A stretch of DNA of 64,000 nt from Candidatus Moraniibacteriota bacterium. Its GTDB lineage: Bacteria; Patescibacteriota; Minisyncoccia; Moranbacterales; UBA9337. Below, piece after piece: positions 1-64,000 of the stretch. The stretch covers positions 1,360-65,359 of the forward strand of contig JAOUHN010000001.1 of assembly GCA_029865125.1 (NCBI GenBank), written 5' to 3'. The notes beneath the pieces were generated by a model. That model worked only from the letters and a program-made list of their open reading frames with translations. It was not told the origin of the DNA and made no database searches. Numbering within the stretch: position 1 is the first letter of the stretch; every line of letters begins with the position of its first letter. Both the position numbers and the translations under genes were made by a program.

Positions 1-1
1 T

Positions 2-190
2 TCCTCAGTTGAAGAGCTCATGAAAATACACAAAAAAAGAAATGACTCTGACAATTACAGATACAAAAAATATTACGGCAAAGATTGTTATGACAAAAAG
101 AATTTCGACTTTATCATCGACACCACAAATCTAACCCCGCAAGAAGCTTTGGAAAAAACGCTAGAGTACATCAAGACAAAACAATCCTAA
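2..190 (+). CDS. 3' end of a cytidylate kinase-like P-loop NMP kinase (partial; start lies outside the window)
   Basis: Frame-2 ORF ends at TAA 188-190. Tail ...DFIIDTTNLTPQEALEKTLEYIKTKQS resembles Cmk C-termini. Followed by a hairpin and T-run terminator. Confidence 0.4.
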   Translation, partial: SSVEELMKIHKKRNDSDNYRYKKYYGKDCYDKKNFDFIIDTTNLTPQEALEKTLEYIKTKQS

Positions 191-192
191 CC

Positions 193-224
193 AAAAAAAA
201 CAGGCGCTCAGCCTGTTTTTTTTG
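193..224 (+). terminator. Rho-independent terminator (CAGGC-GCTCA-GCCTG hairpin plus T8)
   Basis: A-run, a 5-bp GC stem, then TTTTTTTT read directly from the sequence. Confidence 0.6.
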
Positions 225-235
225 TTCCACTATTT

Positions 236-400
236 GTTCATGTTTCATGTTATACGCTTTATGTTATATGTTTCATGCTATATGTTTCATGTTATACGCT
301 TTATGTTATATGTTTCATGTTACGTGTTTCATGTCGTGTGTTTCATGCTTCATATTTCATGCTCCATGCTCCATGTTCCATGCATTATATATTTCCCGAT
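236..400. repeat. Heptanucleotide tandem array (ATGYTHY)n, about 24 units
   Basis: ATGTTTC ATGTTAT ACGCTTT ATGTTAT ATGTTTC ATGCTAT ... ATGCTCC ATGCTCC ATGTTCC. The period is 7, so it cannot be coding. The 222-431 ORF is an artefact of this repeat. Confidence 0.85.
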
Positions 401-484
401 ATCTTTCTCATATGTTAAAATAAAAAAATGAAAGCCTCCCTCTTGTGAGGATTACTTCGTTTAAGAAATAAACACAAAAACAAA

Positions 485-1447
485 ATGGGAAAAGTCTTAG
501 AAAGACAAAGGGTTAGAAAAACAAAATTGAGCGTAAACTCAATCATAGCGCTCACACTCGCACTATCATCAATTGCAATTATTGGAAATCTGATCTATGA
601 AAAAAACAAAAGTTTTCAAGAAGCTGAGGAATGTGATCAGGAGCTCCAAGAGAAAATCAAAGAAGATTTTGAAGAAAATGCCGTCACAGACATTCAAACC
701 ATTCAAAGTCAAATCAATATGGATGATTGGAAAAATTATCAAACATCTTGGTATGGATTCAAAATACAATACCCTTCCACATGGAAAAACCCTGTTCCAA
801 GAAGCGCTGACAGATATTCACTTGCGGAATATTATTATGAATTTCGGAGTCCTTTGGACAATCCCGGACTATACAGCGGATTTGATGTTGTTGTGTACAA
901 CGTCTCAAAAGTTGAAGAACTTTCCAATACAAATGAATTTCCAAAACTGAAAGATCCCGAAACAACCGAATCAACGTGTCAAACGCTCGATGGACACCTG
1001 CTAGAAACAGGAGAATATCCCGCCGAAGAAATCTACATCCCTTCGATCAATAGATGCTACAACCCTGTTTTGTTTTTCAGTGTCACAAAAGGAGATTACA
1101 TATTCAACATCGTTCCTAAAACAAAAGCTAATGTTGAACCTTCAGGTGACCCAATGAAGGAAATTTCCGATAGTATCCCTGAATTCTTTGCAGCTATTTC
1201 CACATTTGAAAACATCGACATCGTACGAGTAGCCAAACGTTCCACAGCTACCATAAAGTCGCCAAGGCCTGTTTCATACAAACTAGACTCACTTGGACGT
1301 TTTGTGTGTGAAAAGAAAAACGACAAACCCGGAAAAAGCAAAAAAGGGAAAGGGAAGCATCTTGATATGGAATGTTGTCTCGATCCAGATGAATACGCAA
1401 ATCCACATTGTTATTATGATCCAGAGAAATACGGAAAATATCTTTAA
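485..1447 (+). CDS. Hypothetical membrane-anchored protein (N-terminal TM helix, Lys/Cys-rich C-terminus)
   Basis: 320-aa ORF with ATG at 485. Hydrophobic segment SIIALTLALSSIAIIGNLIY. No recognisable catalytic motif. Confidence 0.6.
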   Translation: MGKVLERQRVRKTKLSVNSIIALTLALSSIAIIGNLIYEKNKSFQEAEECDQELQEKIKEDFEENAVTDIQTIQSQINMDDWKNYQTSWYGFKIQYPSTWKNPVPRSADRYSLAEYYYEFRSPLDNPGLYSGFDVVVYNVSKVEELSNTNEFPKLKDPETTESTCQTLDGHLLETGEYPAEEIYIPSINRCYNPVLFFSVTKGDYIFNIVPKTKANVEPSGDPMKEISDSIPEFFAAISTFENIDIVRVAKRSTATIKSPRPVSYKLDSLGRFVCEKKNDKPGKSKKGKGKHLDMECCLDPDEYANPHCYYDPEKYGKYL

Positions 1448-1495
1448 AACACTGGACAAAAGACTTGAAAGGCTATACACTGGCACTAATTAAAT

Positions 1496-2488
1496 GTGCA
1501 ATCAATGAGAAAAAATCTCATCAAAAATATTCAAAATTTTGCCTTTCAGCATGAACTTTGGAACAAAAATTCAAAAATCCTTGTTGGGGTTTCAGGCGGG
1601 CCGGACAGCGTGTGTCTTTTGAGTGTGCTTGTAACTCTTCAAAAAAAATATAATTTCAAAATTCACGTTGCTCATGTGAACTATGGACTGCGAAAAAAAG
1701 ATTCTGATGTTGATGAAAATTTTGTGAAACTTCTTTGCGAAAAAAATAATCTTGATTTCACTATTCTCAATGTCTCAAAAAAAGAGCTGGGAAACAATCC
1801 ATCTGAAAACAAAATGAGAGACGTTCGATATAATTTTTTTGAAAAAACCAGAAGACAGCTTGAATTCAATCTTATTGCTGTTGCTCACAATCAAGATGAT
1901 CAAGCAGAAACAATGCTCATGAGAATCATCCGCGGATCCGGGCTTCAAGGACTCAGAGCAATTCAACCGAAATTAGGGGTCATTATCCGCCCTCTGCTGG
2001 AAACTAGCAGAAAAGACATTGTGGCCTATCTCAAGCAAGAAAAGCTGTCCTATCGCATCGACAAAACAAACAAGGAGTCCGTTTTTCTTCGAAACAAAAT
2101 TCGAAACAAACTCATCCCCTATCTTGAAAAAAACTATAACCCCAAAATCAAACAAACCCTGTCTTCAAACGCATCCATCATCTCATGTGATTATGATGCG
2201 CTTTCCAAAAGCGCTCAAAAAAAGTTGCCCTCAATTTCATTTGAACTATCCAAAAAAAATGTCGCTTCTTTTGATTGTCAAAAATTCAATCAACTTCACA
2301 TTGCTTTTCAGCGACAAATTTTGAGAATTATTATTGAAACGCTAAAAAGTGATCTTAAAAAAATTGAAAATAGACACATCGAAGAGATCATCAAAATTTC
2401 AAAAAGCACCAAAAAGAAAAGTCAATTGGCCGATTTCAAAGGGTTGAAAATTAAGCGAAAGGGTGCTAAAATCTATATGAAAGTTTAA
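1496..2488 (+). CDS. tilS: tRNA(Ile)-lysidine synthetase TilS
   Basis: PP-loop motif GVSGGPDSVCLL (SGGxDS) near the N-terminus; about 330 aa. GTG at 1496, with an alternative ATG at 1505. Confidence 0.85.
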   Translation: MQSMRKNLIKNIQNFAFQHELWNKNSKILVGVSGGPDSVCLLSVLVTLQKKYNFKIHVAHVNYGLRKKDSDVDENFVKLLCEKNNLDFTILNVSKKELGNNPSENKMRDVRYNFFEKTRRQLEFNLIAVAHNQDDQAETMLMRIIRGSGLQGLRAIQPKLGVIIRPLLETSRKDIVAYLKQEKLSYRIDKTNKESVFLRNKIRNKLIPYLEKNYNPKIKQTLSSNASIISCDYDALSKSAQKKLPSISFELSKKNVASFDCQKFNQLHIAFQRQILRIIIETLKSDLKKIENRHIEEIIKISKSTKKKSQLADFKGLKIKRKGAKIYMKV

Positions 2489-2599
2489 AAATTTTAATTA
2501 TAATCATTTTTAAATATTAAAACTTTGAAAAAATAAAAAGGCACCTTGAGATGCTCGATTGTTTTCATGTCTTAATATTTTCATGATTTCATTTACACC

Positions 2600-4426
2600 G
2601 TGGACAAATTCATCAAAAATTTCATTATTCCGTCTCTCCTATTCTTTGTTCTTGTGTCTGGGATTCTTGTTCTCTATAAATCTCCCGATAAAAAACCAGA
2701 GAAAATATCCATCAGCAAACTTGCAGAGCAAATCAACAACGGACAAGTGTCTTCCATAGAAGTGAAAAACAATAAACTCAGCATTAATTTAAACGATGAG
2801 ACTCTTGAGGAGGCCGTCAAAGAATCTGAGAGCTCTCTTAGTGAATCTTTGAATAACTACGGCGTTGATCAGGAAAAACTTCGAAATATCAAGATTGAAG
2901 TGCAAGAAAACAGCTCCACAACTGTTTGGGCTGGAATGATTTTGCCTTTTCTTCTTCCATTTCTGCTAATTGCAGCTTTTTTCTGGTTTATGATGAAACA
3001 AGCCCAAAAAGGAAATTCTCAAGCAATGTCATTTGGTTCAAGTAGAGCCAGAATGACTGACCCTAAGGACAAAAAGAAGAGAACGATGTTTAAAGATGTT
3101 GCTGGAGCCAAAGAAGCCAAGGAAGAGCTGGGTGAAGTTGTTGATTTCTTAAAGCATCCGAAAAAATTTCTTGATATGGGAGCCAAAATTCCAAAAGGTG
3201 TTTTGCTTTTAGGCCCTCCTGGTACAGGAAAAACACTGATGGCCAAAGCGGTTGCTGGAGAAGCAGGCGTTCCATTTTTTAACATTAGTGGTTCCGAATT
3301 CGTGGAAATGTTTGTTGGTGTTGGAGCATCCAGAGTAAGAGATCTTTTCAAGCAAGCAAAGAAAAATGCACCTGCTATTGTTTTCATTGATGAAATCGAC
3401 GCTGTTGGAAGACATCGAGGCGCTGGACTTGGAGGAGGGCATGATGAAAGAGAGCAAACGCTAAATCAAATTTTAGTTGAAATGGATGGATTTGAAACGG
3501 AAACCAACATTATCGTTTTGGCAGCAACCAACAGACCTGATATTCTTGATCCTGCACTTCTAAGGCCGGGAAGATTTGACAGAAGAGTGACTTTGGATCT
3601 TCCAGATATCAATGAAAGAGAGGCTATTCTCAAAATACATGCTCAAAACAAAAATCTTGAAAAGGATGTTGAGCTCAAAAACATTGCGCAAAGAACTCCT
3701 GGATTTTCAGGAGCTGATCTTGGAAATCTTGTCAACGAAGCTGCGATTTTGAGTACTCGAAGAAACAAAAAAACCATCGGGATGCAAGAATTGAGAGAAT
3801 CCATCGAAAAGGTGATCATGGGGCCGGAAAGAAAAAGCAGGGTGATTAGTGAAAAAGAAAGAAAAATTGTAGCCTACCACGAAGCTGGTCATGCTCTCGT
3901 GGCTGCAAGTCTCAAAAATGCTGATCCTGTTCAAAAGGTTTCCATTATTGCCAGAGGAAGTGCTGGAGGATACACAATGTCAGTTCCAACAGAAGACAGA
4001 AGCCTTCACTCCAAGAGAGCATTTATCGATGAGCTAGCCACTCTTCTTGGTGGATATGTCAGTGAGGCTGCCACATTTAATGATGTCACCACAGGAGCAT
4101 CTAACGATCTTGAGAGAGCTACTCACATGGCAAGAAACATGGTGACTCGCTACGGAATGAGTGACCTCGGACCAAGAACATTTGGAAAAAAAGAAGAGCT
4201 TGTTTTCCTTGGAAAAGAAGTTAGCGAAGAAAAAGACTATTCTGAGCAAACCGCTCAAAAAATTGATGAGGCAGTTTCAATATTTATTAACAATGCAAAA
4301 GAAACGGCCCACAAAATCATCACCGAAAAGAAAGACTTGCTAGACAAAATATCCGATACACTTCTTGAGAAAGAAAATATTGAAAAAGAAGAATTTGACG
4401 AAATCATAAGTGGAATTAAGAAGTAG
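2600..4426 (+). CDS. ftsH: ATP-dependent zinc metalloprotease FtsH
   Basis: N-terminal TM helices, Walker A GPPGTGKT, second region of homology, and the zinc motif HEAGHA. 608 aa with a GTG start. Confidence 0.95.
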
Positions 4427-4437
4427 TCACAAAAAAT

Positions 4438-5388
4438 ATGACTCTCAAAAAAGATATCGAGAAATCTGTTGAATTAATGAAAGAAGCAATCCAAATTACC
4501 TGGAAAAATGGATATCTTTGGTGGTTTGGATTGGTCATTGCTATTAGTGAAGACTTAATTTATTTTGCAACAGGTGCTGCAGTAGACCAAAAGTCCCAAG
4601 AAGCACTTACTCAGCTCAATATTGCTCCTCTTATTGAATTAGTTAGGGTAATCAATCAAAATAAAGAAGAAGCTATTTTAGGGCTTATTTTAATATCTTC
4701 AATTCTAATTATTATTAACATCGCTTCTTATTCTTCAATATTAATATCTTTAAAAAGAATACTAAAAAACCAAGAAAGCACCTTGAAATCTAGCATCATC
4801 GAGGGAAGAAAATTCGTCAAAAAAATTATTGGATTTGAATTATCTCTAGCTATCTTTTTATTGTCAGTTCTCGTGATACTCGCTCTTCCAATCTATCTTC
4901 TCAAAAATGCTAACCTTCCCATCATAGCGGATTTCATGTTTCTCGGAGCCATTCTTATTTTCATTCCAATTGCAATAATTTCATATTTCACAAGAATATT
5001 TGGACATCTCTATTTGGTGCAACACCGTCTTAGCATCAAAGAATCATTTCGAAATGCTTATTCCGTTTTCAGCAATAACCTAAGATCATCTTTCACACTT
5101 TTTGCATCACTCATTATTATTTTGATGACTCTTACACTGTTTCTAGTATTGCTAGTTAATATTTTTTCTGCTATATTGTTACTCACTGGTTCAGAAGTAA
5201 TCGTAAAGCTAGGAATGGCTATCTTGATCATATTTGATATTATTGTCAAAGCTGCAATGATAGTATTTCAAAGAACTTTGTGGGTTATCTTTTTCAATAA
5301 GATCACAATTCGTAAAGATGACTTGAAAGAAAAAGTGCTCGCATCCGAACTTCAAGAATCCACTGCAATTGCAAAAGAGCAGGCATAA
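4438..5388 (+). CDS. Polytopic membrane protein of unknown function
   Basis: 316 aa with six or more hydrophobic helices; tightly follows ftsH. Confidence 0.6.
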   Translation: MTLKKDIEKSVELMKEAIQITWKNGYLWWFGLVIAISEDLIYFATGAAVDQKSQEALTQLNIAPLIELVRVINQNKEEAILGLILISSILIIINIASYSSILISLKRILKNQESTLKSSIIEGRKFVKKIIGFELSLAIFLLSVLVILALPIYLLKNANLPIIADFMFLGAILIFIPIAIISYFTRIFGHLYLVQHRLSIKESFRNAYSVFSNNLRSSFTLFASLIIILMTLTLFLVLLVNIFSAILLLTGSEVIVKLGMAILIIFDIIVKAAMIVFQRTLWVIFFNKITIRKDDLKEKVLASELQESTAIAKEQA

Positions 5389-5396
5389 GAAAAGTT

Positions 5397-5470
5397 GCGC
5401 GTGTAACTCAGCTGGCTAGAGTACTTCCTTGACATGGAAGAAGTCCCTGGTTCGAGTCCAGGTACGCGCA
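5397..5470 (+). tRNA. tRNA-Val (anticodon GAC)
   Basis: Cloverleaf: acceptor GCGCGTG/TACGCGC, D-arm ACTC-AGCTGGCTAG-AGT, anticodon stem CTTCC/GGAAG with loop TTGACAT, T-arm CCTGG-TTCGAGT-CCAGG. CCA is not encoded. Confidence 0.85.
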
Positions 5471-5477
5471 CAAAACA

Positions 5478-5513
5478 AAAACTACTCCGAACAATCGGGG
5501 TAGTTTTTTTTAA
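5478..5513 (+). terminator. Rho-independent terminator after tRNA-Val
   Basis: ACTACTCCGA-ACAA-TCGGGGTAGT hairpin followed by T8. Confidence 0.65.
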
Positions 5514-5525
5514 TCTTAACTATTG

Positions 5526-6503
5526 CTACCGAAGTGTACATCCACCAGAAGAAGAGGTTCTTCCAAGAGATCCGATTCCCAAATCTCCAAACAAACTTCC
5601 GTCTGGACTAAGATTTCCCAATTCATCTGATATATTTTGAAAACTACTACAAATCTTTTCGTTTATTGCTTGCTGCGCGTTTTTCTGAGCATTTCCAACT
5701 CCTTGCTTGATGACTGATGTCAAAATTTTTCCAACAGTCGCACCTACGACCCCGCCAACAGAATCGGCATTTGCTAATGACTCTCCTGACATAGCTAGTG
5801 AATCAGCTTGAATATCTTTTGTTAATGAACCAGGAGTCAAAACAGTTTTTCCATCACTACCAACAGTCGCTTTGTATCCATGATATGCAATCGCTTGGAT
5901 TTCTGCTTCTTTTTCGAGTTCTTCCTGTCTTTGAGATTTAATATCTTCCGCTATCAATGCATATGCGGGAGGAAAGTTATTTGGCTCAAAAAGAGCATCA
6001 AAAGCTGCCCATCCACCCTCTTCAATTGCATTTTGAACACTACAAGCGTATTCTTCAAAATCACTTTGCAGATTGCTCCAATCAACCACAATATCCGTAG
6101 ACTGCCTGGCTCCTGCTGAACGCCATTTTGTAAAATTGTCTTTGCCGCAACCAGAAGCATAGCCAGACGAAGAAGATCTTCCTCGATTTGTCACCGTGAA
6201 AAAATCATTCATATACATCGAAGACCTGGCTTTAGGAGAGGAAAACAAATATTCTTCCCAATCAGTAATGAATAATGCGCTTGTTTGAGTTGCTCCGGAT
6301 ATCAGATTGTTTACAGTATCATTGATCATTTCAATTGCTGCTGTTCTCAATGCACTAACCAATGCTTCTTTTACTTCATCAAAAATTCGTTGTGCAGCAA
6401 AATTAGCTGTAGTTTCTCCATACCAAGCCATGGATTTTTGAGTTGGCGCAAAGCAAAAAAACACCACAATAAAAACAATTACTATTTTCTGCATATAGTT
6501 CAT
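5526..6503 (-). CDS. Secreted hypothetical protein (N-terminal signal peptide)
   Basis: 325 aa. N-terminus MNYMQKIVIVFIVVFFCFAPTQKSMA; Gly/Ser-rich C-terminus; no known motif. Confidence 0.55.
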   Translation of the reverse strand: MNYMQKIVIVFIVVFFCFAPTQKSMAWYGETTANFAAQRIFDEVKEALVSALRTAAIEMINDTVNNLISGATQTSALFITDWEEYLFSSPKARSSMYMNDFFTVTNRGRSSSSGYASGCGKDNFTKWRSAGARQSTDIVVDWSNLQSDFEEYACSVQNAIEEGGWAAFDALFEPNNFPPAYALIAEDIKSQRQEELEKEAEIQAIAYHGYKATVGSDGKTVLTPGSLTKDIQADSLAMSGESLANADSVGGVVGATVGKILTSVIKQGVGNAQKNAQQAINEKICSSFQNISDELGNLSPDGSLFGDLGIGSLGRTSSSGGCTLR

Positions 6504-6509
6504 ATATTT

Positions 6510-7526
6510 TTATATTCCTAATCCAATTTCTTCAATTTGATCAAGCCCTAATTCATTCATTTTTCCTGAAATCTCATTTTGAAAATCTGCAAATAACGCT
6601 AACATATTTTGAGCTTTTCCCAGAGAAACTATGGATCCGATAGGGTCATCAGGATTAATTTCAACATTTTCTTTGAGTGTGATCGCTTTGTTCAAAAGTT
6701 TCAATCCTTTTTTGTGCATTTCAACCATATCTTCTGGAACCTCGATTTTTTCAAATTGTGTCAAAAAGTTATCACCTTTTTCAGCCATATTTTCAAAATA
6801 TTCCATTTTTGAAGAAACTCCTTCCAAACTTGAAAGAGATGAAATTTTTGAAATAATTTCATCCTCAAAACCACCCAAATCATCTGGTTTTGTTATTTTA
6901 TATGGAGAATTCTCCACTGCTAGATAATATACTGCTGTGACATATTTTTCATTATCTTCCTTTTTTTTTCTGGCTTGTTTTTCTTCGCTAAACTCAGAAT
7001 AATTTTGTTTTTTTATTTTTATTGAAGATTCATCAATTTCTTCAATTTCATCAAGATCATCAAAAGCGCTGTTTTCAGATAGGGCCCCCTCAACAAGCAT
7101 GTTTATATCATCTATCGTGGCTATATCTTCTTCATTATTATTTGAATCAGAAATCATTTCTGAAATCTTTTTTGCAATTTCCTGAGTGAGATTTGCATCG
7201 TTTTCATCTTCTTTGTTTTCCTCGTTACCATCCACAGAAGTCTTTGCTTTTTCTTGAACAATTTTGTCTCCTGGCGCCGGCTTTAGCGGATCATATCCAC
7301 TTTGAACCTCTGTTCCATCGGAATATCCATCACCATCGCTATCTTTATTATTAGGATCCGTTCCATACACAACTTCCTCATCATTTGAAAGACCGTCTTG
7401 ATCGAAATCAGCAAAAACACCCTCCGATGATGAAGAGTTGCTTTGCGCATATACAGAAAAACCAATTCCAAAGAAAAATAATACTAAAAAAATTCCAATA
7501 GATTTTTTTGTTTTCGATAAATTCAT
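6510..7526 (-). CDS. Secreted acidic protein with thrombospondin-type-3-like Ca-binding Asp repeats
   Basis: Signal peptide, then DQDGLSNDEE and DSDGDGYSDGTE repeats, then a long acidic region. Separated by 6 bp from the upstream ORF on the same strand, so a likely operon. Confidence 0.6.
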   Translation of the reverse strand: MNLSKTKKSIGIFLVLFFFGIGFSVYAQSNSSSSEGVFADFDQDGLSNDEEVVYGTDPNNKDSDGDGYSDGTEVQSGYDPLKPAPGDKIVQEKAKTSVDGNEENKEDENDANLTQEIAKKISEMISDSNNNEEDIATIDDINMLVEGALSENSAFDDLDEIEEIDESSIKIKKQNYSEFSEEKQARKKKEDNEKYVTAVYYLAVENSPYKITKPDDLGGFEDEIISKISSLSSLEGVSSKMEYFENMAEKGDNFLTQFEKIEVPEDMVEMHKKGLKLLNKAITLKENVEINPDDPIGSIVSLGKAQNMLALFADFQNEISGKMNELGLDQIEEIGLGI

Positions 7527-7592
7527 TTTTGTTTTACATAATCACAACCTCAATGCTATTATACTAAATAATAATCCAGTAAGCAAACAAGA

Positions 7593-9248
7593 ATGAAAAA
7601 ATTCCTCGATATAGCAGGCTCTCTTTTAACTGAGATAGAAAACAGCAAAACCAATCTTTCTATTTGGATCATTTCCTTCCTTGCACTAATCTCAATCAGA
7701 CTTCTGATCATCAGATTTTTGACTGAATCATGGGCCAAAGTTCCTCTGGCAAAAAAAGACTTGTGGTTTTTCTATGAATTTTCACACACATTTTTATTTT
7801 TTCTGATAACCTATCTTCTTTTTTTGATAATTTTGAAAAAACTACTGAAGTTATCTATTAAAAAAGTTTCCAATATTCTTTTATTTGGATATATCATCAT
7901 TCTCACGCCACCAGTGACAGATCACATTATTTCCAAAGGAAAAGGATTTTGGAGTTTCTATGAATTTGACAATCTATATGGACTTTTGATCAGATTTTTC
8001 ACTTTTTTTGGCTCCACTCCTGAATCTGGAATGACTTATGGCGTCAGAATTGGAGTGGCCATATCATTGCTATTCATCTTCATCTATGGATACGCAAAGA
8101 CAAAAAAAGTTCTCGCATCTTTGAAATTACTCCTTGTGTCCTATGTGATTTTCTTTATTCTTGGAACACTCCCATCATGGATCGCGATCCTGGTTCAAGG
8201 AGCAAGCAAAGGATTTCTTTCGGTAGATGCAATTGACACCGCACAAATGTTTTTGTCTCCTCCTTCAATATTTTCAAGGGAAGTCGGAGACACTCTGAGC
8301 GCCATAAGCGTCAAAATGAGTCTGGTTTTGACACCAGTTCTCATTCCAACAATTCTGCTCTCGTTCTATTCTGAATATTTTGAAAAAATAAAGCTGTTCA
8401 TGAAAAACATACGTGTGGCTCAAATTTTTCTTCATGTTGGAATGTTGCTCACTGGAATAGGACTTGCTATGATTTTTTCTCCAAGTGATTGGGATTTGAA
8501 TTTTTTCAATGCATTGGCAATATTGATTGCGATTCAAGCTGTTGTTCTTTCATGGATCACTTCCATTGTCGTTAATGACATTTTTGATCAGAAAATAGAT
8601 GAAATTTCAAACTCATCTCGACCACTTGTTCTCAAAAAGTTTTCTGTCGTTGAATATCAAGTAATTGGAATCGTCTCTTTTGTCTTAGCAATCCTTTCTG
8701 CCTATACCATAAGCACAAAAGTAGCCTTATTTCTTGTTGTATATCAATCACTCGCATGGCTATATTCCGCTGCGCCTTTTCGCCTCAAAAAATTCACTGT
8801 CATTTCAACTTTCATAAGCTCAGTTGCACTAATAATAATCATGTTTTGTGGATTCATATTAGTTTCTCCAACACAAACAATCACCAATCTTCCTCAAAGC
8901 ATCATCTTGCTACTTTTGATTTCTCTCACAATATCCCTCCCCGTCAAAGATCTCAAAGATATCAAGGGAGATGCGAAAGACAAAATTCGCACTATTCCTG
9001 TTGTTTTTGGAGAATATTGGGGGAAGGTTATCATTGCCAGTGGAATCTTTCTCTCATTCATCCTGAGTGTTTTCTTTTTGAATGAGTTTCAACTTCTCTG
9101 GTGGGCAGCCCTATTTGGAGGAATATCTTTTTGGGTGGTTCTTTATTCAAATCAAAATAAATACATCACTCACAGAAATATCAATTGGTGGCTTCTTTCG
9201 ATTCTTTTTGCCTACACTGTAATTCTCATCTTCACAGTGTTTGTATAG
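7593..9248 (+). CDS. UbiA-family prenyltransferase with a roughly 300-aa N-terminal polytopic membrane extension
   Basis: The C-terminal half carries the UbiA Asp-rich motifs NDIFDQKIDEISNSSRP and KDLKDIKGDAKD. 551 aa with more than 12 predicted TM helices. Confidence 0.65.
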   Translation: MKKFLDIAGSLLTEIENSKTNLSIWIISFLALISIRLLIIRFLTESWAKVPLAKKDLWFFYEFSHTFLFFLITYLLFLIILKKLLKLSIKKVSNILLFGYIIILTPPVTDHIISKGKGFWSFYEFDNLYGLLIRFFTFFGSTPESGMTYGVRIGVAISLLFIFIYGYAKTKKVLASLKLLLVSYVIFFILGTLPSWIAILVQGASKGFLSVDAIDTAQMFLSPPSIFSREVGDTLSAISVKMSLVLTPVLIPTILLSFYSEYFEKIKLFMKNIRVAQIFLHVGMLLTGIGLAMIFSPSDWDLNFFNALAILIAIQAVVLSWITSIVVNDIFDQKIDEISNSSRPLVLKKFSVVEYQVIGIVSFVLAILSAYTISTKVALFLVVYQSLAWLYSAAPFRLKKFTVISTFISSVALIIIMFCGFILVSPTQTITNLPQSIILLLLISLTISLPVKDLKDIKGDAKDKIRTIPVVFGEYWGKVIIASGIFLSFILSVFFLNEFQLLWWAALFGGISFWVVLYSNQNKYITHRNINWWLLSILFAYTVILIFTVFV

Positions 9249-9384
9249 ATTATTCACTCTGCTTGTTTCTCCATAAACCATCACATATGCTCTGTGTCAT
9301 CTCGAGCGAAACAAAATGAGAAACGAGTGAAGTGAAGTTAAGAGACCTCGCACTTTTGATTAACTGAGACCTTATCAAGCCACA

Positions 9385-9418
9385 AAAAAAATCCTGACGC
9401 CTCCGTCAGGATTTTTTG
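9385..9418. terminator. Bidirectional rho-independent terminator between convergent genes
   Basis: A8-TCCTGACG-CCTC-CGTCAGGA-T6. Confidence 0.7.
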
Positions 9419-9427
9419 CTATATATC

Positions 9428-9512
9428 ACATGTCCCATGCCCTATGTTTCGTGTTCCATGCTATATGTTCTATGCTCCATGTTATGTGCTGCATGCTCCA
9501 TGCTCTACGCTG
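9428..9512. repeat. Heptanucleotide (ATGYYYY)n array, about 12 units
   Basis: ATGTCCC ATGCCCT ATGTTTC GTGTTCC ATGCTAT ATGTTCT ATGCTCC ATGTTAT GTGCTGC ATGCTCC ATGCTCT. Confidence 0.8.
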
Positions 9513-9515
9513 CCT

Positions 9516-10337
9516 CTATTCATTCAGTGCTTCAAAAGCGTCTCTTAGCTTCTTCCAATTTTCAACCGAAAGCTCTTGAGCTCTTGTATAAATATTAAAC
9601 CCATTGTTTTCCAAAATATTTTGAACCACCACCTTTTCCAGATGAAGTCCATTGGCCAAATTGTTTAATAATGTTTTTCTCCTCGCAGAAAATCCGGCTT
9701 TGACAATTCTAAAAAATGCTTTGTTTTTTTCTTTGTCACGAACATCTTCTGAATTTTTCGGAATAATTCTCACAACAGCGCTGTCCACTTCCGGAACCGG
9801 CTCAAAACATTCTCTGTCCACTTCAATCAAAAACTCAACGTCTGCATAATATTGAACAGACACAGCCAAAATACTCATCTGTCCAGACTCCGCCAAAATC
9901 CTGTTGGCCACTTCAAGTTGCATCATGAGAATCATTTCCTTGGGTGGATTGTCTGATTCTAAAAACAAACGGATTATTTTTGAAGTGATGTAATATGGGA
10001 TATTGGCCACTACCTTGTATCCGTCATATTGATAGGGTGCCATCATGTCAGTAAGATTGATTGTCAAAATGTCACCGTGAACAACCTCAAAGCCTTCTTC
10101 ATCCTGAAACTTTTTCTCCAAACCTTCCACAAGATTTTTGTCCAGTTCAACTGCCACAACCTTCCTCACATATCTCATCAACTCCTGAGACAAAACTCCC
10201 TGCCCTGGACCGATTTCAAGCACAACATCATCCGGATCAAGATTGGCAGAAACAGCAATTCTTTCCACCACACTATTATCCTTCAAAAAATTCTGCCCCA
10301 ATGATTTTTTAGGCTTCGCCTTAAATTCTTTTTCCAT
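9516..10337 (-). CDS. rsmA: 16S rRNA (adenine1518/1519-N6)-dimethyltransferase RsmA/KsgA
   Basis: LGQNFLKD near the N-terminus, SAM-binding VLEIGPGQGVLSQEL, and the DxxxxNIPY motif. 273 aa. Confidence 0.9.
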   Translation of the reverse strand: MEKEFKAKPKKSLGQNFLKDNSVVERIAVSANLDPDDVVLEIGPGQGVLSQELMRYVRKVVAVELDKNLVEGLEKKFQDEEGFEVVHGDILTINLTDMMAPYQYDGYKVVANIPYYITSKIIRLFLESDNPPKEMILMMQLEVANRILAESGQMSILAVSVQYYADVEFLIEVDRECFEPVPEVDSAVVRIIPKNSEDVRDKEKNKAFFRIVKAGFSARRKTLLNNLANGLHLEKVVVQNILENNGFNIYTRAQELSVENWKKLRDAFEALNE

Positions 10338-10427
10338 ACTATTAAACTTAATTAACTATTTATAACAAACTCCTTTACCCCTCCCTCCTCGGGAGGAGGG
10401 GGTTGGGGGGAGGTGCGAAACGTCACA

Positions 10428-10769
10428 CTACTTCAAGCTTTCCAATATCTTAAAAATTACCCCGTCTAAATTATTATTTATTTCGTTATTCCAAAATCTC
10501 AAAACTTTTAAACCTTTTCTCTGCAAATACTCAGTTCTTTCAGTATCATAATTCTGATGCAAATCTTTTTTATGTTGACAGCCATCAATTTCAATAACCA
10601 AACCCTTCTCTTTGCAATAAAAATCTACAATATATTTCCCAAATGAATGCTGTCTCCGAAATTTATATCCTAATTGCTTTCTTTTCAATCTTGACCATAA
10701 AACTATTTCTTGGGGAGTAGAATTGTTTCTTAGTTTTTTTCTCAATTGTTTAGCCTTGCAATTATTCAT
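10428..10769 (-). CDS. DUF559 / Vsr-like endonuclease-domain protein
   Basis: 113 aa: ...LWSRLKRKQLGYKFRRQHSFGKYIVDFYCKEKGLVIEIDGCQHKK...RTEYLQRKGLKVLRFWNNEI matches the DUF559 pattern. Flanked by GC-rich hairpins. Confidence 0.75.
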   Translation of the reverse strand: MNNCKAKQLRKKLRNNSTPQEIVLWSRLKRKQLGYKFRRQHSFGKYIVDFYCKEKGLVIEIDGCQHKKDLHQNYDTERTEYLQRKGLKVLRFWNNEINNNLDGVIFKILESLK

Positions 10770-10869
10770 AAGTTTCTAACCCCTCCCTAACCCTCCCCTT
10801 CAAAGGGGAGGGGAATAAAAAACACATCTAACACAAAATTACTATAGCTACCGAACTAATTAACTAATT

Positions 10870-11253
10870 TTATCTTCTAGCATCCATTATCAAAAAGTCT
10901 GCAAAATCAAATGTAATTACTGCTACCCAAAAAATAAGGATGGCGGACCGAAAAACAAAAACATTTCCAATCATTAAAACAAGTAAAATATCTAGGATTA
11001 CAAATAACATTCCCACCACTAGCATAGAAAAAAATGTTGTGATATGTCCCCAAACTAGTGACTTTTGATCTTCTGAGTTCTTATAGCTATAGATAAAATT
11101 AGAAGTAATAGGAGCAATCACAATCAAGCCAACAAAAAGCAATAGTGTGTCCAGCTTATCCGTCGGCATCTTAATAATCTCATTTAAAGCAACAAAATAA
11201 AATGGAACCAAAAAAATATGGATTAATACATTTTTAATTATCAATAATTTCAT
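10870..11253 (-). CDS. Small integral membrane protein (four TM helices), unknown function
   Basis: 127 aa, very hydrophobic. Confidence 0.5.
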   Translation of the reverse strand: MKLLIIKNVLIHIFLVPFYFVALNEIIKMPTDKLDTLLLFVGLIVIAPITSNFIYSYKNSEDQKSLVWGHITTFFSMLVVGMLFVILDILLVLMIGNVFVFRSAILIFWVAVITFDFADFLIMDARR

Positions 11254-11313
11254 TGAGTTTTAATTTTATTAATTAATCAATAACTTAACAATACAATAAA
11301 TTGAAAATTCTTG

Positions 11314-12312
11314 CTAATTCTTCACTTCTTCCATTCGAATGTTGGCTACTCCTGCGCCAATTGAGGCGATTTTACTGAAAGCTAACTTGTCGAGATCAAT
11401 GATTCTGTCCGGAACGAATGGTCCACGATCATTGATGACAGCCACGATTGCTTTTCCATTATCTTTGTTTGTCACTCGAACGTAACTTCCTTTTGGAAGC
11501 CACGGGTTGGCTGCATAATATCCTGTAATTGAAGGATATTGATTTTTCAAGTGTTGTGGCTGGGCATACCAAGAAGCAAGGCCTGTGTGTTGTTTTCCGG
11601 TTTTGACATATGTTCCTTGAACCACTTCTTCCTTTTTTGGCTCCTTGATAACCTCGCTTCCCAAAAGCTTTCTGGAAATCTCCTTTCCATCATGATACAC
11701 AACACTATATTTCATTTCCGTCACCCCTTTCTCGCCCTTTTCTTTCACCACCTCTTTTCTCCAACTCATCTCCTCATCTTTTTTCACGATTTTTTCAAAA
11801 TCAATTTCTTTTTTGACAACCTCTTCCACTCTTTCCACCCTGGTCACCTTCACCTCCAATTCATCATAGGCAAAGGACTCTCTTGGCTCTGACAAAATGT
11901 CAAATTCGTCTAATTCCACTCTCGCACCCAAAACAGCACTTTCAACTGTATTTTCGAAAGTGAAGTCCTCAATCTCATTTCCATCTACCAAGATTTTAAT
12001 TTTTTTAGCTCTTTCAACAATCACTTTTGAGCCAGAAAATATTTTTGATTCTGATTGCGGATACACTCTGTCAATTTCTTCAAGTTTAACATTTTGTTCA
12101 ATCAAAAACTGTTCTACATTTTTTGCACTGGAAAGAACCATACTTTCAATTCCTCCATCACTAAAAATAACTTTCCTTTCTGTCGCACTCAAATCCAACT
12201 CTCTTGTATGAAAAAAAATATTTTTCACGACAAAAAAGCAAGTTATCAAAAAGATAATTCGCCCAAAATAATTTTTCTTTTTTGTTTTTTTATTTCTAAA
12301 ATCTCTTCGCAT
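11314..12312 (-). CDS. Membrane-anchored RlpA-like double-psi beta-barrel (3D-domain-type) cell-wall protein
   Basis: C-terminus TGLASWYAQP...TGYYAANPWLPKGSYVRVTNKDNGKAIVAVINDRGPFVPDRIIDLDKLAFSKI fits the RlpA/DPBB signature. N-terminal TM helix. Confidence 0.7.
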   Translation of the reverse strand: MRRDFRNKKTKKKNYFGRIIFLITCFFVVKNIFFHTRELDLSATERKVIFSDGGIESMVLSSAKNVEQFLIEQNVKLEEIDRVYPQSESKIFSGSKVIVERAKKIKILVDGNEIEDFTFENTVESAVLGARVELDEFDILSEPRESFAYDELEVKVTRVERVEEVVKKEIDFEKIVKKDEEMSWRKEVVKEKGEKGVTEMKYSVVYHDGKEISRKLLGSEVIKEPKKEEVVQGTYVKTGKQHTGLASWYAQPQHLKNQYPSITGYYAANPWLPKGSYVRVTNKDNGKAIVAVINDRGPFVPDRIIDLDKLAFSKIASIGAGVANIRMEEVKN

Positions 12313-12682
12313 AAGCTCTCTGCCTCTATTCTATCACCAAATTCAATATCATTCTACCTTTTCAACCATCCACATCACATTAATACTCATTTTTTTCAAA
12401 AGAAACTCATACGAAATGGAAACAAGGCAAAAATACTCGAAATGACCGCTGCTTTGTGTTTGAGATTGTGTTTTTTGTGATGAGTTATTTCATTGCAACT
12501 CAAAACATTCATCAATTCATCTTCAAATTGAGCAAAAAATATTCCTTTTCCAAACAAAATCACAATCGTCCACATTGAAAAAGAATTTTTCAAAATATGT
12601 CAAAAAAACGCCTAGGACGAGCATGCACTTCATCAATGTGTGTTTATATATCTCATGTATAGTTTTTTCCGTACAGCTCAGT

Positions 12683-14233
12683 TTATTCACTTTTAAAACG
12701 ATATTGAATAGACTCTGCAATGTGATTATCTCCAATTTCTTGTGATCCATCCAGATCAGCAATTGTTCTGGCCACTTTGATGAGTCGGAAATATGACCTG
12801 GCGCTGAGTCCCAATGAGGCTATGGCGTTTCGAAGAAGCATCTTACTGCTTTCCTTGAGAGGACAAAATTTCTTTATTTGATGAGAATTCATTTCACTGT
12901 TTGTGATGATATTTTCATTTTCAAATCTTTTCTCCTGGATTTTTCTGGCTAACTCCACTCTCCTCTGGATATCTTTGCTCGATTCACTAAGGCTTTCACT
13001 TTCCAACTTATCAATTTTAACTCTTGGAACCTCAATTTGAAGATCGATTCGGTCCATAATGGGTCCAGAAATTTTTCTTTGATATCTCGCAATTTGCGAA
13101 GGAGAACAAGAACACATTTTTTCCGGATCAGTTGCATTCCCACATGGACACGGATTCATTGCAGCCACCAAAGTGAATCTTGCTGGAAACTCCAAGGTTC
13201 CTTTTGCGCGAGAAACAGTGATAAGTCCGTCCTCCAATGGTTGTCTCAAGCTTTCCAAAACAACTCTTGAATATTCCGCAAACTCATCCAAAAACAAAAC
13301 TCCTCTGTGTGCCAAGCTTATTTCTCCTGGCTTAGGATAACTTCCTCCTCCAACCAAAGAAACTGCACTGGCACTGTGATGTGGCGCTCGAAACGGTCGA
13401 CTACTTACCAATGAAACACCTTTGGAGAGATTACCTGAAATGGAAAATATTTTTGTCACTTCCAGTGATTCTCCAAGTGTTAATCTCGGAAGAATTGTCG
13501 GCATCGTCTTTGCAAGCATGCTCTTTCCTGACCCAGGAGGACCGTTTAAAATGATATTGTGTCCACCAGAAGCTGCGATCTCCAAGGCTCTCTTCACATG
13601 TTCTTGTCCTCTCACGTGCGACATGTCAAAACCTCCTTTGACTTCTTCTGTGAAAAATTCCTTATTTTCATTTTCAAACGGAGTAATTTTTCTTTCTCCC
13701 ACAAAATGCTCCACCAACTCACTCAAGGTGCTGACAGGAAAAACCTGCACATCTCCAACAACACCAGCTTCAGGAGCGTTGTCATGCGGGACATAGATTT
13801 CTTCAAACCCCAACTTTTTTGCCATCAAGGCAATGGGTAACACTCCTTGAATTGAACGAACCTTTCCATCCAAAGAAAGTTCCCCGATAAAAATTCTTTT
13901 TTCAAAAGAAAAATCAATTTGATTCGTAGCCAAAAGAAATCCGAGTGCAACAGGAATGTCATAGATAGGACTATTTTTTGGCAAATCTGCCGGAGCAAGA
14001 TTGACAGTTACTCTTCCGCATTGATGTGGTGGCTTGAATCCACTATTCTTAATAGCACTACTCACTCTATCTCGAGATTCTTTGATTGACGTGTCTGCAA
14101 GTCCCACAATAGTGAAAGCATGAAGTCCACTTCCCAAAATGTCCACTTCAACTTCAACTACCTCACTATCCAGCCCAACAGTAGCTGCAGAAAATATTTT
14201 AGACGGCATATTAATTTGCTCACAAAAACCCAC
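12683..14233 (-). CDS. comM: Mg-chelatase-like AAA+ ATPase, YifB/ComM family
   Basis: Walker A ILNGPPGSGKSMLAK, Walker B LFLDEFAE, and an N-terminal Lon-like domain. 516 aa. Confidence 0.9.
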   Translation of the reverse strand: MGFCEQINMPSKIFSAATVGLDSEVVEVEVDILGSGLHAFTIVGLADTSIKESRDRVSSAIKNSGFKPPHQCGRVTVNLAPADLPKNSPIYDIPVALGFLLATNQIDFSFEKRIFIGELSLDGKVRSIQGVLPIALMAKKLGFEEIYVPHDNAPEAGVVGDVQVFPVSTLSELVEHFVGERKITPFENENKEFFTEEVKGGFDMSHVRGQEHVKRALEIAASGGHNIILNGPPGSGKSMLAKTMPTILPRLTLGESLEVTKIFSISGNLSKGVSLVSSRPFRAPHHSASAVSLVGGGSYPKPGEISLAHRGVLFLDEFAEYSRVVLESLRQPLEDGLITVSRAKGTLEFPARFTLVAAMNPCPCGNATDPEKMCSCSPSQIARYQRKISGPIMDRIDLQIEVPRVKIDKLESESLSESSKDIQRRVELARKIQEKRFENENIITNSEMNSHQIKKFCPLKESSKMLLRNAIASLGLSARSYFRLIKVARTIADLDGSQEIGDNHIAESIQYRFKSE

Positions 14234-14316
14234 ATCTCACTTTGCAATCAGTTGCAGGAATTCATTCTGATAATTTAACTTTACTTAGAAAACTATGAGC
14301 ATCTAATGCCTCTTTT

Positions 14317-14829
14317 TCACTTTTTTAATTTACTAATCCCCAATATCATCATTATAGCACCAAAGGAAATAAAAACATCTGCGATATTGAAAACAGGAAA
14401 TGATCCTATGCTAACAAAATCAGTGACACATCCAAAAGCAATTCTATCCGTCAAATTGGAAATACCTCCCCCTAAAAGAAAATAGAAATATTTGTTTTCA
14501 CACCAATCTACTCCAATCAATCCCCACAAAACAACCTTATTCTTTTTCTCTTCTAAAAATTTATACTTACTCTCATCTTGAATTCCTTTTTCTTTTGACT
14601 TTTGACTTTCGACTTTCGACTCATGCCCACAGGTACCAAAAAAGCAGCATCCCACAAAAATGACAAACAATACCCACAAAATGACAAACATCAAAGCGGG
14701 CAATTGAATTCCAAAAGCGATCCCTTCATTGCAAATATAAAATCCGCCCGTAGAGCGGATAATATATTTTGAAATCTGATCAATCAATAACACAAAACAA
14801 ACAATGGTCAATTTTTCAATTCTTCCCAT
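14317..14829 (-). CDS. lspA: Lipoprotein signal peptidase II (LspA) with a roughly 40-aa hydrophilic insertion
   Basis: Motifs GIAFG and FPVFNIADVFISFGAIMMILG (SPase II boxes). Insertion CGHESKVESQKSKEKGIQDESKYKFLEEKKNK. 170 aa. Confidence 0.75.
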   Translation of the reverse strand: MGRIEKLTIVCFVLLIDQISKYIIRSTGGFYICNEGIAFGIQLPALMFVILWVLFVIFVGCCFFGTCGHESKVESQKSKEKGIQDESKYKFLEEKKNKVVLWGLIGVDWCENKYFYFLLGGGISNLTDRIAFGCVTDFVSIGSFPVFNIADVFISFGAIMMILGISKLKK

Positions 14830-14846
14830 TTTGTTTATTGAAAAAA

Positions 14847-15200
14847 TTATTGATTACATTTCATGCATTTTTTCGCAGCAGGATAAATCTCCAATCTTTC
14901 TCTTCGAATAGCTTCGCCACACTCTTCACAAGCACCAAAGGTTCCGTTTTCAATTTTCTCCAAAGCACTTTTGATGTCTTTCAGTCTTTGTTCCAAACTA
15001 CTCTCCACTGAAATATTATCAACATATTCCTCAACCTCAGTTGCACTTTCATCTTTGTGTGTTCCCAACTCATCATGTCTAGTCTTAAAGTCATCTGAGT
15101 TTTCTGAAGGATTCGCAAATTTGCTCAATTCACTTCTCAGCTTGTCTCTTTCTTCTTCTAACATTTTTTTGAATTTTTCTTGCTCCTTTTCATCGAACAT
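14847..15200 (-). CDS. DksA/TraR-family C4 zinc-finger protein
   Basis: CEECGEAIRRERLEIYPAAKKCMKC four-Cys finger at the C-terminus with a coiled-coil N-terminus. 117 aa. Confidence 0.75.
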   Translation of the reverse strand: MFDEKEQEKFKKMLEEERDKLRSELSKFANPSENSDDFKTRHDELGTHKDESATEVEEYVDNISVESSLEQRLKDIKSALEKIENGTFGACEECGEAIRRERLEIYPAAKKCMKCNQ

Positions 15201-15295
15201 ATTTTTTGATTTTATTTCTTATTTAAATTTGCGGTTCACTAAAATTATTCAATTTCCGCTCACATTATTATAATATCAATAAAAAAAATTAATGT

Positions 15296-15681
15296 CTACT
15301 CGATAAAAATGCTTTCCAGGTGCTTTATTTTTTCACACCTTCGCTCTTCATCTAACCACACTGAAACTGCATCAAATCGATAATCACTTTCTGTCAGTTT
15401 ATTTTTCCTCAAATAAAAATTAGCAATTTTTTCCAGCTTGTGCAATTTCCTTCTGTCAATATTTTCTTCAGGAACAACCACTTCCCCAGGACGAACCATT
15501 CTTGTTTTCACCTCCACAAAAACAATACTATTTCCATCTTTGGCGATCACATCAATTTCTCCCAACCTTCTTCCTTGAGTATTTGAAAAATTAAACTCAA
15601 GAATCCTATAGCCTTTTTTCTTGAGATGTTTGGCCGCCAATTTCTCACCTAATTCTCCCGGACTATTTTCTTTTTTTCTCC
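15296..15681 (-). CDS. yraN: YraN-family (UPF0102) endonuclease
   Basis: GELGEKLAAKHLKKKGYRILEFNFS...GEIDVIAKDGNSIVFVEVKTR. The likely start is the internal Met (MIFWRK) at 15681; the ORF-track ORF extends to 15739. Confidence 0.75.
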
Positions 15682-15789
15682 AAAAAATCATAATTTTGGC
15701 GCATAATATAAAACATGAAACACTTCCTTGCAACTCCAACTACACTTCCTAATTTACTAATCAACTATTTCACTAATTAACTAAAATAA

Positions 15790-15815
15790 AAAAACACCCT
15801 TTCGGGAGTCCACTT
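15790..15815 (-). terminator. Minus-strand rho-independent terminator (CTCCC-GAAA-GGGTG plus T7)
   Basis: Read on the reverse strand: hairpin followed by TTTTTTT. It terminates a leftward transcript just upstream of the yraN promoter region. Confidence 0.5.
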
Positions 15816-16159
15816 TCCTCTTTTTCAAAAAATCTTTTCTTCAATGACCCGGTTCAAATGAGGTATTGAAACCGGGCGCGAGGCCCAATATATTAAAAAT
15901 GTGGCTGCGCCCGGGATTTCACATGTACTAACGTGAAAGCCGGAAACTTTTTAGCCTGGGTGAAGAGGCATCGAAAGTTATGAGCCACACGTACTTTATG
16001 TACATGTCTTTATTTGTCACTTGCCCTAGCTTGCAAATGATATCTTTTACTGTCTTAAGGTTTATTACCTTTTTTAAAGAACTTATTTTTTTGTTTTTCT
16101 TTTTGTTTTTTTTCTTTTTCTTTTTCTTTTTTATTTTTGTTTTTGTTTTTTTAGTTCCC

Positions 16160-16332
16160 TGACTAGGATCAGGGAGGTCTTAGCTAACATGCTAGCCTCT
16201 TTGTCACCGAAGTGACAAAAAGTTCAGCTAACACTATCTGCTAAGACCAGAAAAACAGTAAAAGATCTTTCAACCACAATTAGGGGGTAGTTGTGGCTGA
16301 AAAAACTTGCACCGTTTATGGTGTTTTTTCAA
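16160..16332 (+). ncRNA. Candidate structured sRNA ending in a terminator (nested helices)
   Basis: CCCTGA-ctag-GATCAGGG hairpin; long-range GGTCTTAGC...GCTAAGACC enclosing GTCAC-cgaa-GTGAC; CCACAA-N-GTTGTGG hairpin; terminal CACCGTTTATGGTG plus T6. No protein-coding potential. Class unknown; RNase P, tmRNA and SRP signature motifs were not found. Confidence 0.35.
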
Positions 16333-16583
16333 TTATCCGTGAATTTAATCCACAGGATTTTTATTTAGTTTTCAATGTTCTGCCCTCTCTCAACCTCACA
16401 ATACAATTATAACAAAAAAATGGGTCTTGGTCAACACTGAAATACCTGCAGTCCTTTATTTAAGCCATTTTTGACAACTTATAAAAACTTTGTCATTTTT
16501 CAGAAAACAGCATTTTTTTGTCATTACTTTGCCTTATTTGCGCCTTCATGTCAATTTTTCTCCCCAGCTTATCCACAGAAAAA

Positions 16584-18152
16584 CTATTGATTCATATTCA
16601 TTTCTGCATTCATATTTTCATCCTCATCACTTTGCGTTGTATCAATGTTATCATTTGGCATTATTGTTTCATTCTCCACTTCAATAACAGGACTATCTAA
16701 AATAACAGGACTATCTAACATCCTATCAATAATCGCTCGCATGGAATTTTTGCTTGTTGCAATTACCAAATATCCGTTCATGAATGAATAATCAACAGAC
16801 AAAGCATTGTTCGTATCGATATTAAAATATCTGATATTCATTCCTCTATATTCACTATCAGAAAAGTTAATATTTTCTCCTGCAGAACTGAGCCCGGTAG
16901 CAAAAAACTCAGGAATCATACCAGGAATATCAGACTCTGATGCCATCAAAAGATTTTTTAGATCATTTTTATTTTCCTCTGTAACTTTCATGGAGATTGA
17001 TACTCTATCCACTCCATTGTCTCTAAATAAGAATAAGGAAAAATTATCAGTCAATTTCTCCATGGTTTGATCTGAAAAATTAAATTTTGTGATCGCAAAA
17101 AAATTGCCGAGTTTCATATCCGCATATTTGTTATCTGCCAAAACAAATTCAAATGGACCTGATTCACCAGCAGGAAATTCAGCAAATATTCTTTTTATTT
17201 CATTTCCTATGGTTTCACTCGTAGCAGCTTCAATGTCAACATTCAAATAATTTGGCATAGTAAGAGAATACTTGAATTCTTCTTTGACCACTTCTTCTTC
17301 TACTTCCTCGGTAACAGCTTCTTTTTCAACTGCAATTTCTTCAACTTCTGCACCCTTCATAAAATAGAAATAATATCCACCAAAAGCTGCTCCTCCCACA
17401 ATAATCAAAATTACAACACTCACAAAAACTTTTCTCCAACCAACTCTGGGACCTGGCTTGAATTCTTCTACTGGTTCCTGAGATGGAATGTCAACAACTT
17501 CAGCTCTCATTTCTACAGGTGCAGGAGTCGCCAATATTTCTTCTTTCTGTTCTGGCTTTACCGTTGATTGCAAATCATCACCAAAAGCCCCCACAAATCT
17601 TCCTGGTTCTTCTTTTCCAAATACACTTTTTTCTTCCACTGGAAGTTCTTCAGTAACTGACGGCTCTGGATAGGCTAAGATATCTTTCTCTGGAGAAATT
17701 TTCTCTTCTTCTGCAACTTCAACTGGCTCTAGTTTGGAAATATCTCTTGCTGATCTCATGTCCATAGATGGTGCAGGTTTTGGGCTCCACCCTGCTAATT
17801 CTGGCTCTTTTATTTCAGCTACTTCTTCGATTGGTTCTTCTTCTTTGATTTCTTGAGCAAATGGAGATTCTGCGCCAATAACTTCTTTTGTGCTCTCGAT
17901 TTCTCTTTCCAAAAATGGACTGTCTTGAGCAAGAACACCTTTGCCACCACCCATTTCTTCTGAAGTTCCTAGAGCACTCATTGAAGTTTCCGCGACTTCT
18001 CCTGAAGATATTTTTCCGCCTCCCTTAGTCACTTCCAAATCACTTTTCATGGTAAAAAATTTAACATCACTTGAATTGATTTTTTCATCTCCAGCTCCAA
18101 AAGGAGATTTGGAATCTCCTCGGGATTGTTTTATGTTTGAATTATTATCCAT
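16584..18152 (-). CDS. Hypothetical bitopic membrane protein (acidic Glu/Pro-rich N-terminal half, one TM helix, folded C-terminal domain)
   Basis: 522 aa with a TM helix VFVSVVILIIVGGAAFGGYYFYF. Internal in-frame duplication LDSPVILDSPVI arises from a 15-bp direct repeat. Confidence 0.6.
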   Translation of the reverse strand: MDNNSNIKQSRGDSKSPFGAGDEKINSSDVKFFTMKSDLEVTKGGGKISSGEVAETSMSALGTSEEMGGGKGVLAQDSPFLEREIESTKEVIGAESPFAQEIKEEEPIEEVAEIKEPELAGWSPKPAPSMDMRSARDISKLEPVEVAEEEKISPEKDILAYPEPSVTEELPVEEKSVFGKEEPGRFVGAFGDDLQSTVKPEQKEEILATPAPVEMRAEVVDIPSQEPVEEFKPGPRVGWRKVFVSVVILIIVGGAAFGGYYFYFMKGAEVEEIAVEKEAVTEEVEEEVVKEEFKYSLTMPNYLNVDIEAATSETIGNEIKRIFAEFPAGESGPFEFVLADNKYADMKLGNFFAITKFNFSDQTMEKLTDNFSLFLFRDNGVDRVSISMKVTEENKNDLKNLLMASESDIPGMIPEFFATGLSSAGENINFSDSEYRGMNIRYFNIDTNNALSVDYSFMNGYLVIATSKNSMRAIIDRMLDSPVILDSPVIEVENETIMPNDNIDTTQSDEDENMNAEMNMNQ

Positions 18153-18226
18153 GATTTTATAAATTTAAAAGCAACTTAAACAAGTTGCTTTTATTTTACA
18201 ATAATATTGATTTATTGCCAAATGAC

Positions 18227-20341
18227 TCATTCTTTTTTGGCATCTTTCATAGACAAATTTATTCTTCCTTGTCGATCAATTTCTTTCACTTTCACCGAAA
18301 CAATGTCTCCGACTTTCACCATATCTTCAACCTTCTCAACTCTCTTTTCAGAAAGCTCTGAGATGTGAATCAATCCTTCTTGTCCAGGCAGCACTTCTGC
18401 AAATGCACCAAAATTCATAATCTTTGTCACTCTCGCACTAAATGTTTCTCCGGCCTTAACTTCTCGAGTCAAGTTTTCAATCCATTCCTGCGCTTTCAGT
18501 GCAGATGTTTCATCAGGTGATGTCACAAAAACTCTTCCATCATCTTCAATATCAATTTGAACTCCGGTTTCATCAATAATCTCATTGATTACTTTTCCTC
18601 CTGGTCCAATGACATCACGAATTTTATCCGGATTAATCTTGATGATAATAATTCGAGGAGCATATGGTGACATATTTTCTCGAGGAGCAGCAATTGTTTC
18701 TTTCATTTTTTCAAGAATATGCATTCTTCCCTCACGAGATTGACTAAGTATTTTTTTGAGCATTTCAGTTGTGACTCCTGCAACTTTCACATCCATTTGA
18801 ACGGCTGTAATTCCTTTCTCACTTCCCGTTGCCTTGAAATCCATATCTCCATAATGATCTTCTAGCCCTTGGATATCGCTAAGAATTCGATAATTTTCAG
18901 GTTTCTTTTGATCAATGACAATTCCCATTGCGATTCCACTCACAGGTCTTTTGATCGGAACACCCGCGTCCAAAAGAGCCAGTGTTGAACCACAAGTTGA
19001 ACCCATTGATGAAGATCCGTTGCATGCAAGCACCTCACTAACCAACAAAATAGTATATGGAAATTCATCTTTAGAAGGAAGCACTGGAATCAACGCCTTT
19101 TCAGCAAGTGCTCCGTGTCCAATTTCTCTTCTTCCTGGACCACGCATGAATCTCACTTCTCCGACTGAGTAAGGAGGGAAATTATAGTGATGGATATATC
19201 TTTTCTTTGTATCCACTTCCATGGTATCAATGATTTGCTCATCTCCAGGGGAACCTAAAGTCGCTACTGTCATTACTTGAGTTTCTCCTCTATTGAAAAG
19301 TCCTGTTCCGTGAGTTCGTGGCAAAATCCCAACCTCACACCAAACATCTCTGATTTCTTCCATTTTTCTTCCATCAGGACGTACACCTTTTTCCAATACA
19401 TGGCTATGAACAACCTCATCAGAAGCATCTTCAAAAACTAATTCAGCAATTGCTTTGAATCTTTTCTCATTTTCAGGATATTTTTCTTCAATATGAGCAT
19501 TAATTTTTTCAGTAATAACCTTTGAAGCTTTTTTCACTTCTTTTTTATCAGCTTGATATAATGCTTTTTCCAATCCCGCAGCAAATGCAAGGTCTCTAAT
19601 TTCTTTTTCAAATTCAGGAGTTCCTTCCAAAAGTTCAACCTCCACTTTTTCTTTTCCAACTTCCTTTTGAATATCTTCAATGAAAGTGGCAATTTTTTTG
19701 ACAGCATCGTGAGCAAATTCAAAAGCCTCCAACATTTTTTCCTCTGGAACTTCTTTTGCTCCAGCTTCAATCATGTTAATACTATCTTTTGTTCCAGCCA
19801 CAATCAGATCAAGATCGCCTGATCCTGATTCTTCTTCTGATTTCACAGGATTCAAGATAAGCTCACCGTCAACCATTCCAACTTTCACAGCACCAATAGG
19901 ACCACTCCATGGAATATTTGAAATTGAAAGAGCTGTTGAAGCTGCAATCATTGAAACAATATCCGGATCACTTTCTCCATCAATAGAAAGCACGGTGATA
20001 ATCACCTGCACTTCATTTCTCATTCTATGATTAAAAAGAGGTCGGATTGTTCTATCCACCACGCGACCAGTAAGAACCGCTTCATCAGAAGGACGTCCCT
20101 CTCTTTTGATGAAACGTGAACCCTTAATTTTTCCAGCAGCATAATATCGCTCCTCGTAATCTACCATCAAAGGAAAATAATTCATTCCTTCTGAAACCTT
20201 GTCACTCATCACAGCAGTGGCCAAAACCATTGTGTCGCCATAGCGAACAGTAACTGCTCCACTAGCTTGACCAGCAAGAGCACCGGTTTCCACCTTCAAC
20301 TCTCTTCCCGCAATTTGAAGAGTCCATTGTTTCTTTTTCAT
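18227..20341 (-). CDS. pnp: Polyribonucleotide nucleotidyltransferase (PNPase)
   Basis: Two RNase PH domains, a KH domain and a C-terminal S1 domain (...GDIVSVKVKEIDRQGRINLS). The likely start is MKKKQWTL at 20341; the ORF-track ORF extends to 20413. Confidence 0.95.
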   Translation of the reverse strand: MKKKQWTLQIAGRELKVETGALAGQASGAVTVRYGDTMVLATAVMSDKVSEGMNYFPLMVDYEERYYAAGKIKGSRFIKREGRPSDEAVLTGRVVDRTIRPLFNHRMRNEVQVIITVLSIDGESDPDIVSMIAASTALSISNIPWSGPIGAVKVGMVDGELILNPVKSEEESGSGDLDLIVAGTKDSINMIEAGAKEVPEEKMLEAFEFAHDAVKKIATFIEDIQKEVGKEKVEVELLEGTPEFEKEIRDLAFAAGLEKALYQADKKEVKKASKVITEKINAHIEEKYPENEKRFKAIAELVFEDASDEVVHSHVLEKGVRPDGRKMEEIRDVWCEVGILPRTHGTGLFNRGETQVMTVATLGSPGDEQIIDTMEVDTKKRYIHHYNFPPYSVGEVRFMRGPGRREIGHGALAEKALIPVLPSKDEFPYTILLVSEVLACNGSSSMGSTCGSTLALLDAGVPIKRPVSGIAMGIVIDQKKPENYRILSDIQGLEDHYGDMDFKATGSEKGITAVQMDVKVAGVTTEMLKKILSQSREGRMHILEKMKETIAAPRENMSPYAPRIIIIKINPDKIRDVIGPGGKVINEIIDETGVQIDIEDDGRVFVTSPDETSALKAQEWIENLTREVKAGETFSARVTKIMNFGAFAEVLPGQEGLIHISELSEKRVEKVEDMVKVGDIVSVKVKEIDRQGRINLSMKDAKKE

Positions 20342-20525
20342 AAAACTTTTTTCACTTTCAGCAAGAATTTGAAACATGAAATGTAATCTAAAAAAATTTA
20401 GTTCGCATTTCAAGCTTCAATCACATCTCTCTTCGAGAGATATCAACCTTGCTGAAATAAATATTAAATACTTAACTGACTTTACTATATTTCAATTCCA
20501 ACCATTAGTCAATTAAAGATCAAAT

Positions 20526-20575
20526 GGCATAGAACATAGAGCACGTAACATACAGCACAGAACATGAAACGCGCA
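20526..20575. repeat. Heptanucleotide array, reverse orientation (GRAACAT-type units)
   Basis: AGAACAT AGAGCAC GTAACAT ACAGCAC AGAACAT GAAACGC is the reverse complement of the ATGYTHY family. Confidence 0.75.
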
Positions 20576-20576
20576 A

Positions 20577-20610
20577 CAAAAAAACAGGGTTGCGCAAACC
20601 CTGCTTTTTG
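20577..20610. terminator. Bidirectional terminator (A7-CAGGGTT-GCGCA-AACCCTG-T5)
   Basis: Sits 3' of the RRM gene on the minus strand. Confidence 0.65.
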
Positions 20611-20641
20611 TATTTTGAAATATTTTGATTTCGAAGAAATC

Positions 20642-20920
20642 TTATCTATCAAAATCTCTCTTAGGTCTCTCTTCCATAGGACGAGCCTCATTAACGGTAA
20701 TGTTTCTTCCATCGAAGTCTTTACCATCAAACATTTCAATAGCTGCTTGAGCTTCTTCATCTGTTGACATTTCAACGAATCCGAAACCTTTTGAACGACC
20801 AGTTGCTCTATCCATAATTACGATAGCTGATTCAACTGTTCCAGCTGCTGAGAAAGCTTCTTTCAATGCATCTTCAGTAGTTGCATATGGAAGTCCTCCT
20901 ACATATAGTTTCTTTGCCAT
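20642..20920 (-). CDS. RRM-type RNA-binding protein
   Basis: RNP-2 LYVGGL and RNP-1 KGFGFVEM; 92 aa. About 270 bp of untranslated leader lies upstream. Confidence 0.85.
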   Translation of the reverse strand: MAKKLYVGGLPYATTEDALKEAFSAAGTVESAIVIMDRATGRSKGFGFVEMSTDEEAQAAIEMFDGKDFDGRNITVNEARPMEERPKRDFDR

Positions 20921-21154
20921 AACGATTTTTTCTTACTTTTAATTAGTGAGCGCGTGATAAACATTTTTCCTTAAAATACGTTCACTTGGATATGTCAATT
21001 TGCGCAAAAATCGCCAACCCAAAGAAACCAACTAATGAAAAACTTACACTTACTCTTACGCGTACAGTATACACTATCGCGCCTCAAAAGTCAATGGCTA
21101 CGCCCACTGGCAATGTCTGAATTCAAATACTCGTACTTATTACATTCCCAGTGA

Positions 21155-21190
21155 TTCATGCTATATGTTCTATGTTATATGCTACGTGAC
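21155..21190. repeat. Heptanucleotide array (short)
   Basis: ATGCTAT ATGTTCT ATGTTAT ATGCTAC. Confidence 0.6.
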
Positions 21191-21192
21191 TA

Positions 21193-22605
21193 TTAATATC
21201 TATAATGATCCGCTTTATATGGTCCATTCATTGAAACTCCCAAATATTCAGCTTGCTCCTTTGTCATTTTTGTAAGCTTCACTCCTAATTTTTCAAGATG
21301 AAGTCTTGCAACTTCTTCATCAAGAATCTTTGGCAAAGTGAAGACTCCAATTTCATAATCATTTTCCCAAAGCTCAATTTGAGCCAAAACTTGATTTGTG
21401 AAAGATGCGCTCATCACAAAACTTGGGTGTCCTGTTGCATTTCCAAGATTCACAAGCCTTCCACGAGACAGAAGAATGATTGAGTGCCCATCAGGAAAAA
21501 CAAACTTGTCCACTTGAGGTTTGATGTTGATTTCCTTGATTTTCGGATATTTTTCTAGAGCTTCCACTTGAATTTCATTATCAAAATGTCCAATATTACA
21601 AACAATTGCCTCGTCTTTCATTTTTTCCATGTGATCAATTCTGATGATATCCTTGTTTCCTGTTGTTGTCACAAAAATGTCACCTTCTTTCACAGCTTTC
21701 TCAAGTGTTGTCACTTCAAATCCTTCCATTGCTGCTTGAAGAGCACAGATTGGGTCAATTTCGGTCACAATAACTCTAGCGCCAAAACCTTTCATGCTTT
21801 GAGCGCATCCTTTTCCAACATCACCATATCCACAAACAACAACGATTTTTCCAGCAATCATCACATCTGTTCCGCGCTTGATTCCATCCGCCAAACTTTC
21901 TTTGCAACCATACAGATTGTCAAACTTACTCTTCGTTACAGAATCATTTACGTTGATCGCAGGGAAAAGAAGCTCTCCTTTTTCAAAAATTTGATACAGT
22001 CTGTGAACTCCTGTTGTAGTCTCCTCTGAAACTCCTCGAAGCTCTTCAGCTATTCTGCTCCAATAAGTCTTGTCTTCCTTATACTTTCTCACAATGACGC
22101 TCATCAACTCTCTTTCTTCCTCGTTTTTTATTTTTTTCACATCACTGATGTTCGTTGGACTTTCTTCAATCTTCACTCCTTTGTGAATCATGAGTGTTGC
22201 ATCTCCTCCGTCATCAACAATCAAATTTGGACCTTTTCCTTTTCCAAAATCAAGTGCTTTTTCAGTGCACCACCAATATTCCTCAATTGTTTCTTCTTTC
22301 CAAGCAAAAACAGGAATTCCAGCAGCCGCAATTGCAGCAGCAGCATGATCTTGGGTTGAAAAAATATTGCAAGATGCCCATCTCACATCCGCTCCAAGTT
22401 CTACAAGTGTTTCAATGAGAACTGCCGTTTGAATTGTCATATGAAGACTTCCGGTAATCCTTGCACCTTTCAAAGGTTTTTTCTTTCCATATTTCTCACG
22501 CACAGCCATAAGTCCCGGCATTTCTTTTTCAGCCATTTCAATTTCTTTGCGTCCATATTCTGCCAAACTCATGTCTTTCACTTTGTAATTCTTTGTTTCG
22601 TCCAT
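21193..22605 (-). CDS. ahcY: S-adenosyl-L-homocysteine hydrolase (adenosylhomocysteinase)
   Basis: NAD-binding [40 protein letters not shown], with SAHH N-terminal and C-terminal signatures. The ORF-track ORF extends to 22629; the start at MDETKNYKV is assumed. Confidence 0.9.
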
Positions 22606-22688
22606 TGCTTTATATTTAGTAATTAGCAATCCGTAACTAATAACTAGGAATTCCTAGGAAAACCATATTACCGATTACTGATTACGCG

Positions 22689-23684
22689 TTACGAGTTACT
22701 TATTTTATACTTCTCAATCTCTCCATGATATTTCTCATCCATTCTTGCTCCTGGACTTGCCACCACGAGTGCGGCCAAATGGCTGGCAATTTTCCCTGTC
22801 TCATCCATATTGATTCCATTTACAATCCCATGAAGAATTCCAGCTGCATACATGTCTCCCGCTCCATTTGTGTTCACTTCTTCAATTACATAGGGGTCAA
22901 TTCTGTGAAGCATTCCATTTGATTTGATGATACTTCCTTTTTTTCCAAGTTTCACAATTGCCATGTCACACATGCTTGCAATTTCATGCACCGCTCCTTC
23001 AGAATCAAGTCCTGTAAATTTCTTAGCTTCATCCTCATTGGCAAATACAATGTCTACATGCCTGTCCACCACTTCCTTGAAAAGATCTCCGGTTCGCTCA
23101 ATGAGCCCTGGATCCGAAAGATCCAAACTAATCTTTGCTCCATTTTCCCTGGCAATCTCGATTGCTCGAAACATTGCTTCTCTGGTCAACGGATCTTCCA
23201 ATTGATATGCCTCCACATGAAGAACCTTTCCGCTCTTAATGTCATCTTCCAAAATATGTTCATCTCTGATGGCTGCTGCTGCACCCAAGTGCGTGGCAAA
23301 TGTTCTTTCTCCATCTGGAGTAATGAAAGTGATTGCGTGACCCGTTGCGTGATCATCGTGCTTGTGAAGCGCACCACAGATTCCATCCTTGCAAACTTGT
23401 GCTTCATAAATTTCCCCGTGCTCATCATCACCCAAAACTCCAATGAGCGCTGTCTTGTTTCCCAAAAGACTGGTTCCTGCAATCGTGTTTGCAGCGCTTC
23501 CACCGCTCACAATGTCTTTTTTGTGGTTCTTGATATACTCTAAAATTCTGTCACTGTCTTCTTTTGTGATCAGATTCATTCCTCCCTTCTCAAAACCAAG
23601 CGCTCGGAGCACTTTTTCTTCAACATTCACAATTATATCCAAAAGCGGGCTTCCAATGCCCACCACATCATGTTTTTTGTTCAT
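22689..23684 (-). CDS. PfkB-family carbohydrate/nucleoside kinase (possibly adenosine kinase, given the ahcY neighbour)
   Basis: C-terminal PfkB signature NTNGAGDMYAAGILHG and an N-terminal GG motif. 331 aa with a roughly 60-aa insertion. Confidence 0.75.
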   Translation of the reverse strand: MNKKHDVVGIGSPLLDIIVNVEEKVLRALGFEKGGMNLITKEDSDRILEYIKNHKKDIVSGGSAANTIAGTSLLGNKTALIGVLGDDEHGEIYEAQVCKDGICGALHKHDDHATGHAITFITPDGERTFATHLGAAAAIRDEHILEDDIKSGKVLHVEAYQLEDPLTREAMFRAIEIARENGAKISLDLSDPGLIERTGDLFKEVVDRHVDIVFANEDEAKKFTGLDSEGAVHEIASMCDMAIVKLGKKGSIIKSNGMLHRIDPYVIEEVNTNGAGDMYAAGILHGIVNGINMDETGKIASHLAALVVASPGARMDEKYHGEIEKYKISNS

Positions 23685-23756
23685 TTGTTTTCTATTAAGA
23701 AATACTTAAACATGTTCTAGTGTACCACACTCATAAAATATGCCAAATCCGAGTCA

Positions 23757-23792
23757 CGGAACATGAAACACATAACATAAAACATGCACCAC
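23757..23792. repeat. Heptanucleotide array, reverse orientation
   Basis: GGAACAT GAAACAC ATAACAT AAAACAT GCACCAC. Confidence 0.6.
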
Positions 23793-23867
23793 AAAATTCA
23801 TTGACACGCTAACAAATTTACCCTATATTATCAACAATCCCAAAACTCAGCTGATAAGAGGTGCTCT

Positions 23868-24113
23868 ATGTATTTTATTACAGGCAGTTTAACTCAATCC
23901 GGAACAGGAAACTATTTTTTGGAGGCTATTTATGCGCCAAATCATCCTGAATCTCAGGATGTTGCCTCCATCTATCACAAAACTCGCCAGGATACAAACG
24001 AAAGAAAAACCTGGGGATGTGACGACAAAAAAAGAAATGTCATCGGGATTCAGATGCACGGCAAAAACGGCACCAGAATGGTGTTTTTCCCCAGAGCAAT
24101 AAGCTCTAAGTAG
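23868..24113 (+). CDS. Small hypothetical protein (81 aa)
   Basis: ORF followed by terminator GAGCC-GTGG-GGCTC plus T7 (24175-24196). No homology recognised. Confidence 0.35.
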   Translation: MYFITGSLTQSGTGNYFLEAIYAPNHPESQDVASIYHKTRQDTNERKTWGCDDKKRNVIGIQMHGKNGTRMVFFPRAISSK

Positions 24114-24210
24114 CCAGCACCCTTTGAGCAAAAACTAATCACACGACAATACAAAAACCCCGCAGCTCGAACCAGAGCCGTGGGGCTCTTTTTTTATCTC
24201 CATCTTTTCT

Positions 24211-24239
24211 CTCAAATCTCAACTCTCCCATCTCAAATA
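24211..24239. repeat. 29-bp perfect direct repeat (copy 1), TCTCAAATCTCAACTCTCCCATCTCAAAT
   Basis: Identical to 24931-24959; together they flank the 720-bp gene. Confidence 0.9.
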
Positions 24240-24952
24240 CACCTCTTCACCAAATCTCTCAATTCACAATCTTCAAGCTCTTTCAAAATTCTGTCATGCG
24301 TTCCTTCAATCTTTTTTCTGACCTCATCATCCTTTTGAAGCTTAGCAAATTCTTCTCGCATCTTTTTCCACAACTCTTCTCCGATTCCCATGTCAAGCCA
24401 CAAACCCTCATAATCCTCAATGCCTAGCTTTTTCTTGCTAGCATACATGCCAACAGTCAACTCATAGTGCTCTTTGAGTTTTTGAGTGTCCTCGCTGTTG
24501 GGAATTTGGGTTACCAAAACACCTTCTTTGATGGCCTCAAAGTCAACTTTCTCAAAATCAAACATGTCTTGAATCATTTTTGCCGCAGAAAATGCAATCC
24601 AAACGCTGTTTCCAGCCGCAATTTCAGAAAAAGACATTCCCAAAATTTCTTCCATGATGTTTCCTTGAGCCAAGTCCAAAGCCAAATGAGTGTACCAGCC
24701 TTTTCTAAAGTCACTGTCTCCATACTCAAACTCCTCAAACACAGGATGGGCCAATCTCCGATCAATCCCGGTGACATATCTGCTATCCGGATACACTGAA
24801 CCTGAGACGTATTCTTTCAAATCATTCACGCCCATCCTTTCTTTCAATTCCAGTGCAAATCTAATGTGTGATGCTTGCAACGCCATACGATTATTTTTAA
24901 AATTAATCCTCCGTATTTTCCTTTTTCCTATCTCAAATCTCAACTCTCCCAT
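24233..24952 (-). CDS. Hypothetical cytoplasmic protein (239 aa)
   Basis: No recognisable motif. The N-terminal 8 codons lie within a 29-bp repeat, so the true start may be the internal MALQASH. Confidence 0.5.
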   Translation of the reverse strand: MGELRFEIGKRKIRRINFKNNRMALQASHIRFALELKERMGVNDLKEYVSGSVYPDSRYVTGIDRRLAHPVFEEFEYGDSDFRKGWYTHLALDLAQGNIMEEILGMSFSEIAAGNSVWIAFSAAKMIQDMFDFEKVDFEAIKEGVLVTQIPNSEDTQKLKEHYELTVGMYASKKKLGIEDYEGLWLDMGIGEELWKKMREEFAKLQKDDEVRKKIEGTHDRILKELEDCELRDLVKRCI

Positions 24953-24959
24953 CTCAAAT
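24931..24959. repeat. 29-bp perfect direct repeat (copy 2)
   Basis: Identical to 24211-24239. Confidence 0.9.
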
Positions 24960-26147
24960 CTATTTCCTCCCTGTCATTCCCTTTCCGACAAAATAGCTGA
25001 GTGCTGCCACAACAAACATGCTGAGAGCTGCCAAGATGAAGCTGGTGTGAAAAACATTGACCAACACCGCAAGAACCCCGAACAAAATGGCATTGGCAAA
25101 CATGTGCGATGTGTTCATATACATTGATGCTGAAAGAGTATCAACTTTCTCTCCTTTTTCAAAAATGTTGCTGTCCAATGGAAGCGCTACGAAAATAGTG
25201 AAAAATCCAATCAAAAACACGCTAATATAATAGAAGTAGCTATTATCCACAAACAGTCTCGAAATCCAAACCACCGCAATAGCCATGCTCGCCATTGCCA
25301 TGATAGTGTTTCTTTTTTCTTTTTTGGTTTTACTGGCAATATAGATGAAAAATACCGCTGTCACAGAAACAATGATTGGAAGCACTGCCACAGATTCCAC
25401 TGTCACAAAAAGCAAATAAATAAAAATCGGCCACAAAATGCTTTCGGTCGTATTGTGAAATGTGATGAAAATTGAAGCAACATAATCACGTGTCACATCC
25501 CAAGTAGAAAAAAATTCTTTGTAACTCTTCTGTTTTCTCTTTGGCTTGTCATCAATCTCTTTGATTTTGACCAAAGGCACAATGGACACAGCCAAAATCA
25601 ATGCGCTCGCAAGCAAAAGTGCTTCTCGACCCCAAGAAATCAAAACAACTGCTCCAAGTGCTGGTGCAACCATTCCTGCCACTCTCCTCACCATCCTCAA
25701 TGTTCCAGCGTCTTTTGAAACATCCTCATCGTTTTTGCTACATTTCATGAAGAGATACAAATGAGCCACCCAATAGAAGGTGTCATAGAGTGCTGCAAAA
25801 AGAGCAATCAAAACCAACAAAGGCCAGTTTCCTGCACTCAACGCAAAGAGTCCCACAAAAAATGCCACTGCAAAAGCAGATCCCCAAACAACAACCCACT
25901 TAGCCCCAATTTTCCTGGTCAAATACCTGGCAAAAAAATTCAAAGGGGTGTCAAAGAGATTAAACAAGAAATAGTAAATCATCACTTCTCCAATGCCGTA
26001 GCCAATCTGCAAAAGAAAGATTGGAACAAAAATGGAAACCATTGAAGTTGCGAAAGTGTGAAGCCAAACAGAAAACTCAAACAACCAAAAATCTGAATGA
26101 ATGAGCCTTTGAATGGACTGCCTATGATGAAAATGAAATAACTGCAT
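24960..26147 (-). CDS. Major-facilitator-superfamily-like transporter (12 TM helices)
   Basis: 395 aa with two six-helix halves and the loop motif GTLRMVRRVAGMVAPALG. Confidence 0.65.
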   Translation of the reverse strand: MQLFHFHHRQSIQRLIHSDFWLFEFSVWLHTFATSMVSIFVPIFLLQIGYGIGEVMIYYFLFNLFDTPLNFFARYLTRKIGAKWVVVWGSAFAVAFFVGLFALSAGNWPLLVLIALFAALYDTFYWVAHLYLFMKCSKNDEDVSKDAGTLRMVRRVAGMVAPALGAVVLISWGREALLLASALILAVSIVPLVKIKEIDDKPKRKQKSYKEFFSTWDVTRDYVASIFITFHNTTESILWPIFIYLLFVTVESVAVLPIIVSVTAVFFIYIASKTKKEKRNTIMAMASMAIAVVWISRLFVDNSYFYYISVFLIGFFTIFVALPLDSNIFEKGEKVDTLSASMYMNTSHMFANAILFGVLAVLVNVFHTSFILAALSMFVVAALSYFVGKGMTGRK

Positions 26148-26253
26148 TTTTTGTTTTTTTAAAACTAATTAACTTTTCAAGTATACCACATCCCGCACCC
26201 TCATCCATTACTGCCTATTATCAAATATTCTCTTTTTTATATTATTCAAAAAA

Positions 26254-26325
26254 CACTGTCATCCTGAACTTGCTTTGCCTCGCCTTGGGCGGGATTCAGG
26301 ATCCCGTCATAACAGCGCAACTCAG
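26254..26325. repeat. REP-like dispersed element, copy A (TGTCATCCTGAAC...TTCAGGATCCC hairpin)
   Basis: Shares the core with the copies at 45288, 47305 and 54318; this copy has a 22-bp insertion in the loop. Confidence 0.8.
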
Positions 26326-26580
26326 CTATATCACCCCAAAATAACTTCATCAAATATAAAATAGGTATAACTTTACCTAAATTATACCTATTTTATACCT
26401 ATTTATCTTTCCCCGCTTTTGCTCAAAAAACACCTACTTTCACTTATTTTCAACGGCTCATACGGTCGTGTGAGCCGTTGAAATCCCGAGTTTTGCCTCA
26501 TTTTTCCCATTTTTGAGAAAATAAAAACGAGGTGCCGGGGAATTTCCCTAACACCTCGTTCAAGCCTTTCTGGCTTATTT

Positions 26581-26985
26581 TTATCGAATCGTCCACCAAA
26601 GGGCTTTCTCTCCGTATCGAGCCACAAAACCTCTGTCTTCCTTTAATAAACCCTCAATCAATGGGATCAACTCATTCATGCAATCAAACAATTGATTGTT
26701 TTTTGAGCTAATATCCAGTATTTTATCGCCAATATAGAGAAGTGCCTCTACAACGCGACCTTGATACAGTATCCTAACCATAATCGGACCCATCAAGGAA
26801 GGGTCACTACACCCCCCAGCAATGTATCTGGCAACGTCATTCGAATCATGCGCCTCATGAATCACGCAAGGAGTAGCTCTATTTTTAGCCATGTCAATCC
26901 TCCTTTTAGCCCCTTCTATCTCTTCTTCAGTTCGACCTCTGACCATGCATCCCCCTCTATAGGTTTCGTCTTTATTTACTAGCAC
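26581..26985 (-). CDS. Hypothetical protein on a short higher-GC segment
   Basis: 134-aa ORF with roughly 48% GC against roughly 33% in the surroundings. Two strong hairpins lie 3' of it (26452-26482 and 26527-26560). Confidence 0.4.
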   Translation of the reverse strand: MLVNKDETYRGGCMVRGRTEEEIEGAKRRIDMAKNRATPCVIHEAHDSNDVARYIAGGCSDPSLMGPIMVRILYQGRVVEALLYIGDKILDISSKNNQLFDCMNELIPLIEGLLKEDRGFVARYGEKALWWTIR

Positions 26986-27061
26986 TTGTTAGTGCTCTAT
27001 TTGCCAAAAACACTTTTTTCAAAGTGAGGTTCTATTCTGTTACAATATTCAATTTTTGTCA

Positions 27062-27097
27062 AACAAAAAACACCCTGCTTTGTCGGGGTGTTTTTTG
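27062..27097. terminator. Bidirectional terminator (ACACCC-N9-GGGGTGT flanked by A and T runs)
   Basis: Directly readable from the sequence. Confidence 0.65.
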
Positions 27098-27115
27098 TTC
27101 TGTTCCAAGTATGTT

Positions 27116-28291
27116 TTATTTCTCAGCCAATTTTCTTCTAAGTTCCTCTAATTCTGCCTCTTGTCGCGCAATTATTTCTTTCTTTTTCTTATCTTCTTTT
27201 TTTAGATTCTCATTTTCTTCAGTCAAGCTATCAATTTTTTCCTGATCACTTCTTCCGGAGCGATAAATTGACTCAGTGAGTCTTTCCTTTTCATCTTCTG
27301 ATTCAGCTCTTCTTTCTTGATCCTTTTCCTTATTAACACTCATTTCCTTATCAGAAATACTAATCATCTTTTCAATAACATTCACTAATAATTCCTCATA
27401 TCCTTTGCCTTCAATATTTTCACCATCTAAAACATCCCTCAAAGCATCCTTCAAAATTGCCACCCCACCGCTAATGCTCGCTTTGAAACGAAAATCCCGT
27501 GGCCACGAGTCTGTGTCGAAACCTATTTTATCATAGGCTGCTTTCTGTTCATCATTAGAAAAATCCTGAACATCATCCATATCCAAACTTCCAACGTCCT
27601 CTTGGATTTTTTCAATAACATATTCAATAAACGTCCTATCTTTCACATTTTCTCCATCTATTCCAACAAAATCACTTTTTTCATTGAGTGATTTGCTCGC
27701 CTTAATCGCACACATAAATTCATCTCCTGATCTTCTTGCTGGATAAAACTTAATTCCAGATTCTCTCAACCACATTGCAGTTTTCCCTCCATTGAAAACA
27801 TCCGCGATTTTTTTCAAGAACAAGTCACCCGCATCATGCTTTCCTAGTGCATGATCATTGACTGATTTGAGGCCATCCACGTCAAAAAAAATCATGGCGC
27901 TTTTGCTCAAATCCTCAAAAGATCCCTCCCTGCTTTCAATTAAGTTGTCATCTACAAGCTCCAGAAGCTCCGCTTTGAGAAAATTGAAATTGGCAATTCC
28001 AATTCGATCATCATAATAATTCGCAAGAGCGTCCAAAACAAACCATCTGGAAGTTTTTCGCAAAGCCCCTTCATTTACCTCCATCTCCCTTAGCTCTTTT
28101 ACCCTGTTACTAATAATCTCAACAGCCCCCTCAGGAAGACTACACCTTACTTCAAGATCCTTCAAAATCTTTTCAATTTTCACCTCTTCTCTATCCCTTT
28201 TCTTTGTCATCCCTTCAACTAACTGTTCTATTTTTTCATCTCTCTCGGGAACATTTTCTGCACTAGGCATCATTCCTTGTTCTTTCATCAT
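27116..28291 (-). CDS. GGDEF-like nucleotidyl cyclase domain protein with degenerate SGDEF motif, N-terminal helical domain and C-terminal coiled coil
   Basis: IFFDVDGLKSVND ... GKHDAGDLFL ... YPARRSGDEFMCAIK matches the GGDEF palm-domain order D-x-D-x-[FL]-K-x-x-N-D / GHxxGD / RxGG[DE]EF. The C-terminus is charged and heptad-repeat-like. Confidence 0.6.
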   Translation of the reverse strand: MMKEQGMMPSAENVPERDEKIEQLVEGMTKKRDREEVKIEKILKDLEVRCSLPEGAVEIISNRVKELREMEVNEGALRKTSRWFVLDALANYYDDRIGIANFNFLKAELLELVDDNLIESREGSFEDLSKSAMIFFDVDGLKSVNDHALGKHDAGDLFLKKIADVFNGGKTAMWLRESGIKFYPARRSGDEFMCAIKASKSLNEKSDFVGIDGENVKDRTFIEYVIEKIQEDVGSLDMDDVQDFSNDEQKAAYDKIGFDTDSWPRDFRFKASISGGVAILKDALRDVLDGENIEGKGYEELLVNVIEKMISISDKEMSVNKEKDQERRAESEDEKERLTESIYRSGRSDQEKIDSLTEENENLKKEDKKKKEIIARQEAELEELRRKLAEK

Positions 28292-28356
28292 ATTTTCTTA
28301 TTTTATCTTATCATTAATATTCTACCACAAAACGAAAATTTCAGTGATTCTAGGAC

Positions 28357-29250
28357 CTATCTCTTTGATTCAAGCACACCGTTTCTAGTGCTTCCATTTT
28401 TTCTCCATTCGCTACATTTCAAAACCTTGTCCCCACCCTGAAAACACTTATTATAGGAATCTAGACGACCCTCATACAAATAACTTTCTGCGTCAACAAT
28501 TTCCCCATGCATATACAAATGCCTCGAATCTTTCCCAAATGGCCCGCAAGCATCAAAAGTCCTGGCGTCAGCATTTTCAACTTTGACTCGACATCCCTCT
28601 GCTGTTTTTCCAATTTCTTCTGTTCCAATGTAATACACATTCTTTCCATCACTCGCATAATCATTGCTGCACTCAAACAAACTGAAGTTTTCAAGCAATG
28701 GGTATTGTTTGTTGTCACAATAATAATGTTTGTTGTCCAAACCACGATTAGACTCCGCATCCATCACAACAAAGGACTTCGGGTCAGAACCATCAAAAGC
28801 AATCAATTCTTTTGAATTATTCAAAAACACCTTGTCTCCATCATCAAAAAATGAATTGCATTTCCCTTCTCCCACCATGCTAAACTCAGAGGCCTCCACA
28901 TCGTCAACTACTGTCAACGCATTGAATACATATCCATTGCCATCACTTCTATCATCAAGAAAAAAAACTTTTTCATTGTCTCTTGCTATCATTCCACTGC
29001 AGCCAACCGCTTCAAATGAGTCCACTTGTGCTTGAGGAATGGTTTTGACAAGTGGCAACGCTGACTGCATGCCAAAACGACTCATGTCAAAATGAATCAG
29101 ATACCTGTCCACATAATACACCTTAAAAGAATCCTTATAATACCCTGCTTTTCCTATCTTCTCCTTGCCAAAAGGAGTGAAGACATAGGCAGCAACCAGT
29201 GCCACCACAGAGACCGCAATCAAATAGAACACCCATCCTCTTTTGTTCAT
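28357..29250 (-). CDS. Membrane-anchored DKNYY-type repeat protein
   Basis: N-terminal TM helix; repeated D(G)KN(V/Y)YY...ADxxTF units (DGKNVYYIGTEE..ADARTFDA; DNEKVFFLDD; GDKVFLNN; DNKHYYCDNK). Confidence 0.55.
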   Translation of the reverse strand: MNKRGWVFYLIAVSVVALVAAYVFTPFGKEKIGKAGYYKDSFKVYYVDRYLIHFDMSRFGMQSALPLVKTIPQAQVDSFEAVGCSGMIARDNEKVFFLDDRSDGNGYVFNALTVVDDVEASEFSMVGEGKCNSFFDDGDKVFLNNSKELIAFDGSDPKSFVVMDAESNRGLDNKHYYCDNKQYPLLENFSLFECSNDYASDGKNVYYIGTEEIGKTAEGCRVKVENADARTFDACGPFGKDSRHLYMHGEIVDAESYLYEGRLDSYNKCFQGGDKVLKCSEWRKNGSTRNGVLESKR

Positions 29251-29388
29251 AGCGAAAGATTTTAAATTTTACTTTTCTATTCTACCATAAAACGAAAAAC
29301 CGAGCATGAATGGTGTTGTTGACAAAAACTGAAATTTGTATATAATGAAGTGTAGCTTTTGTGGTTTTTTTATTACCCAAAAAATTAT

Positions 29389-29462
29389 AGCGGGGTGGAG
29401 CAGTCTGGCAGCTCGTGTGGCTCATAACCACAAGGTCGCAGGTTCGAATCCTGCCCCCGCAA
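29389..29462 (+). tRNA. tRNA with CAU anticodon (Met or Ile2-lysidine; A1·A72 mismatch, A11:U24)
   Basis: Acceptor AGCGGGG/CCCCGCA, anticodon arm TGTGG-CTCATAA-CCACA, T-arm GCAGG-TTCGAAT-CCTGC. Confidence 0.8.
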
Positions 29463-29518
29463 CACGAAGAATTGAGAGTGAGTTTTACAAGGAGTGAAAA
29501 ATACTCCTGGGCATATTT

Positions 29519-29592
29519 GCCAGGGTAGCTCAGTTGGTTAGAGCGCGGGACTCATAAGCCCGAGGTCGTGAGTTCAACTCTCACTCCTGGTA
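29519..29592 (+). tRNA. Second tRNA with CAU anticodon
   Basis: GCCAGGG-TA-GCTC-AGTTGGTTA-GAGC-G-CGGGA-CTCATAA-GCCCG-AGGTC-GTGAG-TTCAACT-CTCAC-TCCTGGT-A. Confidence 0.8.
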
Positions 29593-29595
29593 CAA

Positions 29596-29668
29596 AAAAC
29601 ATACAGCACATAACATGCAACATGCAGCAATTTTTTTGTTCTATGTTTCATGAGATGTGTTTCATGAA
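29596..29668. repeat. Heptanucleotide array between tRNAs (both orientations)
   Basis: AAAACAT ACAGCAC ATAACAT GCAACAT GCAGCAA ... ATGTTTC ATGAGAT GTGTTTC ATGAATA. Confidence 0.7.
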
Positions 29669-29675
29669 TAAACAC

Positions 29676-29749
29676 GGGGGCGTAGCTCAGCTGGTTAGAG
29701 CGATTGCCTGTCACGCAATAGGTCGAGGGTTCGAGTCCCTTCGCTCCCG
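29676..29749 (+). tRNA. tRNA-Asp (anticodon GUC)
   Basis: GGGGGCG-TA-GCTC-AGCTGGTTAG-AGC-G-ATTGC-CTGTCAC-GCAAT-AGGTC-GAGGG-TTCGAGT-CCCTT-CGCTCCC-G; discriminator G. Confidence 0.85.
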
Positions 29750-29945
29750 CAGAAGAAACTTGAAACAGAGTCGCCTTAGCTCTGTTTTAAGTTTTCTATT
29801 AGACAGAAAAGGATGAAAAGGGTATTTTAAAAAGACACCTGATCCTTTTCTTCAAGCATCCATAAGGTAAAAGCTCTTTGTAATAGAAAAGGTTTTTAGT
29901 TAGTAGCTATTGTCATCCTTTATTATCAACAGTGAAAAGACACAT

Positions 29946-30428
29946 TTAGCAAAAAATGCTTCCCATTATGTTCTGAAAAAAAACTAACTTATTTTTATAA
30001 AAAACCTGCTCCTTAGCAATGAAATAGCTCCAGTCACCATTTTTTTCAAAGACGTATTTCCAATCCTCAATTTCATATTTTTCAGGACCTCTAAGAGGAT
30101 TATTTTCATCAGTATTTCTAAGGGCTTCTTTTAGAAAAGCATAAGATTGATCTGGTTTTACTAAATCGTTTTCAATAAATTGTCCTTGATAAGCCATTGT
30201 CCAAAATGGCTTATTTTTATAGAAAACAATCTCTTTTCCGGGTGGAAAAATGTGGCCAGAATAGCTATCGTAATAAAGCCAATCATCTTTGGAAAATGAA
30301 TATTCAGTGTGTCCCAACATCTTTACCTTCTTACATCTGGTTAATGCTCTGTCTTCATCGGTTCCGGCATAAGTTTTTGAATGAGCTAAAAATAAAAATT
30401 TTTTAAACGCAGCTTCTTTTTTTATCAT
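29946..30428 (-). CDS. Hypothetical protein (160 aa, Trp/Tyr-rich)
   Basis: ORF only; divergent from the radical SAM operon. Confidence 0.45.
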   Translation of the reverse strand: MIKKEAAFKKFLFLAHSKTYAGTDEDRALTRCKKVKMLGHTEYSFSKDDWLYYDSYSGHIFPPGKEIVFYKNKPFWTMAYQGQFIENDLVKPDQSYAFLKEALRNTDENNPLRGPEKYEIEDWKYVFEKNGDWSYFIAKEQVFYKNKLVFFQNIMGSIFC

Positions 30429-30554
30429 TGACTTAGATTGAATTTAATGCTATATTTTTTTATCGAGCTCCTTAAGCCCGATAGTATCTTAATAATAGAA
30501 TAAACGTGAGAATAAGGCAATAAGCCAAAAACAAAGTCTTAGAGGAGATGATTT

Positions 30555-31523
30555 ATGACGAAACGAAAGAATGTGGTATGGAACTTAACTAAACTGTGTC
30601 CATTTGGATGCACCTTCTGCTGTGTGTCAGCAACTTACGTTAAAGGTTTTAAACAAGTTTTTTCTGTCAATGATGATACGCCTGTGATTGAAAGTGAATT
30701 ATCCTTCAACAAACAGTTGCAAGTAATTGATCAATTGGATGCTGAAAAGTTTAGGATCGACTTTTCAGGAGGAGATGTATTGATAAATCCACGAAACATT
30801 GATCTAATTATCTTGGCGTCTGAAAAATTTGGAGCGGAAAATATTGGGTTAAGCATCCCTGGCACATTTACAACTCCAAATAATTTAAGTAAGTTAACTG
30901 GAAGGATTAATGATGTTGAGATTACGATGGATACTACGCCGGATATAAATTATTCTTATCGTCCGCTAAATTATGCTGAACACGCTTCTGATGCTATAGC
31001 AAGATTGGTAGACGCAGGATTTTTTGTTGGAGTACAAACCGTGTTGCGCAGGGAAAATATGTTTAAAGAGACGATTAAAAGACTACACAAGCACTTATTG
31101 CTGCTTGGGGTAAAAAAATGGAGTTTTTTAAAATTTGCTCCTGTGGGAAGAGGCTATAGTAAGTGTGAAAATCATCCCAGTGACGAAGAATACCGTAAAT
31201 TTTCTGACGTCATAAAACACGTAACCCTGAACTCAATGATTGAGGTACATTATCAATACCTGATGCCGTTGAGTCCTGCAAGAGACTTTTATTGTCGTGC
31301 AATTAAAGATTCTATCGGCATTGCGCCAGACGGGACTGTAAGTTCTTGCTTTTGGGCTTTTAATCAAAATGGAAAACCTTTTGATGATGTTGTGTTAGGC
31401 AAGGTTCCAGAGGATAACATCCTTGATATTTTGAAATCTGAAAAAGCAAGAGAATGGCTTTCATATGGTAAAACCAAAAATTATTGTCCCCTTAAAAAAA
31501 TTCTCAGAGGAGGAGTGATATGA
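30555..31523 (+). CDS. Radical SAM enzyme (CxxxCxxC) with C-terminal Cys-containing SPASM/twitch-like region
   Basis: N-terminal LCPFGCTFCC (Cx3Cx2C), FSGGDVL (GGE-like SAM motif), and C-terminal SSCFWAF...NYCP. 322 aa. Confidence 0.75.
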   Translation: MTKRKNVVWNLTKLCPFGCTFCCVSATYVKGFKQVFSVNDDTPVIESELSFNKQLQVIDQLDAEKFRIDFSGGDVLINPRNIDLIILASEKFGAENIGLSIPGTFTTPNNLSKLTGRINDVEITMDTTPDINYSYRPLNYAEHASDAIARLVDAGFFVGVQTVLRRENMFKETIKRLHKHLLLLGVKKWSFLKFAPVGRGYSKCENHPSDEEYRKFSDVIKHVTLNSMIEVHYQYLMPLSPARDFYCRAIKDSIGIAPDGTVSSCFWAFNQNGKPFDDVVLGKVPEDNILDILKSEKAREWLSYGKTKNYCPLKKILRGGVI

Positions 31524-32494
31524 ATTATGCATTGATGACTTTTCTTTACAATTTTTTTGACCTAGGTTGCTTTTTATGGAGCATGCAACTTTTCGGACTA
31601 AAAGAAGGGTCCATTATTTTTGTCTTTGCAAAAATTGGAAGACTCTCTGTAGAAACCATCAAAGTAAAGTCGTTCCACATTGTTTTTGGAGTATTCTTCT
31701 TCGGAATAGTTTTGGGAATAATCTCCGTGTACACTACCTGGTTATTTACTTGCCTAGGAGCCCCTTTTGTTATATTTGGCATATCCAAAATAAGGGAATA
31801 TTTTGGGATATTAGAAAAACCGCCCAGAAGGTACAAAATACTATCCAGAATGGTAGGGTTTTGTTTGGCTCCACTATTTAACTTTTGGGTTTTAATTCCA
31901 TTTTTTTGCTATTTAGCTTTTAGCTTGCGCAATCAAAATGAGATTAAAAGTGAGAGGAGAGCACCCCTTTTCCCTTATTTAGAACAACACGAATGGCAAT
32001 ATACATTACTAATCACTCATCAGATTCATTATTTTGCATACGCATTTCTGGTGCCGTACACAGCATGTGCCATTTTCAACGTAAATATCATGTTTGCTGG
32101 AATCATTTTTTTTATTGGTTGGGGCGCATATAACCTGTACGAAAAAATTCTAGCGCATAAATTAAAATACGTTGCTTATGGGCACTTCATTGCCGGATTT
32201 GGAGTTTGCATCATATTATTCTTTCAGCAAAGCTTACTGGCGTTAATTATCGGTTGGTTTATAACTGGAATTGGTGGTGGAACTTTTTATATTATAAAAA
32301 GTAAGCTACCAGATGACATCGGGAAAGCAGAAGTTGTAGAGCTTTGGGGTCAGTTACTCGGAATGGCCTTATTTGCTATAGGAGTAAATTTCGCAAATAG
32401 TAGTTATCTCTATTTTTCTGCTATAATATTTGCAACCGCAACATCCGTAATCGCATTATTTTTAGAGAAAGACTATGTCAGAAATAACAGCTAA
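31520..32494 (+). CDS. Polytopic membrane protein (8-10 TM helices), unknown function
   Basis: Start overlaps the upstream stop (ATGA) and its 3' end overlaps the next gene by 20 nt, indicating translational coupling. Confidence 0.6.
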   Translation: MNYALMTFLYNFFDLGCFLWSMQLFGLKEGSIIFVFAKIGRLSVETIKVKSFHIVFGVFFFGIVLGIISVYTTWLFTCLGAPFVIFGISKIREYFGILEKPPRRYKILSRMVGFCLAPLFNFWVLIPFFCYLAFSLRNQNEIKSERRAPLFPYLEQHEWQYTLLITHQIHYFAYAFLVPYTACAIFNVNIMFAGIIFFIGWGAYNLYEKILAHKLKYVAYGHFIAGFGVCIILFFQQSLLALIIGWFITGIGGGTFYIIKSKLPDDIGKAEVVELWGQLLGMALFAIGVNFANSSYLYFSAIIFATATSVIALFLEKDYVRNNS

Positions 32495-33275
32495 AACAAT
32501 AATTACCAAGAGTAAGCTTCCAGAAGTGGACTACTGTTTTAATCCCTACATCGGCTGTACTCATCGTTGTGCCTATTGCTATGCCAGGTTTATGAGTAGA
32601 TTCACTGGGCACACAAACGAAAAATGGGGCACCTATCTGGATTGGAAGATTAATGCCCCAGAACTCTTAAGAGAGGAGGCTTCTCGAATCAAAAAAAAGG
32701 GCGGTGTGGTTATTCTTGGCAGTGTAACTGATTGCTATCAACCCATAGAAAGCAAGCTTGAGTTGACACGTAAGTGTCTGGAAGTGTTTTTGGAATACCA
32801 GATCCCAATTTCTATCCTTACAAAAAGTAGTCTGGTTGAGCGAGATTTTGACTTACTCAGTCAGCTTAAATATTGTGAGATAGGGATTAGCTTAAGTATT
32901 CTTAACAAAGAACAACAAAAAGCTCTCGAGCCCGGAGCTTCGAGTCCAATGGAGCGAATTAGGGTTCTGAAAAGAGCTTTCGATTTAGGCTTAAACACCT
33001 ATGCCTTTATTGGGCCAATTCATCCATTCCTTGGAGAAACGGAGAAGGTTATTAGGGAAGTTTGTCCATATGTTAATTTCATTATGGGTGAAATTCCAAA
33101 TCTCCGTTGTGGCAACTGGAAAGACTTTAGTCAAACATTGAAAGAGCTAAAGATTAATCCAGTAGATTATAGAAAAGTCGCCGAAAGCGATGAATTTTAT
33201 AAAAAAGCCGATGGACTGCTTAAAAAATTGTGCGAAGAATGTTCCGTAGAATATAGAGGCACATTTAAGCACTAG
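32475..33275 (+). CDS. SplB-family (DNA-repair-photolyase-like, COG1533-type) radical SAM protein
   Basis: FNPYIGCTHRCAYCYARF matches the NPYxGCxxxCxYC[YF]A signature. 266 aa. Confidence 0.75.
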   Translation: MSEITAKTIITKSKLPEVDYCFNPYIGCTHRCAYCYARFMSRFTGHTNEKWGTYLDWKINAPELLREEASRIKKKGGVVILGSVTDCYQPIESKLELTRKCLEVFLEYQIPISILTKSSLVERDFDLLSQLKYCEIGISLSILNKEQQKALEPGASSPMERIRVLKRAFDLGLNTYAFIGPIHPFLGETEKVIREVCPYVNFIMGEIPNLRCGNWKDFSQTLKELKINPVDYRKVAESDEFYKKADGLLKKLCEECSVEYRGTFKH

Positions 33276-33290
33276 GCTCTTAAATTTAAC

Positions 33291-33335
33291 GCTCCCCAGT
33301 AAGATGTATCTTACTGGGGAGTTTTATTTTTGGGT
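33291..33335 (+). terminator. Operon terminator (CCCCAGTAAGAT-GTA-TCTTACTGGGG plus T-rich tail)
   Basis: A 12-bp perfect stem. Confidence 0.7.
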
Positions 33336-33714
33336 AATCAATAAAACAAATCTGTCGAGGTTAATAGCTTAAAATTTTCTTTATTTTCAAGCAAAAAAGT
33401 TCGAACTTCGTTCACTTGTCCCCGCAAACGAATTGAGGCTTTTTTAAGCCTCTTTTTTGATACAAAATTTTGGACAAAGATACAGACTCGAATTTTTAAA
33501 GCGAACAAGAAGAAAGAAACTCTGATTCAAAAAATGAGCCTAATTTATTGATTTCCTCTTGTTTTTTTGAAAAATTCCTTCATACTAAAGGCGCTAAGTT
33601 AGTCAGAGAAGCACGGCTCAAAAAGACAACTAACTCCTTAAAGCAAATGACTGAAAAGAGGCTGAAAAATGAGTGCCATAATAATAGTGTGCTTAAAACA
33701 CAGCAGTAACATTT

Positions 33715-34203
33715 ATGACTATTAAAAAATATATAATTTCTGCAGGATTGATATTTAATAAAAAAAATCAAATTCTTTTAGTCAAACACACCCCAGAGTT
33801 TGGATCGGATTATTATTGGACTGTCCCTGGGGGCTCGGCTAACGAGAATGAAGATAAGATAACCGCTCTGTTAAGAGAAGTCAAAGAGGAAACAGGAGTT
33901 GATATATGTAAAATAAGCAAACTTGTTTACAAAGTTAAGCACATTAATTACAAAAGAGAGTGGGATCATGACATTTACACTTATAAAATTGATAATTGGA
34001 AGGGTGACTTGGTGATAAATGATCCCGATAATGACACAGTTGATTTGAAATGGTTTGATATAGATAAAGCAATTAATGTGCTTAAGAAAAATCCATTTAG
34101 AGTTATAAAAGAGCCGTTGATTGATTATCTAATTGGAAAAGAACGAATAAAAAACTGGGATTATTTAGAAGATAAAAACGGAAAAATAGCGCGCATTTTA
34201 TAA
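33715..34203 (+). CDS. NUDIX hydrolase
   Basis: Nudix box GGSANENEDKITALLREVKEETGV (GX5EX7REVXEEXG). 162 aa. Confidence 0.85.
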   Translation: MTIKKYIISAGLIFNKKNQILLVKHTPEFGSDYYWTVPGGSANENEDKITALLREVKEETGVDICKISKLVYKVKHINYKREWDHDIYTYKIDNWKGDLVINDPDNDTVDLKWFDIDKAINVLKKNPFRVIKEPLIDYLIGKERIKNWDYLEDKNGKIARIL

Positions 34204-34364
34204 AAAGCCTATTTTAGGGATAGTTTTGTTTAAGTGCTAGCTTATTTTTTATTCCCCCAAAACCAACCTCTCTCACAACAAAAAAGTGAATAAGATGAAA
34301 TACATAGGTAACACTATAAATTTAGTAAAATTAAAAAATAATAACTTAAAATAATTAAAATTCC

Positions 34365-34562
34365 ATACCTGTCATTCCGGAAAATATATTTTTCAGTCTG
34401 AGTAATCGAAAACTTGAAAAATAGTTTATCCGGAATCTACGCTAACAATAGCCCCAGAATTACTATATCATCTCAGATTATATACAGCGTAGATTCCGGA
34501 TAAGTTAATTTCTTTGAGCTCGATTACTCGCTCAAGAAATTATACTTTCCGGAATGACAAGA
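34365..34562. repeat. Roughly 200-bp nested imperfect palindrome (MITE-like long hairpin)
   Basis: Perfect outer inverted repeat TGTCATTCCGGAAA (34368-34381 with 34546-34559). Perfect inner inverted repeat TATCCGGAATCTACGCT (34428-34444 with 34485-34501). Arms are colinear with equal 43-nt spacers of about 65% identity (GAGTAATCGA / TCGATTACTC). Confidence 0.8.
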
Positions 34563-34633
34563 TAAAGAGAAAGGCTTCAATTAATTCTTAAACTTAGTAT
34601 ACCATGCGTGCTATTTTAATACTCAAGAGAAAA

Positions 34634-34807
34634 TGAAGGTGATTGCTAATCTCACGGACAAATATCTGAATGAAAAAAGCATAACACCTTCTAAAGTTTT
34701 AGAGTTCATGGGATGCGCACCTGCGGCCATAAAGCAAATTGAATCCGGAATCACCCTCCAGGATCCCTATGTAAAGTTTCTTATGCTGATCGTTAAAAGT
34801 GATTAAA
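34634..34807 (+). CDS. Possible small ORF (57 aa) next to the palindrome
   Basis: MKVIANLTDKYLNEKSITPSKVLEFMGCAPAAIKQIESGITLQDPYVKFLMLIVKSD. Contains a CAGGATCCC repeat-core fragment. Weak support. Confidence 0.2.
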
Positions 34808-35055
34808 ATCACACGACAAATACAAATCTTTACTTCCACCTAGAACATAGATTAACATCTTAGTTCCAGGCGGTTTTTTATTTCCCAAAAACCAATTTCT
34901 CACACAACAAAAAAGGCTTCGGGGTTTGAATTCGGGGTTTGACGTTTAGCATTGACATTTCTTCTTTTTTGGCCTATCCTGGACTATCTGATTTAATTCC
35001 ACCACACCGCGCAATACTTTATCAATCCAATTATTTCTGCTACCATATAAACATT

Positions 35056-36216
35056 ATGAAAACTTTTTTACTTCGTTATCAAAAAAAAATCGTCTTCTCT
35101 GCGCTAGCTTTATTATTGCTTGCGCTTTTTGGCATTGGCGCTTTTTGGGTTGATTCCAAAACTCACCCTTTTTCTTCCAAGCAACAATCCATTGAAAATA
35201 CTCAGGTCGATTCACCCAGCATAACTCCTGAAATTGAGATCCTCCCCTCAACACCCGAAGCTCCTGAAGAATCAATGGATGCTCCAACTGAAGAATTAGT
35301 GGAAGAATCAACCGAGGAGACTACTCTTGAAAATGAAGAGGGAGAAGAAGAATTGGCAACCACAGAGGAGCTAGAAATGTTGCCACCTGTCACAAAAACT
35401 CATGGATCAGACGAACTTCGAATTGGTTTTTTGACGGATCTTCATGCAAGATCCAATGCTGGGATTCCAGAATCTAATCGAGTCATCAAGCCATTCTTTA
35501 AAAACATAATCACTTCTTTTGTCACACAAATGAATAATGATTTCGGGGCTGACTTCTTGCTTCTCAATGGAGATGTAATTGAAGGAACAGGAAGAAATGC
35601 CACTGTTGGAATGGGCGAGTTGAAATCACTGAAAAAATTGTTCGATCTCACTCAAATCAAAAAATATTGGGTCATCGGGAATCACGATGTTCGCGCTGTG
35701 AACAAAAAACAATGGCAGCAAGCACTTGAAATTGACTATTTGTACGACTACTTTGATAAAGGTGACTACAGAATCATCATGCTGGATAGTAATTTTGATG
35801 ACCTAGACAAAAACATCGCACCTGGAGATTATTTTACTCGAGGAGGTGTTTCTCAAAAACAACTTCAATGGCTAGAAAGAGCTTTGGACACAAAAAAAAC
35901 AAAGATTGTTTTCATGCACCACCCTCCGCTTAAAAATATCGGGATTCATCCTGATTCAGGATTACTCTACAATGCCCCTGAGCTTCAAGAGATCTTTTCA
36001 AAAAACGAAGTAACCGCTGTATTTTTCGGACATCTTGAATATTCCTATCAAAGCGAAGTGAATGGTGTCAAATATTTCATGATTCCCGGCGCCACAAAAA
36101 ATGAGAACTACCAAGGAACTTTTGCAGAAATCAAAATCAAAAACCAGACTATTGAACTAACTCTCAACTATCTCGACAAAAGTGGATTCTATAAATCAAA
36201 AAAGGTTTTTAACTAA
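35056..36216 (+). CDS. Calcineurin-like metallophosphoesterase with N-terminal signal-anchor
   Basis: Motifs GFLTDLHAR (GDxH), LLNGDVIEG (GDxx), VIGNHDV (GNH[DE]), FMHHPP and FGHLEY. Start taken at MKTFLL (ATG 35056). Confidence 0.8.
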   Translation: MKTFLLRYQKKIVFSALALLLLALFGIGAFWVDSKTHPFSSKQQSIENTQVDSPSITPEIEILPSTPEAPEESMDAPTEELVEESTEETTLENEEGEEELATTEELEMLPPVTKTHGSDELRIGFLTDLHARSNAGIPESNRVIKPFFKNIITSFVTQMNNDFGADFLLLNGDVIEGTGRNATVGMGELKSLKKLFDLTQIKKYWVIGNHDVRAVNKKQWQQALEIDYLYDYFDKGDYRIIMLDSNFDDLDKNIAPGDYFTRGGVSQKQLQWLERALDTKKTKIVFMHHPPLKNIGIHPDSGLLYNAPELQEIFSKNEVTAVFFGHLEYSYQSEVNGVKYFMIPGATKNENYQGTFAEIKIKNQTIELTLNYLDKSGFYKSKKVFN

Positions 36217-36235
36217 ACCCACCTCTATTTCAGTT

Positions 36236-36272
36236 TAAACAAAAACAAGGTTTTACACCTTGTTTTTGTTTT
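36236..36272. terminator. Bidirectional terminator (ACAAGGT-TTTAC-ACCTTGT)
   Basis: Lies between the convergent phosphoesterase and pilC. Confidence 0.65.
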
Positions 36273-36291
36273 TCCAAAAATATTTTTCAAT

Positions 36292-37512
36292 CTAATTAAT
36301 GTTTTCCATAAGACCATACATTGGTTGAAGCATGGCTACTGCAAAGAATCCAACGGCACTTCCCATGACAACCATAAGCACTGGCTCGATCACAGAAGAA
36401 AGGTTTTTTGTGATCTGATTTACTTCCTCCTCATAGAACTCCGCTAATTTCAAAAACATAGACTCACTTTTTCCTGTCTCTTCTCCAACCTCAGCCATTT
36501 GACCCACCAATGGAGGAAATATTTTCTTGTTCGAATTGATAATACTACTCAAAGAAACACCTTTTTGAATGTCTTCGGAAGCTTTGGCTAAAACACTCTT
36601 ATATTCATAATTTGAAAGAGTATTAGAAATAATGTCTAGCGCATCAAGAACTGACACACCACTCTTGAGAAGAGAGCTATAGATTCTGGAAAATCTAGCA
36701 CAATTCACCTTAATAACAATATTCTTCGTTATTGGAGCATTCAACACCAAAAAGCTCAGTGTTTTTTTTCCAGGAACGGTTCCCAAAAAAATTTTCAAAA
36801 ATATTCCTCCGACTACAACCGCAATGGCAATAGCAACGAGATTATTTCTGAGCAGATCACTCGCATCCACAATGAATTGAGTGCTGGCTGGAAGCTCTAC
36901 ATCCATGTCAGCAAATACTCCTGTGATTTTAGGAAGAATATACGTGAGCATCAAAACTCCAACACCACTCATAGCCACAACAATCACAGCTGGATACATC
37001 ATCGCCCCCTTCACTTTGCTCCGAAGCGCGCTTTCTTTTTCAAGCTGAATTGCAACAATTGTGAGTACTTCTTCCAAATTTCCTCCGATTTCTCCAACTC
37101 GCACCATGTTTACAAATAAATCATCAAACGCGTTTGGATGTTCTGCCATTGATTCACTCAAACTTTTTCCCGCTTGAATGTCTTTATACATCTTTGCCAG
37201 GATTCCTTTGAAAGTCTTGTTCTGTACCTGAACTGAAAGATTGTCCAATGCTTTTCCGATGCTGAGCCCTGATTCAACCATCACGGCAAGATTTCTTGCA
37301 AATATCATCTTTTCCTTAAGCGGAACAGAAAACAAATTGAAATTCATCTTAGTTTTGATTCCTTTTTCCTGGTCTTTAGACTCTTGAATTGAAGTCACCA
37401 AAAAACCCTCGGCCTTAATTTGAGCAACCGCTGATTGTTCAGTTTTTGCTACGATTTCTCCCCCTTTGGTCTTTCCATCATAGCTTTTTGCTGTATACAA
37501 AAACTTTGCCAT
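36292..37512 (-). CDS. pilC: Type IV pilus / T2SS inner-membrane platform protein (PilC/GspF family)
   Basis: Two GspF-type repeats with three TM helices. 406 aa. Confidence 0.9.
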   Translation of the reverse strand: MAKFLYTAKSYDGKTKGGEIVAKTEQSAVAQIKAEGFLVTSIQESKDQEKGIKTKMNFNLFSVPLKEKMIFARNLAVMVESGLSIGKALDNLSVQVQNKTFKGILAKMYKDIQAGKSLSESMAEHPNAFDDLFVNMVRVGEIGGNLEEVLTIVAIQLEKESALRSKVKGAMMYPAVIVVAMSGVGVLMLTYILPKITGVFADMDVELPASTQFIVDASDLLRNNLVAIAIAVVVGGIFLKIFLGTVPGKKTLSFLVLNAPITKNIVIKVNCARFSRIYSSLLKSGVSVLDALDIISNTLSNYEYKSVLAKASEDIQKGVSLSSIINSNKKIFPPLVGQMAEVGEETGKSESMFLKLAEFYEEEVNQITKNLSSVIEPVLMVVMGSAVGFFAVAMLQPMYGLMENIN

Positions 37513-37533
37513 ATTTTTTTACCCTACACTAAA

Positions 37534-39318
37534 TTATTCCTTTGTTACTCTCAACACCTCTTCTACGGAAGTAATTCCTTGAAGTGCTTTCAAAAATCCG
37601 TCTTCAACCATGGTTGACATTCCATTTTCTTTAGCTTGCTTCTCAATAACTTCCGTTGCAGCGGCCTGTGAAACCAATTTTCTAATCGATTCATCCATTT
37701 CCAAAACCTCATAGATTCCCATTCTTCCTTTATATCCGTCACTACATCTCTCACATCCTTTTTTCCTAAAAAAACTAACCGTTGTCCATGTGTCTTTTGG
37801 TTTTATCTTTCCCTTGAGCGCATCAGCACTCTTAACAAATTCTAGAATTTCATCCATATTATAACTATCTCGAAGTGTAGCAAGTTCTTTTTCGTTTATC
37901 TTATATTCTTCGCGACATTCTGGACATAGTTTTCGAACCAAACGTTGCGCGATTATAACATTTACCGTTGAAGCTACCAAAAAGGGCTCCGCACCCATAT
38001 CCAAAAGACGAGGAAGTGTAGCTGCAGCACTATTTGTGTGAAGAGTGGAGAGAACCAAATGACCTGTCATAGCAGCATGCATGGCAATTTCCATAGTTTC
38101 TTGATCGCGAATTTCTCCAACCATGATAATATCCGGATCTTGACGAAGAAGCGAACGCAAAGTAGCTGCAAAAGTAAGATTTATCTTAGGCTTAATTTGA
38201 GTTTGATTCACTCCGCTCATTCGATATTCAACAGGATCTTCCGCAGTACTAATGTTTACTTCAGGAACATTCAAAATATCCAAAACGGTATACAGAGTGG
38301 TTGTTTTTCCGGATCCCGTAGGTCCAGTCACCAAAATCATTCCGTTTGGCTTATTAATTTCTCTATGAATAATCTCAAGTGGTCTTGGCTGAAATCCCAT
38401 CATTTCCAAAGTGAGACCCTTGGAAGACTCATCCAAAAGACGCATTACGATCTTTTCTCCATCAAAAATAGGAAGGATGCTAACACGAAAAGAAATTTTA
38501 TACCCCTCTTTTTCAATTTTAAATCTTCCGTCTTGAGGAAGTCTGTGTTCATCTAACTTTAAGTTAGATAAAACCTTAATTCTCGCTACAATTCCCGGCA
38601 AAACCTGCTTTGGAAGAGTCATGGCTTCGTGCAAAATTCCATCAATACGATAACGAACGCGCACTTCTTTTTCATCTGGCTCAATGTGAATATCACTTGC
38701 TGACTGCAAAATAGCATGCTTAAGAAGTGTGTCCACCACACGCACAACAGGAAGATCTTCTGCAACCTTTGCCAAATTTTGATCCTTATCATCACCTTCC
38801 TCATCACCTTCTTTGCGAATACCTGTTGTAACTCCCTCCAAATCCTGCGAATCAGTGTCGATAATATCTCCAAATTCTGCTTTTAAACTCTTTTCATATT
38901 GCTTAATCGCAGCCTCTAGCGCTTCTCTTGAAGCAATACAAGGAACGATTTTGAGTCCTGTCTTTTTCTTAATAAAATCAATGGTTTGCAAGTCATCCGG
39001 GTGAAGCATTGCCACTCTCAATTCTCCTCCTGTCTTTTCAAATGCAACAATGTTGTGTTTTTTTGCAATGGGCTCAGGAATAATTTGCAAAATTTCCGGA
39101 TCAATTTGATTTTTTCCCAAATCGACATATGGAATTCCCAAAATATAAGCACGCATTTTCCCCAACTCTGCCTCATCCACAAGCTCCGCTTCCAGCAACA
39201 AGTCACCGAGTTGCTTCCCGGTTTTTTCTGCATCTTGAAATTTTTGCTCCAAAACCTTCGGATCTACTAATTCTGCATCCAAAAGGAATTCTTTTAACTG
39301 TTGATTTCCGATTCTCAT
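37534..39318 (-). CDS. pilB: Type IV pilus assembly ATPase (PilB/GspE family)
   Basis: Walker A GPTGSGKTTTLY, Asp and His boxes, tetracysteine CPEC...CERC, and an N-terminal GSPII domain. 594 aa. Confidence 0.95.
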   Translation of the reverse strand: MRIGNQQLKEFLLDAELVDPKVLEQKFQDAEKTGKQLGDLLLEAELVDEAELGKMRAYILGIPYVDLGKNQIDPEILQIIPEPIAKKHNIVAFEKTGGELRVAMLHPDDLQTIDFIKKKTGLKIVPCIASREALEAAIKQYEKSLKAEFGDIIDTDSQDLEGVTTGIRKEGDEEGDDKDQNLAKVAEDLPVVRVVDTLLKHAILQSASDIHIEPDEKEVRVRYRIDGILHEAMTLPKQVLPGIVARIKVLSNLKLDEHRLPQDGRFKIEKEGYKISFRVSILPIFDGEKIVMRLLDESSKGLTLEMMGFQPRPLEIIHREINKPNGMILVTGPTGSGKTTTLYTVLDILNVPEVNISTAEDPVEYRMSGVNQTQIKPKINLTFAATLRSLLRQDPDIIMVGEIRDQETMEIAMHAAMTGHLVLSTLHTNSAAATLPRLLDMGAEPFLVASTVNVIIAQRLVRKLCPECREEYKINEKELATLRDSYNMDEILEFVKSADALKGKIKPKDTWTTVSFFRKKGCERCSDGYKGRMGIYEVLEMDESIRKLVSQAAATEVIEKQAKENGMSTMVEDGFLKALQGITSVEEVLRVTKE

Positions 39319-39379
39319 TTTGTTTTTATTTTTTTATAAGATGCCGATATGTGTCTAGAATAGCTTGCATTTGCAAAAA

Positions 39380-39751
39380 CTAACTCATGATGGATCTTAT
39401 TTTTTCCACAATTTCTTGCAACTTATAATCTCCTTTTACTAAATAGTTAGTAGCACCGAGCTCCAGTGCTTTCTCAATATTATCTAAACCAGCCAAATTA
39501 GTCAGAATTACAACAGGAATATCTTTGATTTTCTCATCTTTTTTTATTTCCGCCAAAACTTCATATCCATTCTTTCGAGGAAGCACAATATCAAGCAAAA
39601 TCAAATCAGGCAACTCTTTCTTTGCAACCTTAACTCCCATTTCACCATCTGATGCAGCCATTGCTTCGAAATCTTCTTTTTTCAAAAATTCCATCAATGT
39701 ATCTCTCAGTATAGCGTCATCTTCTATTAACAATATTTTATTTTTTTTCAT
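39380..39751 (-). CDS. Stand-alone response-regulator receiver (CheY-like)
   Basis: ILLIEDD...DLILLDIVLP...K; 123 aa with no output domain. Confidence 0.85.
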   Translation of the reverse strand: MKKNKILLIEDDAILRDTLMEFLKKEDFEAMAASDGEMGVKVAKKELPDLILLDIVLPRKNGYEVLAEIKKDEKIKDIPVVILTNLAGLDNIEKALELGATNYLVKGDYKLQEIVEKIRSIMS

Positions 39752-39759
39752 ATTTTTCC

Positions 39760-40725
39760 TTATCTCTGGGCATCTTTCTTATTTATTGGAAAAGAAAAGC
39801 AAAACAAACTTCCCACATGTTCAATTGACTTGAACCACATATCACCACCAGATTGATCGATTGTATTTTTAGCAATATATAACCCCAATCCAGTTCCTGA
39901 TGTTCGAAGCTTCACTGCATTCTCACTTCTAAAAAACTTTTCAAAAATGTTATCCTGCTGATCTTCTGGGATTCCTACTCCATTATCCTTCACGCAGCAA
40001 ACAACTTTATTTTTTTCTTTTCTCAAAGTCACCTCAACAAAGCCGTCTCGATCCGCATATTTAATCGCATTGGAAATTAAATTTTCAATTACAATTGCAA
40101 TTCTTCTCTTATCTCCCGTAATAGACGGAATTTCTTTGTCAATAATCACATTTATCTTAGCCCCGAATTTTTTGGCCAAATCCTTATTATTCGCAACTAC
40201 CTCTTCAACAAGCTTATCTAATTCTATTTTTTCATTTGCCAAAAAAAGGTTTCCTTGATCAATTCGAGCAACATCCAGCAGGTCTTTCACAAGTCGACTC
40301 ATTTCATCATTAGCAGAAACAATCCTGCTAATAATCTTTTCTTGTTCCTCATTCAATCCCTCTCTGTGCTTGAGAAGCAACAACTCAGCTGCCCAACTCA
40401 CTTTGGAAAGTGGAGTTTTCAATTGATGAGAAGCAATGGAAACAAATTCTGACTTCATCTTATTTGCCTGCGCTACCACTTCAAAATTTCGAATAACCAC
40501 ACTACCTAGAGCAAAAATAATCGCAACTGTCAAAGCTTCCGTAACCACTAGTGTTTCTACGGATCTATTGTCTCGAAGAAGATAATATAAAATCAACATT
40601 GAAGAAATACTCACCACTCCCATCATGATAAACATGAGGCTCGGAGCTTGCCAAACGCTTACTCCAAGATTTTCTGCCTGCTTTTTTATATTAAACTCAT
40701 TTGCAAGTCTTCGTGCTAATTTCAT
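39760..40725 (-). CDS. Membrane sensor histidine kinase
   Basis: H-box SHQLKTPLS, N-box, G-boxes DNGVGIP and GTGLGLYIAK; two N-terminal TM helices. Confidence 0.85.
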   Translation of the reverse strand: MKLARRLANEFNIKKQAENLGVSVWQAPSLMFIMMGVVSISSMLILYYLLRDNRSVETLVVTEALTVAIIFALGSVVIRNFEVVAQANKMKSEFVSIASHQLKTPLSKVSWAAELLLLKHREGLNEEQEKIISRIVSANDEMSRLVKDLLDVARIDQGNLFLANEKIELDKLVEEVVANNKDLAKKFGAKINVIIDKEIPSITGDKRRIAIVIENLISNAIKYADRDGFVEVTLRKEKNKVVCCVKDNGVGIPEDQQDNIFEKFFRSENAVKLRTSGTGLGLYIAKNTIDQSGGDMWFKSIEHVGSLFCFSFPINKKDAQR

Positions 40726-40894
40726 TTATTTTTGTTTTTATTTTTATCTCTCGCTAATATCACCCGTTCAATTTTTTCATGCTATGTTATGAAAATATTA
40801 TACCACAATTTTATTTAAAAACATAACACAAAAAAATCCCTTGCTAGCAAGCAAGGGATTTTTTGTTTTCCATTTTCTTTTTTAGATCTCAAGA

Positions 40895-42583
<1,689 letters not shown>

Positions 42584-42588
42584 TTACT

Positions 42589-42615
42589 TTAGCACTCTTG
42601 CTTTCCAAGTGCTAA
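42589..42615 (-). promoter_or_regulatory. CIRCE element (HrcA operator), TTAGCACTT-N9-GAGTGCTAA on the groEL strand
   Basis: Reverse strand reads TTAGCACTT GGAAAGCAA GAGTGCTAA, 38 nt upstream of the groEL start. Confidence 0.85.
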
Positions 42616-42660
42616 TTCATATTATTAAATTTTATTTTTCTCGTCAAGAAGGCTCTGGAA

Positions 42661-42692
42661 ACATGAAGCATAGAGCATAAAACATGGAACAC
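42661..42692. repeat. Heptanucleotide array (reverse orientation)
   Basis: ACATGAAGCATAGAGCATAAAACATGGAACAC. Confidence 0.55.
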
Positions 42693-42744
42693 AAATCAAA
42701 ACTCATCAGTTAGCTTACACGTACGTGCTGCATATCCTATACTA

Positions 42745-42753
42745 CCCCCCCCC
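42745..42753. repeat. C9 homopolymer tract
   Basis: Nine consecutive C in an AT-rich intergenic region. Confidence 0.9.
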
Positions 42754-42773
42754 AATCAACTTTGCAGACCTCA

Positions 42774-42860
42774 ATAACTTTACGGACTTTATGGACTTTA
42801 CGGACTTTATGGACTTTACGGACTTTACGGACTTCCAGGACTTTATGGACCTTACGAACC
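42774..42860. repeat. 9-bp tandem repeat (ACTTTAYGG), about 9 units
   Basis: actttacgg actttatgg actttacgg actttatgg actttacgg actttacgg acttccagg actttatgg accttacga. Confidence 0.9.
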
Positions 42861-42863
42861 CTA

Positions 42864-43916
42864 TTATTGTCCCACTCTAAATTCAATAACGTCTCCATCT
42901 GCAACAACATAGTCCTTTCCGACTGACTTCAATTTTCCAACCTCTTTTGCTTTTGATCGAGAACCGGCTTTCATTAAATCATCAAAAGAGACCACTTCTG
43001 CACAAATAAACTTATCTTTAAAATCATTGTGAATTGCAGTCCCGGCTTCTGGAGCGGTCCATCCTTTTTTGATTGTCCATGCTCTTGTTTCCATTTTTCC
43101 TGTAGTAAGAAAAGTGATGAGTCCCAAAAGCTCATAAGACTTAACGATCAAATTATCCATATTTGAACTCAATCCCAACTCTTCCTTCTCTTCGTGAGTC
43201 ATCTCATCCAATTCTTCTTCCAGTTTAATATCCAGCTTCACATGCGGTCTGTTTTCTAGCTCATCTCCGAGCTTTATATCAATATCAGAAACATTATAAA
43301 CATACAAAAACGGCTTTATTGTGAGAAGCGCCAATTCTCTCACTGCAATTTTTGTAAATTCATCTTTCATGTTTAATTCGGCTTTATTTGCCAACTTTCC
43401 AGTTTCAAGCACAGCCTTTATTCCCTTGGTCACTTCCAATTTTGCATTCGCTTCTTTGTCCCCAGTCTTTGCTTCTCTTTCAAGCCTTTCAATTCTCTTG
43501 TTGACTGTTTCAAGATCAGCCAAAATGAGCTCTGTGTTGATCACATCAATGTCATCCACCGGATCAATTTTGTTGTGAACATGTATGATATTTGGATTTT
43601 CAAAAACACGCACAACTTCAACAATTGCGTCAACTTCGCGGATGTTAGCCAAAAACTTATTTCCAAGACCTTCTCCTTCAGAGGCCCCTTTCACAAGTCC
43701 TGCAATGTCCACAAATTCAACAATAGCCGGCACAAGCTTTTCACTCCCAGACATCGCTGAAAGCTTAGCCAATCTTTCATCTGGAACCTCAACAACGCCT
43801 ACATTTGGTTCAATGGTGCAAAAAGGATAATTATTAATATCAACAGCTTTTTTGGTCAAAACCTTAAACAGCGTAGACTTTCCAACATTTGGAAGTCCAA
43901 CAATTCCAATTTTCAT
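42864..43916 (-). CDS. ychF: Ribosome-binding ATPase YchF (Obg-family GTPase with C-terminal TGS domain)
   Basis: G1 [15 protein letters not shown]4 NKID, and the C-terminal TGS/MoaD-like ...[15 protein letters not shown] at 43916. Confidence 0.9.
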
Positions 43917-44002
43917 ATATATCAAATTTAAAATTTAAAATTCTCAATTTAAAATCAATTTTCAAATTCTCTAATTTTCAATTGATCATTATTGAGGATC
44001 TC

Positions 44003-44662
44003 CTATATTAAATGCATTATAACCTCTTCAAAATCATTTGCTACTGCGTCAGCGTGCCGAACTACTTTGTCTCGTCGCACATTCTCAGTGAAAGCAATGA
44101 ATTTTTCAACACTTGCGCATTCTTTTGTTTGACAATCAGTCCATCCATCACCTACCATAACAGCTTTCTGATCCAATTCTAATTCATTAATTTGTTTGAT
44201 CTTGCCACCTTCTTGAGACATAAAATTGTCTTTGTTAACGCCACACACACAGTCATTCTCATCAAAAACAAACTCGTTAGCCAAAATATTTTCTCTCGCA
44301 ATTCCCAGTTTTTCTGCAGTTGGGACAATCAAATCAACAAATCCTCCTGAGATAATGTAAATCTTACCCGCATTCTCTCTAAAAAAATCCGCGTTTCGGA
44401 TCACAGAATCAGAAATATTGTCCAAGATATGCTGCGCAGCCTCAGAAATAATGCGCTTGTCAGCACTGACAAGCTGAATCCTTCTTTCCAGTGACTCCGA
44501 AAAAGAAATTGCCCCTTCCATTCCGAGATTCGTAAGCTCAATAATCTCCTTCACCTTCCTGTCTTTCTCAGCGTCTCCCTCCAAAGCCTTCTTTGCAAGC
44601 TCATCTAAGCCCTCCACTTTGGAAATAGTGCTATCAAAATCTAAAATCAAATACTTCTCCAT
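44003..44662 (-). CDS. HAD-superfamily phosphatase (phosphoserine-phosphatase-like)
   Basis: Motif I LILDFDSTI (DxDxT), motif II, and motif IV VGDGWTD. 219 aa. Confidence 0.7.
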   Translation of the reverse strand: MEKYLILDFDSTISKVEGLDELAKKALEGDAEKDRKVKEIIELTNLGMEGAISFSESLERRIQLVSADKRIISEAAQHILDNISDSVIRNADFFRENAGKIYIISGGFVDLIVPTAEKLGIARENILANEFVFDENDCVCGVNKDNFMSQEGGKIKQINELELDQKAVMVGDGWTDCQTKECASVEKFIAFTENVRRDKVVRHADAVANDFEEVIMHLI

Positions 44663-44671
44663 ATACTTTCT

Positions 44672-44727
44672 TTTTCTTCCCCTCTTTCACTCAAGGGAAA
44701 TCCGCCAACTGACGGAGAGGAGGGGTT
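44672..44727. repeat. GC-rich hairpin (CCCCTC...GAGGAGGGG)
   Basis: Same CCCTCC/GGAGGG family as the hairpins flanking DUF559. Confidence 0.5.
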
Positions 44728-44898
44728 TTATTTTACATTCCTATCTCAAATCACAAATCTCATCTCTCAAATCTTATTGTTACTTGTAAAAAAGGAAATG
44801 TCAATGTAAGATACTAATTGCAAGTAAAAAGTAATATTTGATTTTCTATTTTTAATTGAAAAAATTTAGACATCGAAAATTGACTCTTAAATTTTAAA

Positions 44899-45177
44899 TT
44901 GAAAATTGAAAATTTTACGCTTATGTTAGACAAAATGAAACAACTGTATCAAATGAAAAAAATGCTTGAAGGTATCGCTTCAACAGAAGACTACAAAGGA
45001 GTGAAGGTAACCGTCAATGGTTCCATGAAAGTTTTGAGCGTTGAAATCAGTGACCAAGCCCGAGAAAGTCAGGATTTGGAAAAAAACATCGTCAAATCAA
45101 TCAACAACGCGATGAAGAACGTTCAGAAGAAGATGCAAAAGGAAATGAAAGCCGGAAATCTAGAAATGCCGTTTTAA
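44899..45177 (+). CDS. ybaB: Nucleoid-associated protein YbaB/EbfC family
   Basis: MKQLYQMKKMLEGIASTEDYKGVKVTVNGSMKVLSVEISDQA...; 92 aa. The start may be the internal MLDKMKQ. Confidence 0.75.
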   Translation: MKIENFTLMLDKMKQLYQMKKMLEGIASTEDYKGVKVTVNGSMKVLSVEISDQARESQDLEKNIVKSINNAMKNVQKKMQKEMKAGNLEMPF

Positions 45178-45225
45178 GACTAGCAATCAGTAATTCATAA
45201 CTGGTAACTAGAAATTGAAATAAAA

Positions 45226-45262
45226 AAAATAGAGCGTTTGCTGCAGTAGTACAGCAAACGCT
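45226..45262 (+). terminator. Terminator hairpin (AGAGCGTTTGCTG-N-CAGCAAACGCTCT)
   Basis: A 13-bp stem followed by TTTAATAT. Confidence 0.6.
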
Positions 45263-45287
45263 CTTTAATATATCCTTCAACCTCCCG

Positions 45288-45350
45288 TTGCTTGTCATCC
45301 TGAACTTGGTTCAGGATCCCGTAATACTAGCACGCACTCAGTTTTACTTC
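45288..45350. repeat. REP-like dispersed element, copy B
   Basis: CTTGTCATCCTGAACTTGGTTCAGGATCCCGTAATACTAGCACGCACTCAG. Confidence 0.85.
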
Positions 45351-45489
45351 TAAATTCTCACCTTCTAATTCCCATTCCCAAATTCGCATATTCATGAATT
45401 CTCAGCTTCCTCGCGCGTACTAATTTGGCAATAATGCACAAAAAGTATAGAATACATATGCTTAAGAAATAAACATTTATCAAAAAACT

Positions 45490-46842
45490 ATGCTAGACAC
45501 AATTTTCAAAGCCTACGACGTTCGAGGAATCTATCCGGAACAAATCAATGAAGACATCGCCTATAAGATTGGACGTGCTTTTGTTCGCTTTTTGGGGGCC
45601 AAAAAGGTGGTGATTGGATGCGACATCCGAGAATCCAGCCCAGCCCTTTTTGAAAAATTGCAACAAGGAATCGTTGACGAAGGTGCGGATGTATATGACC
45701 TAGACCTTGTGACCACTCCAATGCTGTACTACGCATCTGGAAAACTAGACGTGGACGGAGGAATCATTCTCACCGCTTCTCACAACCCAGGGGAATACAA
45801 TGGAATGAAGTTTTGCAGAGCTGAGGCTGTTCCAATCGGAGAAAACAGTGGGCTTTTGGACATCAAAGAAATTGTTGCCAACGGAAAATTTCCGGAACCT
45901 ACTGAAAGAGGAACGATCATCAAAAAAGATATCAAAGATGAATTCATTGACTATCTTGCCTCTTTCATGAACATTGGGGACAAAAAATTCAAGGTTGTGG
46001 CTGATTTTGCCAACGCCATGAGTATTCTCGAAATCGGACTATACAAAAAATTTGAAAAAAACATTGAACTTATCACTCTTTTTGACGAATTTGACAGCAC
46101 TTTCCCAAATCATGAGGCCAACCCGCTCAAAACAGAAACATTAAAAGACCTTCAAGCAGTAGTGTCTTCTCAAAAAGCTGACATCGGAATCGCCTATGAC
46201 GGAGACGGAGACAGAGCTGGGTTTGTGGATGAAAAAGGAGAAGTTATTTCTATGGATCTCACAACAGCTCTAATCGCAAAGGTGATTCTTGAAAAACACC
46301 CTGGAGCAAAAATCCTATATGATCTTCGCTCCTCAATGTCTGTGAAGGAAGTAATTGAAGAAAACGGAGGAGTTGCTGGAGAATGTCGTGTTGGTCACGC
46401 TCTTATCAAAAAACAAATGCTCGAAGAAAATGCAATTTTTGCTGGAGAATTGTCAGGACACTACTATTTCCAAGAAAACTTCCGCGCAGAAGCAGGGTCA
46501 TTGCCAATGGTGTATCTTTTGAATCTCATGGCTGAAACAGGAAAATCTATTTCTGAATTAGTTGCCGACGTGAAAAGATACTATCACAGCGGAGAAATTA
46601 ACAGCGAGGTCAAAGACAAGGACGCGATTATTGCCACTTTAAAGGAAAAATATGCCGCTGGAGAAATCACAGAGCTCGATGGAGTGAAAATCAGTTTCTG
46701 GAGCAACAAACAAGGAGAACGCTGGTGGCTCAATGTTCGCCCTTCCAACACAGAACCCGTTCTCAGACTCAATCTTGAAGCTGACAACCAGGAACTAATG
46801 GAACAAAAAAGAGACGAGATCTTGGCAATCATCAGAGGATAA
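45490..46842 (+). CDS. Phosphomannomutase/phosphoglucomutase (alpha-D-phosphohexomutase family)
   Basis: Active site TASHNPGEYNGMKF and metal-binding DGDGDR. 450 aa. Confidence 0.9.
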   Translation: MLDTIFKAYDVRGIYPEQINEDIAYKIGRAFVRFLGAKKVVIGCDIRESSPALFEKLQQGIVDEGADVYDLDLVTTPMLYYASGKLDVDGGIILTASHNPGEYNGMKFCRAEAVPIGENSGLLDIKEIVANGKFPEPTERGTIIKKDIKDEFIDYLASFMNIGDKKFKVVADFANAMSILEIGLYKKFEKNIELITLFDEFDSTFPNHEANPLKTETLKDLQAVVSSQKADIGIAYDGDGDRAGFVDEKGEVISMDLTTALIAKVILEKHPGAKILYDLRSSMSVKEVIEENGGVAGECRVGHALIKKQMLEENAIFAGELSGHYYFQENFRAEAGSLPMVYLLNLMAETGKSISELVADVKRYYHSGEINSEVKDKDAIIATLKEKYAAGEITELDGVKISFWSNKQGERWWLNVRPSNTEPVLRLNLEADNQELMEQKRDEILAIIRG

Positions 46843-46858
46843 CAAAAAAATATTTAAC

Positions 46859-46890
46859 AAAGCCTGCAATTGCAGGCTTTTTAATTTGAC
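46859..46890 (+). terminator. Terminator (AAGCCTGCAATTGCAGGCTT plus T5)
   Basis: Perfect palindrome followed by a T-run. Confidence 0.7.
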
Positions 46891-46969
46891 AAAAATCTAA
46901 TCTCATACAACAATTAAGTACCAGAAAAACAGCTCTTTATTCGCTAATCTCAACGAAAGCGAGGGTATC

Positions 46970-47215
46970 ATGTTTAAAATTCATCTTTGTCATGTACCTA
47001 CTGGAATTGGCATTATTGCAAAGCAAAAAAATATCAATGAAAATACTGTTCCCTCCGTTATCCTTGGATTTATCGATCATTTCAGGCAAAGCTTTCCTGG
47101 CGCAACAATACGTCCAGAGGAAGTAGTTGTCATGGTTCCGCAGCAGAAACCCCCGCCATTGCCAGCGCTCAACACTAAGCCTTTGCCACACAGTTGGATG
47201 ACTTTGTCACACTAA
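46970..47215 (+). CDS. Hypothetical small protein on a higher-GC patch
   Basis: SD-like GAGGG lies 5 nt before the ATG. Pro-rich with no homology. An alternative ORF is on the opposite strand. Confidence 0.3.
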   Translation: MFKIHLCHVPTGIGIIAKQKNINENTVPSVILGFIDHFRQSFPGATIRPEEVVVMVPQQKPPPLPALNTKPLPHSWMTLSH

Positions 47216-47304
47216 TCAAAGCTCCAACAACCAGCGATTCCCTTCATCTCACCTGAAGGCTGAATCGCTGTTTTTTTACCTACAAACTCACATCCACCAA
47301 AAAA

Positions 47305-47352
47305 CACTGTCATCCTGAATTTAGTTCAGGATCCCCAAATACTAGCACCCAA
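47305..47352. repeat. REP-like dispersed element, copy C
   Basis: CACTGTCATCCTGAATTTAGTTCAGGATCCCCAAATACTAGCACCC. Confidence 0.85.
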
Positions 47353-47420
47353 TTCTATTATCTTCCATTTCTCACCTCTCCTGTCTCAAATCTATCTTCT
47401 CATTCGTAATTCGTATATAT

Positions 47421-47475
47421 AAAAAAAGCCCGGCCAGTAGTCCTCAACTACCAACCGGGTCTAAAATTTTTTGGA
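47421..47475 (-). terminator. Terminator for fabZ (GC hairpin plus T-run on the minus strand)
   Basis: Reverse strand: GACCCGGTTGGTAGTTGAGGACTACTGGCCGGGC plus T7. Confidence 0.55.
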
Positions 47476-47488
47476 AAAATGCAAAAAC

Positions 47489-47947
47489 TCAGCCAAAAAC
47501 CTGATCAACGTTCACAAAGGATCCCGAAAATTTTGCACTGGCAATCAATTTGTCGTCCACATAAGCTTTTCCGGACAAAAAATACTTGCCCATTTTTACT
47601 TTTTCGATTTTCACCTCATACACAATGCGATCCCCGGGTTTCACCATTCCCTTAAAACGTGAGTCGCTCACCCCACTAAGAATTGGCAGCTTTTGACCCA
47701 CTTGACTGGGATTATGAAGGTAATAAAGCAACGCGCTTGTTTGCGCCATTCCTTCCACAGTCCACAACCCTGGAAAAATAGGATGTCCGGGAAAATGGCC
47801 CTGAACCAACGGTTCGTTTACGGACACATTTTTTTCTGCCCTGATGAACTCGTCATTAAACTCAATCACTTTCTCGACAAGCAAAATCGGGGGTTTATGC
47901 GGAAGAGTTGATAAAATCTCCTGAATTCCAATTGTTTTCTTTGACAT
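47489..47947 (-). CDS. fabZ: 3-hydroxyacyl-ACP dehydratase FabZ
   Basis: LPHKPPILLVEKV...NEPLVQGHFPGHPIFPG (hot-dog fold, catalytic His). Start at 47947 with the RBS GAGGTGA; the ORF-track ORF extends to 48016. Confidence 0.9.
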   Translation of the reverse strand: MSKKTIGIQEILSTLPHKPPILLVEKVIEFNDEFIRAEKNVSVNEPLVQGHFPGHPIFPGLWTVEGMAQTSALLYYLHNPSQVGQKLPILSGVSDSRFKGMVKPGDRIVYEVKIEKVKMGKYFLSGKAYVDDKLIASAKFSGSFVNVDQVFG

Positions 47948-48093
47948 TATATCACCTCGCAAAAAGATTAATCTAAAAATCGAATAGTCCCACTTGCTCG
48001 CAAGCCATTGCGACACAAATTACCAAAAATACGATAGTGCCAATCATGCTGGCGTTTTTTAGTATCCAATTCACGATGATCCTCCTTTTATGG

Positions 48094-48252
48094 TTAAAGT
48101 TGTCCAAACCAGGCAACTATACTGTACAGGAATTCTTTTACGGCCTTGAAAAAACCCAGGCGATAAAACAAATCTGTTAATCCAGCCCAAAAAAGAGCTG
48201 TGAACACCAAAACGCCTATTCTTCCCAAACGTTTTTCTTTATTCGGCTCCAT
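48094..48252 (-). CDS. Small membrane protein on a high-GC patch
   Basis: MEPNKEKRLGRIGVLVFTALFWAGLTDLFY...; roughly 50% GC. Confidence 0.35.
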   Translation of the reverse strand: MEPNKEKRLGRIGVLVFTALFWAGLTDLFYRLGFFKAVKEFLYSIVAWFGQL

Positions 48253-48631
48253 TTGCGCCTCCCTTGTCCGAATTGAAAAAAACATACCCACCCCAATACC
48301 GTCGGGGCTTTTGGTTGCTCTTCGATTGCTTGACTTCAACGATCAATTCGTTGACGTCGATGACCTTCCATCCATCCGCATTGCGTTCTCCAAATTCATA
48401 TTGAACATACCCCAGCATAGCCAGGATGCAACAAAAAGCGAGAATTTGCCATGTCCGTATCCCTTCGTCGGTGAACTCAAATAGTCTGTGTGTAACCGCG
48501 ACCAATAAAATCGCAATCGCAACTACGCCTATCCAGATCCAACCAGGGATCATGAAAAGCTTAAACAAGCCCATACCGCAATACAGGGCCACCAACAAAA
48601 GAATTCCTCCTCCAATCAGATACTTTTTCAT
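48239..48631 (-). CDS. Membrane protein (three TM helices) on a high-GC patch
   Basis: 130 aa. Composition is atypical for the window. Confidence 0.45.
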   Translation of the reverse strand: MKKYLIGGGILLLVALYCGMGLFKLFMIPGWIWIGVVAIAILLVAVTHRLFEFTDEGIRTWQILAFCCILAMLGYVQYEFGERNADGWKVIDVNELIVEVKQSKSNQKPRRYWGGYVFFNSDKGGANGAE

Positions 48632-48658
48632 CGTCTGCTCCTTTCTTGAAAAAATTAA

Positions 48659-49645
48659 CTATTGTAGAAATCCCACCTTATTTTTCACCTCATCCATCTT
48701 GTTTTTCGCAATGGATGAAACTTTTTTTGCATTTTCCAAAAGAAGTTCAATGACTTCCTCATCTTTCAAAGAGCTATACTTTTCCTGAAATGGAATTATG
48801 AACTCTAAAACAGTTTCTGTCAATCCTTTTTTGAATTCTCCAAACCCTTTTCCTTCATATTCCGCGACAATTTCTTCTGGGCTTTTTCCTGAAAATGAAG
48901 AATATATGTTGATCAAGTTTTGAATCGCTGGCCTGTCGTCACTGTAGGTGATGTCTGACCCACTGTCAGTGACCGCTCTTTTGATTTTTTTCTCAACAAT
49001 TTCCGGCGAATCCAAGAGCGAGATGTAGTTCATTTCAGAAGTTGCAGATTTGCTCATTTTCTTGGCTGGATCATCAAGCCCCATCACTCGCATTGTTTCT
49101 TTCTTGAGATGACCCTTTGGAACCACAAAAGTGTCCCCAAACCGCTTGTTAAACCTTCTTGCAAGAGTTCTGGCAAGCTCAATGTGCTGCATTTGATCCT
49201 CTCCCACAGGCACCACCTCAGTGTCATACAACAAAATGTCTGCTGCCATGAGAACCGGATAATCAAAAAGTCCAACTCTTGCGCTCTCTAGCCCATCTTT
49301 CTGAGACTTATCCTTAAACTGGGTCATCTTCTCAAGCTCACTCATTCCCGTGATTGTGTTGAGAATCCATGCCAACTCAGCGTGCTCACTCACTTGCGAC
49401 TGGACATAGATTGTTGATTTTTTCGGGTCAATCCCCGCTGCCAAATACACCTTAGCCACTTCCAAAGTCTTTCTTCGAAGTTCTTCTGGATCTTGAGAAA
49501 CTGTGATTGCATGAAGGTCAACAATGCAAAAAATTGACTCGAACTCATCTTGAAGATCAACCCAATTCTTGATCGCACCCAAATAATTCCCAATATGCAC
49601 GTCTCCACTTGGCTGAACTCCTGAAAAAATCCTTTTTTTACTCAT
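48659..49645 (-). CDS. trpS: Tryptophanyl-tRNA synthetase
   Basis: HIGH motif FSGVQPSGDVHIGNYLGA and KMSKS motif KKMSKS. Start at 49645. Confidence 0.92.
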   Translation of the reverse strand: MSKKRIFSGVQPSGDVHIGNYLGAIKNWVDLQDEFESIFCIVDLHAITVSQDPEELRRKTLEVAKVYLAAGIDPKKSTIYVQSQVSEHAELAWILNTITGMSELEKMTQFKDKSQKDGLESARVGLFDYPVLMAADILLYDTEVVPVGEDQMQHIELARTLARRFNKRFGDTFVVPKGHLKKETMRVMGLDDPAKKMSKSATSEMNYISLLDSPEIVEKKIKRAVTDSGSDITYSDDRPAIQNLINIYSSFSGKSPEEIVAEYEGKGFGEFKKGLTETVLEFIIPFQEKYSSLKDEEVIELLLENAKKVSSIAKNKMDEVKNKVGFLQ

Positions 49646-50083
49646 AAATATACGAATTACGAATCCGCTACAAATATACAAATGTACGAATTACTAATTT
49701 AAAATTATTTTTTTCAATCTCTTTCTTTTCACAAAGAGTTTTTAAATAAAAATTTTCACAAAAAATCCCGAGGGAGAGATGATTTTCCCAAAAAATGCGT
49801 GAGTCAGCACAAGTGTTATACGTATGTAAACGGAGTGGAGCATTTTTTGTTAGAAAATCGCGCCCGCCCCGTCTTTCGCGAATGACAGGGCCCGAGCATT
49901 TTTTTGAAAAATTTTATTTAAAAACCCTACCATCATCCTACCTCAAACCACCCATCAAATCAACAGCGACAGCAGTCAAACCCTATCGACAAGCACTTTT
50001 GAATATGCTAATCTACATAAAGAAAGTATCGATTGCATATGAAAAAATAATTTACCAATCAAACATTAAAATTACAAAATAAG

Positions 50084-50743
50084 ATGAACATTCAATACTA
50101 CGGGCATTCTTGCTTCAAAATCACAACAAAACCAGAAGGACGCGGAGCTGAAGACATTTCTCTTTTCATTGATCCATTTGAAAAAGAAGTGGGACTAAAG
50201 CCACCACAAGGACAAGCTGACATTGTCCTCATCTCTCATGGACATTTTGATCACAACAATACCAGCTCATTGAAAGGAGAGCCTGTGATCATCAACACTC
50301 CTGGAGAATTTGCGGTCAAAGGATTGCACATTATTGGTCTCGATACATTTCATGACAAAAGCGAAGGAGCTGAAAGAGGGCGAAATACGGTTTTTATCAT
50401 TGAAACCGAGGATTTACGCATTTGTCACATGGGAGACATTGGAACAGAGCCGACTCCTGAGCAACTTGATGAAATCGGAGAAGTTGATGTTTTGATGATT
50501 CCTGTTGGAGGAACATTCACACTGGATGGGAAAGAAGCCATGAAACTTGTTCACAAAATTGAGCCCAAAACAGTGATCCCAATGCACTACAAAACAAAAG
50601 ACAGTAAAATATCCGACATTCAAGACGAAAAAGAATTCTGTGACGAAATGGGAAACTGTCCGAAAGAAAAAATAAACAAAATCACACTGAAAAAGAAAGA
50701 TTCGGAAGAAAAGGGTATGGAAATTGTTCTTATGACTGCCTAA
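50084..50743 (+). CDS. Metallo-beta-lactamase-fold hydrolase
   Basis: LISHGHFDH (HxHxDH), with downstream His and Asp ligands. 219 aa. Confidence 0.8.
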   Translation: MNIQYYGHSCFKITTKPEGRGAEDISLFIDPFEKEVGLKPPQGQADIVLISHGHFDHNNTSSLKGEPVIINTPGEFAVKGLHIIGLDTFHDKSEGAERGRNTVFIIETEDLRICHMGDIGTEPTPEQLDEIGEVDVLMIPVGGTFTLDGKEAMKLVHKIEPKTVIPMHYKTKDSKISDIQDEKEFCDEMGNCPKEKINKITLKKKDSEEKGMEIVLMTA

Positions 50744-50760
50744 AAACAATTTGAGAAAAA

Positions 50761-51045
50761 ATGGACATCAACAAAAAAATTGAAGAGATAAGACAAAAAC
50801 CAGAGCACGTTCGCATGCAATATGTTTTGTTTTGCGTAGGAGCGTCCATGCTCATTCTTTTTTCTTTCTGGTTATTTTCCTTAAAAAGCACTTTGTCCGG
50901 CGCATTCTCTGGGAATACTCAGAGTGAAGGCACATGCTCAGGTGGAGACAAAACGTGCTCCACTCCATCCAAATCACAAGATTCATCCGGTTCCTCAGAA
51001 AATATTCCCAAAAAATCCATAAATGACCTGATTATTCCAGAATAA
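50761..51045 (+). CDS. Small membrane-anchored hypothetical protein
   Basis: 94 aa with one TM helix and a Ser/Cys-rich tail. Confidence 0.4.
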   Translation: MDINKKIEEIRQKPEHVRMQYVLFCVGASMLILFSFWLFSLKSTLSGAFSGNTQSEGTCSGGDKTCSTPSKSQDSSGSSENIPKKSINDLIIPE

Positions 51046-51173
51046 AAAACAAAAATATATTCTTGAAAAATAATCGTGCACAGCAAGTGCACCGTTGTTT
51101 GTTTGTTTGTCTTTTTTTGCTATTCTCATAGCAAAAAAACATAAACAAATAAAAGTAAAGATTCAAAAAAAAT

Positions 51174-53603
51174 ATGAAAGATAACATCAAACCACAACCG
51201 ATCGTTCAAGAAGTGCAACAATCCTATCTTGATTATGCCATGAGTGTCATCGTATCTCGCGCCCTTCCGGACGTTAGAGATGGACTGAAGCCTGTTCACA
51301 GAAGAATTCTGTATTCCATGTGGAAAACAGGACTCAGGCCAAGTGCAAAATTCAGAAAATCTGCAACCGTAGTTGGAGAAGTGCTTGGAAAATATCACCC
51401 ACATGGTGATAGTGCAGTATACGACTCCATGGTTCGTATGGCTCAAAGCTTCTCACTTCGATACCCTTTGATTTGGGGACAAGGTAACTTTGGTTCAATG
51501 GATGGAGACAGCGCAGCTGCTTATCGTTACACAGAGGCAAAGCTCAACAAAATCGCAGAAGAAATGCTTTTCGATATCGAAAAAGAAACTGTAAATTTTG
51601 TTCCAAATTTCGATGGATCTCACAAAGAGCCTTCTGTTTTGCCTGCCAAGCTTCCTCAATTGCTCTTGAACGGAACTATGGGAATCGCTGTTGGAATGGC
51701 AACCAACATCCCTCCACACAACCTAAATGAATTAGTTGATGCCATAGGTCACTTAATTGAAAATCCAAAAGCCAGCATTGATGATCTCATGCAATTTATC
51801 AAAGGTCCTGATTTTCCAACAGGAGGAGTGATCTACAACACCAAAGAAATCAGAGAAGCCTACGCTACAGGAAAAGGAAAAATCACCGCAAGAGCAAAGG
51901 CCACAATTGAAGAAAAGAAGGCGGGTCAATTTCAAATTGTCATTAACGAAATTACCTATGCAACCAACAAGGCAACTCTTTTGATGAAAATAGCCCAACT
52001 AGTCAAAGACGGAAAAATTCAAGGAATCAAAGATCTCCGAGATGAATCTGACAAAGATGGAGTGAGAATTGTAGTGTATCTAAAAAAGGATGCTTATCCT
52101 CAAAAAATTCTCAATAAGCTATATAAAGCAACTGATCTTCAAAAGAATTTCAACATGAACATGTTGGCGTTAGTCAACGGAATTGAGCCTCAAATTCTCA
52201 ACCTCAAGGCAGTTTTGGAACATTTCATCACTCATCGGGTGGAAGTTGTAACCAGAAGAACTCAGTTTGATCTTCAGAAAGCAAAAGAAAGAGCTCATAT
52301 TCTCGAAGGATTGAAAAAAGCGCTTGATCACATTGATGCAGTCATTGAAACAATCAAGAAATCAAAAAACAGAGAGGTTGCTCACAAAAATTTGATGCAG
52401 AACTTCAAGCTGTCTGACATTCAAGCCACCGCTATCTTGGAAATGAAACTTCAGACACTTTCTGGACTTGAAAGAAAAAAGATTGAAGACGAACTGAAAG
52501 AAAAAATGAAGCTTATTGCAGAACTTGAAGCGATTCTTCAAAGTGAAACCAAAATTCGAAACATCATCAAAAAAGAACTTCTTGAATTGAAAGAAAAATA
52601 TGGTGATGCTCGAAAAACCAGAGTGATCAAATCTGGAATCACTGAATTCAAGCAAGAAGATCTTGTTCCAAATGAAGAGGCTATCATCACTCTTTCTCAA
52701 GATGGCTACATCAAAAGAATGCAACCATCCGTCTATAAGGTTCAAAAGAGAGGTGGAAAAGGTGTGATCGGTGCCAGCACTAAAGAGGGCGATATCATCA
52801 ACCAAGTAAACTCAATTATGTCTCACGATGAACTCATGTTCTTCACAGACAGCGGAAAAGTGTATCAAACCAAAGCCTATGAAATTCCAGAATCATCAAG
52901 AACCGCAAAAGGACAGTCTATCGCAAACTTCCTAGAACTATCCAACAAAGAAAGAATCACAGAAGTAATAGCCTACAACAAAAGCGATAACTACAAATAT
53001 CTATTCATGGCAACAGAAAAAGGGCTCATCAAAAAAGTAAAAATTGATGATTTCGCAAATGTTCGCCGAAGTGGCCTCATTGCCATCAACTTGAATAAAG
53101 ATGATAAACTTGGATGGGTAAAGCCAACCACAGGAACCGACAATATCATCATCACAACAGCCAATGGACAAGCGATACGATTCAAAGAAGCTGACACGAG
53201 AGCCATGGGAAGAAATGCAACTGGAGTTCGCGGAATAAAATTGAAAGGAGAGGACAAGGTTGTTGGAATGGACGCGGTGCTTTCCACTCAAAAAGGTAAC
53301 CAATTATTGATTATCACACAAAAAGGATATGGAAAAAGAGCTAACCTGTCATTATACAAGATTCAAAAACGAGGCGGATCTGGAATAAAAACCGCAAAAA
53401 TCACTCCAAAAACAGGAACTATCGCAGGAGCAACCATTGTCAACACTGAAGACCTGGACAGAGATGTGATCATAACATCCACCAGAGGTCAGATCATCCG
53501 AATTCCACTCAAGAGCTTCTCCACCCTAGGAAGAGCTACTCAAGGAGTCCGAATGATGAGACTAAAAGCAGATGACCACGTAGCAGCTTCAACAGTGCTA
53601 TAG
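51174..53603 (+). CDS. gyrA: DNA gyrase subunit A
   Basis: [24 protein letters not shown], the catalytic Tyr region [11 protein letters not shown], and the GyrA box VQKRGGKGV. 809 aa. Confidence 0.95.
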
Positions 53604-53679
53604 TCCTTGAGCTAACTTTCTGAGAACAATAAAAAGTTATTTACTAAGTGAATAGCTTTTTATTATATCCGAGTAATTC

Positions 53680-53875
53680 AAAGTGCAAAATGCAAAAATC
53701 AAAACCACATTTCAAAGATCAAAACTCTCCATTACCCTATGCATTCTCTAAAAAAATAACTTTTCATAATTAACAAATGAATTCACTGATTTGATATGAC
53801 TACCTGATTTAAAGGTTTTTAGTTGTACATTGTGATTTTGAGTTTTGATCTTTGAGCTTTGATTTGAATTATCCT
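53680..53875 (+). promoter_or_regulatory. Inverted-repeat leader upstream of rpsO (possible S15 autoregulatory structure)
   Basis: CAAAGATCAAAACTC (53713-53727) pairs with GAGTTTTGATCTTTG (53838-53852), with further AAATCAAA/TTTGATTT pairing. Confidence 0.4.
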
Positions 53876-53978
53876 CTTGCCAAAAAAGAAAATTAATGTT
53901 AACGTACAAGTGTAATTTAACTTATAAGGCATGCATTGGTTTTCGGGAATACGGAACGAATGTTTAGCTGAAAAACGT

Positions 53979-54248
53979 ATGGCGCTTACAAAAAAGCAAA
54001 AAGACACAGTAACAAAGGGAGTAAAGAGACACGAAACTGACAGTGGTTCTCCAGAATATCAAATTGCCCTTTTTACTGAGAAGATCAAAAAGCTAACTAC
54101 TCACCTAAAGAAGAACAAGAAAGATTTTCATTCAAGACGTGGTCTTTTGAAAATGGTTTCAAAGAGAAAGAAGCTTATGGGATATCTTCAAAAAACTGAT
54201 GAGAAATCATACAAGAAACTTATCAAAAAACTTGAACTAAAAGGATAA
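53979..54248 (+). CDS. rpsO: 30S ribosomal protein S15
   Basis: MALTKKQK...LTTHLKKNKKDFHSRRGLLKMVSKRKKLMGYL; 90 aa from the internal Met. Confidence 0.93.
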   Translation: MALTKKQKDTVTKGVKRHETDSGSPEYQIALFTEKIKKLTTHLKKNKKDFHSRRGLLKMVSKRKKLMGYLQKTDEKSYKKLIKKLELKG

Positions 54249-54317
54249 AACTTCAAATATACTTTAAAGCGAATGATTTTCATTCGCTTTAATTGTCTAG
54301 AGACCAACCTGCCGCCA

Positions 54318-54368
54318 TTTGTCATCCTGAGCTTGATTCAGGATCCCTAAGTCCTAGCACACACTCGG
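54318..54368. repeat. REP-like dispersed element, copy D
   Basis: TTTGTCATCCTGAGCTTGATTCAGGATCCCTAAGTCCTAGCACACACTCGG. Confidence 0.85.
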
Positions 54369-54470
54369 CACCATACTGAGATTCTGAAACAAATTCAGAA
54401 TGACACAAAGATGCACGGTTCACACAAAAAACAAATTTCACTAAATAAACTTAGTATTTAATAAAACAAT

Positions 54471-54968
54471 ATGTCAAAATTCAAAGAACAACGCGTAGGA
54501 ATGCTAGTGGACATTCAAAATCTCTACTACAGCGCTCGCGTAATCTACAAAAAGAAAGTAAACTTCAAAAACATTCTCACAGAAGGAGTTTCTGACAGAA
54601 AGCTGATCAGAGCAATCGCCTATGGAATCAAAACACTCGAAGGATCCGAAGAAAAATTCCTTGAAGCAGTTGAAAAACATGGATTTGAAATCAAAACCAA
54701 AGATCTCCAAATTTTTCCGGGGGGAGCAAAAAAAGGAGATTGGGATGTTGGGATCGCAGTAGATGCAATCAAAATGTCCAAGAGTCTCGATGTTATCATC
54801 TTGGTCTCTGGAGATGGAGACTTCATTCCACTCGTTGAATATATCCAAAACACAACGGGTTGTCGTGTGGAAGTAATCGCTTTCAAAGAATCAGGAAGCT
54901 CCAAGCTCATCGAAGTGGCAGATGACTTCATAGACCTGTCATCCAACAAGAAAAAGTTCTTGATTTAA
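54471..54968 (+). CDS. NYN-domain (LabA-like, PIN-related) protein
   Basis: MLVDIQNLYYS...GDWDVGIAVDA...ILVSGDGDF; 165 aa. Confidence 0.8.
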   Translation: MSKFKEQRVGMLVDIQNLYYSARVIYKKKVNFKNILTEGVSDRKLIRAIAYGIKTLEGSEEKFLEAVEKHGFEIKTKDLQIFPGGAKKGDWDVGIAVDAIKMSKSLDVIILVSGDGDFIPLVEYIQNTTGCRVEVIAFKESGSSKLIEVADDFIDLSSNKKKFLI

Positions 54969-54975
54969 ACTATCA

Positions 54976-55010
54976 ACAAAAAACTACTCATCAAATGAGT
55001 AGTTTTTTGT
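54976..55010. terminator. Bidirectional terminator (ACTACTCAT-CAA-ATGAGTAGT)
   Basis: A6 upstream and T6 downstream. Serves both the NYN gene and tRNA-Leu. Confidence 0.7.
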
Positions 55011-55016
55011 TATTCT

Positions 55017-55100
55017 GGTGCCGCGGGAGAGACTCGAACTCTCACGGGTTGCCCCACCAGTTCCTAAGACTGGCGTGTATACCAATTTCACCACCGCGGC
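55017..55100 (-). tRNA. tRNA-Leu (anticodon UAG), class II, CCA encoded
   Basis: Reverse strand: GCCGCGG-TG-GTGA-AATTGGTAT-ACAC-G-CCAGT-CTTAGGA-ACTGG-TGGGGCAACCCGT-GAGAG-TTCGAGT-CTCTC-CCGCGGC-A-CCA. Confidence 0.85.
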
Positions 55101-55401
55101 GTAATAAAAACCTGGGTTCACAGGTTTTTTCAAGTACCCTACGAGTGTAATACAATTTTTCAAACTTTGCAAGAGCCCCAAATTACGAATGTATGAATGA
55201 AAGAATATAAGCATTTAGGCATAATCCTAAATTCTCAACTTCCTATCCCAATACCTGGGCAATCCGCATCACTTCTTCCTTGAGCGCCCCATCATTCTCA
55301 TATTCCCCGCTTCAAACTTCTTTTTAATCAAAAAGCAAGCGCTTGTCCTACAAAAACAAACACTTGCTATATATCACCTCCCCGAAATAAAGAACTTTCC
55401 C

Positions 55402-56241
55402 TTAATGCTTAATCGACTCAAGCCCAACGCTTTTGACCCAAAAGCCGGTCTCGTCGTCTCGTTCGATGGAAACCGTCGAACCGACATTTTCCATCGTGGC
55501 CTTCCATTTTCGAAGATCGGCATACTCCCGATCATCAAAATGGACTGGCCGACCTTCCCTTTGGGCCAGCAATGCCCGACACATCATGTCGGCTGCCAAC
55601 CACTCGGCCTGTTCCTCGAGAGTGGCCTTGGAGTACTCAATGCTCCAATGCCAGCCCTCTTGGACAAACCCAGTCAAAAGGGTCGAGGGGTCGACCTGAC
55701 CCGGGAAAAATAGCTGGGTCCTGCCAGCAAATTTTCCCGAAGTCGCTGTGACGGAAATTCCGCGATAAACGCGGATTTCGTCAAAGCCCTCAGTTAGTTC
55801 CGGCAGATTATCGGCCAACTGACTGGCCATCTGCCGAATAGTATCCTCCGGGAGGGTCGCTTTCTTGCCCTGAGCCGCCCGCTTTTGCTGGCGCTCAAGG
55901 CAAACCTCCAGTGGTGTGTCCATCAGGACCGCCACCACTCGGGAAGCATGTGGCTTTCCAGCCAGGATGTTGTCCCGACGCCATTTCCGAATAATATTCG
56001 TGGCATCAAAAACGACATCCCGGCCAGCCTTGAGACTGCCGGCAATTTCTTGCCTAGCAATCTCGAAAGCCCTGTCAGACCCAACTCGGTGCTTCACCCG
56101 AATATCATCCGGGCAAATCACCGTCGCCTCGGTTGTTTCGGCAATCCATTTCGCATGAAACGACTTGCCAGAACCGGGGATGCCGACCATGAACCAAAAG
56201 GTTGGCCCTGTCATTTCTGGCATCAATCCTCCTTTTTCCAA
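55402..56241 (-). CDS. P-loop polynucleotide-kinase-like (AAA_33/zeta-like) kinase with C-terminal domain of unknown function; high GC
   Basis: Walker A MVGIPGSGKS and an FDATN motif; 279 aa. Roughly 55% GC against roughly 33% for the window. Confidence 0.65.
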   Translation of the reverse strand: MEKGGLMPEMTGPTFWFMVGIPGSGKSFHAKWIAETTEATVICPDDIRVKHRVGSDRAFEIARQEIAGSLKAGRDVVFDATNIIRKWRRDNILAGKPHASRVVAVLMDTPLEVCLERQQKRAAQGKKATLPEDTIRQMASQLADNLPELTEGFDEIRVYRGISVTATSGKFAGRTQLFFPGQVDPSTLLTGFVQEGWHWSIEYSKATLEEQAEWLAADMMCRALLAQREGRPVHFDDREYADLRKWKATMENVGSTVSIERDDETGFWVKSVGLESIKH

Positions 56242-56430
56242 TAAACCCGGAATTTGAATTTTTATTCCAAAGAACTCCTCTCATCTTTGAAACACCAATT
56301 TATTGGTATCTCAATAATGAGTTTCAAACGCCGCGCCGTTTGAACTGATTTTAACCCTTTTTTAAATTAAAGAACTATTTACCACACGCGGGTGACACAC
56401 AAATCAGTCCTCAGACCATATTGTTCCGTC

Positions 56431-56922
56431 TCAGAAAACATGGTCGCCTCCTTCGCCATTAAAGATTCGTATTGATGAGCGAAACTCTTCTTCATCCCGC
56501 TCCTCCTCATCATCAACTGAAGGACCGACTTGCAGTCGATCCCATTCGTAGTCGGTCACGGGAATCACTGGGCGAGCATCCCAAGTGACTCTTTCTGGGG
56601 GATAGACTTCAGTCCAGATAAATTCATCATCTGGGCTGAAATCAACGAATACCACCTTATAGGTGGTTCCGTCGAATGCTACAGCCTCCACGGTTTTTCT
56701 TTTTGCCTTCACCTCCTTCCGATATAGTATATCTATATCGTCCCGATACTGTTCATGATACTCCGCCAAGAGCATTCCCTCGATAAAGGACCTCTTGACA
56801 TCTTCGTCTTCTACGGTGTAGAGGACGTGAACGGTAGCAACCGCTCTCTCATGAAAAGCACACGGGTCAAAGTCCAGCCCAAGATCGAGCATCTTCGCTA
56901 CCTGCGCAGCTATTTTGCTCAT
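56431..56922 (-). CDS. Hypothetical acidic protein, high GC
   Basis: 163 aa with no motif; acidic C-terminal stretch DDEEERDEEEF. Confidence 0.5.
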   Translation of the reverse strand: MSKIAAQVAKMLDLGLDFDPCAFHERAVATVHVLYTVEDEDVKRSFIEGMLLAEYHEQYRDDIDILYRKEVKAKRKTVEAVAFDGTTYKVVFVDFSPDDEFIWTEVYPPERVTWDARPVIPVTDYEWDRLQVGPSVDDEEERDEEEFRSSIRIFNGEGGDHVF

Positions 56923-56949
56923 AAACCAGGGTTATTCTCAGTTTTAGAA

Positions 56950-57155
56950 ACAAATGAAGCGAGCATCTTTTTCATAACCATTCCCTCCTCAGAAAATTTT
57001 GCCCAAAAACGGGCGTTAAACTTTGCTCAAAACGAGCCTTTCTGTTACGAACCTAAAACAACTTTTTTGAAATTATCTTGGGTTCGTAGCAGAAGCCTGA
57101 AAGAAAATATATGATTTTCTCGGATAAATATTTTTTGATTCAAAGAACTTTTCAA
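56950..57155. repeat. Roughly 175-bp direct repeat, copy 1 (contains a conserved hairpin)
   Basis: About 85% identical to 61736-61910; the 3' 50 nt are identical (AAATATATGATTTTCTCGGATAAATATTTTTTGATTCAAAGAACTTTTC). Confidence 0.9.
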
Positions 57156-57228
57156 CTATAAGCTTTCAATAAATTCAAAAGCTTAATAATCGGCAGGAGA
57201 ACGGATCGCTGTCCATTCTCCTGCTTTC

Positions 57229-58107
57229 CTACATTCTTCTTGCTATAGCGGCCTGCCTTACCGCTAGGCTAGAGGAGGAAGAGGTCACATTGGCGAGCTC
57301 AAAGACTCGCTTCACGCACCTCTCCGCCTCCTCACGAGACAAATGCGGTCCTAGTCCAATTCCTTCGCGCAAATACCACTCGCGCGGGGATAGAAGACTG
57401 AAACCTGCATCTGCTACTTTTTCCCGCCAACCATCCTCGGGTAGAATTTCTTCGTTTTCTTTCCCGATATAATGTCGGCGTGAGGCCTCCGGCATCCATG
57501 AACTCATCCGAGCATCGCAATACCGGAGACCTTTGACCGAGATCTCGCTATATCCGAGCTTGTGTAACTCGGACAGGAATCCGAGATCGGAAACTCCTGC
57601 TATATACGGATGCGCTATTGGCAAGGCGCGCACTCCATACTCTTTTGCCAATGCGAGAGTTTCGAGGTGCTGTTGCACCGAAACTCTTTCGATTGGTAAA
57701 TGGTTGCCCGTAATCCCGACTACTAAAAACAGATTGTGATATTGGGCGAGCTGTGCCATTTGCCAACGGCTTGCCGGCCACTTTGACACTAAAGTGACCA
57801 GTTTTGTCCGGGACGCCACCTGCTCAAGAAAATATTGCAAGTAGTAGTCGATTTTTGGCCAGAGAGGATCAGTGATGGCAGTAAATCCGACAAAATCCCC
57901 CTCAAGCACTTCCCAAGGAAAGTTGAAAAAGCGACGTTCAACTTCATTGTTTTCAATGATCCAAGGTGGCACATTGATATATGTGCATGCCTTGTTGATA
58001 CCCGCCACTGGATTTTGATTCCAGACTTCACGGCGGGTATCATGCTCGGTGATGAAACAGTATTTACAAGCCACTGGGCAAGCCGGATTTCCAGCAATGA
58101 ATTTCAT
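57229..58107 (-). CDS. SplB-like radical SAM protein, high GC
   Basis: N-terminal AGNPACPVACKYCFIT (Cx3CxYC[F]); 292 aa. Overlaps the upstream ORF by 4 nt. Confidence 0.7.
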   Translation of the reverse strand: MKFIAGNPACPVACKYCFITEHDTRREVWNQNPVAGINKACTYINVPPWIIENNEVERRFFNFPWEVLEGDFVGFTAITDPLWPKIDYYLQYFLEQVASRTKLVTLVSKWPASRWQMAQLAQYHNLFLVVGITGNHLPIERVSVQQHLETLALAKEYGVRALPIAHPYIAGVSDLGFLSELHKLGYSEISVKGLRYCDARMSSWMPEASRRHYIGKENEEILPEDGWREKVADAGFSLLSPREWYLREGIGLGPHLSREEAERCVKRVFELANVTSSSSSLAVRQAAIARRM

Positions 58108-59261
58108 TTTCTGTTTCCTTTGAAAAAATTTAATAATTCAGTCGGCATACACCCAACTGAACCTTTGTTTGGATACAACTCGCTCACGCAGTACTTGCAC
58201 CCAAAACAATTATCCAGCTGACGCGCCCAGACAAACCAAGAGTTTATGCAATGAATTGACATCTTCGTCAGTTCTTGCATTTTCGTGACATGCCCGACAT
58301 CCTTTCTTGCTCCGTCCACCATACCCGGCTTCACACAAAGCGTTCCACCAAGCACGAACCGACAAAAAGTCAAATCACCAAGGGTTTCGGCATTGTGAAC
58401 CATTACTCGCGGTTGCCTTTGTACGAAACAAGTCGTGCAACACGACTGACATTCTAACCTATTGTCAGTCTGAAACCCACAGACTTGCCTTGAGGCTGGT
58501 TGGTATTCAATATCATATCCAACCTGCCTGAGCCAGATCAAAACTTCCTGATCAGGCTCAACCGGACCACATGTTCCACGTAAGGGACATCCGATCGCCT
58601 CACAGCGCACTAATTGGGGTGAGCCCCAGTATGGATTGAGTGGCTTCTCCCGTCCAGTGAGATATGAAACAGCACAGTTCACTCTCGTGAACAACCGGAT
58701 TCCGTTCTCTTTCGCAACCCGCAAAATCTGATCAAATCCAGTCATCTGTTTCACACGCAAAACCCAGTCTATCGCATTGTCAGGGTTAACCGCCTCTACG
58801 AGAGAAGCGTCTCCGCGAAATCCTGAGACACAGGCCACTTTGCATCCCACTGCCTGAAGGCGAGTGAAAATGCGATTGATTACCTCCTCACTAGTGTTGT
58901 AAGGAGGAATGAGCGGCCGCACTGCTGCAAAACATTTAACTCCTGCTTCCCGAAGATTACGGAGTGTCTCATACCGATGATCGTGTCCGACTTTTTCAAA
59001 TCCGTCAGGAAGCTCACTAATGGAAACCATCACGACAAGCCCAGAAAGATTCAAAAAAGCTAACTCGTTTGCGCGAGATGGACCAATTGATCCTTTGGTG
59101 ATAACACTCACTGGGCCAGTGTGACCCGCCTCAGCCAATAACCGCAACTTCCTCATAGTGTCCTCCCACTGCAAAGTGGGGTCACCATAGTAACAATTTA
59201 TAGATACCGGCATAGACAGCAAAGCCCTTATTATCTTTTTCATAACGCCCTCCTGCGTCAT
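58104..59261 (-). CDS. Cys-rich protein of unknown function (multiple CxxC/CxxCxxC clusters), high GC
   Basis: 385 aa, translationally coupled to the radical SAM gene. C-terminal NCFGCKYC and CQSCCTTC clusters. Confidence 0.55.
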   Translation of the reverse strand: MTQEGVMKKIIRALLSMPVSINCYYGDPTLQWEDTMRKLRLLAEAGHTGPVSVITKGSIGPSRANELAFLNLSGLVVMVSISELPDGFEKVGHDHRYETLRNLREAGVKCFAAVRPLIPPYNTSEEVINRIFTRLQAVGCKVACVSGFRGDASLVEAVNPDNAIDWVLRVKQMTGFDQILRVAKENGIRLFTRVNCAVSYLTGREKPLNPYWGSPQLVRCEAIGCPLRGTCGPVEPDQEVLIWLRQVGYDIEYQPASRQVCGFQTDNRLECQSCCTTCFVQRQPRVMVHNAETLGDLTFCRFVLGGTLCVKPGMVDGARKDVGHVTKMQELTKMSIHCINSWFVWARQLDNCFGCKYCVSELYPNKGSVGCMPTELLNFFKGNRK

Positions 59262-59360
59262 TATTTATATCAAAGAACCTCTAACATTAAATTCTTGCGC
59301 ACAATTGCGCTTTTGGAAAAACCAATTTTGCGTCCCCAAAAGCGCAATCAAGCGCTTATT

Positions 59361-60737
59361 TTATCTTTTTGTTATCTCCTTGATAGCCAAGATGAACCTC
59401 TCAACATCCTCATTGGTATTGCACAAAGAAAATGAAGCTCTGATAAATCCCGGCACCGCGCTTTTCTTTTCGTTTTTAATATTCTCAATAATTTCTTTTT
59501 CATCTTCAATCCTTAGCAACTTTCGAATCACATTATAAACACAGAAACTTCCATATCTTACACCAATACCGAATTCACTGTTCAATCTCTCTGCAACTTT
59601 TTTTGAATTCATACCTTTGATATTAAAAGGCAATACCGTATTTAAATGCTTTTCTGATACATATAACTCAATCTTTGGATTTGATTTTAAATAATCAAAA
59701 GCTTTCTTGGTTAGTTTTTTTTCATAACTTTCAATATTTTCAATCCCAATATTTCTCAATTCTTCTAATGCATACATCATTGACACCGCTCCAACCGCAT
59801 TGGGCGTCCCAGGATCATGAGCTAGCTGATTCTTATATCTCAGAAATTCACCTTCTTTAGTTATGTATGGCAAATTTCCACCACCGATCTCATAAGAAAT
59901 AAATTTGTCAAAGAAATTTTTCGGTCCAATCAAGAATCCTCCGCCATAAGGAGCATAGAACTTATGACCCGATGCCGCCAAAAAGTCGATTCCCATTTTC
60001 TGCATATCTATTTTATGGTGTTGAATGAATTGACAAGCGTCCACAATAAAATACGCCCCGTGTTTATGAACAATTTCTCCAATTTTTTTAATATCAGGAC
60101 AATAACCGGTTGCATTTGATGAGGCGGTCAACACAAAAGCTTTGATTTTATTAGTACTCAAAATATTTTCAATACTTTTCAAATCAAATTCAAACTCATT
60201 ATTAACATCATATTGCACAACCTGCTTTCTTCCTTCTTTTTGAATTTTTTCACTAACATTATCCATTTCAGATAAATCAAACTGCTTCTTGCCTATTTTT
60301 TTAATCCCCTCAGCTTTGATCCAAGGAAGCCACGAGGAAGAATGTTCTATTCCAGAAACAGCTACTTTTCCCTCCAAAAATGAAAAATAATGTGCAGCCG
60401 CATTCATTGCACCTGTTGTATTTCCCGTAAAAACAACGTAATCGCTCTTAGGAGCATTAACAAATTTTTTTATAACATCCCTACTTTTTTCATAAATATC
60501 TGTAGAAATTTTTGATTTTATTCCTGCACCTCTATGAACAGACCCGTAACTAGATAAATATTCATCAACTTTTTTCTGAACAGCTCTAAAGGGAGGTGTT
60601 GTAGCAGCATTATCTAAATTAACATAACGAACAACCCCAAGTTTACTTGTTTCAACTTGGTAATTATGAATTTTACTCAAAAATAATTTCTTTGGATTAA
60701 TTTTCATATAAAAAAATATTAATAATTTTCTCTTCAT
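59361..60737 (-). CDS. Class V aminotransferase / cysteine-desulfurase-like PLP enzyme (AT-rich, native composition)
   Basis: PLP-Lys motif ASGHKFYAPYGGGFL, an N-terminal NLDNAATTP, and a C-terminal GSFC loop. 458 aa. Confidence 0.75.
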   Translation of the reverse strand: MKRKLLIFFYMKINPKKLFLSKIHNYQVETSKLGVVRYVNLDNAATTPPFRAVQKKVDEYLSSYGSVHRGAGIKSKISTDIYEKSRDVIKKFVNAPKSDYVVFTGNTTGAMNAAAHYFSFLEGKVAVSGIEHSSSWLPWIKAEGIKKIGKKQFDLSEMDNVSEKIQKEGRKQVVQYDVNNEFEFDLKSIENILSTNKIKAFVLTASSNATGYCPDIKKIGEIVHKHGAYFIVDACQFIQHHKIDMQKMGIDFLAASGHKFYAPYGGGFLIGPKNFFDKFISYEIGGGNLPYITKEGEFLRYKNQLAHDPGTPNAVGAVSMMYALEELRNIGIENIESYEKKLTKKAFDYLKSNPKIELYVSEKHLNTVLPFNIKGMNSKKVAERLNSEFGIGVRYGSFCVYNVIRKLLRIEDEKEIIENIKNEKKSAVPGFIRASFSLCNTNEDVERFILAIKEITKR

Positions 60738-60895
60738 CTCAAATCTTATTCGTATATTTGTAAATTTGTGAAAAATTTGTAATTCATATACTAAATAAGA
60801 TCTGAGAAAAGGGATAGAGCAGGCAAGCGCTGTTGCGTGCTCTATCTGTTGTGAGAGAGTTTAGTTTAGGCACTCTCTCGGAAGCCTTGAAATAT

Positions 60896-61732
60896 TTATC
60901 CTTTTACAACTACCCCGGCAAACCCACGAGTGGGATTGCCATAGGCATTTCCGATCCGATTTGGGAGTGAGTTTCCCCACCCCATAAACCGATTGACGAT
61001 CTCGGGCGTCGTATGTCCGCCGAGAACAATTTTCTTGTTCCCGGTTGGGTTCCGGTCGCGATCGACATCGTCGATCATGGCAATGTAGGCCTCGCCCGTT
61101 ACCAATGCCGCCTCAGGCAGTTCATCGATTAAACCGGCCTCGCGAAGATCGCGGACACCGTCCACGACCTTTGCCTCCTGAAGCTTGTCTTTGGCCTTGG
61201 CGATAAACTCCCGAATTTTTTCTTCATCTGCCTTTTGGGCAGTTCGAGGGTTAGTGGCATAAAATGCCGCCTTCCCCTTGATGCGAAACTCTAAAAACTC
61301 CTCCGGGTCAATCCCAGAGCAACGCCCAGCATAGGCATCCGCTGGGCAATGGTCACCGGCAGCAACCAATTCCAGCTGATGAGTACGCTCCACACCAAGG
61401 ATGGCGCAAAGCTGCCCCAAGGAGGAAGCGTCCCAGTACCGGTCGGCCCCGAGACCATAACCGAAATCGCCAGGATTGTGGTGGTCGCAAATGCCAACCA
61501 CCGACATGGAGCCGGCACAGTTCGGGTTGACCTCGAATATAATTACCTGTTGAACAAGAGCGAAATCACCCTCGTCAACAACGTAACCATCTGCCTGGTA
61601 AGCATTGCCCCCGTGGACTTTCGTCCCGGAGACAGTTGCTGTGGCCAGCACACATCCCGCTTCACGGGCCACATTGCGTGCTGCTTGCTCTTCGTTATCT
61701 TGGCCACCGAAAACTACCATTGTATTTTTCAT
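60896..61732 (-). CDS. Hypothetical protein, high GC
   Basis: 278 aa with roughly 57% GC. No recognised motif (contains CDHHNPGD). Confidence 0.5.
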   Translation of the reverse strand: MKNTMVVFGGQDNEEQAARNVAREAGCVLATATVSGTKVHGGNAYQADGYVVDEGDFALVQQVIIFEVNPNCAGSMSVVGICDHHNPGDFGYGLGADRYWDASSLGQLCAILGVERTHQLELVAAGDHCPADAYAGRCSGIDPEEFLEFRIKGKAAFYATNPRTAQKADEEKIREFIAKAKDKLQEAKVVDGVRDLREAGLIDELPEAALVTGEAYIAMIDDVDRDRNPTGNKKIVLGGHTTPEIVNRFMGWGNSLPNRIGNAYGNPTRGFAGVVVKG

Positions 61733-61735
61733 CGC

Positions 61736-61910
61736 TTTTCCTCCTCGGGAAATATTTGCCCAAAAGCGGGCGTTAATTTTGCTCGAAAATGAGCTCTTCT
61801 ACTACGAGCCCAAAACAACTTTTTTAAAATTATCTTGAGTTCGTAGTAGAAGCTTGAAGGAAAATATATGATTTTCTCGGATAAATATTTTTTGATTCAA
61901 AGAACTTTTC
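61736..61910. repeat. Roughly 175-bp direct repeat, copy 2
   Basis: See copy 1. The internal hairpin shows compensatory changes between copies. Confidence 0.9.
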
Positions 61911-61969
61911 TCTCTGGTCAAAATAACCAAGAGATTCTTGAGTCCAACCACAAGGATTGTTCCCAAAAA

Positions 61970-62000
61970 TAAAAAGCTTTCCAACCGGAAAGCTTTTTGC
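61970..62000. terminator. Bidirectional terminator (AAGCTTTCC-AACC-GGAAAGCTT)
   Basis: A 9-bp perfect stem with A and T runs on either side. Confidence 0.65.
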
Positions 62001-62792
62001 ATGACTCTTCAAGAGAAACTAAACACGACTAAAGTCCTCGAGAAAAGTCTTGCAAGAAACCTTCCTATTCGCCTGCATTGAAGCGAAGCTTTGTCGTGTT
62101 TTAGTTGTTATCAAAATACTGTTATAATAAACTCACTATTCTTCTTCCGAAGAATGGATGATCCGCCTATCTTTTTAGATCCTGTATTAAACAGGCTCCA
62201 TAGCCGGGACCAGTCCATTCATCGCAATGGATGAATAAATTGTAGGGTTACCGGGTTTCGGAATAGCCCGAGATCAATTGAACTTTGTCAATCACTATCT
62301 CAAACTGAGACACCACCCGGATTTTTATGAACTATCCTCTGCATTGAGAGGAGGTGATCTTTTAATATCACTGGATTGAAACTTATTATTCTAAGATTCA
62401 ACACCGCTAATATCAATGTGACTGCCTGTTGCCATAACTGTTTTTCTCATCTTGACTCATTACTATACCATAGCTTTACAAAATTGTCAATAGTTTGTGA
62501 ATGCATTTGACTATCTATCCTACTTTGGCTTAATACGGCCCTTTGTTCAGGAAGCATTCTGTCACAATGCATTCACAAATATTTGACACTATGTTTTCCA
62601 CTTAATTATCAATGTTCTTTTGTTCTCTTAATCACCCAGCCCTTACTGCCTTTTCTCATCTTGACTAGTCAGTATAGCATGCTATCACAATATTGTCAAT
62701 ACCCTGTGACTGCTTTTTCCAACATTTCAGTATTATGGCTTAAATTAGGCTTATATCTCATTTTATTTTGCTTTAAAAATATTCACGATTGT

Positions 62793-62821
62793 TTGACAAT
62801 AGGCAAAAACAAGAGTATAAT
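62793..62821 (+). promoter_or_regulatory. Consensus sigma70-type promoter (TTGACA-17-TATAAT) oriented toward the TrmB-like gene
   Basis: TTGACA at 62793-62798, a 17-bp spacer, and TATAAT at 62816-62821. Confidence 0.6.
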
Positions 62822-62928
62822 AGAAGCATAACTTATTTTCTTTCTATATAAGCGCCAAGTAAGACTCCCCATTAAAAAGCACTGTCAAAGAGTCACGTTT
62901 ATATAAAAATAGCCAAAAAAACAAAATT

Positions 62929-63717
62929 ATGTATGAAAAAATCCTGTCCGTTGCCGGACTTTCCCCAAAAGAAGCCGAGATATATGAAATTCTCCTAAAT
63001 ATCGGACAAGCCGAAGCAAGTGAGATATTCAAGCAAACTACCTATAAAAGAGGTTTATTATACAAGATTTTAGAGCAACTTATCGAAAAAGGGCTAATTG
63101 TTAAAATAGAAAAACCCCGCAAACCGGCCGTTTTCAGGGTAGAGCATCCCAACAAAATAACCGAGATGCTTGATTTGCAAGCACAAAAGGTAACTTACTA
63201 CAAAAAAAGTATTGAGGATTTGATGCCGCAGCTGATTTCCAACTATAATTTAGCCTTTCATAAGCCTGGAATCAGGTTTTTTGAAGGAAAAGAAGGCGTG
63301 AGAAGGGTTCTTGATGATACCCTCACCGCCAAAGAAACTATTTATACCTATGTTGACATGGAAGCCATTGTCGAACATATCAATGACATAAACAAGGCTT
63401 ATGTCAAAAAAAGAGAGAAATTGGACATCAAAAAAAAAGGAATCGTTCTAGACTCCCCTTTTACCCGAAAACTACTCAAGAATTATCATACTAGTGTCAC
63501 TGACACCAGATTCATGGACCACACTAAATATTCCTTCAGCTCTATAATGCAGATATATGACGACCGCGTTGCTTATATCTCCCTATCGGAAGATAGCTTC
63601 ACTTCAATCATCATCCAAGACAAAAACATTTATCAAATGCACAAACAAATCTTTGAATTCAACTGGCAAAATGCCAAAACCTATGAAGAGCTTACGCCTC
63701 TTTCTAAAGCGCAATAG
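62929..63717 (+). CDS. TrmB-family transcriptional regulator (N-terminal wHTH)
   Basis: MYEKILSVAGLSPKEAEIYEILLNIGQAEASEI...LLYKILEQLIEKGLIVKIE; 262 aa with a TrmB-like C-terminal domain. Confidence 0.75.
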   Translation: MYEKILSVAGLSPKEAEIYEILLNIGQAEASEIFKQTTYKRGLLYKILEQLIEKGLIVKIEKPRKPAVFRVEHPNKITEMLDLQAQKVTYYKKSIEDLMPQLISNYNLAFHKPGIRFFEGKEGVRRVLDDTLTAKETIYTYVDMEAIVEHINDINKAYVKKREKLDIKKKGIVLDSPFTRKLLKNYHTSVTDTRFMDHTKYSFSSIMQIYDDRVAYISLSEDSFTSIIIQDKNIYQMHKQIFEFNWQNAKTYEELTPLSKAQ

Positions 63718-63995
63718 ACACTCTTCTGGTCCTGGCTAAAAAAATATCTCGTGATCACAAAATGCTTCTTGTTCACCAACTCGTCAAGAAGCTTTCTTGT
63801 TTCATTTTCCCCAATGGGAAGAAACAGCACCATCCTGGAATCATCTTCGTTGTATGCATTCCCAAGATTATTTTGCATATGATATTCGGCAACATCTGCC
63901 TGAGACATCTTCTTGAAAAAATAATCCTTGCCCTGTCGTTCTTTTGCAAGACTAAATGTATATTCCCCCTCATACTCATATGCTCTAGTGGCCAC
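63681..63995 (-). CDS. Hypothetical protein (may extend beyond the window edge)
   Basis: ORF on the minus strand overlapping the 3' end of the TrmB gene. Low information. Confidence 0.3.
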   Translation of the reverse strand: MATRAYEYEGEYTFSLAKERQGKDYFFKKMSQADVAEYHMQNNLGNAYNEDDSRMVLFLPIGENETRKLLDELVNKKHFVITRYFFSQDQKSVYCALERGVSSS

Positions 63996-64000
63996 AAATC

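What the first reader, a model, noticed from the sequence alone, without database searches (positions are those of the whole stretch)
29389..33335. Operon of two radical SAM enzymes and a polytopic membrane protein downstream of a three-tRNA cluster
The operon is a radical SAM/SPASM-like enzyme (CPFGCTFCC), then a 324-aa membrane protein with 8-10 TM helices, then an SplB/COG1533-like radical SAM (NPYIGCTHRCAYCYA). ATGA and 20-nt overlaps indicate translational coupling, and a strong terminator follows (33291-33335). The cluster begins right after tRNA(CAU), tRNA(CAU), tRNA-Asp, with a divergent unknown gene and a NUDIX hydrolase plus the 200-bp palindrome beyond. Inference: an accessory cassette at a tRNA hot spot. 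The obligate membrane partner suggests modification of a membrane-associated substrate (lipid, cofactor or exported peptide). I do not recognise this gene triad as a described pathway.
Basis: partly seen in the sequence, partly recalled or inferred. Interest (0 to 1): 0.75.

Follow-up and report, generated by a model that had tools for sequence, protein, structure and literature searches.

The report
Mobile four-gene radical SAM cassette
A rare, self-contained set of four genes (two radical-SAM enzymes, a transporter and a small protein of unknown function) sits next to tRNA genes in tiny uncultured bacteria, appears to move between genomes, and probably makes or processes an unidentified small molecule.

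Summary
Three translationally coupled genes lie at 30555-33275: a radical SAM enzyme with a partial SPASM domain, a membrane protein, and an SPL/COG1533-type radical SAM enzyme. A promoter-like site precedes them, a strong terminator follows, and three tRNA genes lie upstream.

Comparison with 12 lineages changes the picture.
- The "divergent unknown gene" (DUF5680, 29946-30428) belongs to the unit. It accompanies the first radical SAM gene in 11 of 12 lineages, in three different positions.
- The membrane protein is a divergent 12-helix MFS-fold permease with no Pfam family. It is absent from two relatives, so it is not obligate.
- The cassette is accessory and mobile. Its flanks differ in every genome. 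Four lineages have it beside four different tRNA genes. One copy is bracketed by a 98%-identical 89-nt direct repeat that starts in a tRNA end. It also occurs in an Omnitrophota genome beside an IS66 transposase. Three lineages carry frameshifted or truncated copies.
- No conserved precursor-peptide ORF was found.
- In a spore-former, the first radical SAM gene and DUF5680 sit inside an NRPS-like cluster with an exporter.

Best reading: a small-molecule biosynthesis and export cassette with an unknown product. No equivalog family or published paper describes it. Interest is moderate.

The parts
29389..29750 (+). Cluster of three tRNA genes: tRNA-Met(cat) 29389-29463, tRNA-Met(cat) 29519-29593 and tRNA-Asp(gtc) 29676-29750. 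It forms the left border and is the likely insertion context of the cassette.
   Evidence: ARAGORN and Rfam tRNA hits of 60-71 bits. tRNA-Asp ends 195 nt from the DUF5680 stop codon. Other lineages carry different tRNAs at the cassette border.
29946..30428 (-). DUF5680 protein of 160 aa, the fourth and divergently transcribed gene of the cassette. Its likely role is to bind a ligand or act as an accessory partner of the first radical SAM enzyme.
30429..30554 (.). Divergent 126-nt control region holding a promoter-like site (TTGACT-17-TATATT with TG, 30428-30456) and the GGAG ribosome-binding site of gene 1.
   Evidence: Consensus scan, 10 of 12 matches, and the sequence itself. The equivalent 78-121-nt gaps in other loci carry short palindromes that differ in sequence. 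No Rfam riboswitch was found.
30555..31523 (+). Radical SAM enzyme 1 (322 aa). It has CX3CX2C at Cys15/19/22 and a C-terminal partial SPASM or twitch-like region with three conserved cysteines (Cys247, Cys265, Cys311).
   Evidence: Pfam Radical_SAM 43 bits and SPASM 30.2 bits, both above the gathering score. The best NCBIfam hit, TIGR04133, scores 48 bits against a cut-off of 425. Conserved cysteines are from alignment A2. The profile reaches MoaA, SkfB and NifB only at E about 1e-4.
31520..32494 (+). Divergent MFS-fold permease (324 aa, about 12 helices arranged 6+6). Conserved polar motifs HHxHYF, GWGAYN, GH, GGGTFY and ExxELWGQ lie in the C-terminal half.
   Evidence: No Pfam or NCBIfam hit. 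The AF2 model has pLDDT 81 and pTM 0.82. Foldseek matches NorA, MdfA and SotB at E 1e-5 to 1e-4 with query TM-scores of 0.57-0.71. Only 12 relatives were found among 5.8 billion clusters.
32475..33275 (+). Radical SAM enzyme 2 (266 aa) of the SPL/COG1533 clade. CX3CX2C lies at Cys28/32/35. Cys212 (PNLRCGNW) and the C-terminal His266 are conserved in most cassette-type copies.
   Evidence: Pfam Radical_SAM 61.9 bits. NCBIfam scores are all below their cut-offs: TIGR04470 'mobile pair protein B' 167 bits (cut-off 410), PA0069 159 bits, Rv2578c 126 bits. It is 41% identical over 215 aa to the Bacteroides plasmid protein B. Alignment A8.
33291..33335 (+). Intrinsic terminator that closes the operon.
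   Evidence: A 14-bp stem with 7 G-C pairs and a 4-nt loop, followed by TTTATTTTT. A comparable hairpin plus T-run follows the last gene in five other loci.
33715..34203 (+). NUDIX hydrolase (162 aa). It is a possible loose associate and not a core part of the cassette.
   Evidence: Pfam NUDIX 65 bits. A NUDIX gene lies within about 0.5-1.5 kb of the cassette in 4 of about 10 contexts: the window, L006, L013 and L029. These proteins share only 24-28% identity.

Best explanation
This is a self-contained, horizontally mobile accessory cassette of four genes. A DUF5680 protein is transcribed divergently from an operon that encodes a radical SAM enzyme with a three-cysteine auxiliary-cluster region, a 12-helix MFS-fold permease, and an SPL/COG1533-type radical SAM enzyme.

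Most likely it converts an ordinary soluble metabolite into a specialised small molecule through two successive radical SAM reactions. The permease then moves that compound across the membrane, with export more likely than import. DUF5680 probably acts as a ligand-binding or auxiliary partner of the first enzyme.

Shown here:
- the gene set, the translational coupling, and the single promoter and terminator;
- both CX3CX2C motifs;
- the MFS fold of the membrane protein;
- conservation of the set through rearrangement;
- placement at different tRNA genes, and an 89-nt flanking direct repeat in one genome;
- decay of the cassette in some lineages;
- absence of a conserved precursor-peptide gene;
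- membership of the radical SAM 1 plus DUF5680 pair in an NRPS-like cluster elsewhere.

Inferred, not shown:
- the radical chemistry (5'-deoxyadenosyl radical, hydrogen abstraction);
- an auxiliary cluster with an open coordination site on three cysteines;
- the direction of transport;
- the role of DUF5680;
- the small-molecule nature of the substrate.
For: Gene set and conservation:
- The four genes recur together in 12 lineages at 30-75% identity, with DUF5680 in three different positions.
- Coupled junctions, one promoter-like site and one terminator.
- Radical SAM and SPASM Pfam hits pass the gathering score, and three C-terminal cysteines are conserved.

Transporter:
- The AF2 model matches MFS drug and solute carriers at TM 0.57-0.71.
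- More distant relatives of this membrane family again sit next to relatives of radical SAM 1 at 25-30% identity.

Biosynthetic context:
- In L030 a 45%-identical radical SAM 1 gene and DUF5680 lie inside an NRPS-like cluster. That cluster has a PCP-TE protein, a thioesterase, an A-PCP protein, a NodU-like carbamoyltransferase, a PreA/DHODH-like reductase and an ABC-2 exporter.
- In L028 radical SAM 1 and the permease plus radical SAM 2 pair frame a co-directional run of GH13, GT5, GT2 and MFS genes with short gaps.

Mobility:
- Every lineage has different flanks. These include restriction-modification systems, an IS66 transposase with HicA, and an rve-type IS.
- A tRNA gene lies at the border in four lineages, which gives P about 4e-6 to 1e-3 under simple random placement.
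- An 89-nt, 98%-identical direct repeat brackets exactly the four genes in L006.
- The cassette is also present in an Omnitrophota MAG.

Dispensability:
- A 1-bp deletion lies inside the DFSGGD codons in three independent assemblies.
- A 2-bp insertion is polymorphic between assemblies of one species.
- L014 carries only a truncated remnant.

Against a peptide substrate:
- No conserved small ORF was found in the flanks of 10 loci.
Against: - No substrate or product is identified, and nothing in the Moranbacteria cassette points to a precursor.
- SPASM-type enzymes most often modify peptides or proteins.
- The COG1533 clade's only characterised member repairs DNA.
- The biosynthetic reading rests largely on one distant locus (L030), which lacks radical SAM 2 and the MFS-like gene.
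- The direction of transport is unknown, so uptake and salvage or efflux and detoxification fit the same gene set.
- The AF2 models come from shallow alignments of 11 and 5 sequences.
- CPR bacteria are generally poor in biosynthetic pathways (general knowledge).
Confidence: 0.45

Rival explanations
1. Uptake and salvage, or detoxification and resistance. The MFS-fold protein imports a scavenged compound or pumps out a toxic one. The two radical SAM enzymes convert or inactivate it, and DUF5680 sequesters it.
For: The closest named relatives of radical SAM 2 are 'radical SAM mobile pair protein B' genes on Bacteroides and Selenomonas plasmids. There they sit beside a MarR regulator, a chloramphenicol acetyltransferase and an MBL-fold hydrolase. 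The best structural matches of the permease are drug:H+ antiporters such as NorA, MdfA and SotB. The cassette is accessory, mobile and dispensable. Stand-alone DUF5680 genes on Bacillus cereus plasmids lie near an SMI1/KNR4-type gene and IS elements. CPR bacteria depend on scavenging (general knowledge).
Against: Two radical SAM enzymes are an expensive and unusual way to inactivate a compound. The L030 context is biosynthetic and has its own exporter. No regulator of the MarR or TetR type is present in the cassette.
Confidence: 0.2
2. A function aimed at nucleic acids. The SPL-family enzyme, helped by the first radical SAM enzyme, repairs or modifies DNA or tRNA, or the set is an anti-phage defence module that makes a nucleotide analogue.
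For: Radical SAM 2 belongs to the COG1533 'DNA repair photolyase' clade. The cassette lies beside tRNA genes. It sits next to restriction-modification genes in L008 and L012 and next to an AcrVA2-like gene in L029. NUDIX genes recur nearby, at P about 1e-3 to 1e-2. Radical SAM 1 gives weak viperin hits of 34-38 bits.
Against: The SPL structures match only the Cys-motif segment, residues 12-37, at E 0.02. The viperin score of 33.7 is far below the cut-off of 180, and PADLOC finds no system. The adjacent tRNAs have different identities, which points to an insertion site rather than a substrate. A permease has no obvious role in such a function. The NUDIX proteins share only 24-28% identity. No homologue was found in viral contigs or phage records.
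Confidence: 0.12
3. Maturation and export of a ribosomally made peptide (RiPP). The radical SAM/SPASM enzyme cross-links a precursor peptide and the MFS protein exports it.
For: A SPASM Pfam hit is present. Weak NCBIfam hits reach peptide maturases such as AlbA, SbtM, mycofactocin MftC and FlmE. An exporter is encoded in the operon. L015 has another radical SAM/SPASM gene next door.
Against: No conserved ORF of 15-90 aa was found within 800 nt of 10 cassettes. The Cys motif starts at residue 15, which leaves no room for an N-terminal RRE domain, and there is no PqqD hit. Only 3 of the 7 canonical SPASM cysteines are present. No protease gene is present.
Confidence: 0.1
4. Modification of a lipid or another membrane-embedded substrate. 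In this reading the membrane protein presents the substrate or is itself an enzyme.
For: The membrane gene is translationally coupled between the two enzymes. Its C-terminal half carries unusually conserved His, Glu and Tyr motifs. Radical SAM enzymes that modify lipids are known (general knowledge).
Against: The fold is that of a solute carrier. L029 and L030 keep radical SAM 1 and DUF5680 without the membrane protein. No lipid-biosynthesis genes are linked to the cassette.
Confidence: 0.05

Closest known systems
Radical SAM mobile pair system (NCBIfam TIGR04471 protein A, TIGR04470 protein B and a MarR regulator) on Bacteroides and Selenomonas plasmids
   Same: Both have two radical SAM genes side by side on mobile DNA, and neither has a known function. 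Radical SAM 2 here is 41% identical over 215 aa to protein B, which is its best family hit.
   Different: The score is 167 bits against a cut-off of 410. The partner enzyme is a 322-aa SPASM-type protein unrelated to the 222-aa protein A. A permease gene sits between the two enzymes. DUF5680 takes the place of MarR. The hosts are CPR and Omnitrophota bacteria.
Radical SAM/SPASM peptide maturase cassettes with an exporter (for example subtilosin AlbA and SkfB)
   Same: Both pair a radical SAM enzyme carrying a C-terminal SPASM-type Fe-S region with a dedicated membrane exporter in a small operon.
   Different: There is no precursor peptide, no RRE domain and no protease. Only three C-terminal cysteines are conserved, and a second radical SAM enzyme of the SPL clade is present.
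Small-molecule radical SAM enzymes with one auxiliary cluster (MoaA, and BtrN with its twitch domain)
   Same: MoaA is the best solved-structure match at E 1e-4. The protein is short, and its C-terminal region has few cysteines. In MoaA, three cysteines hold an auxiliary cluster that leaves one iron free for the substrate (the MoaA chemistry is established knowledge).
   Different: The similarity is marginal, and the BtrN match has E about 0.8. The cysteine spacing differs, and no molybdenum-cofactor or aminoglycoside genes are present.
Spore photoproduct lyase SplB and the uncharacterised COG1533 families PA0069 and Rv2578c
   Same: Radical SAM 2 falls in the same clade by NCBIfam, at 126-159 bits.
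   Different: It is below every cut-off. The SPL structures align only over the Cys motif. There is no sporulation or SOS context. In L006 a separate Rv2578c-like paralogue sits beside the cassette, so the two are distinct.
MFS transporters of the DHA1 drug:H+ antiporter type (NorA, MdfA, SotB)
   Same: The predicted fold and the 6+6 helix topology match, at TM 0.57-0.71.
   Different: There is no sequence-level membership: 30 family members gave no Pfam MFS hit. The protein is only 324 aa long and has its own conserved His, Glu and Tyr motifs.
Genomic islands integrated at tRNA genes
   Same: The cassette borders a tRNA gene in four lineages. In L006 a direct repeat beginning in a tRNA 3' end flanks it.
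   Different: It is only 3.3-3.6 kb long. No integrase lies inside it, and none is annotated within about 10 kb of it in this contig. Repeats were seen in only one lineage, with a weaker 50-nt pair in L017.

Membership tests
Radical SAM superfamily (genes 1 and 3) | A CX3CX2C cluster-binding motif near the N-terminus and a Pfam PF04055 score above the gathering score | tested here: met
   Cys15/19/22 in gene 1 and Cys28/32/35 in gene 3. PF04055 scores 43 and 61.9 bits against a gathering score of 29.5. The motifs are conserved in all intact orthologues.
SPASM-domain radical SAM enzymes (gene 1) | A Pfam PF13186 hit | tested here: met
   30.2 bits against a cut-off of 21.5, over residues 247-302.
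SPASM-domain radical SAM enzymes (gene 1) | The full seven-cysteine motif (CX9-15GX4C ... CX2CX5CX3C ... C) that holds two auxiliary clusters | tested here: not met
   Only Cys247, Cys265 and Cys311 are present and conserved in the close family. More distant relatives lack the middle one. This fits at most one auxiliary cluster, as in a twitch-like domain.
RiPP maturase system | A precursor-peptide gene next to the maturase | tested here: not met
   No conserved ORF of 15-90 aa was found within 800 nt of 10 cassettes. The only cross-locus matches were translated tRNA genes and antisense frames.
RiPP maturase system | An RRE/PqqD-like leader-binding domain | tested here: not met
   There is no PqqD or RRE Pfam hit. 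The Cys motif begins at residue 15, so no N-terminal domain fits. The DUF5680 model does not resemble a winged-helix RRE.
Radical SAM mobile pair system (TIGR04470/TIGR04471) | Protein B reaches the equivalog cut-off | tested here: not met
   166.9 bits against a cut-off of 410.
Radical SAM mobile pair system (TIGR04470/TIGR04471) | An adjacent protein A partner and a MarR regulator | tested here: not met
   Gene 1 shares only the Cys-motif stretch with protein A (24 bits). It gives no TIGR04471 hit. No MarR gene is present.
Spore photoproduct lyase (SplB) | Full-length similarity to SPL, including its catalytic Cys/Tyr radical relay | tested here: not met
   No SplB model appears among the NCBIfam hits. 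A profile of 13 sequences matches SPL structures only over residues 12-37, at E 0.02.
Prokaryotic viperin (pVip) | A score above the family cut-off | tested here: not met
   NF038283 scores 33.7 bits against a cut-off of 180. PADLOC pVip models score 38 bits, which is only generic radical SAM similarity.
Major facilitator superfamily | Twelve transmembrane helices in two six-helix bundles (the fold) | tested here: met
   The AF2 model (pLDDT 81, pTM 0.82) has about 12 helices with a central loop at residues 137-157. Foldseek finds 90 PDB matches at E of 1e-3 or better, and all 50 listed are MFS carriers, with query TM-scores up to 0.71.
Major facilitator superfamily | Sequence-level membership (Pfam MFS_1 or related models) | tested here: not met
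   The window protein gives no hit. Of 30 members of the wider family, one reaches MFS_1 at E 0.18.
DUF5680 (PF18931) | A Pfam score above the gathering score | tested here: met
   86.1 bits against a cut-off of 25, over residues 54-156. The function of the family is unknown, and a full-text search found one paper that only lists the name.
tRNA-targeted integrative element | A border at a tRNA gene | tested here: met
   The window, L006, L012 and L015 each have a different tRNA within about 200 nt of the cassette. Binomial P is 4e-6 to 1e-3.
tRNA-targeted integrative element | Flanking direct repeats derived from the tRNA | tested here: inconclusive
   L006 has a clear 89-nt repeat at 98% identity, beginning with the tRNA-Gln 3' end. 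L017 has a weaker 50-nt pair at 88%. None was detected in the window or in six other loci.
tRNA-targeted integrative element | An integrase encoded in the element | tested here: not met
   The unit contains only the four genes. No integrase Pfam hit appears among neighbours within about 10 kb in this contig. Transposases lie next to the L026 and L029 copies.

The most novel reading that the evidence does not exclude
The pair formed by radical SAM 1 and DUF5680 defines an undescribed radical SAM biosynthetic step. It is shared by an NRPS-like cluster in a spore-former and by a minimal four-gene cassette that spreads among ultra-small CPR bacteria and Omnitrophota. The cassette spreads by insertion at tRNA genes without an integrase of its own. 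It lets these metabolically reduced cells make and export a bioactive small molecule, for example a nucleoside-like or sugar-derived antimetabolite.
Probability: 0.2. Interest if true: 0.75.

Novelty: new variant of a known kind. Interest (0 to 1): 0.5.

Why it matters
Candidate Phyla Radiation bacteria are thought to have very little specialised metabolism. A compact, mobile cassette with two radical SAM enzymes and its own carrier would therefore be a rare handle on chemistry they can perform or exchange.

The work also assigns a first genomic context to three unannotated families:
- DUF5680 appears as the constant partner of a particular radical SAM enzyme.
- A Pfam-less MFS-fold family recurs beside relatives of that enzyme.
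- A new branch joins the SPL/COG1533 clade, next to the equally unexplained 'radical SAM mobile pair'.

The cassette is only 3.3 kb and four genes long, so it can be tested directly by heterologous expression. The caveat is that uncharacterised radical SAM clusters are very common, and nothing here yet points to an unusual product.

Tried and rejected
- Sequence searches of both radical SAM enzymes and a DUF5680 profile against PDB chains gave nothing useful. Profile searches reached only MoaA, SkfB and NifB, or the SPL Cys motif.
- PADLOC found no defence system.
- Viral contigs and phage records hold no relatives of the permease or DUF5680.
- Plasmid records hold no relative of radical SAM 1. 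They hold only stand-alone DUF5680 genes in Bacillus and Rahnella, in uninformative contexts.
- Paper searches found no paper on the function of these families. 'radical SAM mobile pair' and PA0069 returned nothing, and DUF5680, COG1533, queuine lyase and SPL homologues returned nothing relevant. A queuosine-salvage idea, prompted by tRNA-Asp and the transporter, therefore stays untested and was dropped. The neighbouring tRNAs also differ between genomes.
- The word-indexed protein search with DUF5680 returned only 5 proteins, so the structure model rests on a shallow alignment.
- The afdb50 fold library was unavailable.
- My first small-ORF screen was swamped by alternative frames inside the conserved genes and was redone on the flanks only.
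- I first noted that tRNA adjacency was not conserved. Scanning all loci corrected this.
- No Rfam riboswitch or other RNA lies in the leader.
- NUDIX linkage was considered and kept only as a weak hint, because the neighbouring NUDIX proteins are not clearly orthologous.

Full report
**What is in the window**

The window is part of an 81.8-kb metagenomic contig. NCBI labels the membrane protein as coming from a Candidatus Moranbacteria bacterium, a member of the Candidate Phyla Radiation.

The finding's coordinates hold up.
- tRNA-Met(cat), tRNA-Met(cat) and tRNA-Asp(gtc) lie at 29389-29750.
- A 160-aa gene lies on the minus strand at 29946-30428.
- Three plus-strand genes follow at 30555-31523, 31520-32494 and 32475-33275.
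- The first junction is an ATGA overlap preceded by GGAGGAG. The second is a 20-nt overlap.
- A promoter-like TTGACT-17-TATATT site lies at 30428-30456.
- A 14-bp hairpin with a T-run lies at 33291-33335.
- No Rfam element lies in the leader.

**The proteins**

*Gene 1 (322 aa).* It passes the Pfam thresholds for Radical_SAM and SPASM. Its CX3CX2C motif is at Cys15/19/22. Its C-terminal region has only three conserved cysteines (247, 265, 311), not the seven of a full SPASM domain. No NCBIfam equivalog comes close: the best is TIGR04133 at 48 bits against a cut-off of 425. A profile reaches solved structures only at E about 1e-4, namely MoaA, SkfB and NifB.

*Gene 3 (266 aa).* It is a radical SAM enzyme of the SPL/COG1533 clade. 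It scores 167 bits against 'radical SAM mobile pair protein B' (cut-off 410), 159 against PA0069 and 126 against Rv2578c. It is 41% identical over 215 aa to the Bacteroides plasmid protein B. It matches spore photoproduct lyase structures only across the Cys motif.

*Gene 2 (324 aa).* It has no Pfam or NCBIfam family. An AlphaFold2 model (pLDDT 81, pTM 0.82) shows about 12 helices in a 6+6 layout. It matches MFS carriers such as NorA, MdfA and SotB at TM 0.57-0.71. Thirty members of the wider family give no Pfam membership.

*The divergent gene.* It is a DUF5680 protein (86 bits). Its model (pLDDT 84.5) is a helix-backed antiparallel sheet with only weak resemblance to chorismate lyase and UTRA effector domains.

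**Comparative evidence: four genes, not three**

The permease family is very rare. Only 12 clusters were found among 5.8 billion, and three representatives above 240 bits among 1.84 billion.

I retrieved the surroundings of its relatives and of the relatives of gene 1. This gave 12 lineages whose gene 1 is at least 34% identical.

- DUF5680 is present in 11 of the 12 lineages.
  - It lies divergent and upstream in six Moranbacteria-type lineages.
  - It lies convergent and downstream in a dolphin-mouth Moranbacteria lineage (L013/L017).
  - It lies co-directional and downstream in L019, L026 and L029.
  - In L030 it sits inside a larger biosynthetic cluster (described below).
- Gene 3 is present in 11 lineages.
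- The permease is present in 10 lineages.
- L029 keeps gene 1, gene 3 and DUF5680 without the permease.

Retention through rearrangement is strong evidence of a functional unit. Gene 1 plus DUF5680 is its most constant pair.

More distant relatives of the permease (20-27% identity) again sit beside relatives of gene 1 that are 25-30% identical. Their other partners differ: DgcN-like, FemAB-like or unknown proteins.

**Accessory and mobile**

The flanks differ in every lineage:
- topoisomerase I on one side, and an AAA_14 ATPase with RecQ on the other;
- LexA and CHAP, with restriction-modification genes;
- a DNA methylase with IceA;
- an IS66 transposase with HicA;
- an rve-type IS.

One copy lies in an Omnitrophota MAG.

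In four lineages the cassette border lies within about 200 nt of a tRNA gene, and the tRNA is different each time: Met/Met/Asp here, Gln, Asn, and Met with Leu. Under simple random placement this has a probability of about 4e-6 to 1e-3.

In L006 an 89-nt direct repeat of 98% identity brackets exactly the four genes, with copies 3581 nt apart. It starts with the last 7 nt of tRNA-Gln. The 3' half of that tRNA is also duplicated perfectly. This looks like an insertion scar, although no integrase is inside. The window copy shows no such repeat.

The cassette is also decaying in places.
- A 1-bp deletion inside the invariant DFSGGD codons of gene 1 is shared by three independent assemblies. In that lineage gene 3 has also diverged unusually (47% identity against 58-74% in the other complete cassettes).
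- A 2-bp insertion is polymorphic within one species.
- L014 holds only a remnant.

**What it probably does**

No conserved small ORF accompanies the cassette. Gene 1 has no room for a leader-binding domain. A peptide substrate is therefore unlikely.

In L030 the neighbouring spore-coat gene points to a spore-forming bacterium. There, a 45%-identical gene 1 and DUF5680 lie within an NRPS-like cluster. The cluster contains a PCP-thioesterase, a second thioesterase, an adenylation-PCP protein, a NodU-like carbamoyltransferase, a PreA/DHODH-like reductase and an ABC-2 exporter.

In L028, gene 1 at one end and the permease plus gene 3 pair at the other frame a co-directional run of GH13, GT5, GT2 and MFS genes with short gaps.

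These contexts favour tailoring of a small molecule coupled to export. NUDIX genes recur near four copies, but they are only 24-28% identical to each other. This is no more than a hint of a nucleotide-derived substrate.

I therefore commit, at about 45% confidence, to a small-molecule biosynthesis and export cassette. In it the two enzymes act in sequence and DUF5680 assists the first. The rivals are:
- salvage or detoxification, about 20%;
- a function aimed at nucleic acids, or defence, about 12%;
- RiPP maturation, about 10%;
- lipid modification, about 5%.

The chemistry, the direction of transport and the role of DUF5680 are inferences.

**Comparison with known systems and verdict**

The nearest named system is the uncharacterised 'radical SAM mobile pair' of gut-bacterial plasmids. 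The cassette shares a protein B-like enzyme and mobility with it. It fails the score cut-off, has an unrelated partner enzyme, and adds a permease and DUF5680.

It is not SplB, not a viperin, not a canonical SPASM peptide maturase, and not a recognised MFS family by sequence.

I rate it a new variant of a known kind, namely small mobile radical SAM cassettes. Interest is moderate. The unit is real, rare, well delimited and easy to test. Its product is unknown, and uncharacterised radical SAM clusters are common.

Noticed in passing
window 34245-34915: Two 42-nt direct repeats (88% identical, 34245-34286 and 34874-34915) flank a 629-bp segment. That segment contains the inverted repeat of about 200 bp (74-nt arms at 34370-34443 and 34486-34559, 76% complementary, each arm itself a hairpin) and a 57-aa ORF with no Pfam hit. 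It looks like a small non-autonomous insertion (MITE-like) between the NUDIX and phosphoesterase genes.
   Followed up: partly
window 55000-62000: G+C content rises to 0.46-0.50 against about 0.37 elsewhere, directly beside tRNA-Leu(tag) at 55016-55100. The genes there include an AAA_33 kinase-like protein, several proteins with no Pfam hit and a 385-aa protein with a sub-threshold Radical_SAM hit. A class V aminotransferase sits in a lower-G+C gap within the stretch. This may be another acquired island at a tRNA gene.
   Followed up: partly
L030 2157-12706: An NRPS-like cluster from a sample of a spore-forming bacterium. In order: HTH_3 regulator, gene 1 homologue (45% identity), thioesterase, PCP-thioesterase, DUF5680, PreA/DHODH-like reductase with a ferredoxin domain, NodU-like carbamoyltransferase, ABC-2 exporter, adenylation-PCP protein. 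I know of no product for it.
   Followed up: partly
L020 1-5636; L021; L022: Distant relatives of gene 1 (379 aa, CPWDCDICC) and of the permease (340 aa) form a different conserved cluster. Its other genes are a DUF1611/DgcN-like protein, a FemAB-like protein and an ordinary MFS_1 transporter. This may be amino-acid or peptide chemistry.
   Followed up: partly
L006 7082-7987 and 6461-6874: A second COG1533 radical SAM gene (Rv2578c-like, 222 bits) and a NUDIX gene lie immediately beside the cassette, beyond the tRNA-Gln. This shows that the cassette's enzyme is a paralogue distinct from the Rv2578c-type copy.
   Followed up: partly
L008 9249 (also L009 and L010); L003 9435 (also L004); L014 7864-8066: Independent inactivating changes in the cassette. 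A 1-bp deletion in the DFSGGD codons is seen in three assemblies. A 2-bp AT insertion is absent from a sister assembly. One remnant retains only the last 46 codons of gene 1 and the first 22 codons of the permease.
   Followed up: yes
window 33715-34203; L006 6461-6874; L013 5838-6149; L029 1982-2398: NUDIX hydrolase genes lie within about 0.5-1.5 kb of the cassette in four of about ten contexts, on either side and on either strand. They are only 24-28% identical to each other.
   Followed up: partly
L015 9969-9992 and 10269-10292: A 24-nt piece covering the 5' end of the tRNA-Met next to the cassette is repeated exactly 300 nt away, between tRNA-Met and tRNA-Leu. This is another tRNA-fragment duplication at a cassette border.
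   Followed up: no
window 27116-28291 and 28357-29250: Upstream of the tRNAs lie two genes. One is a 391-aa protein with a sub-threshold GGDEF match (21.5 bits against 23.8) and a highly charged Glu/Lys-rich C-terminus. The other is a 297-aa DKNYY-family protein with an N-terminal hydrophobic segment.
   Followed up: no
L023 5950-6426 (Bacillus cereus plasmid pBFR_2); L032 4902-5357 (Rahnella plasmid): Stand-alone DUF5680 genes on large plasmids sit next to IS3 transposases. In Bacillus they also sit near an SMI1/KNR4-family gene. No radical SAM gene is nearby, so the domain also works outside this cassette.
   Followed up: partly

What the first reader, a model, noticed from the sequence alone, without database searches (positions are those of the whole stretch)
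34365..34562. Unique roughly 200-bp nested palindrome (MITE-like or long-hairpin RNA)
The outer 14-bp inverted repeat TGTCATTCCGGAAA and inner 17-bp inverted repeat TATCCGGAATCTACGCT are perfect. The arms between them are colinear, equally spaced (43 nt) and about 65% identical, giving an about 90-bp-arm hairpin with an about 40-nt loop. The outer repeat shares TGTCATYC with the REP-like family. It lies in a roughly 700-bp noncoding stretch between the NUDIX and phosphoesterase genes, next to a possible 57-aa ORF. Candidates are a miniature inverted-repeat transposable element, a recombination or att site, or a long structured ncRNA.
Basis: seen in the sequence. Interest (0 to 1): 0.65.

Follow-up and report, generated by a model that had tools for sequence, protein, structure and literature searches.

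The report
Inverted pair of TGTC-tagged hairpin repeats
The 190-bp palindrome is two inverted copies of a widespread bacterial hairpin repeat (the CGTC/TGTC-tagged REP, or Ssn-related motif, family) that small GIY-YIG nucleases recognise on single-stranded DNA; here it is a long-stemmed variant in a Candidatus Moranbacteria genome, not a one-off structure.

Summary
The palindrome is real: arms 34370-34443 and 34486-34559, perfect 14-nt outer and 17-nt inner repeats, fold z = -10.7. It is not one long hairpin by design. Each arm is itself a ~68-nt hairpin module, 5'-TGTC|ATTCCGGAA...T(A)TCCGGAAT|CTA-3', and the two modules lie inverted with the TGTC tags outward.

A pattern scan found more than 115 such modules across many phyla. 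Their inner stems vary but covary. The unforced base after the palindrome is C in 92%, then Y, then R, as in the Neisseria NTS motif. Tags-outward dimers are the usual arrangement (65, against 14 others).

The only recurrent neighbouring gene is a ~94-aa GIY-YIG nuclease of the Ssn type described by Chenal et al. 2025. It either abuts a dimer or sits between the two modules.

The same 190-bp dimer, with sharp TGTCAT...ATGACA ends, occurs twice on another contig. That contig very probably belongs to the same MAG, and one copy there lies 10 nt from the ssn gene. The dimer also occurs in a related single-cell genome.

Verdict: a long-stem heterodimer of the known CGTC/TGTC-tagged REP (Ssn-related motif) family, outside its published size range and search motif. 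Mobility and cleavage are inferred, not shown.

The parts
34370..34559 (.). Whole 190-bp heterodimer: two inverted hairpin modules with the TGTCAT tags at the outer ends.
   Evidence: Inverted repeat. Similarity to copies in L100 and L127 starts exactly at TGTCAT and stops at ATGACA. Identity to those copies is 83-88%.
34370..34440 (+). Left module ('A type'): tag TGTC 34370-34373, palindrome 34374-34437 with a bulged A at 34429, tail CTA 34438-34440.
   Evidence: Covariance model R1 scores it 79 bits. It folds as a single hairpin. Near-identical singlets occur in L034, L045 and L100.
34489..34559 (-). Right module ('B type') on the minus strand: tag TGTC 34559-34556, palindrome 34555-34492, tail CTA 34491-34489.
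   Evidence: R1 scores it 83 bits. It folds as a single hairpin. Relatives occur in L036, L028 and L100.
34444..34485 (.). 42-nt spacer between the inner repeat arms, conserved among copies of this dimer.
   Evidence: Alignment A3 of four dimers. Spacer length falls within the family range: 54 nt between palindromes here, family median 35.
26257..26303 (+). Short TGTC-tagged hairpin TGTCATCCTGAAC...ATTCAGGATC, with an insert in the loop.
   Evidence: weak end-to-end R1 match.
45293..45318 (+). Short TGTC-tagged hairpin TGTCATCCTGAACTTGGTTCAGGATC.
   Evidence: (family D8).
47308..47333 (+). Short TGTC-tagged hairpin TGTCATCCTGAATTTAGTTCAGGATC.
54320..54405 (.). Short-type dimer: 54320-54345 (+) and 54380-54405 (-), tags outward, 34-nt spacer. 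Same layout as the long dimer.

Best explanation
**What it is.** The feature is a heterodimer of two long-stem members of the CGTC/TGTC-tagged REP superfamily. That superfamily is the same thing as the NTS / 'Ssn-related motif' hairpins. Each module has four parts:
- an unpaired 5' tag, TGTC;
- a stem that starts with AT (ATTCCGGA/TCCGGAAT), followed by a bulged purine;
- a variable extended stem and loop;
- an unpaired 3' tail, C-Y-R.

The two modules are inverted, with the tags outward, around a conserved spacer.

**How it most likely works (inferred).** When the DNA is single-stranded (replication, repair or incoming DNA), each strand extrudes its module as a hairpin. The genome's own Ssn-type GIY-YIG nuclease (MDH4330519.1) then binds the hairpin foot and cuts a few nucleotides 5' of the tag. 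This is what Neisseria SsnA does on NTS.

**How the dimer spreads (inferred).** The dimer is a dispersed, discretely bounded unit. It probably arose from, or travels with, the module-ssn-module unit.

**Shown versus inferred.**
- Shown here: anatomy, family membership, covariation, dimer rule, gene association and copies elsewhere.
- Inferred: binding or cleavage in this organism, and any mobility.
For: **The module family**
- Anatomy of the two modules.
- More than 115 loci in many phyla carry TGTCATTCCGGAA-N35-60-TCCGGAAT. About 7 are expected by chance for equal base frequencies (my arithmetic).
- The unconstrained inner parts fold as hairpins: 85 of 126 have z < -2, and 99 of 126 form single hairpins.
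- On 22 Patescibacteria modules, 85.6% of cells pair against 70.6% in shuffles. 15 of 25 pairs show compensatory changes. Slid controls pair at 26-59%.
- Positions not forced by the search match NTS ...ATCYRG: +1 is C in 92%, +2 is Y in 98%, +3 is R in 71%.

**Links to the published family**
- Canonical NTS-type hairpins (for example CGTCATTCCCGCGTATGCGGGAATCCAG) are dimer partners of TCCGGA-type modules in L029, L009, L035 and L069.
- Tags-outward dimers number 65, against 8, 3 and 3 for the other arrangements.

**The gene association**
- The only recurrent neighbouring gene with this association is a 94-97-aa GIY-YIG protein.
- It abuts a dimer in L004, L100 and L127, or lies between the two modules in L007 and L072.
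- Its Y7/Y18/E65 match the spacing of the catalytic Y6/Y17/E64 of the 94-aa Neisseria SsnA (PMC11893778).

**Copies in what is probably the same genome**
- Two more copies of this dimer (86-88% identical) lie on a contig from the same two samples, one of them 10 nt from ssn.
- The two proteins carry neighbouring GenBank accessions, MDH4329960.1 and MDH4330519.1. Tetranucleotide correlation with the window is r = 0.986.

**Literature**
- PMC11893778 describes Ssn and NTS.
- PMC3733652 describes CGTC/TGTC REPs, which occur mostly as inverted dimers with conserved 20-100-bp spacers.
Against: - The published SRM search motif finds nothing in the window, and it rejects these modules even with a long loop allowed.
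- Stem and loop lengths (~25 bp and 12-19 nt; module ~68 nt) lie outside the described ranges: 8-9-bp stem with 4-5-nt loop, or 20-50 nt overall.
- No ssn gene lies within the 74 kb around the element. The link to ssn in this genome rests on assigning a second contig to the same MAG.
- No binding, cleavage, transcript or insertion polymorphism was measured.
- As single-stranded DNA, the dimer's lowest-energy fold (-44.1 kcal/mol) pairs the two tags with each other. The two-hairpin form is -31.0 kcal/mol. The pairing could hide the cleavage determinants.
- Conservation of the head and foot among the scanned loci was forced by the search pattern.
Confidence: 0.78

Rival explanations
1. RNA-level element. 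The dimer is transcribed with the NUDIX gene or the downstream unit, and it acts as a long RNA hairpin (3'-end stabiliser, terminator or processing site), as proposed for many REPs.
For: - It folds very stably as RNA on both strands.
- It lies between two genes transcribed in the same direction, 166 nt after the NUDIX stop.
- PMC3733652 argues that many REPs sit downstream of genes and may function as RNA.
Against: - There is no credible Rfam match: the only hits are far below gathering scores and are to eukaryotic miRNA or snoRNA models.
- The conserved features are the strand-specific 5' TGTC tag and the 3' C. These are the determinants of single-stranded DNA recognition by SsnA, which does not bind RNA (PMC11893778).
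- In a dimer, each strand carries one sense module. This symmetry fits DNA better than one transcript.
- The same dimer sits in different transcriptional contexts.
- No T-run follows the element.
Confidence: 0.12
2. Classical MITE: an internally deleted derivative of an insertion sequence, moved by a DDE-type or Y1 (RAYT) transposase. In the RAYT case it would be a REPIN in the strict sense.
For: - It has terminal inverted repeats, sharp ends, and copies at unrelated places.
- The dimer layout resembles REPINs (PMC3116915).
Against: - There is no target-site duplication. The flanks are ACC/AGA in the window and differ at each copy.
- The tag is TGTC, not the GTAG of RAYT-associated REPs (PMC3733652).
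- Clustering all ORFs of 115 loci gave no recurrent transposase. Apart from generic ABC-type ATPases (7 loci, no positional link to the hairpins), the only recurrent family was GIY-YIG.
- The viral-contig scan found none.
Confidence: 0.05
3. A neutral local duplication-inversion, or a recombination (att or dif-like) site specific to this locus.
For: - It is a single long-type copy in the 64-kb window.
- A 42-nt direct repeat brackets the region.
Against: - The same dimer occurs at other loci and in other genomes, and the module occurs in more than 100 loci.
- There is no switch in GC skew at the site.
- No integrase or phage genes are nearby.
Confidence: 0.02

Closest known systems
NTS / Ssn-related motifs (SRM) with Ssn GIY-YIG single-strand nucleases (Chenal et al. 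2025, PMC11893778)
   Same: - 5' (C/T)GTC tag, stem starting ATTCC...GGAAT, C-Y-R directly after the palindrome, and many copies.
- The hairpins flank a ~94-aa single-domain GIY-YIG gene.
- Canonical NTS hairpins pair with TCCGGA-type modules in dimers.
   Different: - The stem is about 25 bp with a bulged purine and a 12-19-nt loop, giving a ~68-nt module.
- The stem is AT-rich after ATTCC, so the published search motif does not match.
- The host is a Patescibacteria genome.
- No biochemistry was done here.
CGTC-tagged REP superfamily, including dRS3 and Rickettsia RPE-4/6 (Di Nocera et al. 2013, PMC3733652)
   Same: - TGTC variant of the tag, stem beginning AT, and a 3-nt unpaired tail (consensus CCA; CTA here).
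- The repeats occur mainly as inverted dimers, often heterodimers, with conserved 20-100-bp spacers that can fold into one large stem-loop.
   Different: - The described stems are 8-9 bp and the loops 4-5 nt.
- They were described in 5 phyla, mostly Alphaproteobacteria.
- They were said to lack a dedicated enzyme.
REPINs and RAYTs (Bertels and Rainey 2011, PMC3116915)
   Same: - Two inverted hairpin repeats plus a spacer form one dispersed unit.
- Singlets look like truncated dimers.
- A single-copy gene is flanked by the repeats.
   Different: - The tag is GTAG, not TGTC.
- The enzyme is a Y1 transposase, not a GIY-YIG nuclease.
- No RAYT was seen in any locus.
IS200/IS605 family
   Same: - Recognition of subterminal hairpins on single-stranded DNA, with cleavage next to the hairpin.
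- No target-site duplication.
   Different: - Both cleavages occur on one strand, and the element has asymmetric ends.
- The enzyme is a HUH Y1 transposase.
- In the dimer here, each strand carries only one sense module.
Neisseria intergenic mosaic elements and Correia-type MITEs
   Same: - Short intergenic units bounded by inverted repeats.
- Gene cassettes are bracketed by repeats, as in L127 compared with L100.
   Different: - Correia elements have 26-nt terminal repeats, a TA duplication and promoter or IHF sites.
- None of these features is seen here.

Membership tests
CGTC/TGTC-tagged REP superfamily (PMC3733652) | Unpaired 5' tag CGTC (or TGTC) next to the stem. | tested here: met
   TGTC lies at 34370-34373 (+) and at 34559-34556 (-).
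CGTC/TGTC-tagged REP superfamily (PMC3733652) | Stem begins with complementary A-T residues; short unpaired 3' tail (consensus CCA). | tested here: met
   The stem is ATTCCGGA/TCCGGAAT and the tail is CTA on both modules. Across the family, the tail is C 92%, Y 98%, A 59%.
CGTC/TGTC-tagged REP superfamily (PMC3733652) | Stem of 8-9 bp and loop of 4-5 nt. | tested here: not met
   After the 8-9-bp foot and a bulged A, the stem continues to about 25 bp, and the loop is 12-19 nt.
CGTC/TGTC-tagged REP superfamily (PMC3733652) | Mostly inverted dimers with a 20-100-bp, often conserved, spacer. | tested here: met
   There are 65 tags-outward dimers against 14 of other kinds, with a median spacer of 35 nt. 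The window spacer is conserved in L100 and L127.
Ssn-related motif (PMC11893778) | Matches the degenerate search sequence HGTCWYN(0-2)YYVSBRHN(0-5)WNVSBRGN(0-2)RNCYNB. | tested here: not met
   The motif gives 0 matches in the window. The modules fail it even with the loop widened to 70 nt.
Ssn-related motif (PMC11893778) | Functional determinants: three conserved nucleotides 5' of the palindrome and a C immediately 3' of it. | tested here: met
   Both modules have GTC before the palindrome and C after it. The C was not part of the search pattern, and it is present in 92% of 85 hairpin-forming modules.
Ssn-related motif (PMC11893778) | Hairpins flank a single-domain ~94-aa GIY-YIG (cd10448) gene, and the genome encodes that gene. 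| tested here: met
   - Adjacency is seen in L004, L007, L029, L072, L100 and L127.
- The protein matches Pfam GIY-YIG at E = 4e-14.
- An ssn gene with the same dimer lies on a contig from the same samples, with a neighbouring GenBank accession.
- Assignment to the same MAG is inferred.
- The cd10448 assignment itself could not be run.
Ssn-related motif (PMC11893778) | Bound and cut as single-stranded DNA by the cognate Ssn; not cut as duplex DNA or RNA. | not testable with these tools
   This needs the purified protein and oligonucleotides.
REPIN/RAYT | GTAG-type tag and an associated Y1 (RAYT) transposase gene flanked by the repeats. | tested here: not met
   The tag is TGTC. No recurrent transposase-like ORF family appears in 115 loci plus the window.
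MITE (classical) | Terminal inverted repeats plus a target-site duplication, derived from an autonomous insertion sequence. | tested here: inconclusive
   - The terminal repeats and sharp ends are met.
- No duplication is seen at four copies.
- The module-ssn-module units in L007 and L072 could be the autonomous form, but transposition is unproven.

The most novel reading that the evidence does not exclude
The dimer is the gene-less (MITE-like) form of a minimal mobile element whose only gene is ssn: TGTCAT-hairpin, ssn, hairpin-ATGACA, as seen in L007 and L072. On this reading, the GIY-YIG single-strand nuclease mobilises or copies tagged hairpin dimers in Patescibacteria, and dimers also mediate gain and loss of gene cassettes, as in L127 compared with L100. 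That would be a transposition or recombination system built on a GIY-YIG nuclease and DNA hairpins, distinct from RAYT/REPIN and IS200/IS605.
Probability: 0.25. Interest if true: 0.75.

Novelty: new variant of a known kind. Interest (0 to 1): 0.4.

Why it matters
- **It removes a false lead.** The 'unique' palindrome is an ordinary member of a repeat family that now has an enzyme attached to it.
- **It widens the family.**
  - The CGTC/TGTC-tagged repeats (Ssn-related motifs) extend to candidate-phyla-radiation bacteria.
  - They also extend to hairpins two to three times longer than described, which published motif searches miss.
- **It offers natural test substrates.** SsnA tolerates loop extensions in vitro, so these long-stem forms can be used to probe how Ssn nucleases read the hairpin foot.
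- **It gives a testable question.** The layouts with ssn between the modules and with cassettes between dimers provide concrete cases for asking whether Ssn drives the spread of these repeats.

Tried and rejected
- **Rfam.** The whole window at gathering scores, and the region at E up to 10, gave only tRNAs and sub-threshold chance hits.
- **Invertible-switch idea.** It was prompted by a Logan contig ending at 34445. I rejected it because the end is explained exactly by a 31-mer (34416-34446) shared with the other dimer copies.
- **Empty-site test through NUDIX homologues.** The closest are 63% identical and share no downstream synteny.
- **Empty-site test through the metallophosphoesterase.**
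  - One syntenic relative (L133) has a 207-bp upstream spacer with no dimer.
  - Its upstream gene differs, so this is only weak evidence.
- **Search for ssn in the window plus 10 kb upstream.** tblastn and an HMM found nothing.
- **ORF57 (34633-34806).**
  - It has no Pfam or NCBIfam match.
  - It has no relatives in any fetched locus.
  - The gene caller did not call it on the source contig.
  - I left it as uncertain.
- **Replication origin or terminus.** No global switch in GC skew.
- **Phage or att-site idea.** 0 matches in viral contigs.
- **Solved structure for the GIY-YIG protein.** None found.
- **Metagenome hit L128.** It is an unrelated GC-rich palindrome inside coding sequence, with no TGTC tags.
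- **Supplementary data of the Ssn paper.** Not held, so the Neisseria SsnA sequence could not be compared directly.

Full report
**1. The observation**

The repeat finder reports arms 34370-34443 and 34486-34559 (74 nt, 76% complementary) with 42 nt between them. The 14-nt outer and 17-nt inner repeats are perfect and occur nowhere else in the window.

As RNA, the region folds at -74.8 kcal/mol on the plus strand and -89.0 on the minus strand. Both have z = -10.66, and no shuffle did as well.

Four details need correcting:
- The arms are 74 nt, not about 90.
- The middle segments are 58% identical, not about 65%.
- The non-coding gap is 852 bp.
- Each arm is itself a palindrome (I3 and I4).

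The object is therefore two inverted hairpin modules of about 68 nt:
- left: TGTC|ATTCCGGAAAATATATTTTTCA...TGAAAAATAGTTTATCCGGAAT|CTA;
- right, on the other strand: TGTC|ATTCCGGAAAGTATAATTTCTT...AAGAAATTAACTTATCCGGAAT|CTA.

**2. Source organism and surroundings**

The window is a piece of a metagenomic contig (ENA ERZ27296412 k141_1572073, 81.8 kb). Its proteins are deposited as Candidatus Moranbacteria, a Patescibacteria lineage.

The element lies between a NUDIX gene (33715-34203) and a metallophosphoesterase gene (35056-36216). An uncalled 57-codon ORF with no detectable relatives lies between the element and the metallophosphoesterase gene.

**3. A large family**

I scanned one genome per species for TGTCATTCCGGAA-N35-60-TCCGGAAT. 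About 7 hits are expected for equal base frequencies (my arithmetic).

The loci come from Patescibacteria, Ignavibacteria, Alpha- and Gammaproteobacteria, Bdellovibrionales, Bacteroidota and other groups. A minority look like chance hits inside genes, for example the Chryseobacterium loci.

Evidence from positions the pattern did not constrain:
- The inner segments fold as hairpins: 85 of 126 have z < -2, and 99 of 126 form single hairpins.
- On 22 Patescibacteria modules, a 25-pair hairpin is kept in 85.6% of cells, against 70.6% after shuffling. 15 pairs show compensatory changes, and slid controls give 26-59%.
- The base right after the palindrome is C in 92%. The next is C or T in 98%, and the third is A or G in 71%.
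- A purine bulge before the 3' TCCGGAAT is nearly invariant.

**4. The window has short relatives**

A generic scan looked for GTCAT, an 8-nt stem, its complement, then C. It finds 9 sites in the window, against 1.4 in shuffles. Seven of them are convincing.

Those seven are the two long modules and five short hairpins of the form TGTCATCCTGAAyTTnGTTCAGGATCCC. One pair of short hairpins forms an inverted dimer at 54320-54405.

A covariance model built from the long modules ranks these five short hairpins immediately after the long modules.

**5. Dimers are the rule**

Across the fetched loci, neighbouring hairpins lie tags-outward 65 times. The other arrangements occur 8, 3 and 3 times. The median spacer is 35 nt. 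The window's arrangement, with a 54-nt spacer, is typical.

**6. The associated gene**

I clustered every ORF of the 115 loci and the window. Only two families recurred across more than four loci. One is generic ABC-type ATPases (7 loci), with no positional link to the hairpins. The other is a 94-97-aa single-domain GIY-YIG protein.

Each confident GIY-YIG copy touches hairpins:
- next to a dimer in L004, L100 and L127;
- between the two inverted modules in L007 and L072.

A literature search with the tag sequence led to Chenal et al. 2025 (PMC11893778). Their findings:
- Ssn nucleases (GIY-YIG cd10448; the Neisseria enzyme is 94 aa) bind the NTS hairpin CGTCATTCCCGCGMAVGCGGGAATCYRG only as single-stranded DNA.
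- They cut a few nucleotides upstream.
- Cleavage depends on the three bases before the palindrome. Binding depends most on the C after it.
- The loop is dispensable and can be extended.

Di Nocera et al. 2013 (PMC3733652) had already defined the CGTC/TGTC-tagged REP superfamily. Its features are a stem starting AT, a CCA tail, and mostly inverted dimers (often heterodimers) with conserved 20-100-bp spacers. They found no dedicated enzyme for it.

Three observations tie the present modules to that family:
- They share the tag, the stem foot and the tail.
- In several genomes they are dimer partners of canonical NTS-type hairpins.
- The Patescibacteria protein has Y7/Y18/E65, the same spacing as the catalytic Y6/Y17/E64 of SsnA.

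**7. More copies of this very dimer**

A metagenome scan for the inner arms found contig L127, which carries two copies. The single-cell genome AM-311-N19 has one copy (L100) plus singlets in L034, L036 and L045.

Alignment of the four dimers shows similarity switching on exactly at TGTCAT and off at ATGACA. The flanks are unrelated and the spacer is conserved. Identity to the window copy is 83-88%.

In L127, one copy ends 10 nt from the stop of an ssn gene.

That ssn protein is encoded in the same two samples as the window (ERZ27296412 and SRR7133727). Three further points suggest the same MAG:
- Its GenBank accession, MDH4330519.1, is 559 away from that of the window's NUDIX protein, MDH4329960.1. 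Both are labelled Candidatus Moranbacteria.
- The contig's tetranucleotide profile correlates with the window at r = 0.986.
- The short-read contigs of SRR7133727 break exactly where 31-mers are shared between the window copy and the L127 copies.

I infer that the genome carries at least three copies of the dimer and its own ssn.

**8. Mechanism**

What is shown here: the anatomy, the family, the covariation, the dimer rule, the gene association and the dispersed copies.

What is taken from the literature: hairpin recognition on single-stranded DNA and cleavage 5' of the tag.

What is inferred: that the Moranbacteria Ssn acts on these long-stem modules, and that the dimer spreads as a unit.

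A caveat applies. With DNA parameters, the whole strand prefers a cloverleaf-like fold in which the two tags pair (-44.1 kcal/mol). The two separate hairpins give -31.0 kcal/mol. The dimer may therefore be partly protected from cutting.

**9. What does not fit, and what failed**

- The published SRM motif does not match these modules, and their size is outside the described ranges.
- No ssn lies within 74 kb of the element.
- No clean empty site was found. NUDIX relatives lack synteny. The one syntenic relative (L133) has a 207-bp spacer without the dimer, but a different upstream gene.
- Nothing in viral contigs, Rfam or GC skew points to a phage site, a known RNA or a replication landmark.

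**10. Verdict**

The feature is a real, non-random structure, and an ordinary one. It is a long-stem heterodimer of the TGTC-tagged REP (Ssn-related motif) family in a Moranbacteria genome.

It is new only as a variant: its length, its AT-rich stem, its Patescibacteria host, and the fact that published motif searches miss it.

The most novel reading still open is that ssn-bearing units and gene-less dimers form an autonomous and non-autonomous pair of a GIY-YIG-driven mobile element.

Noticed in passing
window 34245-34286 and 34874-34915: A 42-nt direct repeat (88% identical) brackets the AT-rich stretch, the dimer, the 57-codon ORF and a hairpin plus T-run (34838-34880). The second copy sits where a syntenic relative (L133 about 1690-1730) has a terminator followed by TTTTTTTATTTCC upstream of the orthologous metallophosphoesterase. 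That relative's spacer is 207 bp, with no dimer and no ORF. This suggests that a 629-bp segment was inserted or duplicated here.
   Followed up: partly
L127 2372-3441 compared with L100 7462-7649: These are orthologous loci (spermine-synthase-like gene ... ssn). The single-cell genome has one dimer. The Moranbacteria contig has two 97%-identical dimers bracketing an extra 226-aa gene of unknown function. This looks like a gene cassette gained or lost between repeats.
   Followed up: partly
window 34445 and 26264; L130 end: Short-read (Logan, k = 31) contigs of SRR7133727 end exactly at 31-mers shared between dimer copies. One contig also starts inside the short hairpin at 26257-26303. These repeats fragment assemblies of this genome.
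   Followed up: yes
window 239-383, 9452-9511, 20527-20565; also 21151-21188, 23760-23796, 29598-29666, 42660-42692: Intergenic tandem arrays of 7- or 14-nt units containing CATG (for example ATGTTTCATGTTAT) recur on both strands. Their function is unknown.
   Followed up: no
window 42777-42856: A tandem array of a 9-nt unit, ACTTTACGG/ACTTTATGG, with 8.9 copies.
   Followed up: no
window 34633-34806: - A 57-codon ORF, followed by a terminator-like hairpin and T-run.
- It has no Pfam or NCBIfam match and no relatives in any fetched locus.
- The gene caller did not call it on the source contig.
- It contains TCCGGAATC and CAGGATCCC, the 3' halves of the two hairpin types.
   Followed up: partly
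window about 10428-10769 and L125 1278-1631: Two small DUF559/MTES_1575 (Vsr-like endonuclease fold) genes lie within 20 kb of each other. This may be another multi-copy selfish nuclease family.
   Followed up: no
window 29389-36216: A cluster of three tRNAs (29389-29749) is followed by a plus-strand island: three radical SAM/SPASM-type genes, NUDIX and the metallophosphoesterase. The island sits in a region that otherwise has minus-strand genes and negative GC skew.
   Followed up: no
window 49735-49764 / 49899-49928: A 30-nt inverted repeat (90% complementary), 134 nt apart, encloses TGTCATTCGCGAAA (49874-49887, minus strand). This may be a degenerate tagged hairpin.
   Followed up: no
window 56968-57153 and 61725-61910: A 186-nt direct repeat, 83% identical, 4.8 kb apart.
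   Followed up: no
L029 6250-7939 (Wenzhouxiangellaceae MAG): A dense array of alternating TCCGGA-type and canonical NTS-type hairpins surrounds an ssn gene. When translated, it yields the familiar junk peptides (…SFRKR…, …IPAYAGMT…) seen in many hypothetical proteins.
   Followed up: partly

What the first reader, a model, noticed from the sequence alone, without database searches (positions are those of the whole stretch)
55100..61910. High-GC island next to tRNA-Leu carrying a kinase, SplB-like radical SAM, Cys-rich protein and desulfurase-like cassette
Seen in the sequence: genes at 55402-59261 and 60896-61732 are about 55% GC while the genome backbone is about 33%, and the segment abuts tRNA-Leu(UAG). 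All genes are on the minus strand. The order is Cys-rich 385-aa protein, then an SplB-like radical SAM (Cx3CxYCF) with a 4-nt overlap, then an acidic 163-aa protein, then a P-loop PNK-like kinase with an unknown C-terminal domain. Between them sits an AT-rich class V aminotransferase/cysteine-desulfurase-like gene and a 278-aa unknown. Inference: a horizontally acquired, co-transcribed module. The combination of radical SAM, nucleotide/polynucleotide kinase and a sulfur-mobilising PLP enzyme suggests nucleic-acid or nucleotide modification (for example a defence or RNA/DNA repair-modification system) rather than housekeeping. I cannot match it to a described system.
Basis: partly seen in the sequence, partly recalled or inferred. 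Interest (0 to 1): 0.85.

Follow-up and report, generated by a model that had tools for sequence, protein, structure and literature searches.

The report
Uncharacterised paired radical-SAM nucleotide-modification cassette
The GC-rich patch is real, but it is a patchwork at a conserved locus of a tiny Candidatus Moranbacteria genome. Its core is an undescribed pair of radical-SAM enzymes, always found together and shared between such bacteria and phages, that probably modifies a nucleotide with help from a sulfur-mobilising enzyme.

Summary
Five minus-strand genes are 47.6-54.3% GC against 38.1 ± 2.9% for 38 backbone genes, and the cysteine-desulfurase gene between them is 32.6%.

It is not a tRNA-integrated island. 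There is no att repeat and no integrase, and related loci have no adjacent tRNA-Leu.

The conserved core is a SufS-type desulfurase followed by two distantly related radical-SAM-fold proteins:
- A (385 aa) lacks the N-terminal CX3CX2C. It has 11 invariant Cys, including a C-terminal CxxCxYC.
- B (292 aa) has the canonical CX3CX2C.

A and B are adjacent in 24 of 24 distinct loci with enough flank, in Patescibacteria and in phage contigs. Each of these loci carries either a desulfurase (15) or a cupin (9), and 8 carry an adenylate-kinase-type NMP kinase, which is fused to B in two protein clusters.

Identity patterns indicate that a GC-rich, phage-related A-B pair replaced the resident pair beside a native desulfurase gene.

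The 278-aa protein (NrN-like DHH phosphodiesterase), the acidic protein and the Pnkp-like kinase are accessories seen only in this genome. A duplicated 186-nt leader precedes two of these genes.

The function is unknown. My best inference is a two-subunit radical-SAM enzyme that makes a modified, possibly thiolated, nucleotide.

The parts
55016..55100 (-). tRNA-Leu(UAG). It is a neighbour, not an attachment site.
   Evidence: ARAGORN and Rfam tRNA at 58.5 bits. No repeat of the tRNA occurs in 54000-64000. Homologous loci lack an adjacent tRNA-Leu.
55334..55368 (-). Intrinsic-terminator-like hairpin (16 pairs plus a T run) downstream of the kinase gene.
55402..56241 (-). Two-domain kinase. The N-terminal domain is a Pnkp-like P-loop polynucleotide kinase (residues 14-156). 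The C-terminal domain (162-279) is unknown. GC is 54.3%. It is a genome-specific accessory. The public gene call starts at residue 7 (273 aa).
   Evidence: AAA_33 at 5e-20, bacter_Pnkp at 2e-12 and phrog_505 polynucleotide kinase. PDB 4gp6 Pnkp kinase domain at 1e-6. Each domain also occurs as a stand-alone protein, and the fusion is nearly unique. It is not found next to A-B elsewhere.
56431..56922 (-). Acidic 163-aa protein (pI 4.45, GC 48.4%) of unknown function. It is a genome-specific accessory.
   Evidence: No hit in Pfam, NCBIfam, PADLOC or PHROGs. No relative in any fetched locus or in IMG/VR. pI.
56968..57153 (-). Copy 1 of the 186-nt leader repeat, upstream of the acidic gene. It contains a GTTCTTTGAAT motif, a 57-nt hairpin, two small hairpins and a GAGGAGG Shine-Dalgarno sequence.
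   Evidence: Direct repeat D1 at 83% ungapped and 87-88% by BLAST. Alignment, fold. No Rfam family even at E ≤ 10 and no hammerhead core.
57229..58107 (-). B: a canonical radical-SAM-fold enzyme (292 aa) with CX3CX2C at C10/C14/C17. GC is 49.4%.
58104..59261 (-). A: a divergent radical-SAM-fold protein (385 aa, 20 Cys). It has no N-terminal CX3CX2C. Invariant cysteines are C196; C220/C225/C231; C271/C274/C275/C278; and the C-terminal C352-x2-C355-x-Y-C358. GC is 47.6%. It overlaps B by 4 nt.
59361..60737 (-). SufS/CsdA-type PLP cysteine-desulfurase-like gene. GC is 32.6%, so it looks resident. It is the commonest partner of A-B. The public gene call is 448 aa.
   Evidence: Aminotran_5 at 4.7e-78 and sufS subfamily at 3e-72, below that model's cutoff. 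The PLP lysine (SGHK) and the cysteine in RxGxxC are conserved in two desulfurase classes linked to A-B. Linkage.
60896..61732 (-). 278-aa NrN-like DHH-motif phosphodiesterase candidate. GC is 54.2%. It is an accessory gene and not a conserved partner of A-B.
   Evidence: 114 homologues in Patescibacteria. Invariant D12, E14, D83-H84-H85, S103, Q107 and A124-A125. The profile against PDB hits NrN 9lq9 at E 0.19 with all these motifs aligned. The NrN active site is D85/H86/H87 (PMC10600005). 33 IMG/VR loci carry a relative, none linked to A/B.
61725..61910 (-). Copy 2 of the 186-nt leader repeat, upstream of the 278-aa gene.
   Evidence: Hairpin I2 at 61796-61852.
61971..61998 (-). Terminator-like hairpin (12 pairs plus a T run) just upstream of leader copy 2.
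62442..62717 (-). Two 67-nt repeats, each carrying a near-consensus extended -10 promoter that points towards the island (TTGACA-17-TATAGT and TTGACA-17-TATACT). They lie in the 1.0-kb non-coding gap.
   Evidence: Repeat D2 and promoter scan. No ORF longer than 82 aa. No Rfam hit.
62929..63717 (+). Divergent TrmB-family regulator. One recurs beside A-B cassettes and beside variable gene arrays in other Patescibacteria.
   Evidence: PF01978 annotation on the identical contig. TrmB lies near the cassette in L003/L021, L007, L011, L020, L025, L026, L080, L084 and L094. It also lies near the 278-aa homologue in L017.

Best explanation
**What it is (largely shown).** A mosaic at a conserved chromosomal locus of a Candidatus Moranbacteria genome.
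- Its conserved core is a three-gene cassette: a resident, low-GC SufS-type cysteine desulfurase, then two distantly paralogous radical-SAM-fold proteins, A and B.
- A and B always occur together, in Patescibacteria and in phages.
- In this lineage the A-B pair is a GC-rich, phage-related version that replaced the resident pair next to the native desulfurase.
- Three unrelated GC-rich accessory genes were added: an NrN-like phosphodiesterase, an acidic protein and a Pnkp-like kinase fusion. A duplicated 186-nt leader precedes the phosphodiesterase and acidic genes.

**How it most likely works (inferred).**
- A and B form a two-subunit radical-SAM enzyme acting on a free nucleotide.
- B supplies a canonical SAM-cleaving [4Fe-4S] site.
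- A supplies a second, possibly circularly permuted, cluster site (C-terminal CxxCxYC) plus up to two auxiliary clusters built from eight more invariant Cys.
- The desulfurase delivers persulfide sulfur to build or re-build A's clusters, or as the sulfur that is inserted.
- In other versions an adenylate-kinase-type NMP kinase phosphorylates the substrate or the product.
- The product would be a modified, plausibly thiolated, nucleotide. Phages and these bacteria would use it either for nucleic-acid modification or as a small-molecule effector.
For: **Linkage**
- There are 45 distinct A loci. Of the 24 with enough flank, B is adjacent in 24, a desulfurase in 15, a cupin in 9 (never together with a desulfurase), an ADK-type kinase in 8 and the small protein X168 in 4 (details).
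- Start and stop codons overlap or nearly abut here (4 nt) and in the phage contig.
- Two desulfurase classes only 30-33% identical to each other sit on opposite sides of A-B. This indicates independent recruitment. Both keep the PLP lysine and the active-site cysteine.
- ADK is fused to B in P0143 and P0150.
- Complete sets occur: Amt5-A-ADK-B in L022 and Amt5-A-X168-ADK-B in L090/L091.

**Phage carriage**
- L013 carries both terminase subunits.
- L027/L034 are IMG/VR genomes of 177 and 112 kb.

**Folds and paralogy**
- A. B. Paralogy of A and B.
- A's invariant Cys set. Pfam score gain on permutation.

**Replacement of A-B**
- The bacterial desulfurases are 60-72% identical to one another, and the phage copy is the outgroup at 49-55%.
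- A splits into a clade holding the window, L018, L003, L025 and the phage (55-70%) and a clade holding L022, L007 and L026. The two clades are 40-46% identical.
- The GC mosaic recurs in L018, L021, L068, L072 and L074.
Against: - No substrate, product or activity is known for any member of either family.
- Neither A nor B reaches Pfam's Radical_SAM gathering score.
- I could not inspect the model coordinates, so the position of A's C-terminal Cys triad relative to the barrel is untested. hhalign gave no score gain on permutation.
- The desulfurase may only serve Fe-S cluster assembly for a multi-cluster enzyme, which would imply no sulfur in the product.
- Nine of 24 loci carry a cupin and no desulfurase within 3.5 kb, so any locally encoded sulfur supply is dispensable.
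- The kinase in this window is a polynucleotide-kinase type, not an NMP kinase, and is not a conserved partner.
Confidence: 0.45

Rival explanations
1. A-B act on polymeric DNA or RNA rather than on free nucleotides. The precedents are spore photoproduct lyase and the SPL-like radical-SAM isomerase gp53 of phage M6. In M6, gp53 works next to a PLP enzyme (gp52) and a P-loop DNA kinase in thymidine hypermodification. Under this reading the Pnkp-like kinase in the window would prepare polynucleotide ends or phosphorylate a modified base.
For: - A matches the PA0069 and Rv2578c SplB-like models weakly. JGI labels several B homologues 'DNA repair photolyase'.
- M6 has the same gene trio: a PLP enzyme beside an SPL-like radical SAM enzyme, plus a kinase (PMC8989533).
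- The window kinase is Pnkp-like, with a faint 5-hmdU DNA kinase hit at E 0.013.
- The module is carried by phages.
Against: - The recurrent kinases, including those fused to B, are adenylate-kinase-type NMP kinases, which act on free nucleotides.
- No aGPT-Pplase, 5-hmdU synthesis or DNA transferase genes were seen in the neighbourhoods.
- There is no A or B homologue in 50,697 GenBank phage records, M6 included.
Confidence: 0.2
2. The cassette is a sulfur-insertion or Fe-S/cofactor pathway acting on a non-nucleotide substrate. Analogues are the two-subunit lipoyl synthase LipS1/LipS2, LipA, BioB and NifS-NifB. Phages would carry it as an auxiliary metabolic gene set.
For: - A dedicated cysteine desulfurase is tightly coupled to the pair.
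- A has many invariant Cys, including a CX4CX5C spacing like LipA's auxiliary-cluster motif in clades 1 and 2 (the comparison with LipA rests on my own knowledge).
- A two-radical-SAM lipoyl synthase exists (PMC10332631, listed; I did not read it).
- In the bacteria the flanking genes are housekeeping genes.
Against: - The NMP-kinase association and fusion are unexplained by this reading.
- The CX4CX5C spacing is not conserved. It is CX2CX5C in clade 3 and in some other sequences.
- No NCBIfam or Pfam hit to LipA, BioB, MiaB or NifB was found.
- No lipoate, biotin or nitrogenase context genes were seen.
- The cupin versions have no desulfurase within 3.5 kb.
Confidence: 0.12
3. The cassette is an antiviral or counter-defence effector pathway that makes a nucleotide analogue. 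The model is viperin/pVip working with a partner NMP kinase. Under this reading the whole TrmB-adjacent region would be a defence or anti-defence island.
For: - Neighbours in mobile elements include Csx3 ring nucleases, AcrVA2-like proteins, Csf3 and an integrase.
- The window's accessory gene resembles NrN, which degrades the CRISPR signal SAM-AMP.
- An AbiEii toxin lies beside a homologue of the kinase's C-terminal domain and a TrmB gene.
- The flanking genes are variable, GC-rich and phage-like.
Against: - PADLOC finds only the desulfurase, as DndA/SspA-like, and no pVip.
- pVips need neither a second radical-SAM subunit nor a desulfurase.
- In several Patescibacteria the cassette has native GC and housekeeping neighbours (L007, L022, L080, L081, L087).
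Confidence: 0.1
4. The GC mosaic is an assembly chimera, or the genes lie together by chance with no functional link.
For: - The sequence is a metagenome-assembled genome.
- GC switches sharply at gene boundaries.
- An independent contig (L002) breaks exactly in the 186-nt repeats.
Against: - Independent assemblies (ENA 81.8 kb, a Logan contig from another run, and NCBI/JGI records) carry identical proteins across the GC junctions.
- The same order and the same mosaic occur in many unrelated samples.
- A-B adjacency is 24/24.
Confidence: 0.03

Closest known systems
Spore photoproduct lyase and the COG1533 'SplB-like' radical SAM families (PA0069, Rv2578c)
   Same: - B has CX3CxYC.
- Both A and B carry a (T/G)DPxxxW/P motif after strand 2. 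From my own knowledge this is typical of COG1533.
- A gives weak NCBIfam hits to PA0069 and Rv2578c.
   Different: - Scores are far below the family cutoffs (18.7 against 360, 17.6 against 430).
- The proteins occur as an obligate pair. A lacks the N-terminal cluster motif and has about 190 extra Cys-rich residues.
- The pair is linked to a desulfurase or cupin and to an NMP kinase.
Phage M6 thymidine hypermodification cluster (5-HMUDK kinase, PLP enzyme gp52, SPL-like radical SAM isomerase gp53; PMC8989533)
   Same: The gene vocabulary is the same: a PLP enzyme directly beside an SPL-like radical SAM enzyme plus a P-loop kinase, carried by phages.
   Different: - No sequence homologue of A or B occurs in GenBank phages.
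- The PLP enzyme here is a SufS-type desulfurase with its active-site cysteine, whereas M6 gp52 is described as a decarboxylase.
- The linked kinases are NMP kinases.
- No aGPT-Pplase or 5-hmdU pathway genes were seen.
- There are two radical-SAM subunits instead of one.
Sulfur-inserting radical SAM enzymes fed by cysteine desulfurases (LipA, LipS1/LipS2, BioB, MiaB/RimO; NifS-NifB)
   Same: - A radical SAM enzyme is coupled to a desulfurase.
- A has many Cys, consistent with auxiliary clusters.
- A two-paralogue precedent exists (LipS1/LipS2).
   Different: - No family-level sequence match was found.
- The auxiliary-motif spacing is not conserved.
- Nucleotide kinase partners are present.
- Some versions carry a cupin and no adjacent desulfurase.
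- A's cluster motif is C-terminal.
Viperin/pVip with a partner nucleotide kinase
   Same: - A radical SAM enzyme is next to, or fused with, an NMP kinase.
- The module occurs on mobile elements.
   Different: - There is no PADLOC pVip hit.
- A second radical-SAM-fold subunit and a desulfurase or cupin are always present.
- Sequence identity is about 13%.
DndA/SspA cysteine desulfurases of DNA phosphorothioation systems
   Same: The desulfurase hits the PADLOC SspA (1.4e-31) and DndA (7.6e-31) models.
   Different: - No DndBCDE, SspBCD or restriction partners are present.
- The hit reflects the general NifS/SufS fold. The SufS model scores far higher (3e-72).
NrN, the SAM-AMP phosphodiesterase of CorA-type type III CRISPR systems (for the 278-aa accessory protein)
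   Same: - The motif set and spacing are the same (GGxDxE, DHH at about residue 84, SxxxQ, AAxD).
- The size is similar (260 against 278 aa).
   Different: - The match is only E 0.19 with a profile.
- No Cas10 or CorA is nearby.
- The family is widespread in high-GC phage contigs and in Patescibacteria.
- The substrate is unknown.

Membership tests
Radical SAM superfamily (protein B) | CX3CX2C cluster motif near the N-terminus | tested here: met
   C10, C14, Y16 and C17 are invariant in 33 sequences.
Radical SAM superfamily (protein B) | Partial (beta/alpha)6 barrel fold | tested here: met
   [not shown]
Radical SAM superfamily (protein B) | Pfam PF04055 gathering score (29.5 bits) | tested here: not met
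   18.4 bits, E 0.0026.
Radical SAM superfamily (protein A) | CX3CX2C motif before strand-1/helix-1 at the N-terminus | tested here: not met
   None of 36 aligned sequences has such a motif at the N-terminus. The only Cys triad of this kind is the C-terminal C352-x2-C355-x2-C358.
Radical SAM superfamily (protein A) | Radical-SAM barrel fold | tested here: met
   [not shown]
Radical SAM superfamily (protein A) | A three-Cys site placed to bind the SAM-cleaving cluster (here by circular permutation) | tested here: inconclusive
   - Moving residues 333-385 to the front raises the Pfam score from 20.9 to 28.7 bits and extends the match from profile position 34 to position 9. For P0049 the score rises from 12.2 to 17.7.
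- hhalign shows no score gain.
- The model coordinates could not be inspected.
Spore photoproduct lyase / SplB | Family-level sequence model match, or a clearly closest structure | tested here: not met
   [not shown]
PA0069 / Rv2578c radical SAM families | NCBIfam curated cutoff | tested here: not met
   A scores 18.7 against a cutoff of 360, and 17.6 against 430.
SufS/CsdA-type cysteine desulfurase | Aminotran_5 fold with the PLP lysine and an active-site cysteine loop | tested here: met
   PF00266 at 263 bits. SGHK and RxGxxC are conserved in 10 cassette-linked sequences of two classes.
SufS/CsdA-type cysteine desulfurase | NCBIfam sufS subfamily cutoff (475.1 bits) | tested here: not met
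   243.7 bits, in two stretches with an insertion of about 27 residues.
Dnd / Ssp phosphorothioation systems | DndCDE or SspBCD partners beside the desulfurase | tested here: not met
   PADLOC hits only the desulfurase.
Prokaryotic viperin (pVip) defence | Match to the pVip model | tested here: not met
   PADLOC gives no hit for A or B at E ≤ 0.1.
tRNA-integrated genomic island | Direct repeat of the tRNA end at the far boundary, plus an integrase | tested here: not met
   - No tRNA-derived repeat of 14 nt or more occurs in 54000-64000.
- No gene called on the identical contig from the tRNA side to beyond TrmB has a Pfam integrase hit.
- The island lies on the 5' side of the tRNA.
Bacterial Pnkp RNA-repair enzyme (kinase-phosphatase-ligase) | Full three-domain architecture | tested here: not met
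   Only the kinase domain matches (TIGR04075 at 46 bits against a cutoff of 750; profile positions 12-157 of 851).
DHH / NrN phosphodiesterases (278-aa protein) | DHH catalytic motifs in family-typical positions | tested here: inconclusive
   - The invariant D12/E14, D83-H84-H85, S103/Q107 and A124-A125 align with NrN 9lq9, but at E 0.19.
- Pfam DHH matches 1 of 35 members, at E 0.0024.
Self-cleaving ribozyme-punctuated gene array (hammerhead) | Hammerhead core in the repeated leaders of this window | tested here: not met
   No Rfam ribozyme hit at E ≤ 10 and no CUGANGA...GAAA core. The core is present in the related locus L068.

The most novel reading that the evidence does not exclude
- A is a circularly permuted, three-cluster radical SAM protein.
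- It works as an obligate heterodimer with the canonical enzyme B.
- Sulfur comes from the adjacent desulfurase.
- The product is a previously unknown sulfur-containing (or otherwise radical-modified) nucleotide.
- Phages and ultra-small Patescibacteria exchange this pathway and use it in nucleic-acid modification or in conflict with each other.
- A side possibility concerns the 186-nt leaders in this window. They occupy the positions where the nearest relative has hammerhead ribozymes, so they might be an undescribed RNA-processing element.
Probability: 0.15. Interest if true: 0.85.

Novelty: new variant of a known kind. Interest (0 to 1): 0.66.

Why it matters
- The pair is common. There are at least 90 (A) and at least 205 (B) protein clusters at 90% identity, in several Patescibacteria lineages (MAGs labelled Moranbacteria, Paceibacterota, Saccharibacteria and Nomurabacteria), in cyanobacterial mobile elements and in phage genomes up to 177 kb. 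No database names either family.
- If A-B make a modified nucleotide, this would be a new radical-SAM chemistry for nucleotide or nucleic-acid modification. It would also add a new item to phage-host conflict in an uncultured part of the tree.
- A would be an unusual radical SAM architecture, with its cluster motif at the C-terminus.
- The locus is also a clean example of in-place replacement of two genes of an operon by a foreign version, visible as a GC mosaic.
- The neighbourhood is a variable gene array with repeated leaders beside a TrmB regulator. In one relative the array is punctuated by hammerhead ribozymes, which makes it a tractable place to study how such arrays work.

Tried and rejected
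1. **tRNA-Leu as an integration site.** Rejected: no repeat, no integrase, and the island is on the wrong side of the tRNA.
2. **Known defence systems.** PADLOC finds only a DndA/SspA-like desulfurase.
3. **PDB relatives by sequence.** The A and B profiles gave nothing meaningful.
4. **GenBank phages.** No A or B homologue. BFVD has no close structural match for B, all TM-scores below 0.5.
5. **Permutation test by hhalign.** No score gain. The Pfam re-scan gave a modest gain.
6. **The leader repeat elsewhere.**
   - Not found in any fetched locus.
   - An exact 23-mer is not in the JGI metagenome contigs.
   - No Rfam family.
   - GTTCTTTGAA occurs 4 times in the window against 0.84 expected, which is only weakly enriched.
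7. **Accessory genes in viral contigs.** Neither the acidic protein nor the kinase has a relative there.
8. **Variable GC-rich neighbours in other loci** (330, 202, 355, 195 and 306 aa). No Pfam domain.
9. **Epsilon/zeta-like toxin-antitoxin reading of the acidic protein plus kinase.** Considered because of a Zeta_toxin P-loop hit (E 2e-4, 21.2 bits, below cutoff). Not pursued: the genes are 189 nt apart with a hairpin between them, and the best structural relative by sequence is Pnkp.
10. **Integron-like cassette array.** Considered because of the repeated leaders. No integrase was found, and attC sites were not tested.
11. **AFDB fold search.** The library was unavailable.
12. **Literature searches.** No description of the cassette was found.

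Full report

The composition claim is right in direction but overstated.
- The window outside the region is 37.5% GC. The 38 backbone ORFs average 38.1 ± 2.9% GC (maximum 43.1%) and 34.3 ± 5.7% GC3.
- GC of the five GC-rich genes:
  - kinase, 54.3%
  - 278-aa gene, 54.2%
  - B, 49.4%
  - acidic gene, 48.4%
  - A, 47.6%
- All five exceed every backbone gene (z = 3.3-5.6). GC3 is 47-59%, so the difference is also present at synonymous sites.
- The class-V aminotransferase gene is 32.6% GC (GC3 26.6%), and the spacers are 35-38% GC.
- The contig is a Candidatus Moranbacteria MAG.
- An 81.8-kb ENA contig and an independent Logan contig carry identical proteins across the GC junctions. The mosaic is therefore not an assembly artefact.

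**2. What the individual genes are**

*Kinase (279 aa).*
- Residues 14-156 form a Pnkp-type P-loop kinase. Hits are AAA_33 at 5e-20, bacter_Pnkp at 2e-12 (kinase part only), the PHROG polynucleotide kinase, and the C. thermocellum Pnkp kinase domain at 1e-6.
- Residues 162-279 are a separate domain. It also exists as stand-alone proteins of 110-140 aa and has no Pfam match. The fusion is almost unique.

*Acidic 163-aa protein.* It has no detectable relative in the family libraries, the fetched loci or the IMG/VR viral contigs.

*B (292 aa).*
- It has an invariant CX3CxYC and a confident AF2 model (pLDDT 95).
- It is a radical-SAM-fold enzyme but is not close to any solved family.

*A (385 aa).*
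- It is a distant paralogue of B (hhalign 95%, E 2e-8).
- It starts at the equivalent of B's residue ~70 and has no N-terminal cluster motif.
- It has 11 invariant Cys: C196; C220/C225/C231; C271/C274/C275/C278; and the C-terminal C352-x2-C355-x-Y-C358. In the model the last triad follows a predicted strand and precedes a helix.
- Moving the last 53 residues to the front raises the Pfam Radical_SAM score from 20.9 to 28.7 bits and extends the match to the cluster-motif positions. A second family member rises from 12.2 to 17.7 bits. hhalign does not reward the move.
- A circular permutation is therefore a reasonable hypothesis but is not shown.

*Aminotransferase.* It is SufS/CsdA-like (Aminotran_5 at 5e-78, sufS at 3e-72) and has the PLP lysine and the active-site cysteine.

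*278-aa protein.*
- It has 114 homologues in Patescibacteria and 33 loci in IMG/VR, mostly in phage contigs of 48-75% GC.
- Its invariant residues line up with the DHH-family phosphodiesterase NrN (PDB 9lq9), including DHH at 83-85 against NrN's D85/H86/H87. The match is only E 0.19.

**3. What is conserved around them**

I fetched neighbourhoods by exact-protein look-ups and by pattern scans of genomes, viral contigs and metagenomes. This gave 45 distinct A loci after dereplication at 95%. The counts below are for the 24 loci with at least 1.5 kb upstream and 2.6 kb downstream of A.

| Partner within 3.5 kb of A | Loci (of 24) |
|---|---|
| B | 24 |
| Cysteine-desulfurase-like gene | 15 |
| Small cupin (never together with a desulfurase) | 9 |
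| Adenylate-kinase-type NMP kinase | 8 |
| Small protein X168 | 4 |

- B is immediately downstream of A or separated from it only by a small ORF and/or a kinase. In one locus (L092) it lies directly upstream.
- The desulfurase comes in two classes only 30-33% identical to each other. One sits upstream of A and the other downstream of B. Both keep the catalytic residues. I read this as independent recruitment.
- The NMP kinase is fused to B in two protein clusters.
- Complete sets exist: Amt5-A-ADK-B in a Paceibacterota MAG (L022) and Amt5-A-X168-ADK-B (L090/L091).
- Carriers include:
  - several Patescibacteria lineages (MAGs labelled Moranbacteria, Paceibacterota, Saccharibacteria and Nomurabacteria);
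  - a cyanobacterial mobile element with an integrase, Csx3 and an AcrVA2-like gene (L009);
  - a 145-kb phage contig with both terminase subunits (L013);
  - IMG/VR genomes of 74-177 kb (L027, L028, L034).
- By contrast, the window's kinase, acidic protein and 278-aa protein were not found next to A-B in any other locus.

**4. History of the locus**

- The bacterial desulfurases are 60-72% identical to one another, and the phage copy is the outgroup at 49-55%.
- A splits differently. The window groups with L018, L003, L025 and the 177-kb, 58% GC phage at 55-70%. L022, L007 and L026 form a second clade that is 40-46% identical to the first.
- In L022, B groups with the first clade although A belongs to the second.
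- The loci with first-clade A tend to show the mosaic: L018, L021, L068, L072 and L074 have desulfurase 32-38% GC, A 51-63% and B 48-61%. Several loci with second-clade A are uniform in GC (L007, L022, L080, L081, L087), but three (L083, L084, L086) also have A and B at 53-61% GC beside a 43-44% GC desulfurase gene.
- The simplest reading is an old chromosomal Amt5-A-B operon in which A-B, and sometimes B alone, were replaced in place by a GC-rich, phage-related version.
- The window and L018 both have rpsO and an NYN-domain gene near the cassette, which fits long residence at this locus.
- tRNA-Leu is incidental. No repeat of it exists in the region, no gene called on the identical contig around the island has a Pfam integrase hit, and other loci lack it.

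**5. Regulatory architecture**

- A 186-nt sequence is present twice, at 56968-57153 and 61725-61910 (83% identical ungapped, 87-88% by BLAST). One copy lies just upstream of the acidic gene and the other upstream of the 278-aa gene.
- Each copy follows a hairpin. Each contains a GTTCTTTGAAT motif, a 57-nt hairpin with at least one compensatory change between the copies (my reading of the two sequences), two small hairpins and a GAGGAGG Shine-Dalgarno sequence.
- This suggests two units under the same control: [NrN-like, desulfurase, A, B] and [acidic protein, kinase].
- Between the island and the divergent TrmB-family regulator lies a 1.0-kb gap with no ORF longer than 82 aa. It holds two 67-nt repeats, each with a near-consensus extended -10 promoter facing the island, and a strong terminator at 61971-61998.
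- TrmB genes recur beside the cassette in at least nine other loci.

**6. A related locus punctuated by ribozymes**

- In L068, the closest relative (A 82% identical), the unit [318-aa ORF, desulfurase, A, B] is bounded by copies of a genome-specific repeat. The small ORFs after it are separated by further copies.
- Each of the six copies holds a type III hammerhead ribozyme on the gene strand (Rfam E 5.5e-8 to 3.6e-3). Stems I and II co-vary between copies.
- The window's leaders occupy the equivalent positions but contain no hammerhead core and no other Rfam family.
- Another Moranbacteria locus (L017) has a TrmB gene, a 1.4-kb gap and then an array of small ORFs with four or more repeated leaders. 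One of those ORFs is a 278-aa homologue.
- The TrmB-adjacent region therefore looks like a variable gene array with repeated leaders.

**7. Mechanism**

*Shown.*
- A and B are an obligately linked pair of radical-SAM-fold paralogues.
- Only B has the canonical site.
- A has enough invariant Cys for three clusters.
- The pair recruits a catalytically intact cysteine desulfurase or a cupin, and often an NMP kinase.

*Inferred.*
- The kinase linkage and fusion point to a free nucleotide as substrate or product.
- The desulfurase points to sulfur delivery, either to maintain A's clusters or as the inserted atom.
- I therefore favour a two-subunit radical-SAM nucleotide-modifying enzyme, possibly a thiolating one, at confidence 0.45.

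*Rivals.*
- Action on DNA or RNA polymers, as in phage M6's PLP-gp52 / SPL-like-gp53 / kinase cluster (PMC8989533): 0.2.
- A non-nucleotide sulfur-insertion or cofactor pathway: 0.12.
- A pVip-like effector pathway: 0.1.
- Chance or artefact: 0.03.

**8. Novelty**

- No Pfam, NCBIfam, PADLOC or PHROG model names A or B. No solved structure is close, and no GenBank phage carries them.
- The literature searches found no description of the cassette.
- It belongs to a known superfamily. It is a new family pair in a new conserved gene context, so I rate it a new variant of a known kind.
- I score interest at 0.66. The cassette is widespread, structurally unusual and experimentally tractable, but its chemistry remains inferred.

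Noticed in passing
L068 1953-2007, 7666-7720, 8807-8861, 10264-10318, 10924-10978, 12026-12080 (+): Six type III hammerhead ribozymes (Rfam RF00008, E 5.5e-8 to 3.6e-3, just under the gathering score) lie in repeated intergenic units of the closest related locus. They bracket the [ORF, desulfurase, A, B] unit and separate the small ORFs that follow. Stems I and II co-vary between copies. No canonical hammerhead occurs in the other ~110 fetched loci.
   Followed up: partly
window 61911-62928: This 1.0-kb gap between the island and TrmB has no ORF longer than 82 aa. It holds two 67-nt repeats (62442-62508, 62651-62717), each with a near-consensus extended -10 promoter on the minus strand, an inverted repeat (62485-62507 / 62566-62588) and a strong terminator at 61998-61971. 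A non-coding transcript of about 490-700 nt is possible. No Rfam family matches.
   Followed up: partly
window 60896-61732; L035-L067: The 278-aa family shares its motifs with NrN, the SAM-AMP-degrading DHH phosphodiesterase of type III CRISPR systems. It occurs in 33 IMG/VR contigs, mostly 48-75% GC, and is unlinked to A/B there. It might be a phage-borne signal-degrading enzyme.
   Followed up: partly
L017 4900-14500: A Moranbacteria locus has a TrmB gene, a 1.4-kb gap and then about 12 small unknown ORFs on one strand, including a homologue of the 278-aa protein. Spacers of 140-490 nt carry families of 87-219-nt repeats, several with a GTTCTTTGAAAAAG motif like the window's leaders. There is one weak partial hammerhead hit (E 0.015 at 9497-9539).
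   Followed up: partly
24 distinct A loci: A cysteine desulfurase and a ~155-175-aa cupin are mutually exclusive partners of A-B (15 and 9 of 24 loci, never both). The cupin, and the commoner class of desulfurase, sit directly upstream of A. No explanation was found.
   Followed up: no
L013 5562-7451: An IS605 OrfB/TnpB-like gene (5878-7167) sits inside the module of a phage contig. It splits the homologue of the 158-aa gene of L009 into ORFs of 70 aa and 85 aa.
   Followed up: no
L020 2296-2369: A tRNA with anticodon UUA, which would read the UAA stop codon, scores 70 bits in Rfam. It lies about 3.4 kb upstream of the A-B cassette in a Saccharibacteria MAG contig.
   Followed up: no
L022 12392-12512: A LOOT RNA (RF03000, 73.6 bits, above the gathering score) lies about 4.5 kb downstream of the cassette in a Paceibacterota MAG.
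   Followed up: no
Context of P0330 (no DNA available): A stand-alone homologue of the kinase's C-terminal domain lies directly after a CTP_transf_like nucleotidyltransferase gene. It is near an AbiEii toxin gene and another TrmB regulator. This hints that the domain partners with nucleotide-handling enzymes in TrmB-adjacent variable regions.
   Followed up: no
L002 (Logan contig, 4766 bp): An independent short-read contig starts and ends inside the two 186-nt leader copies, sharing a 30-nt identical stretch. I read this as a de Bruijn graph break at the repeat, not as evidence of a circular element.
   Followed up: yes
L022 compared with the other loci: In L022, A belongs to the low-GC clade, but B groups with the GC-rich, phage-related clade, and an ADK gene lies between them. 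This suggests recombination inside the module.
   Followed up: partly
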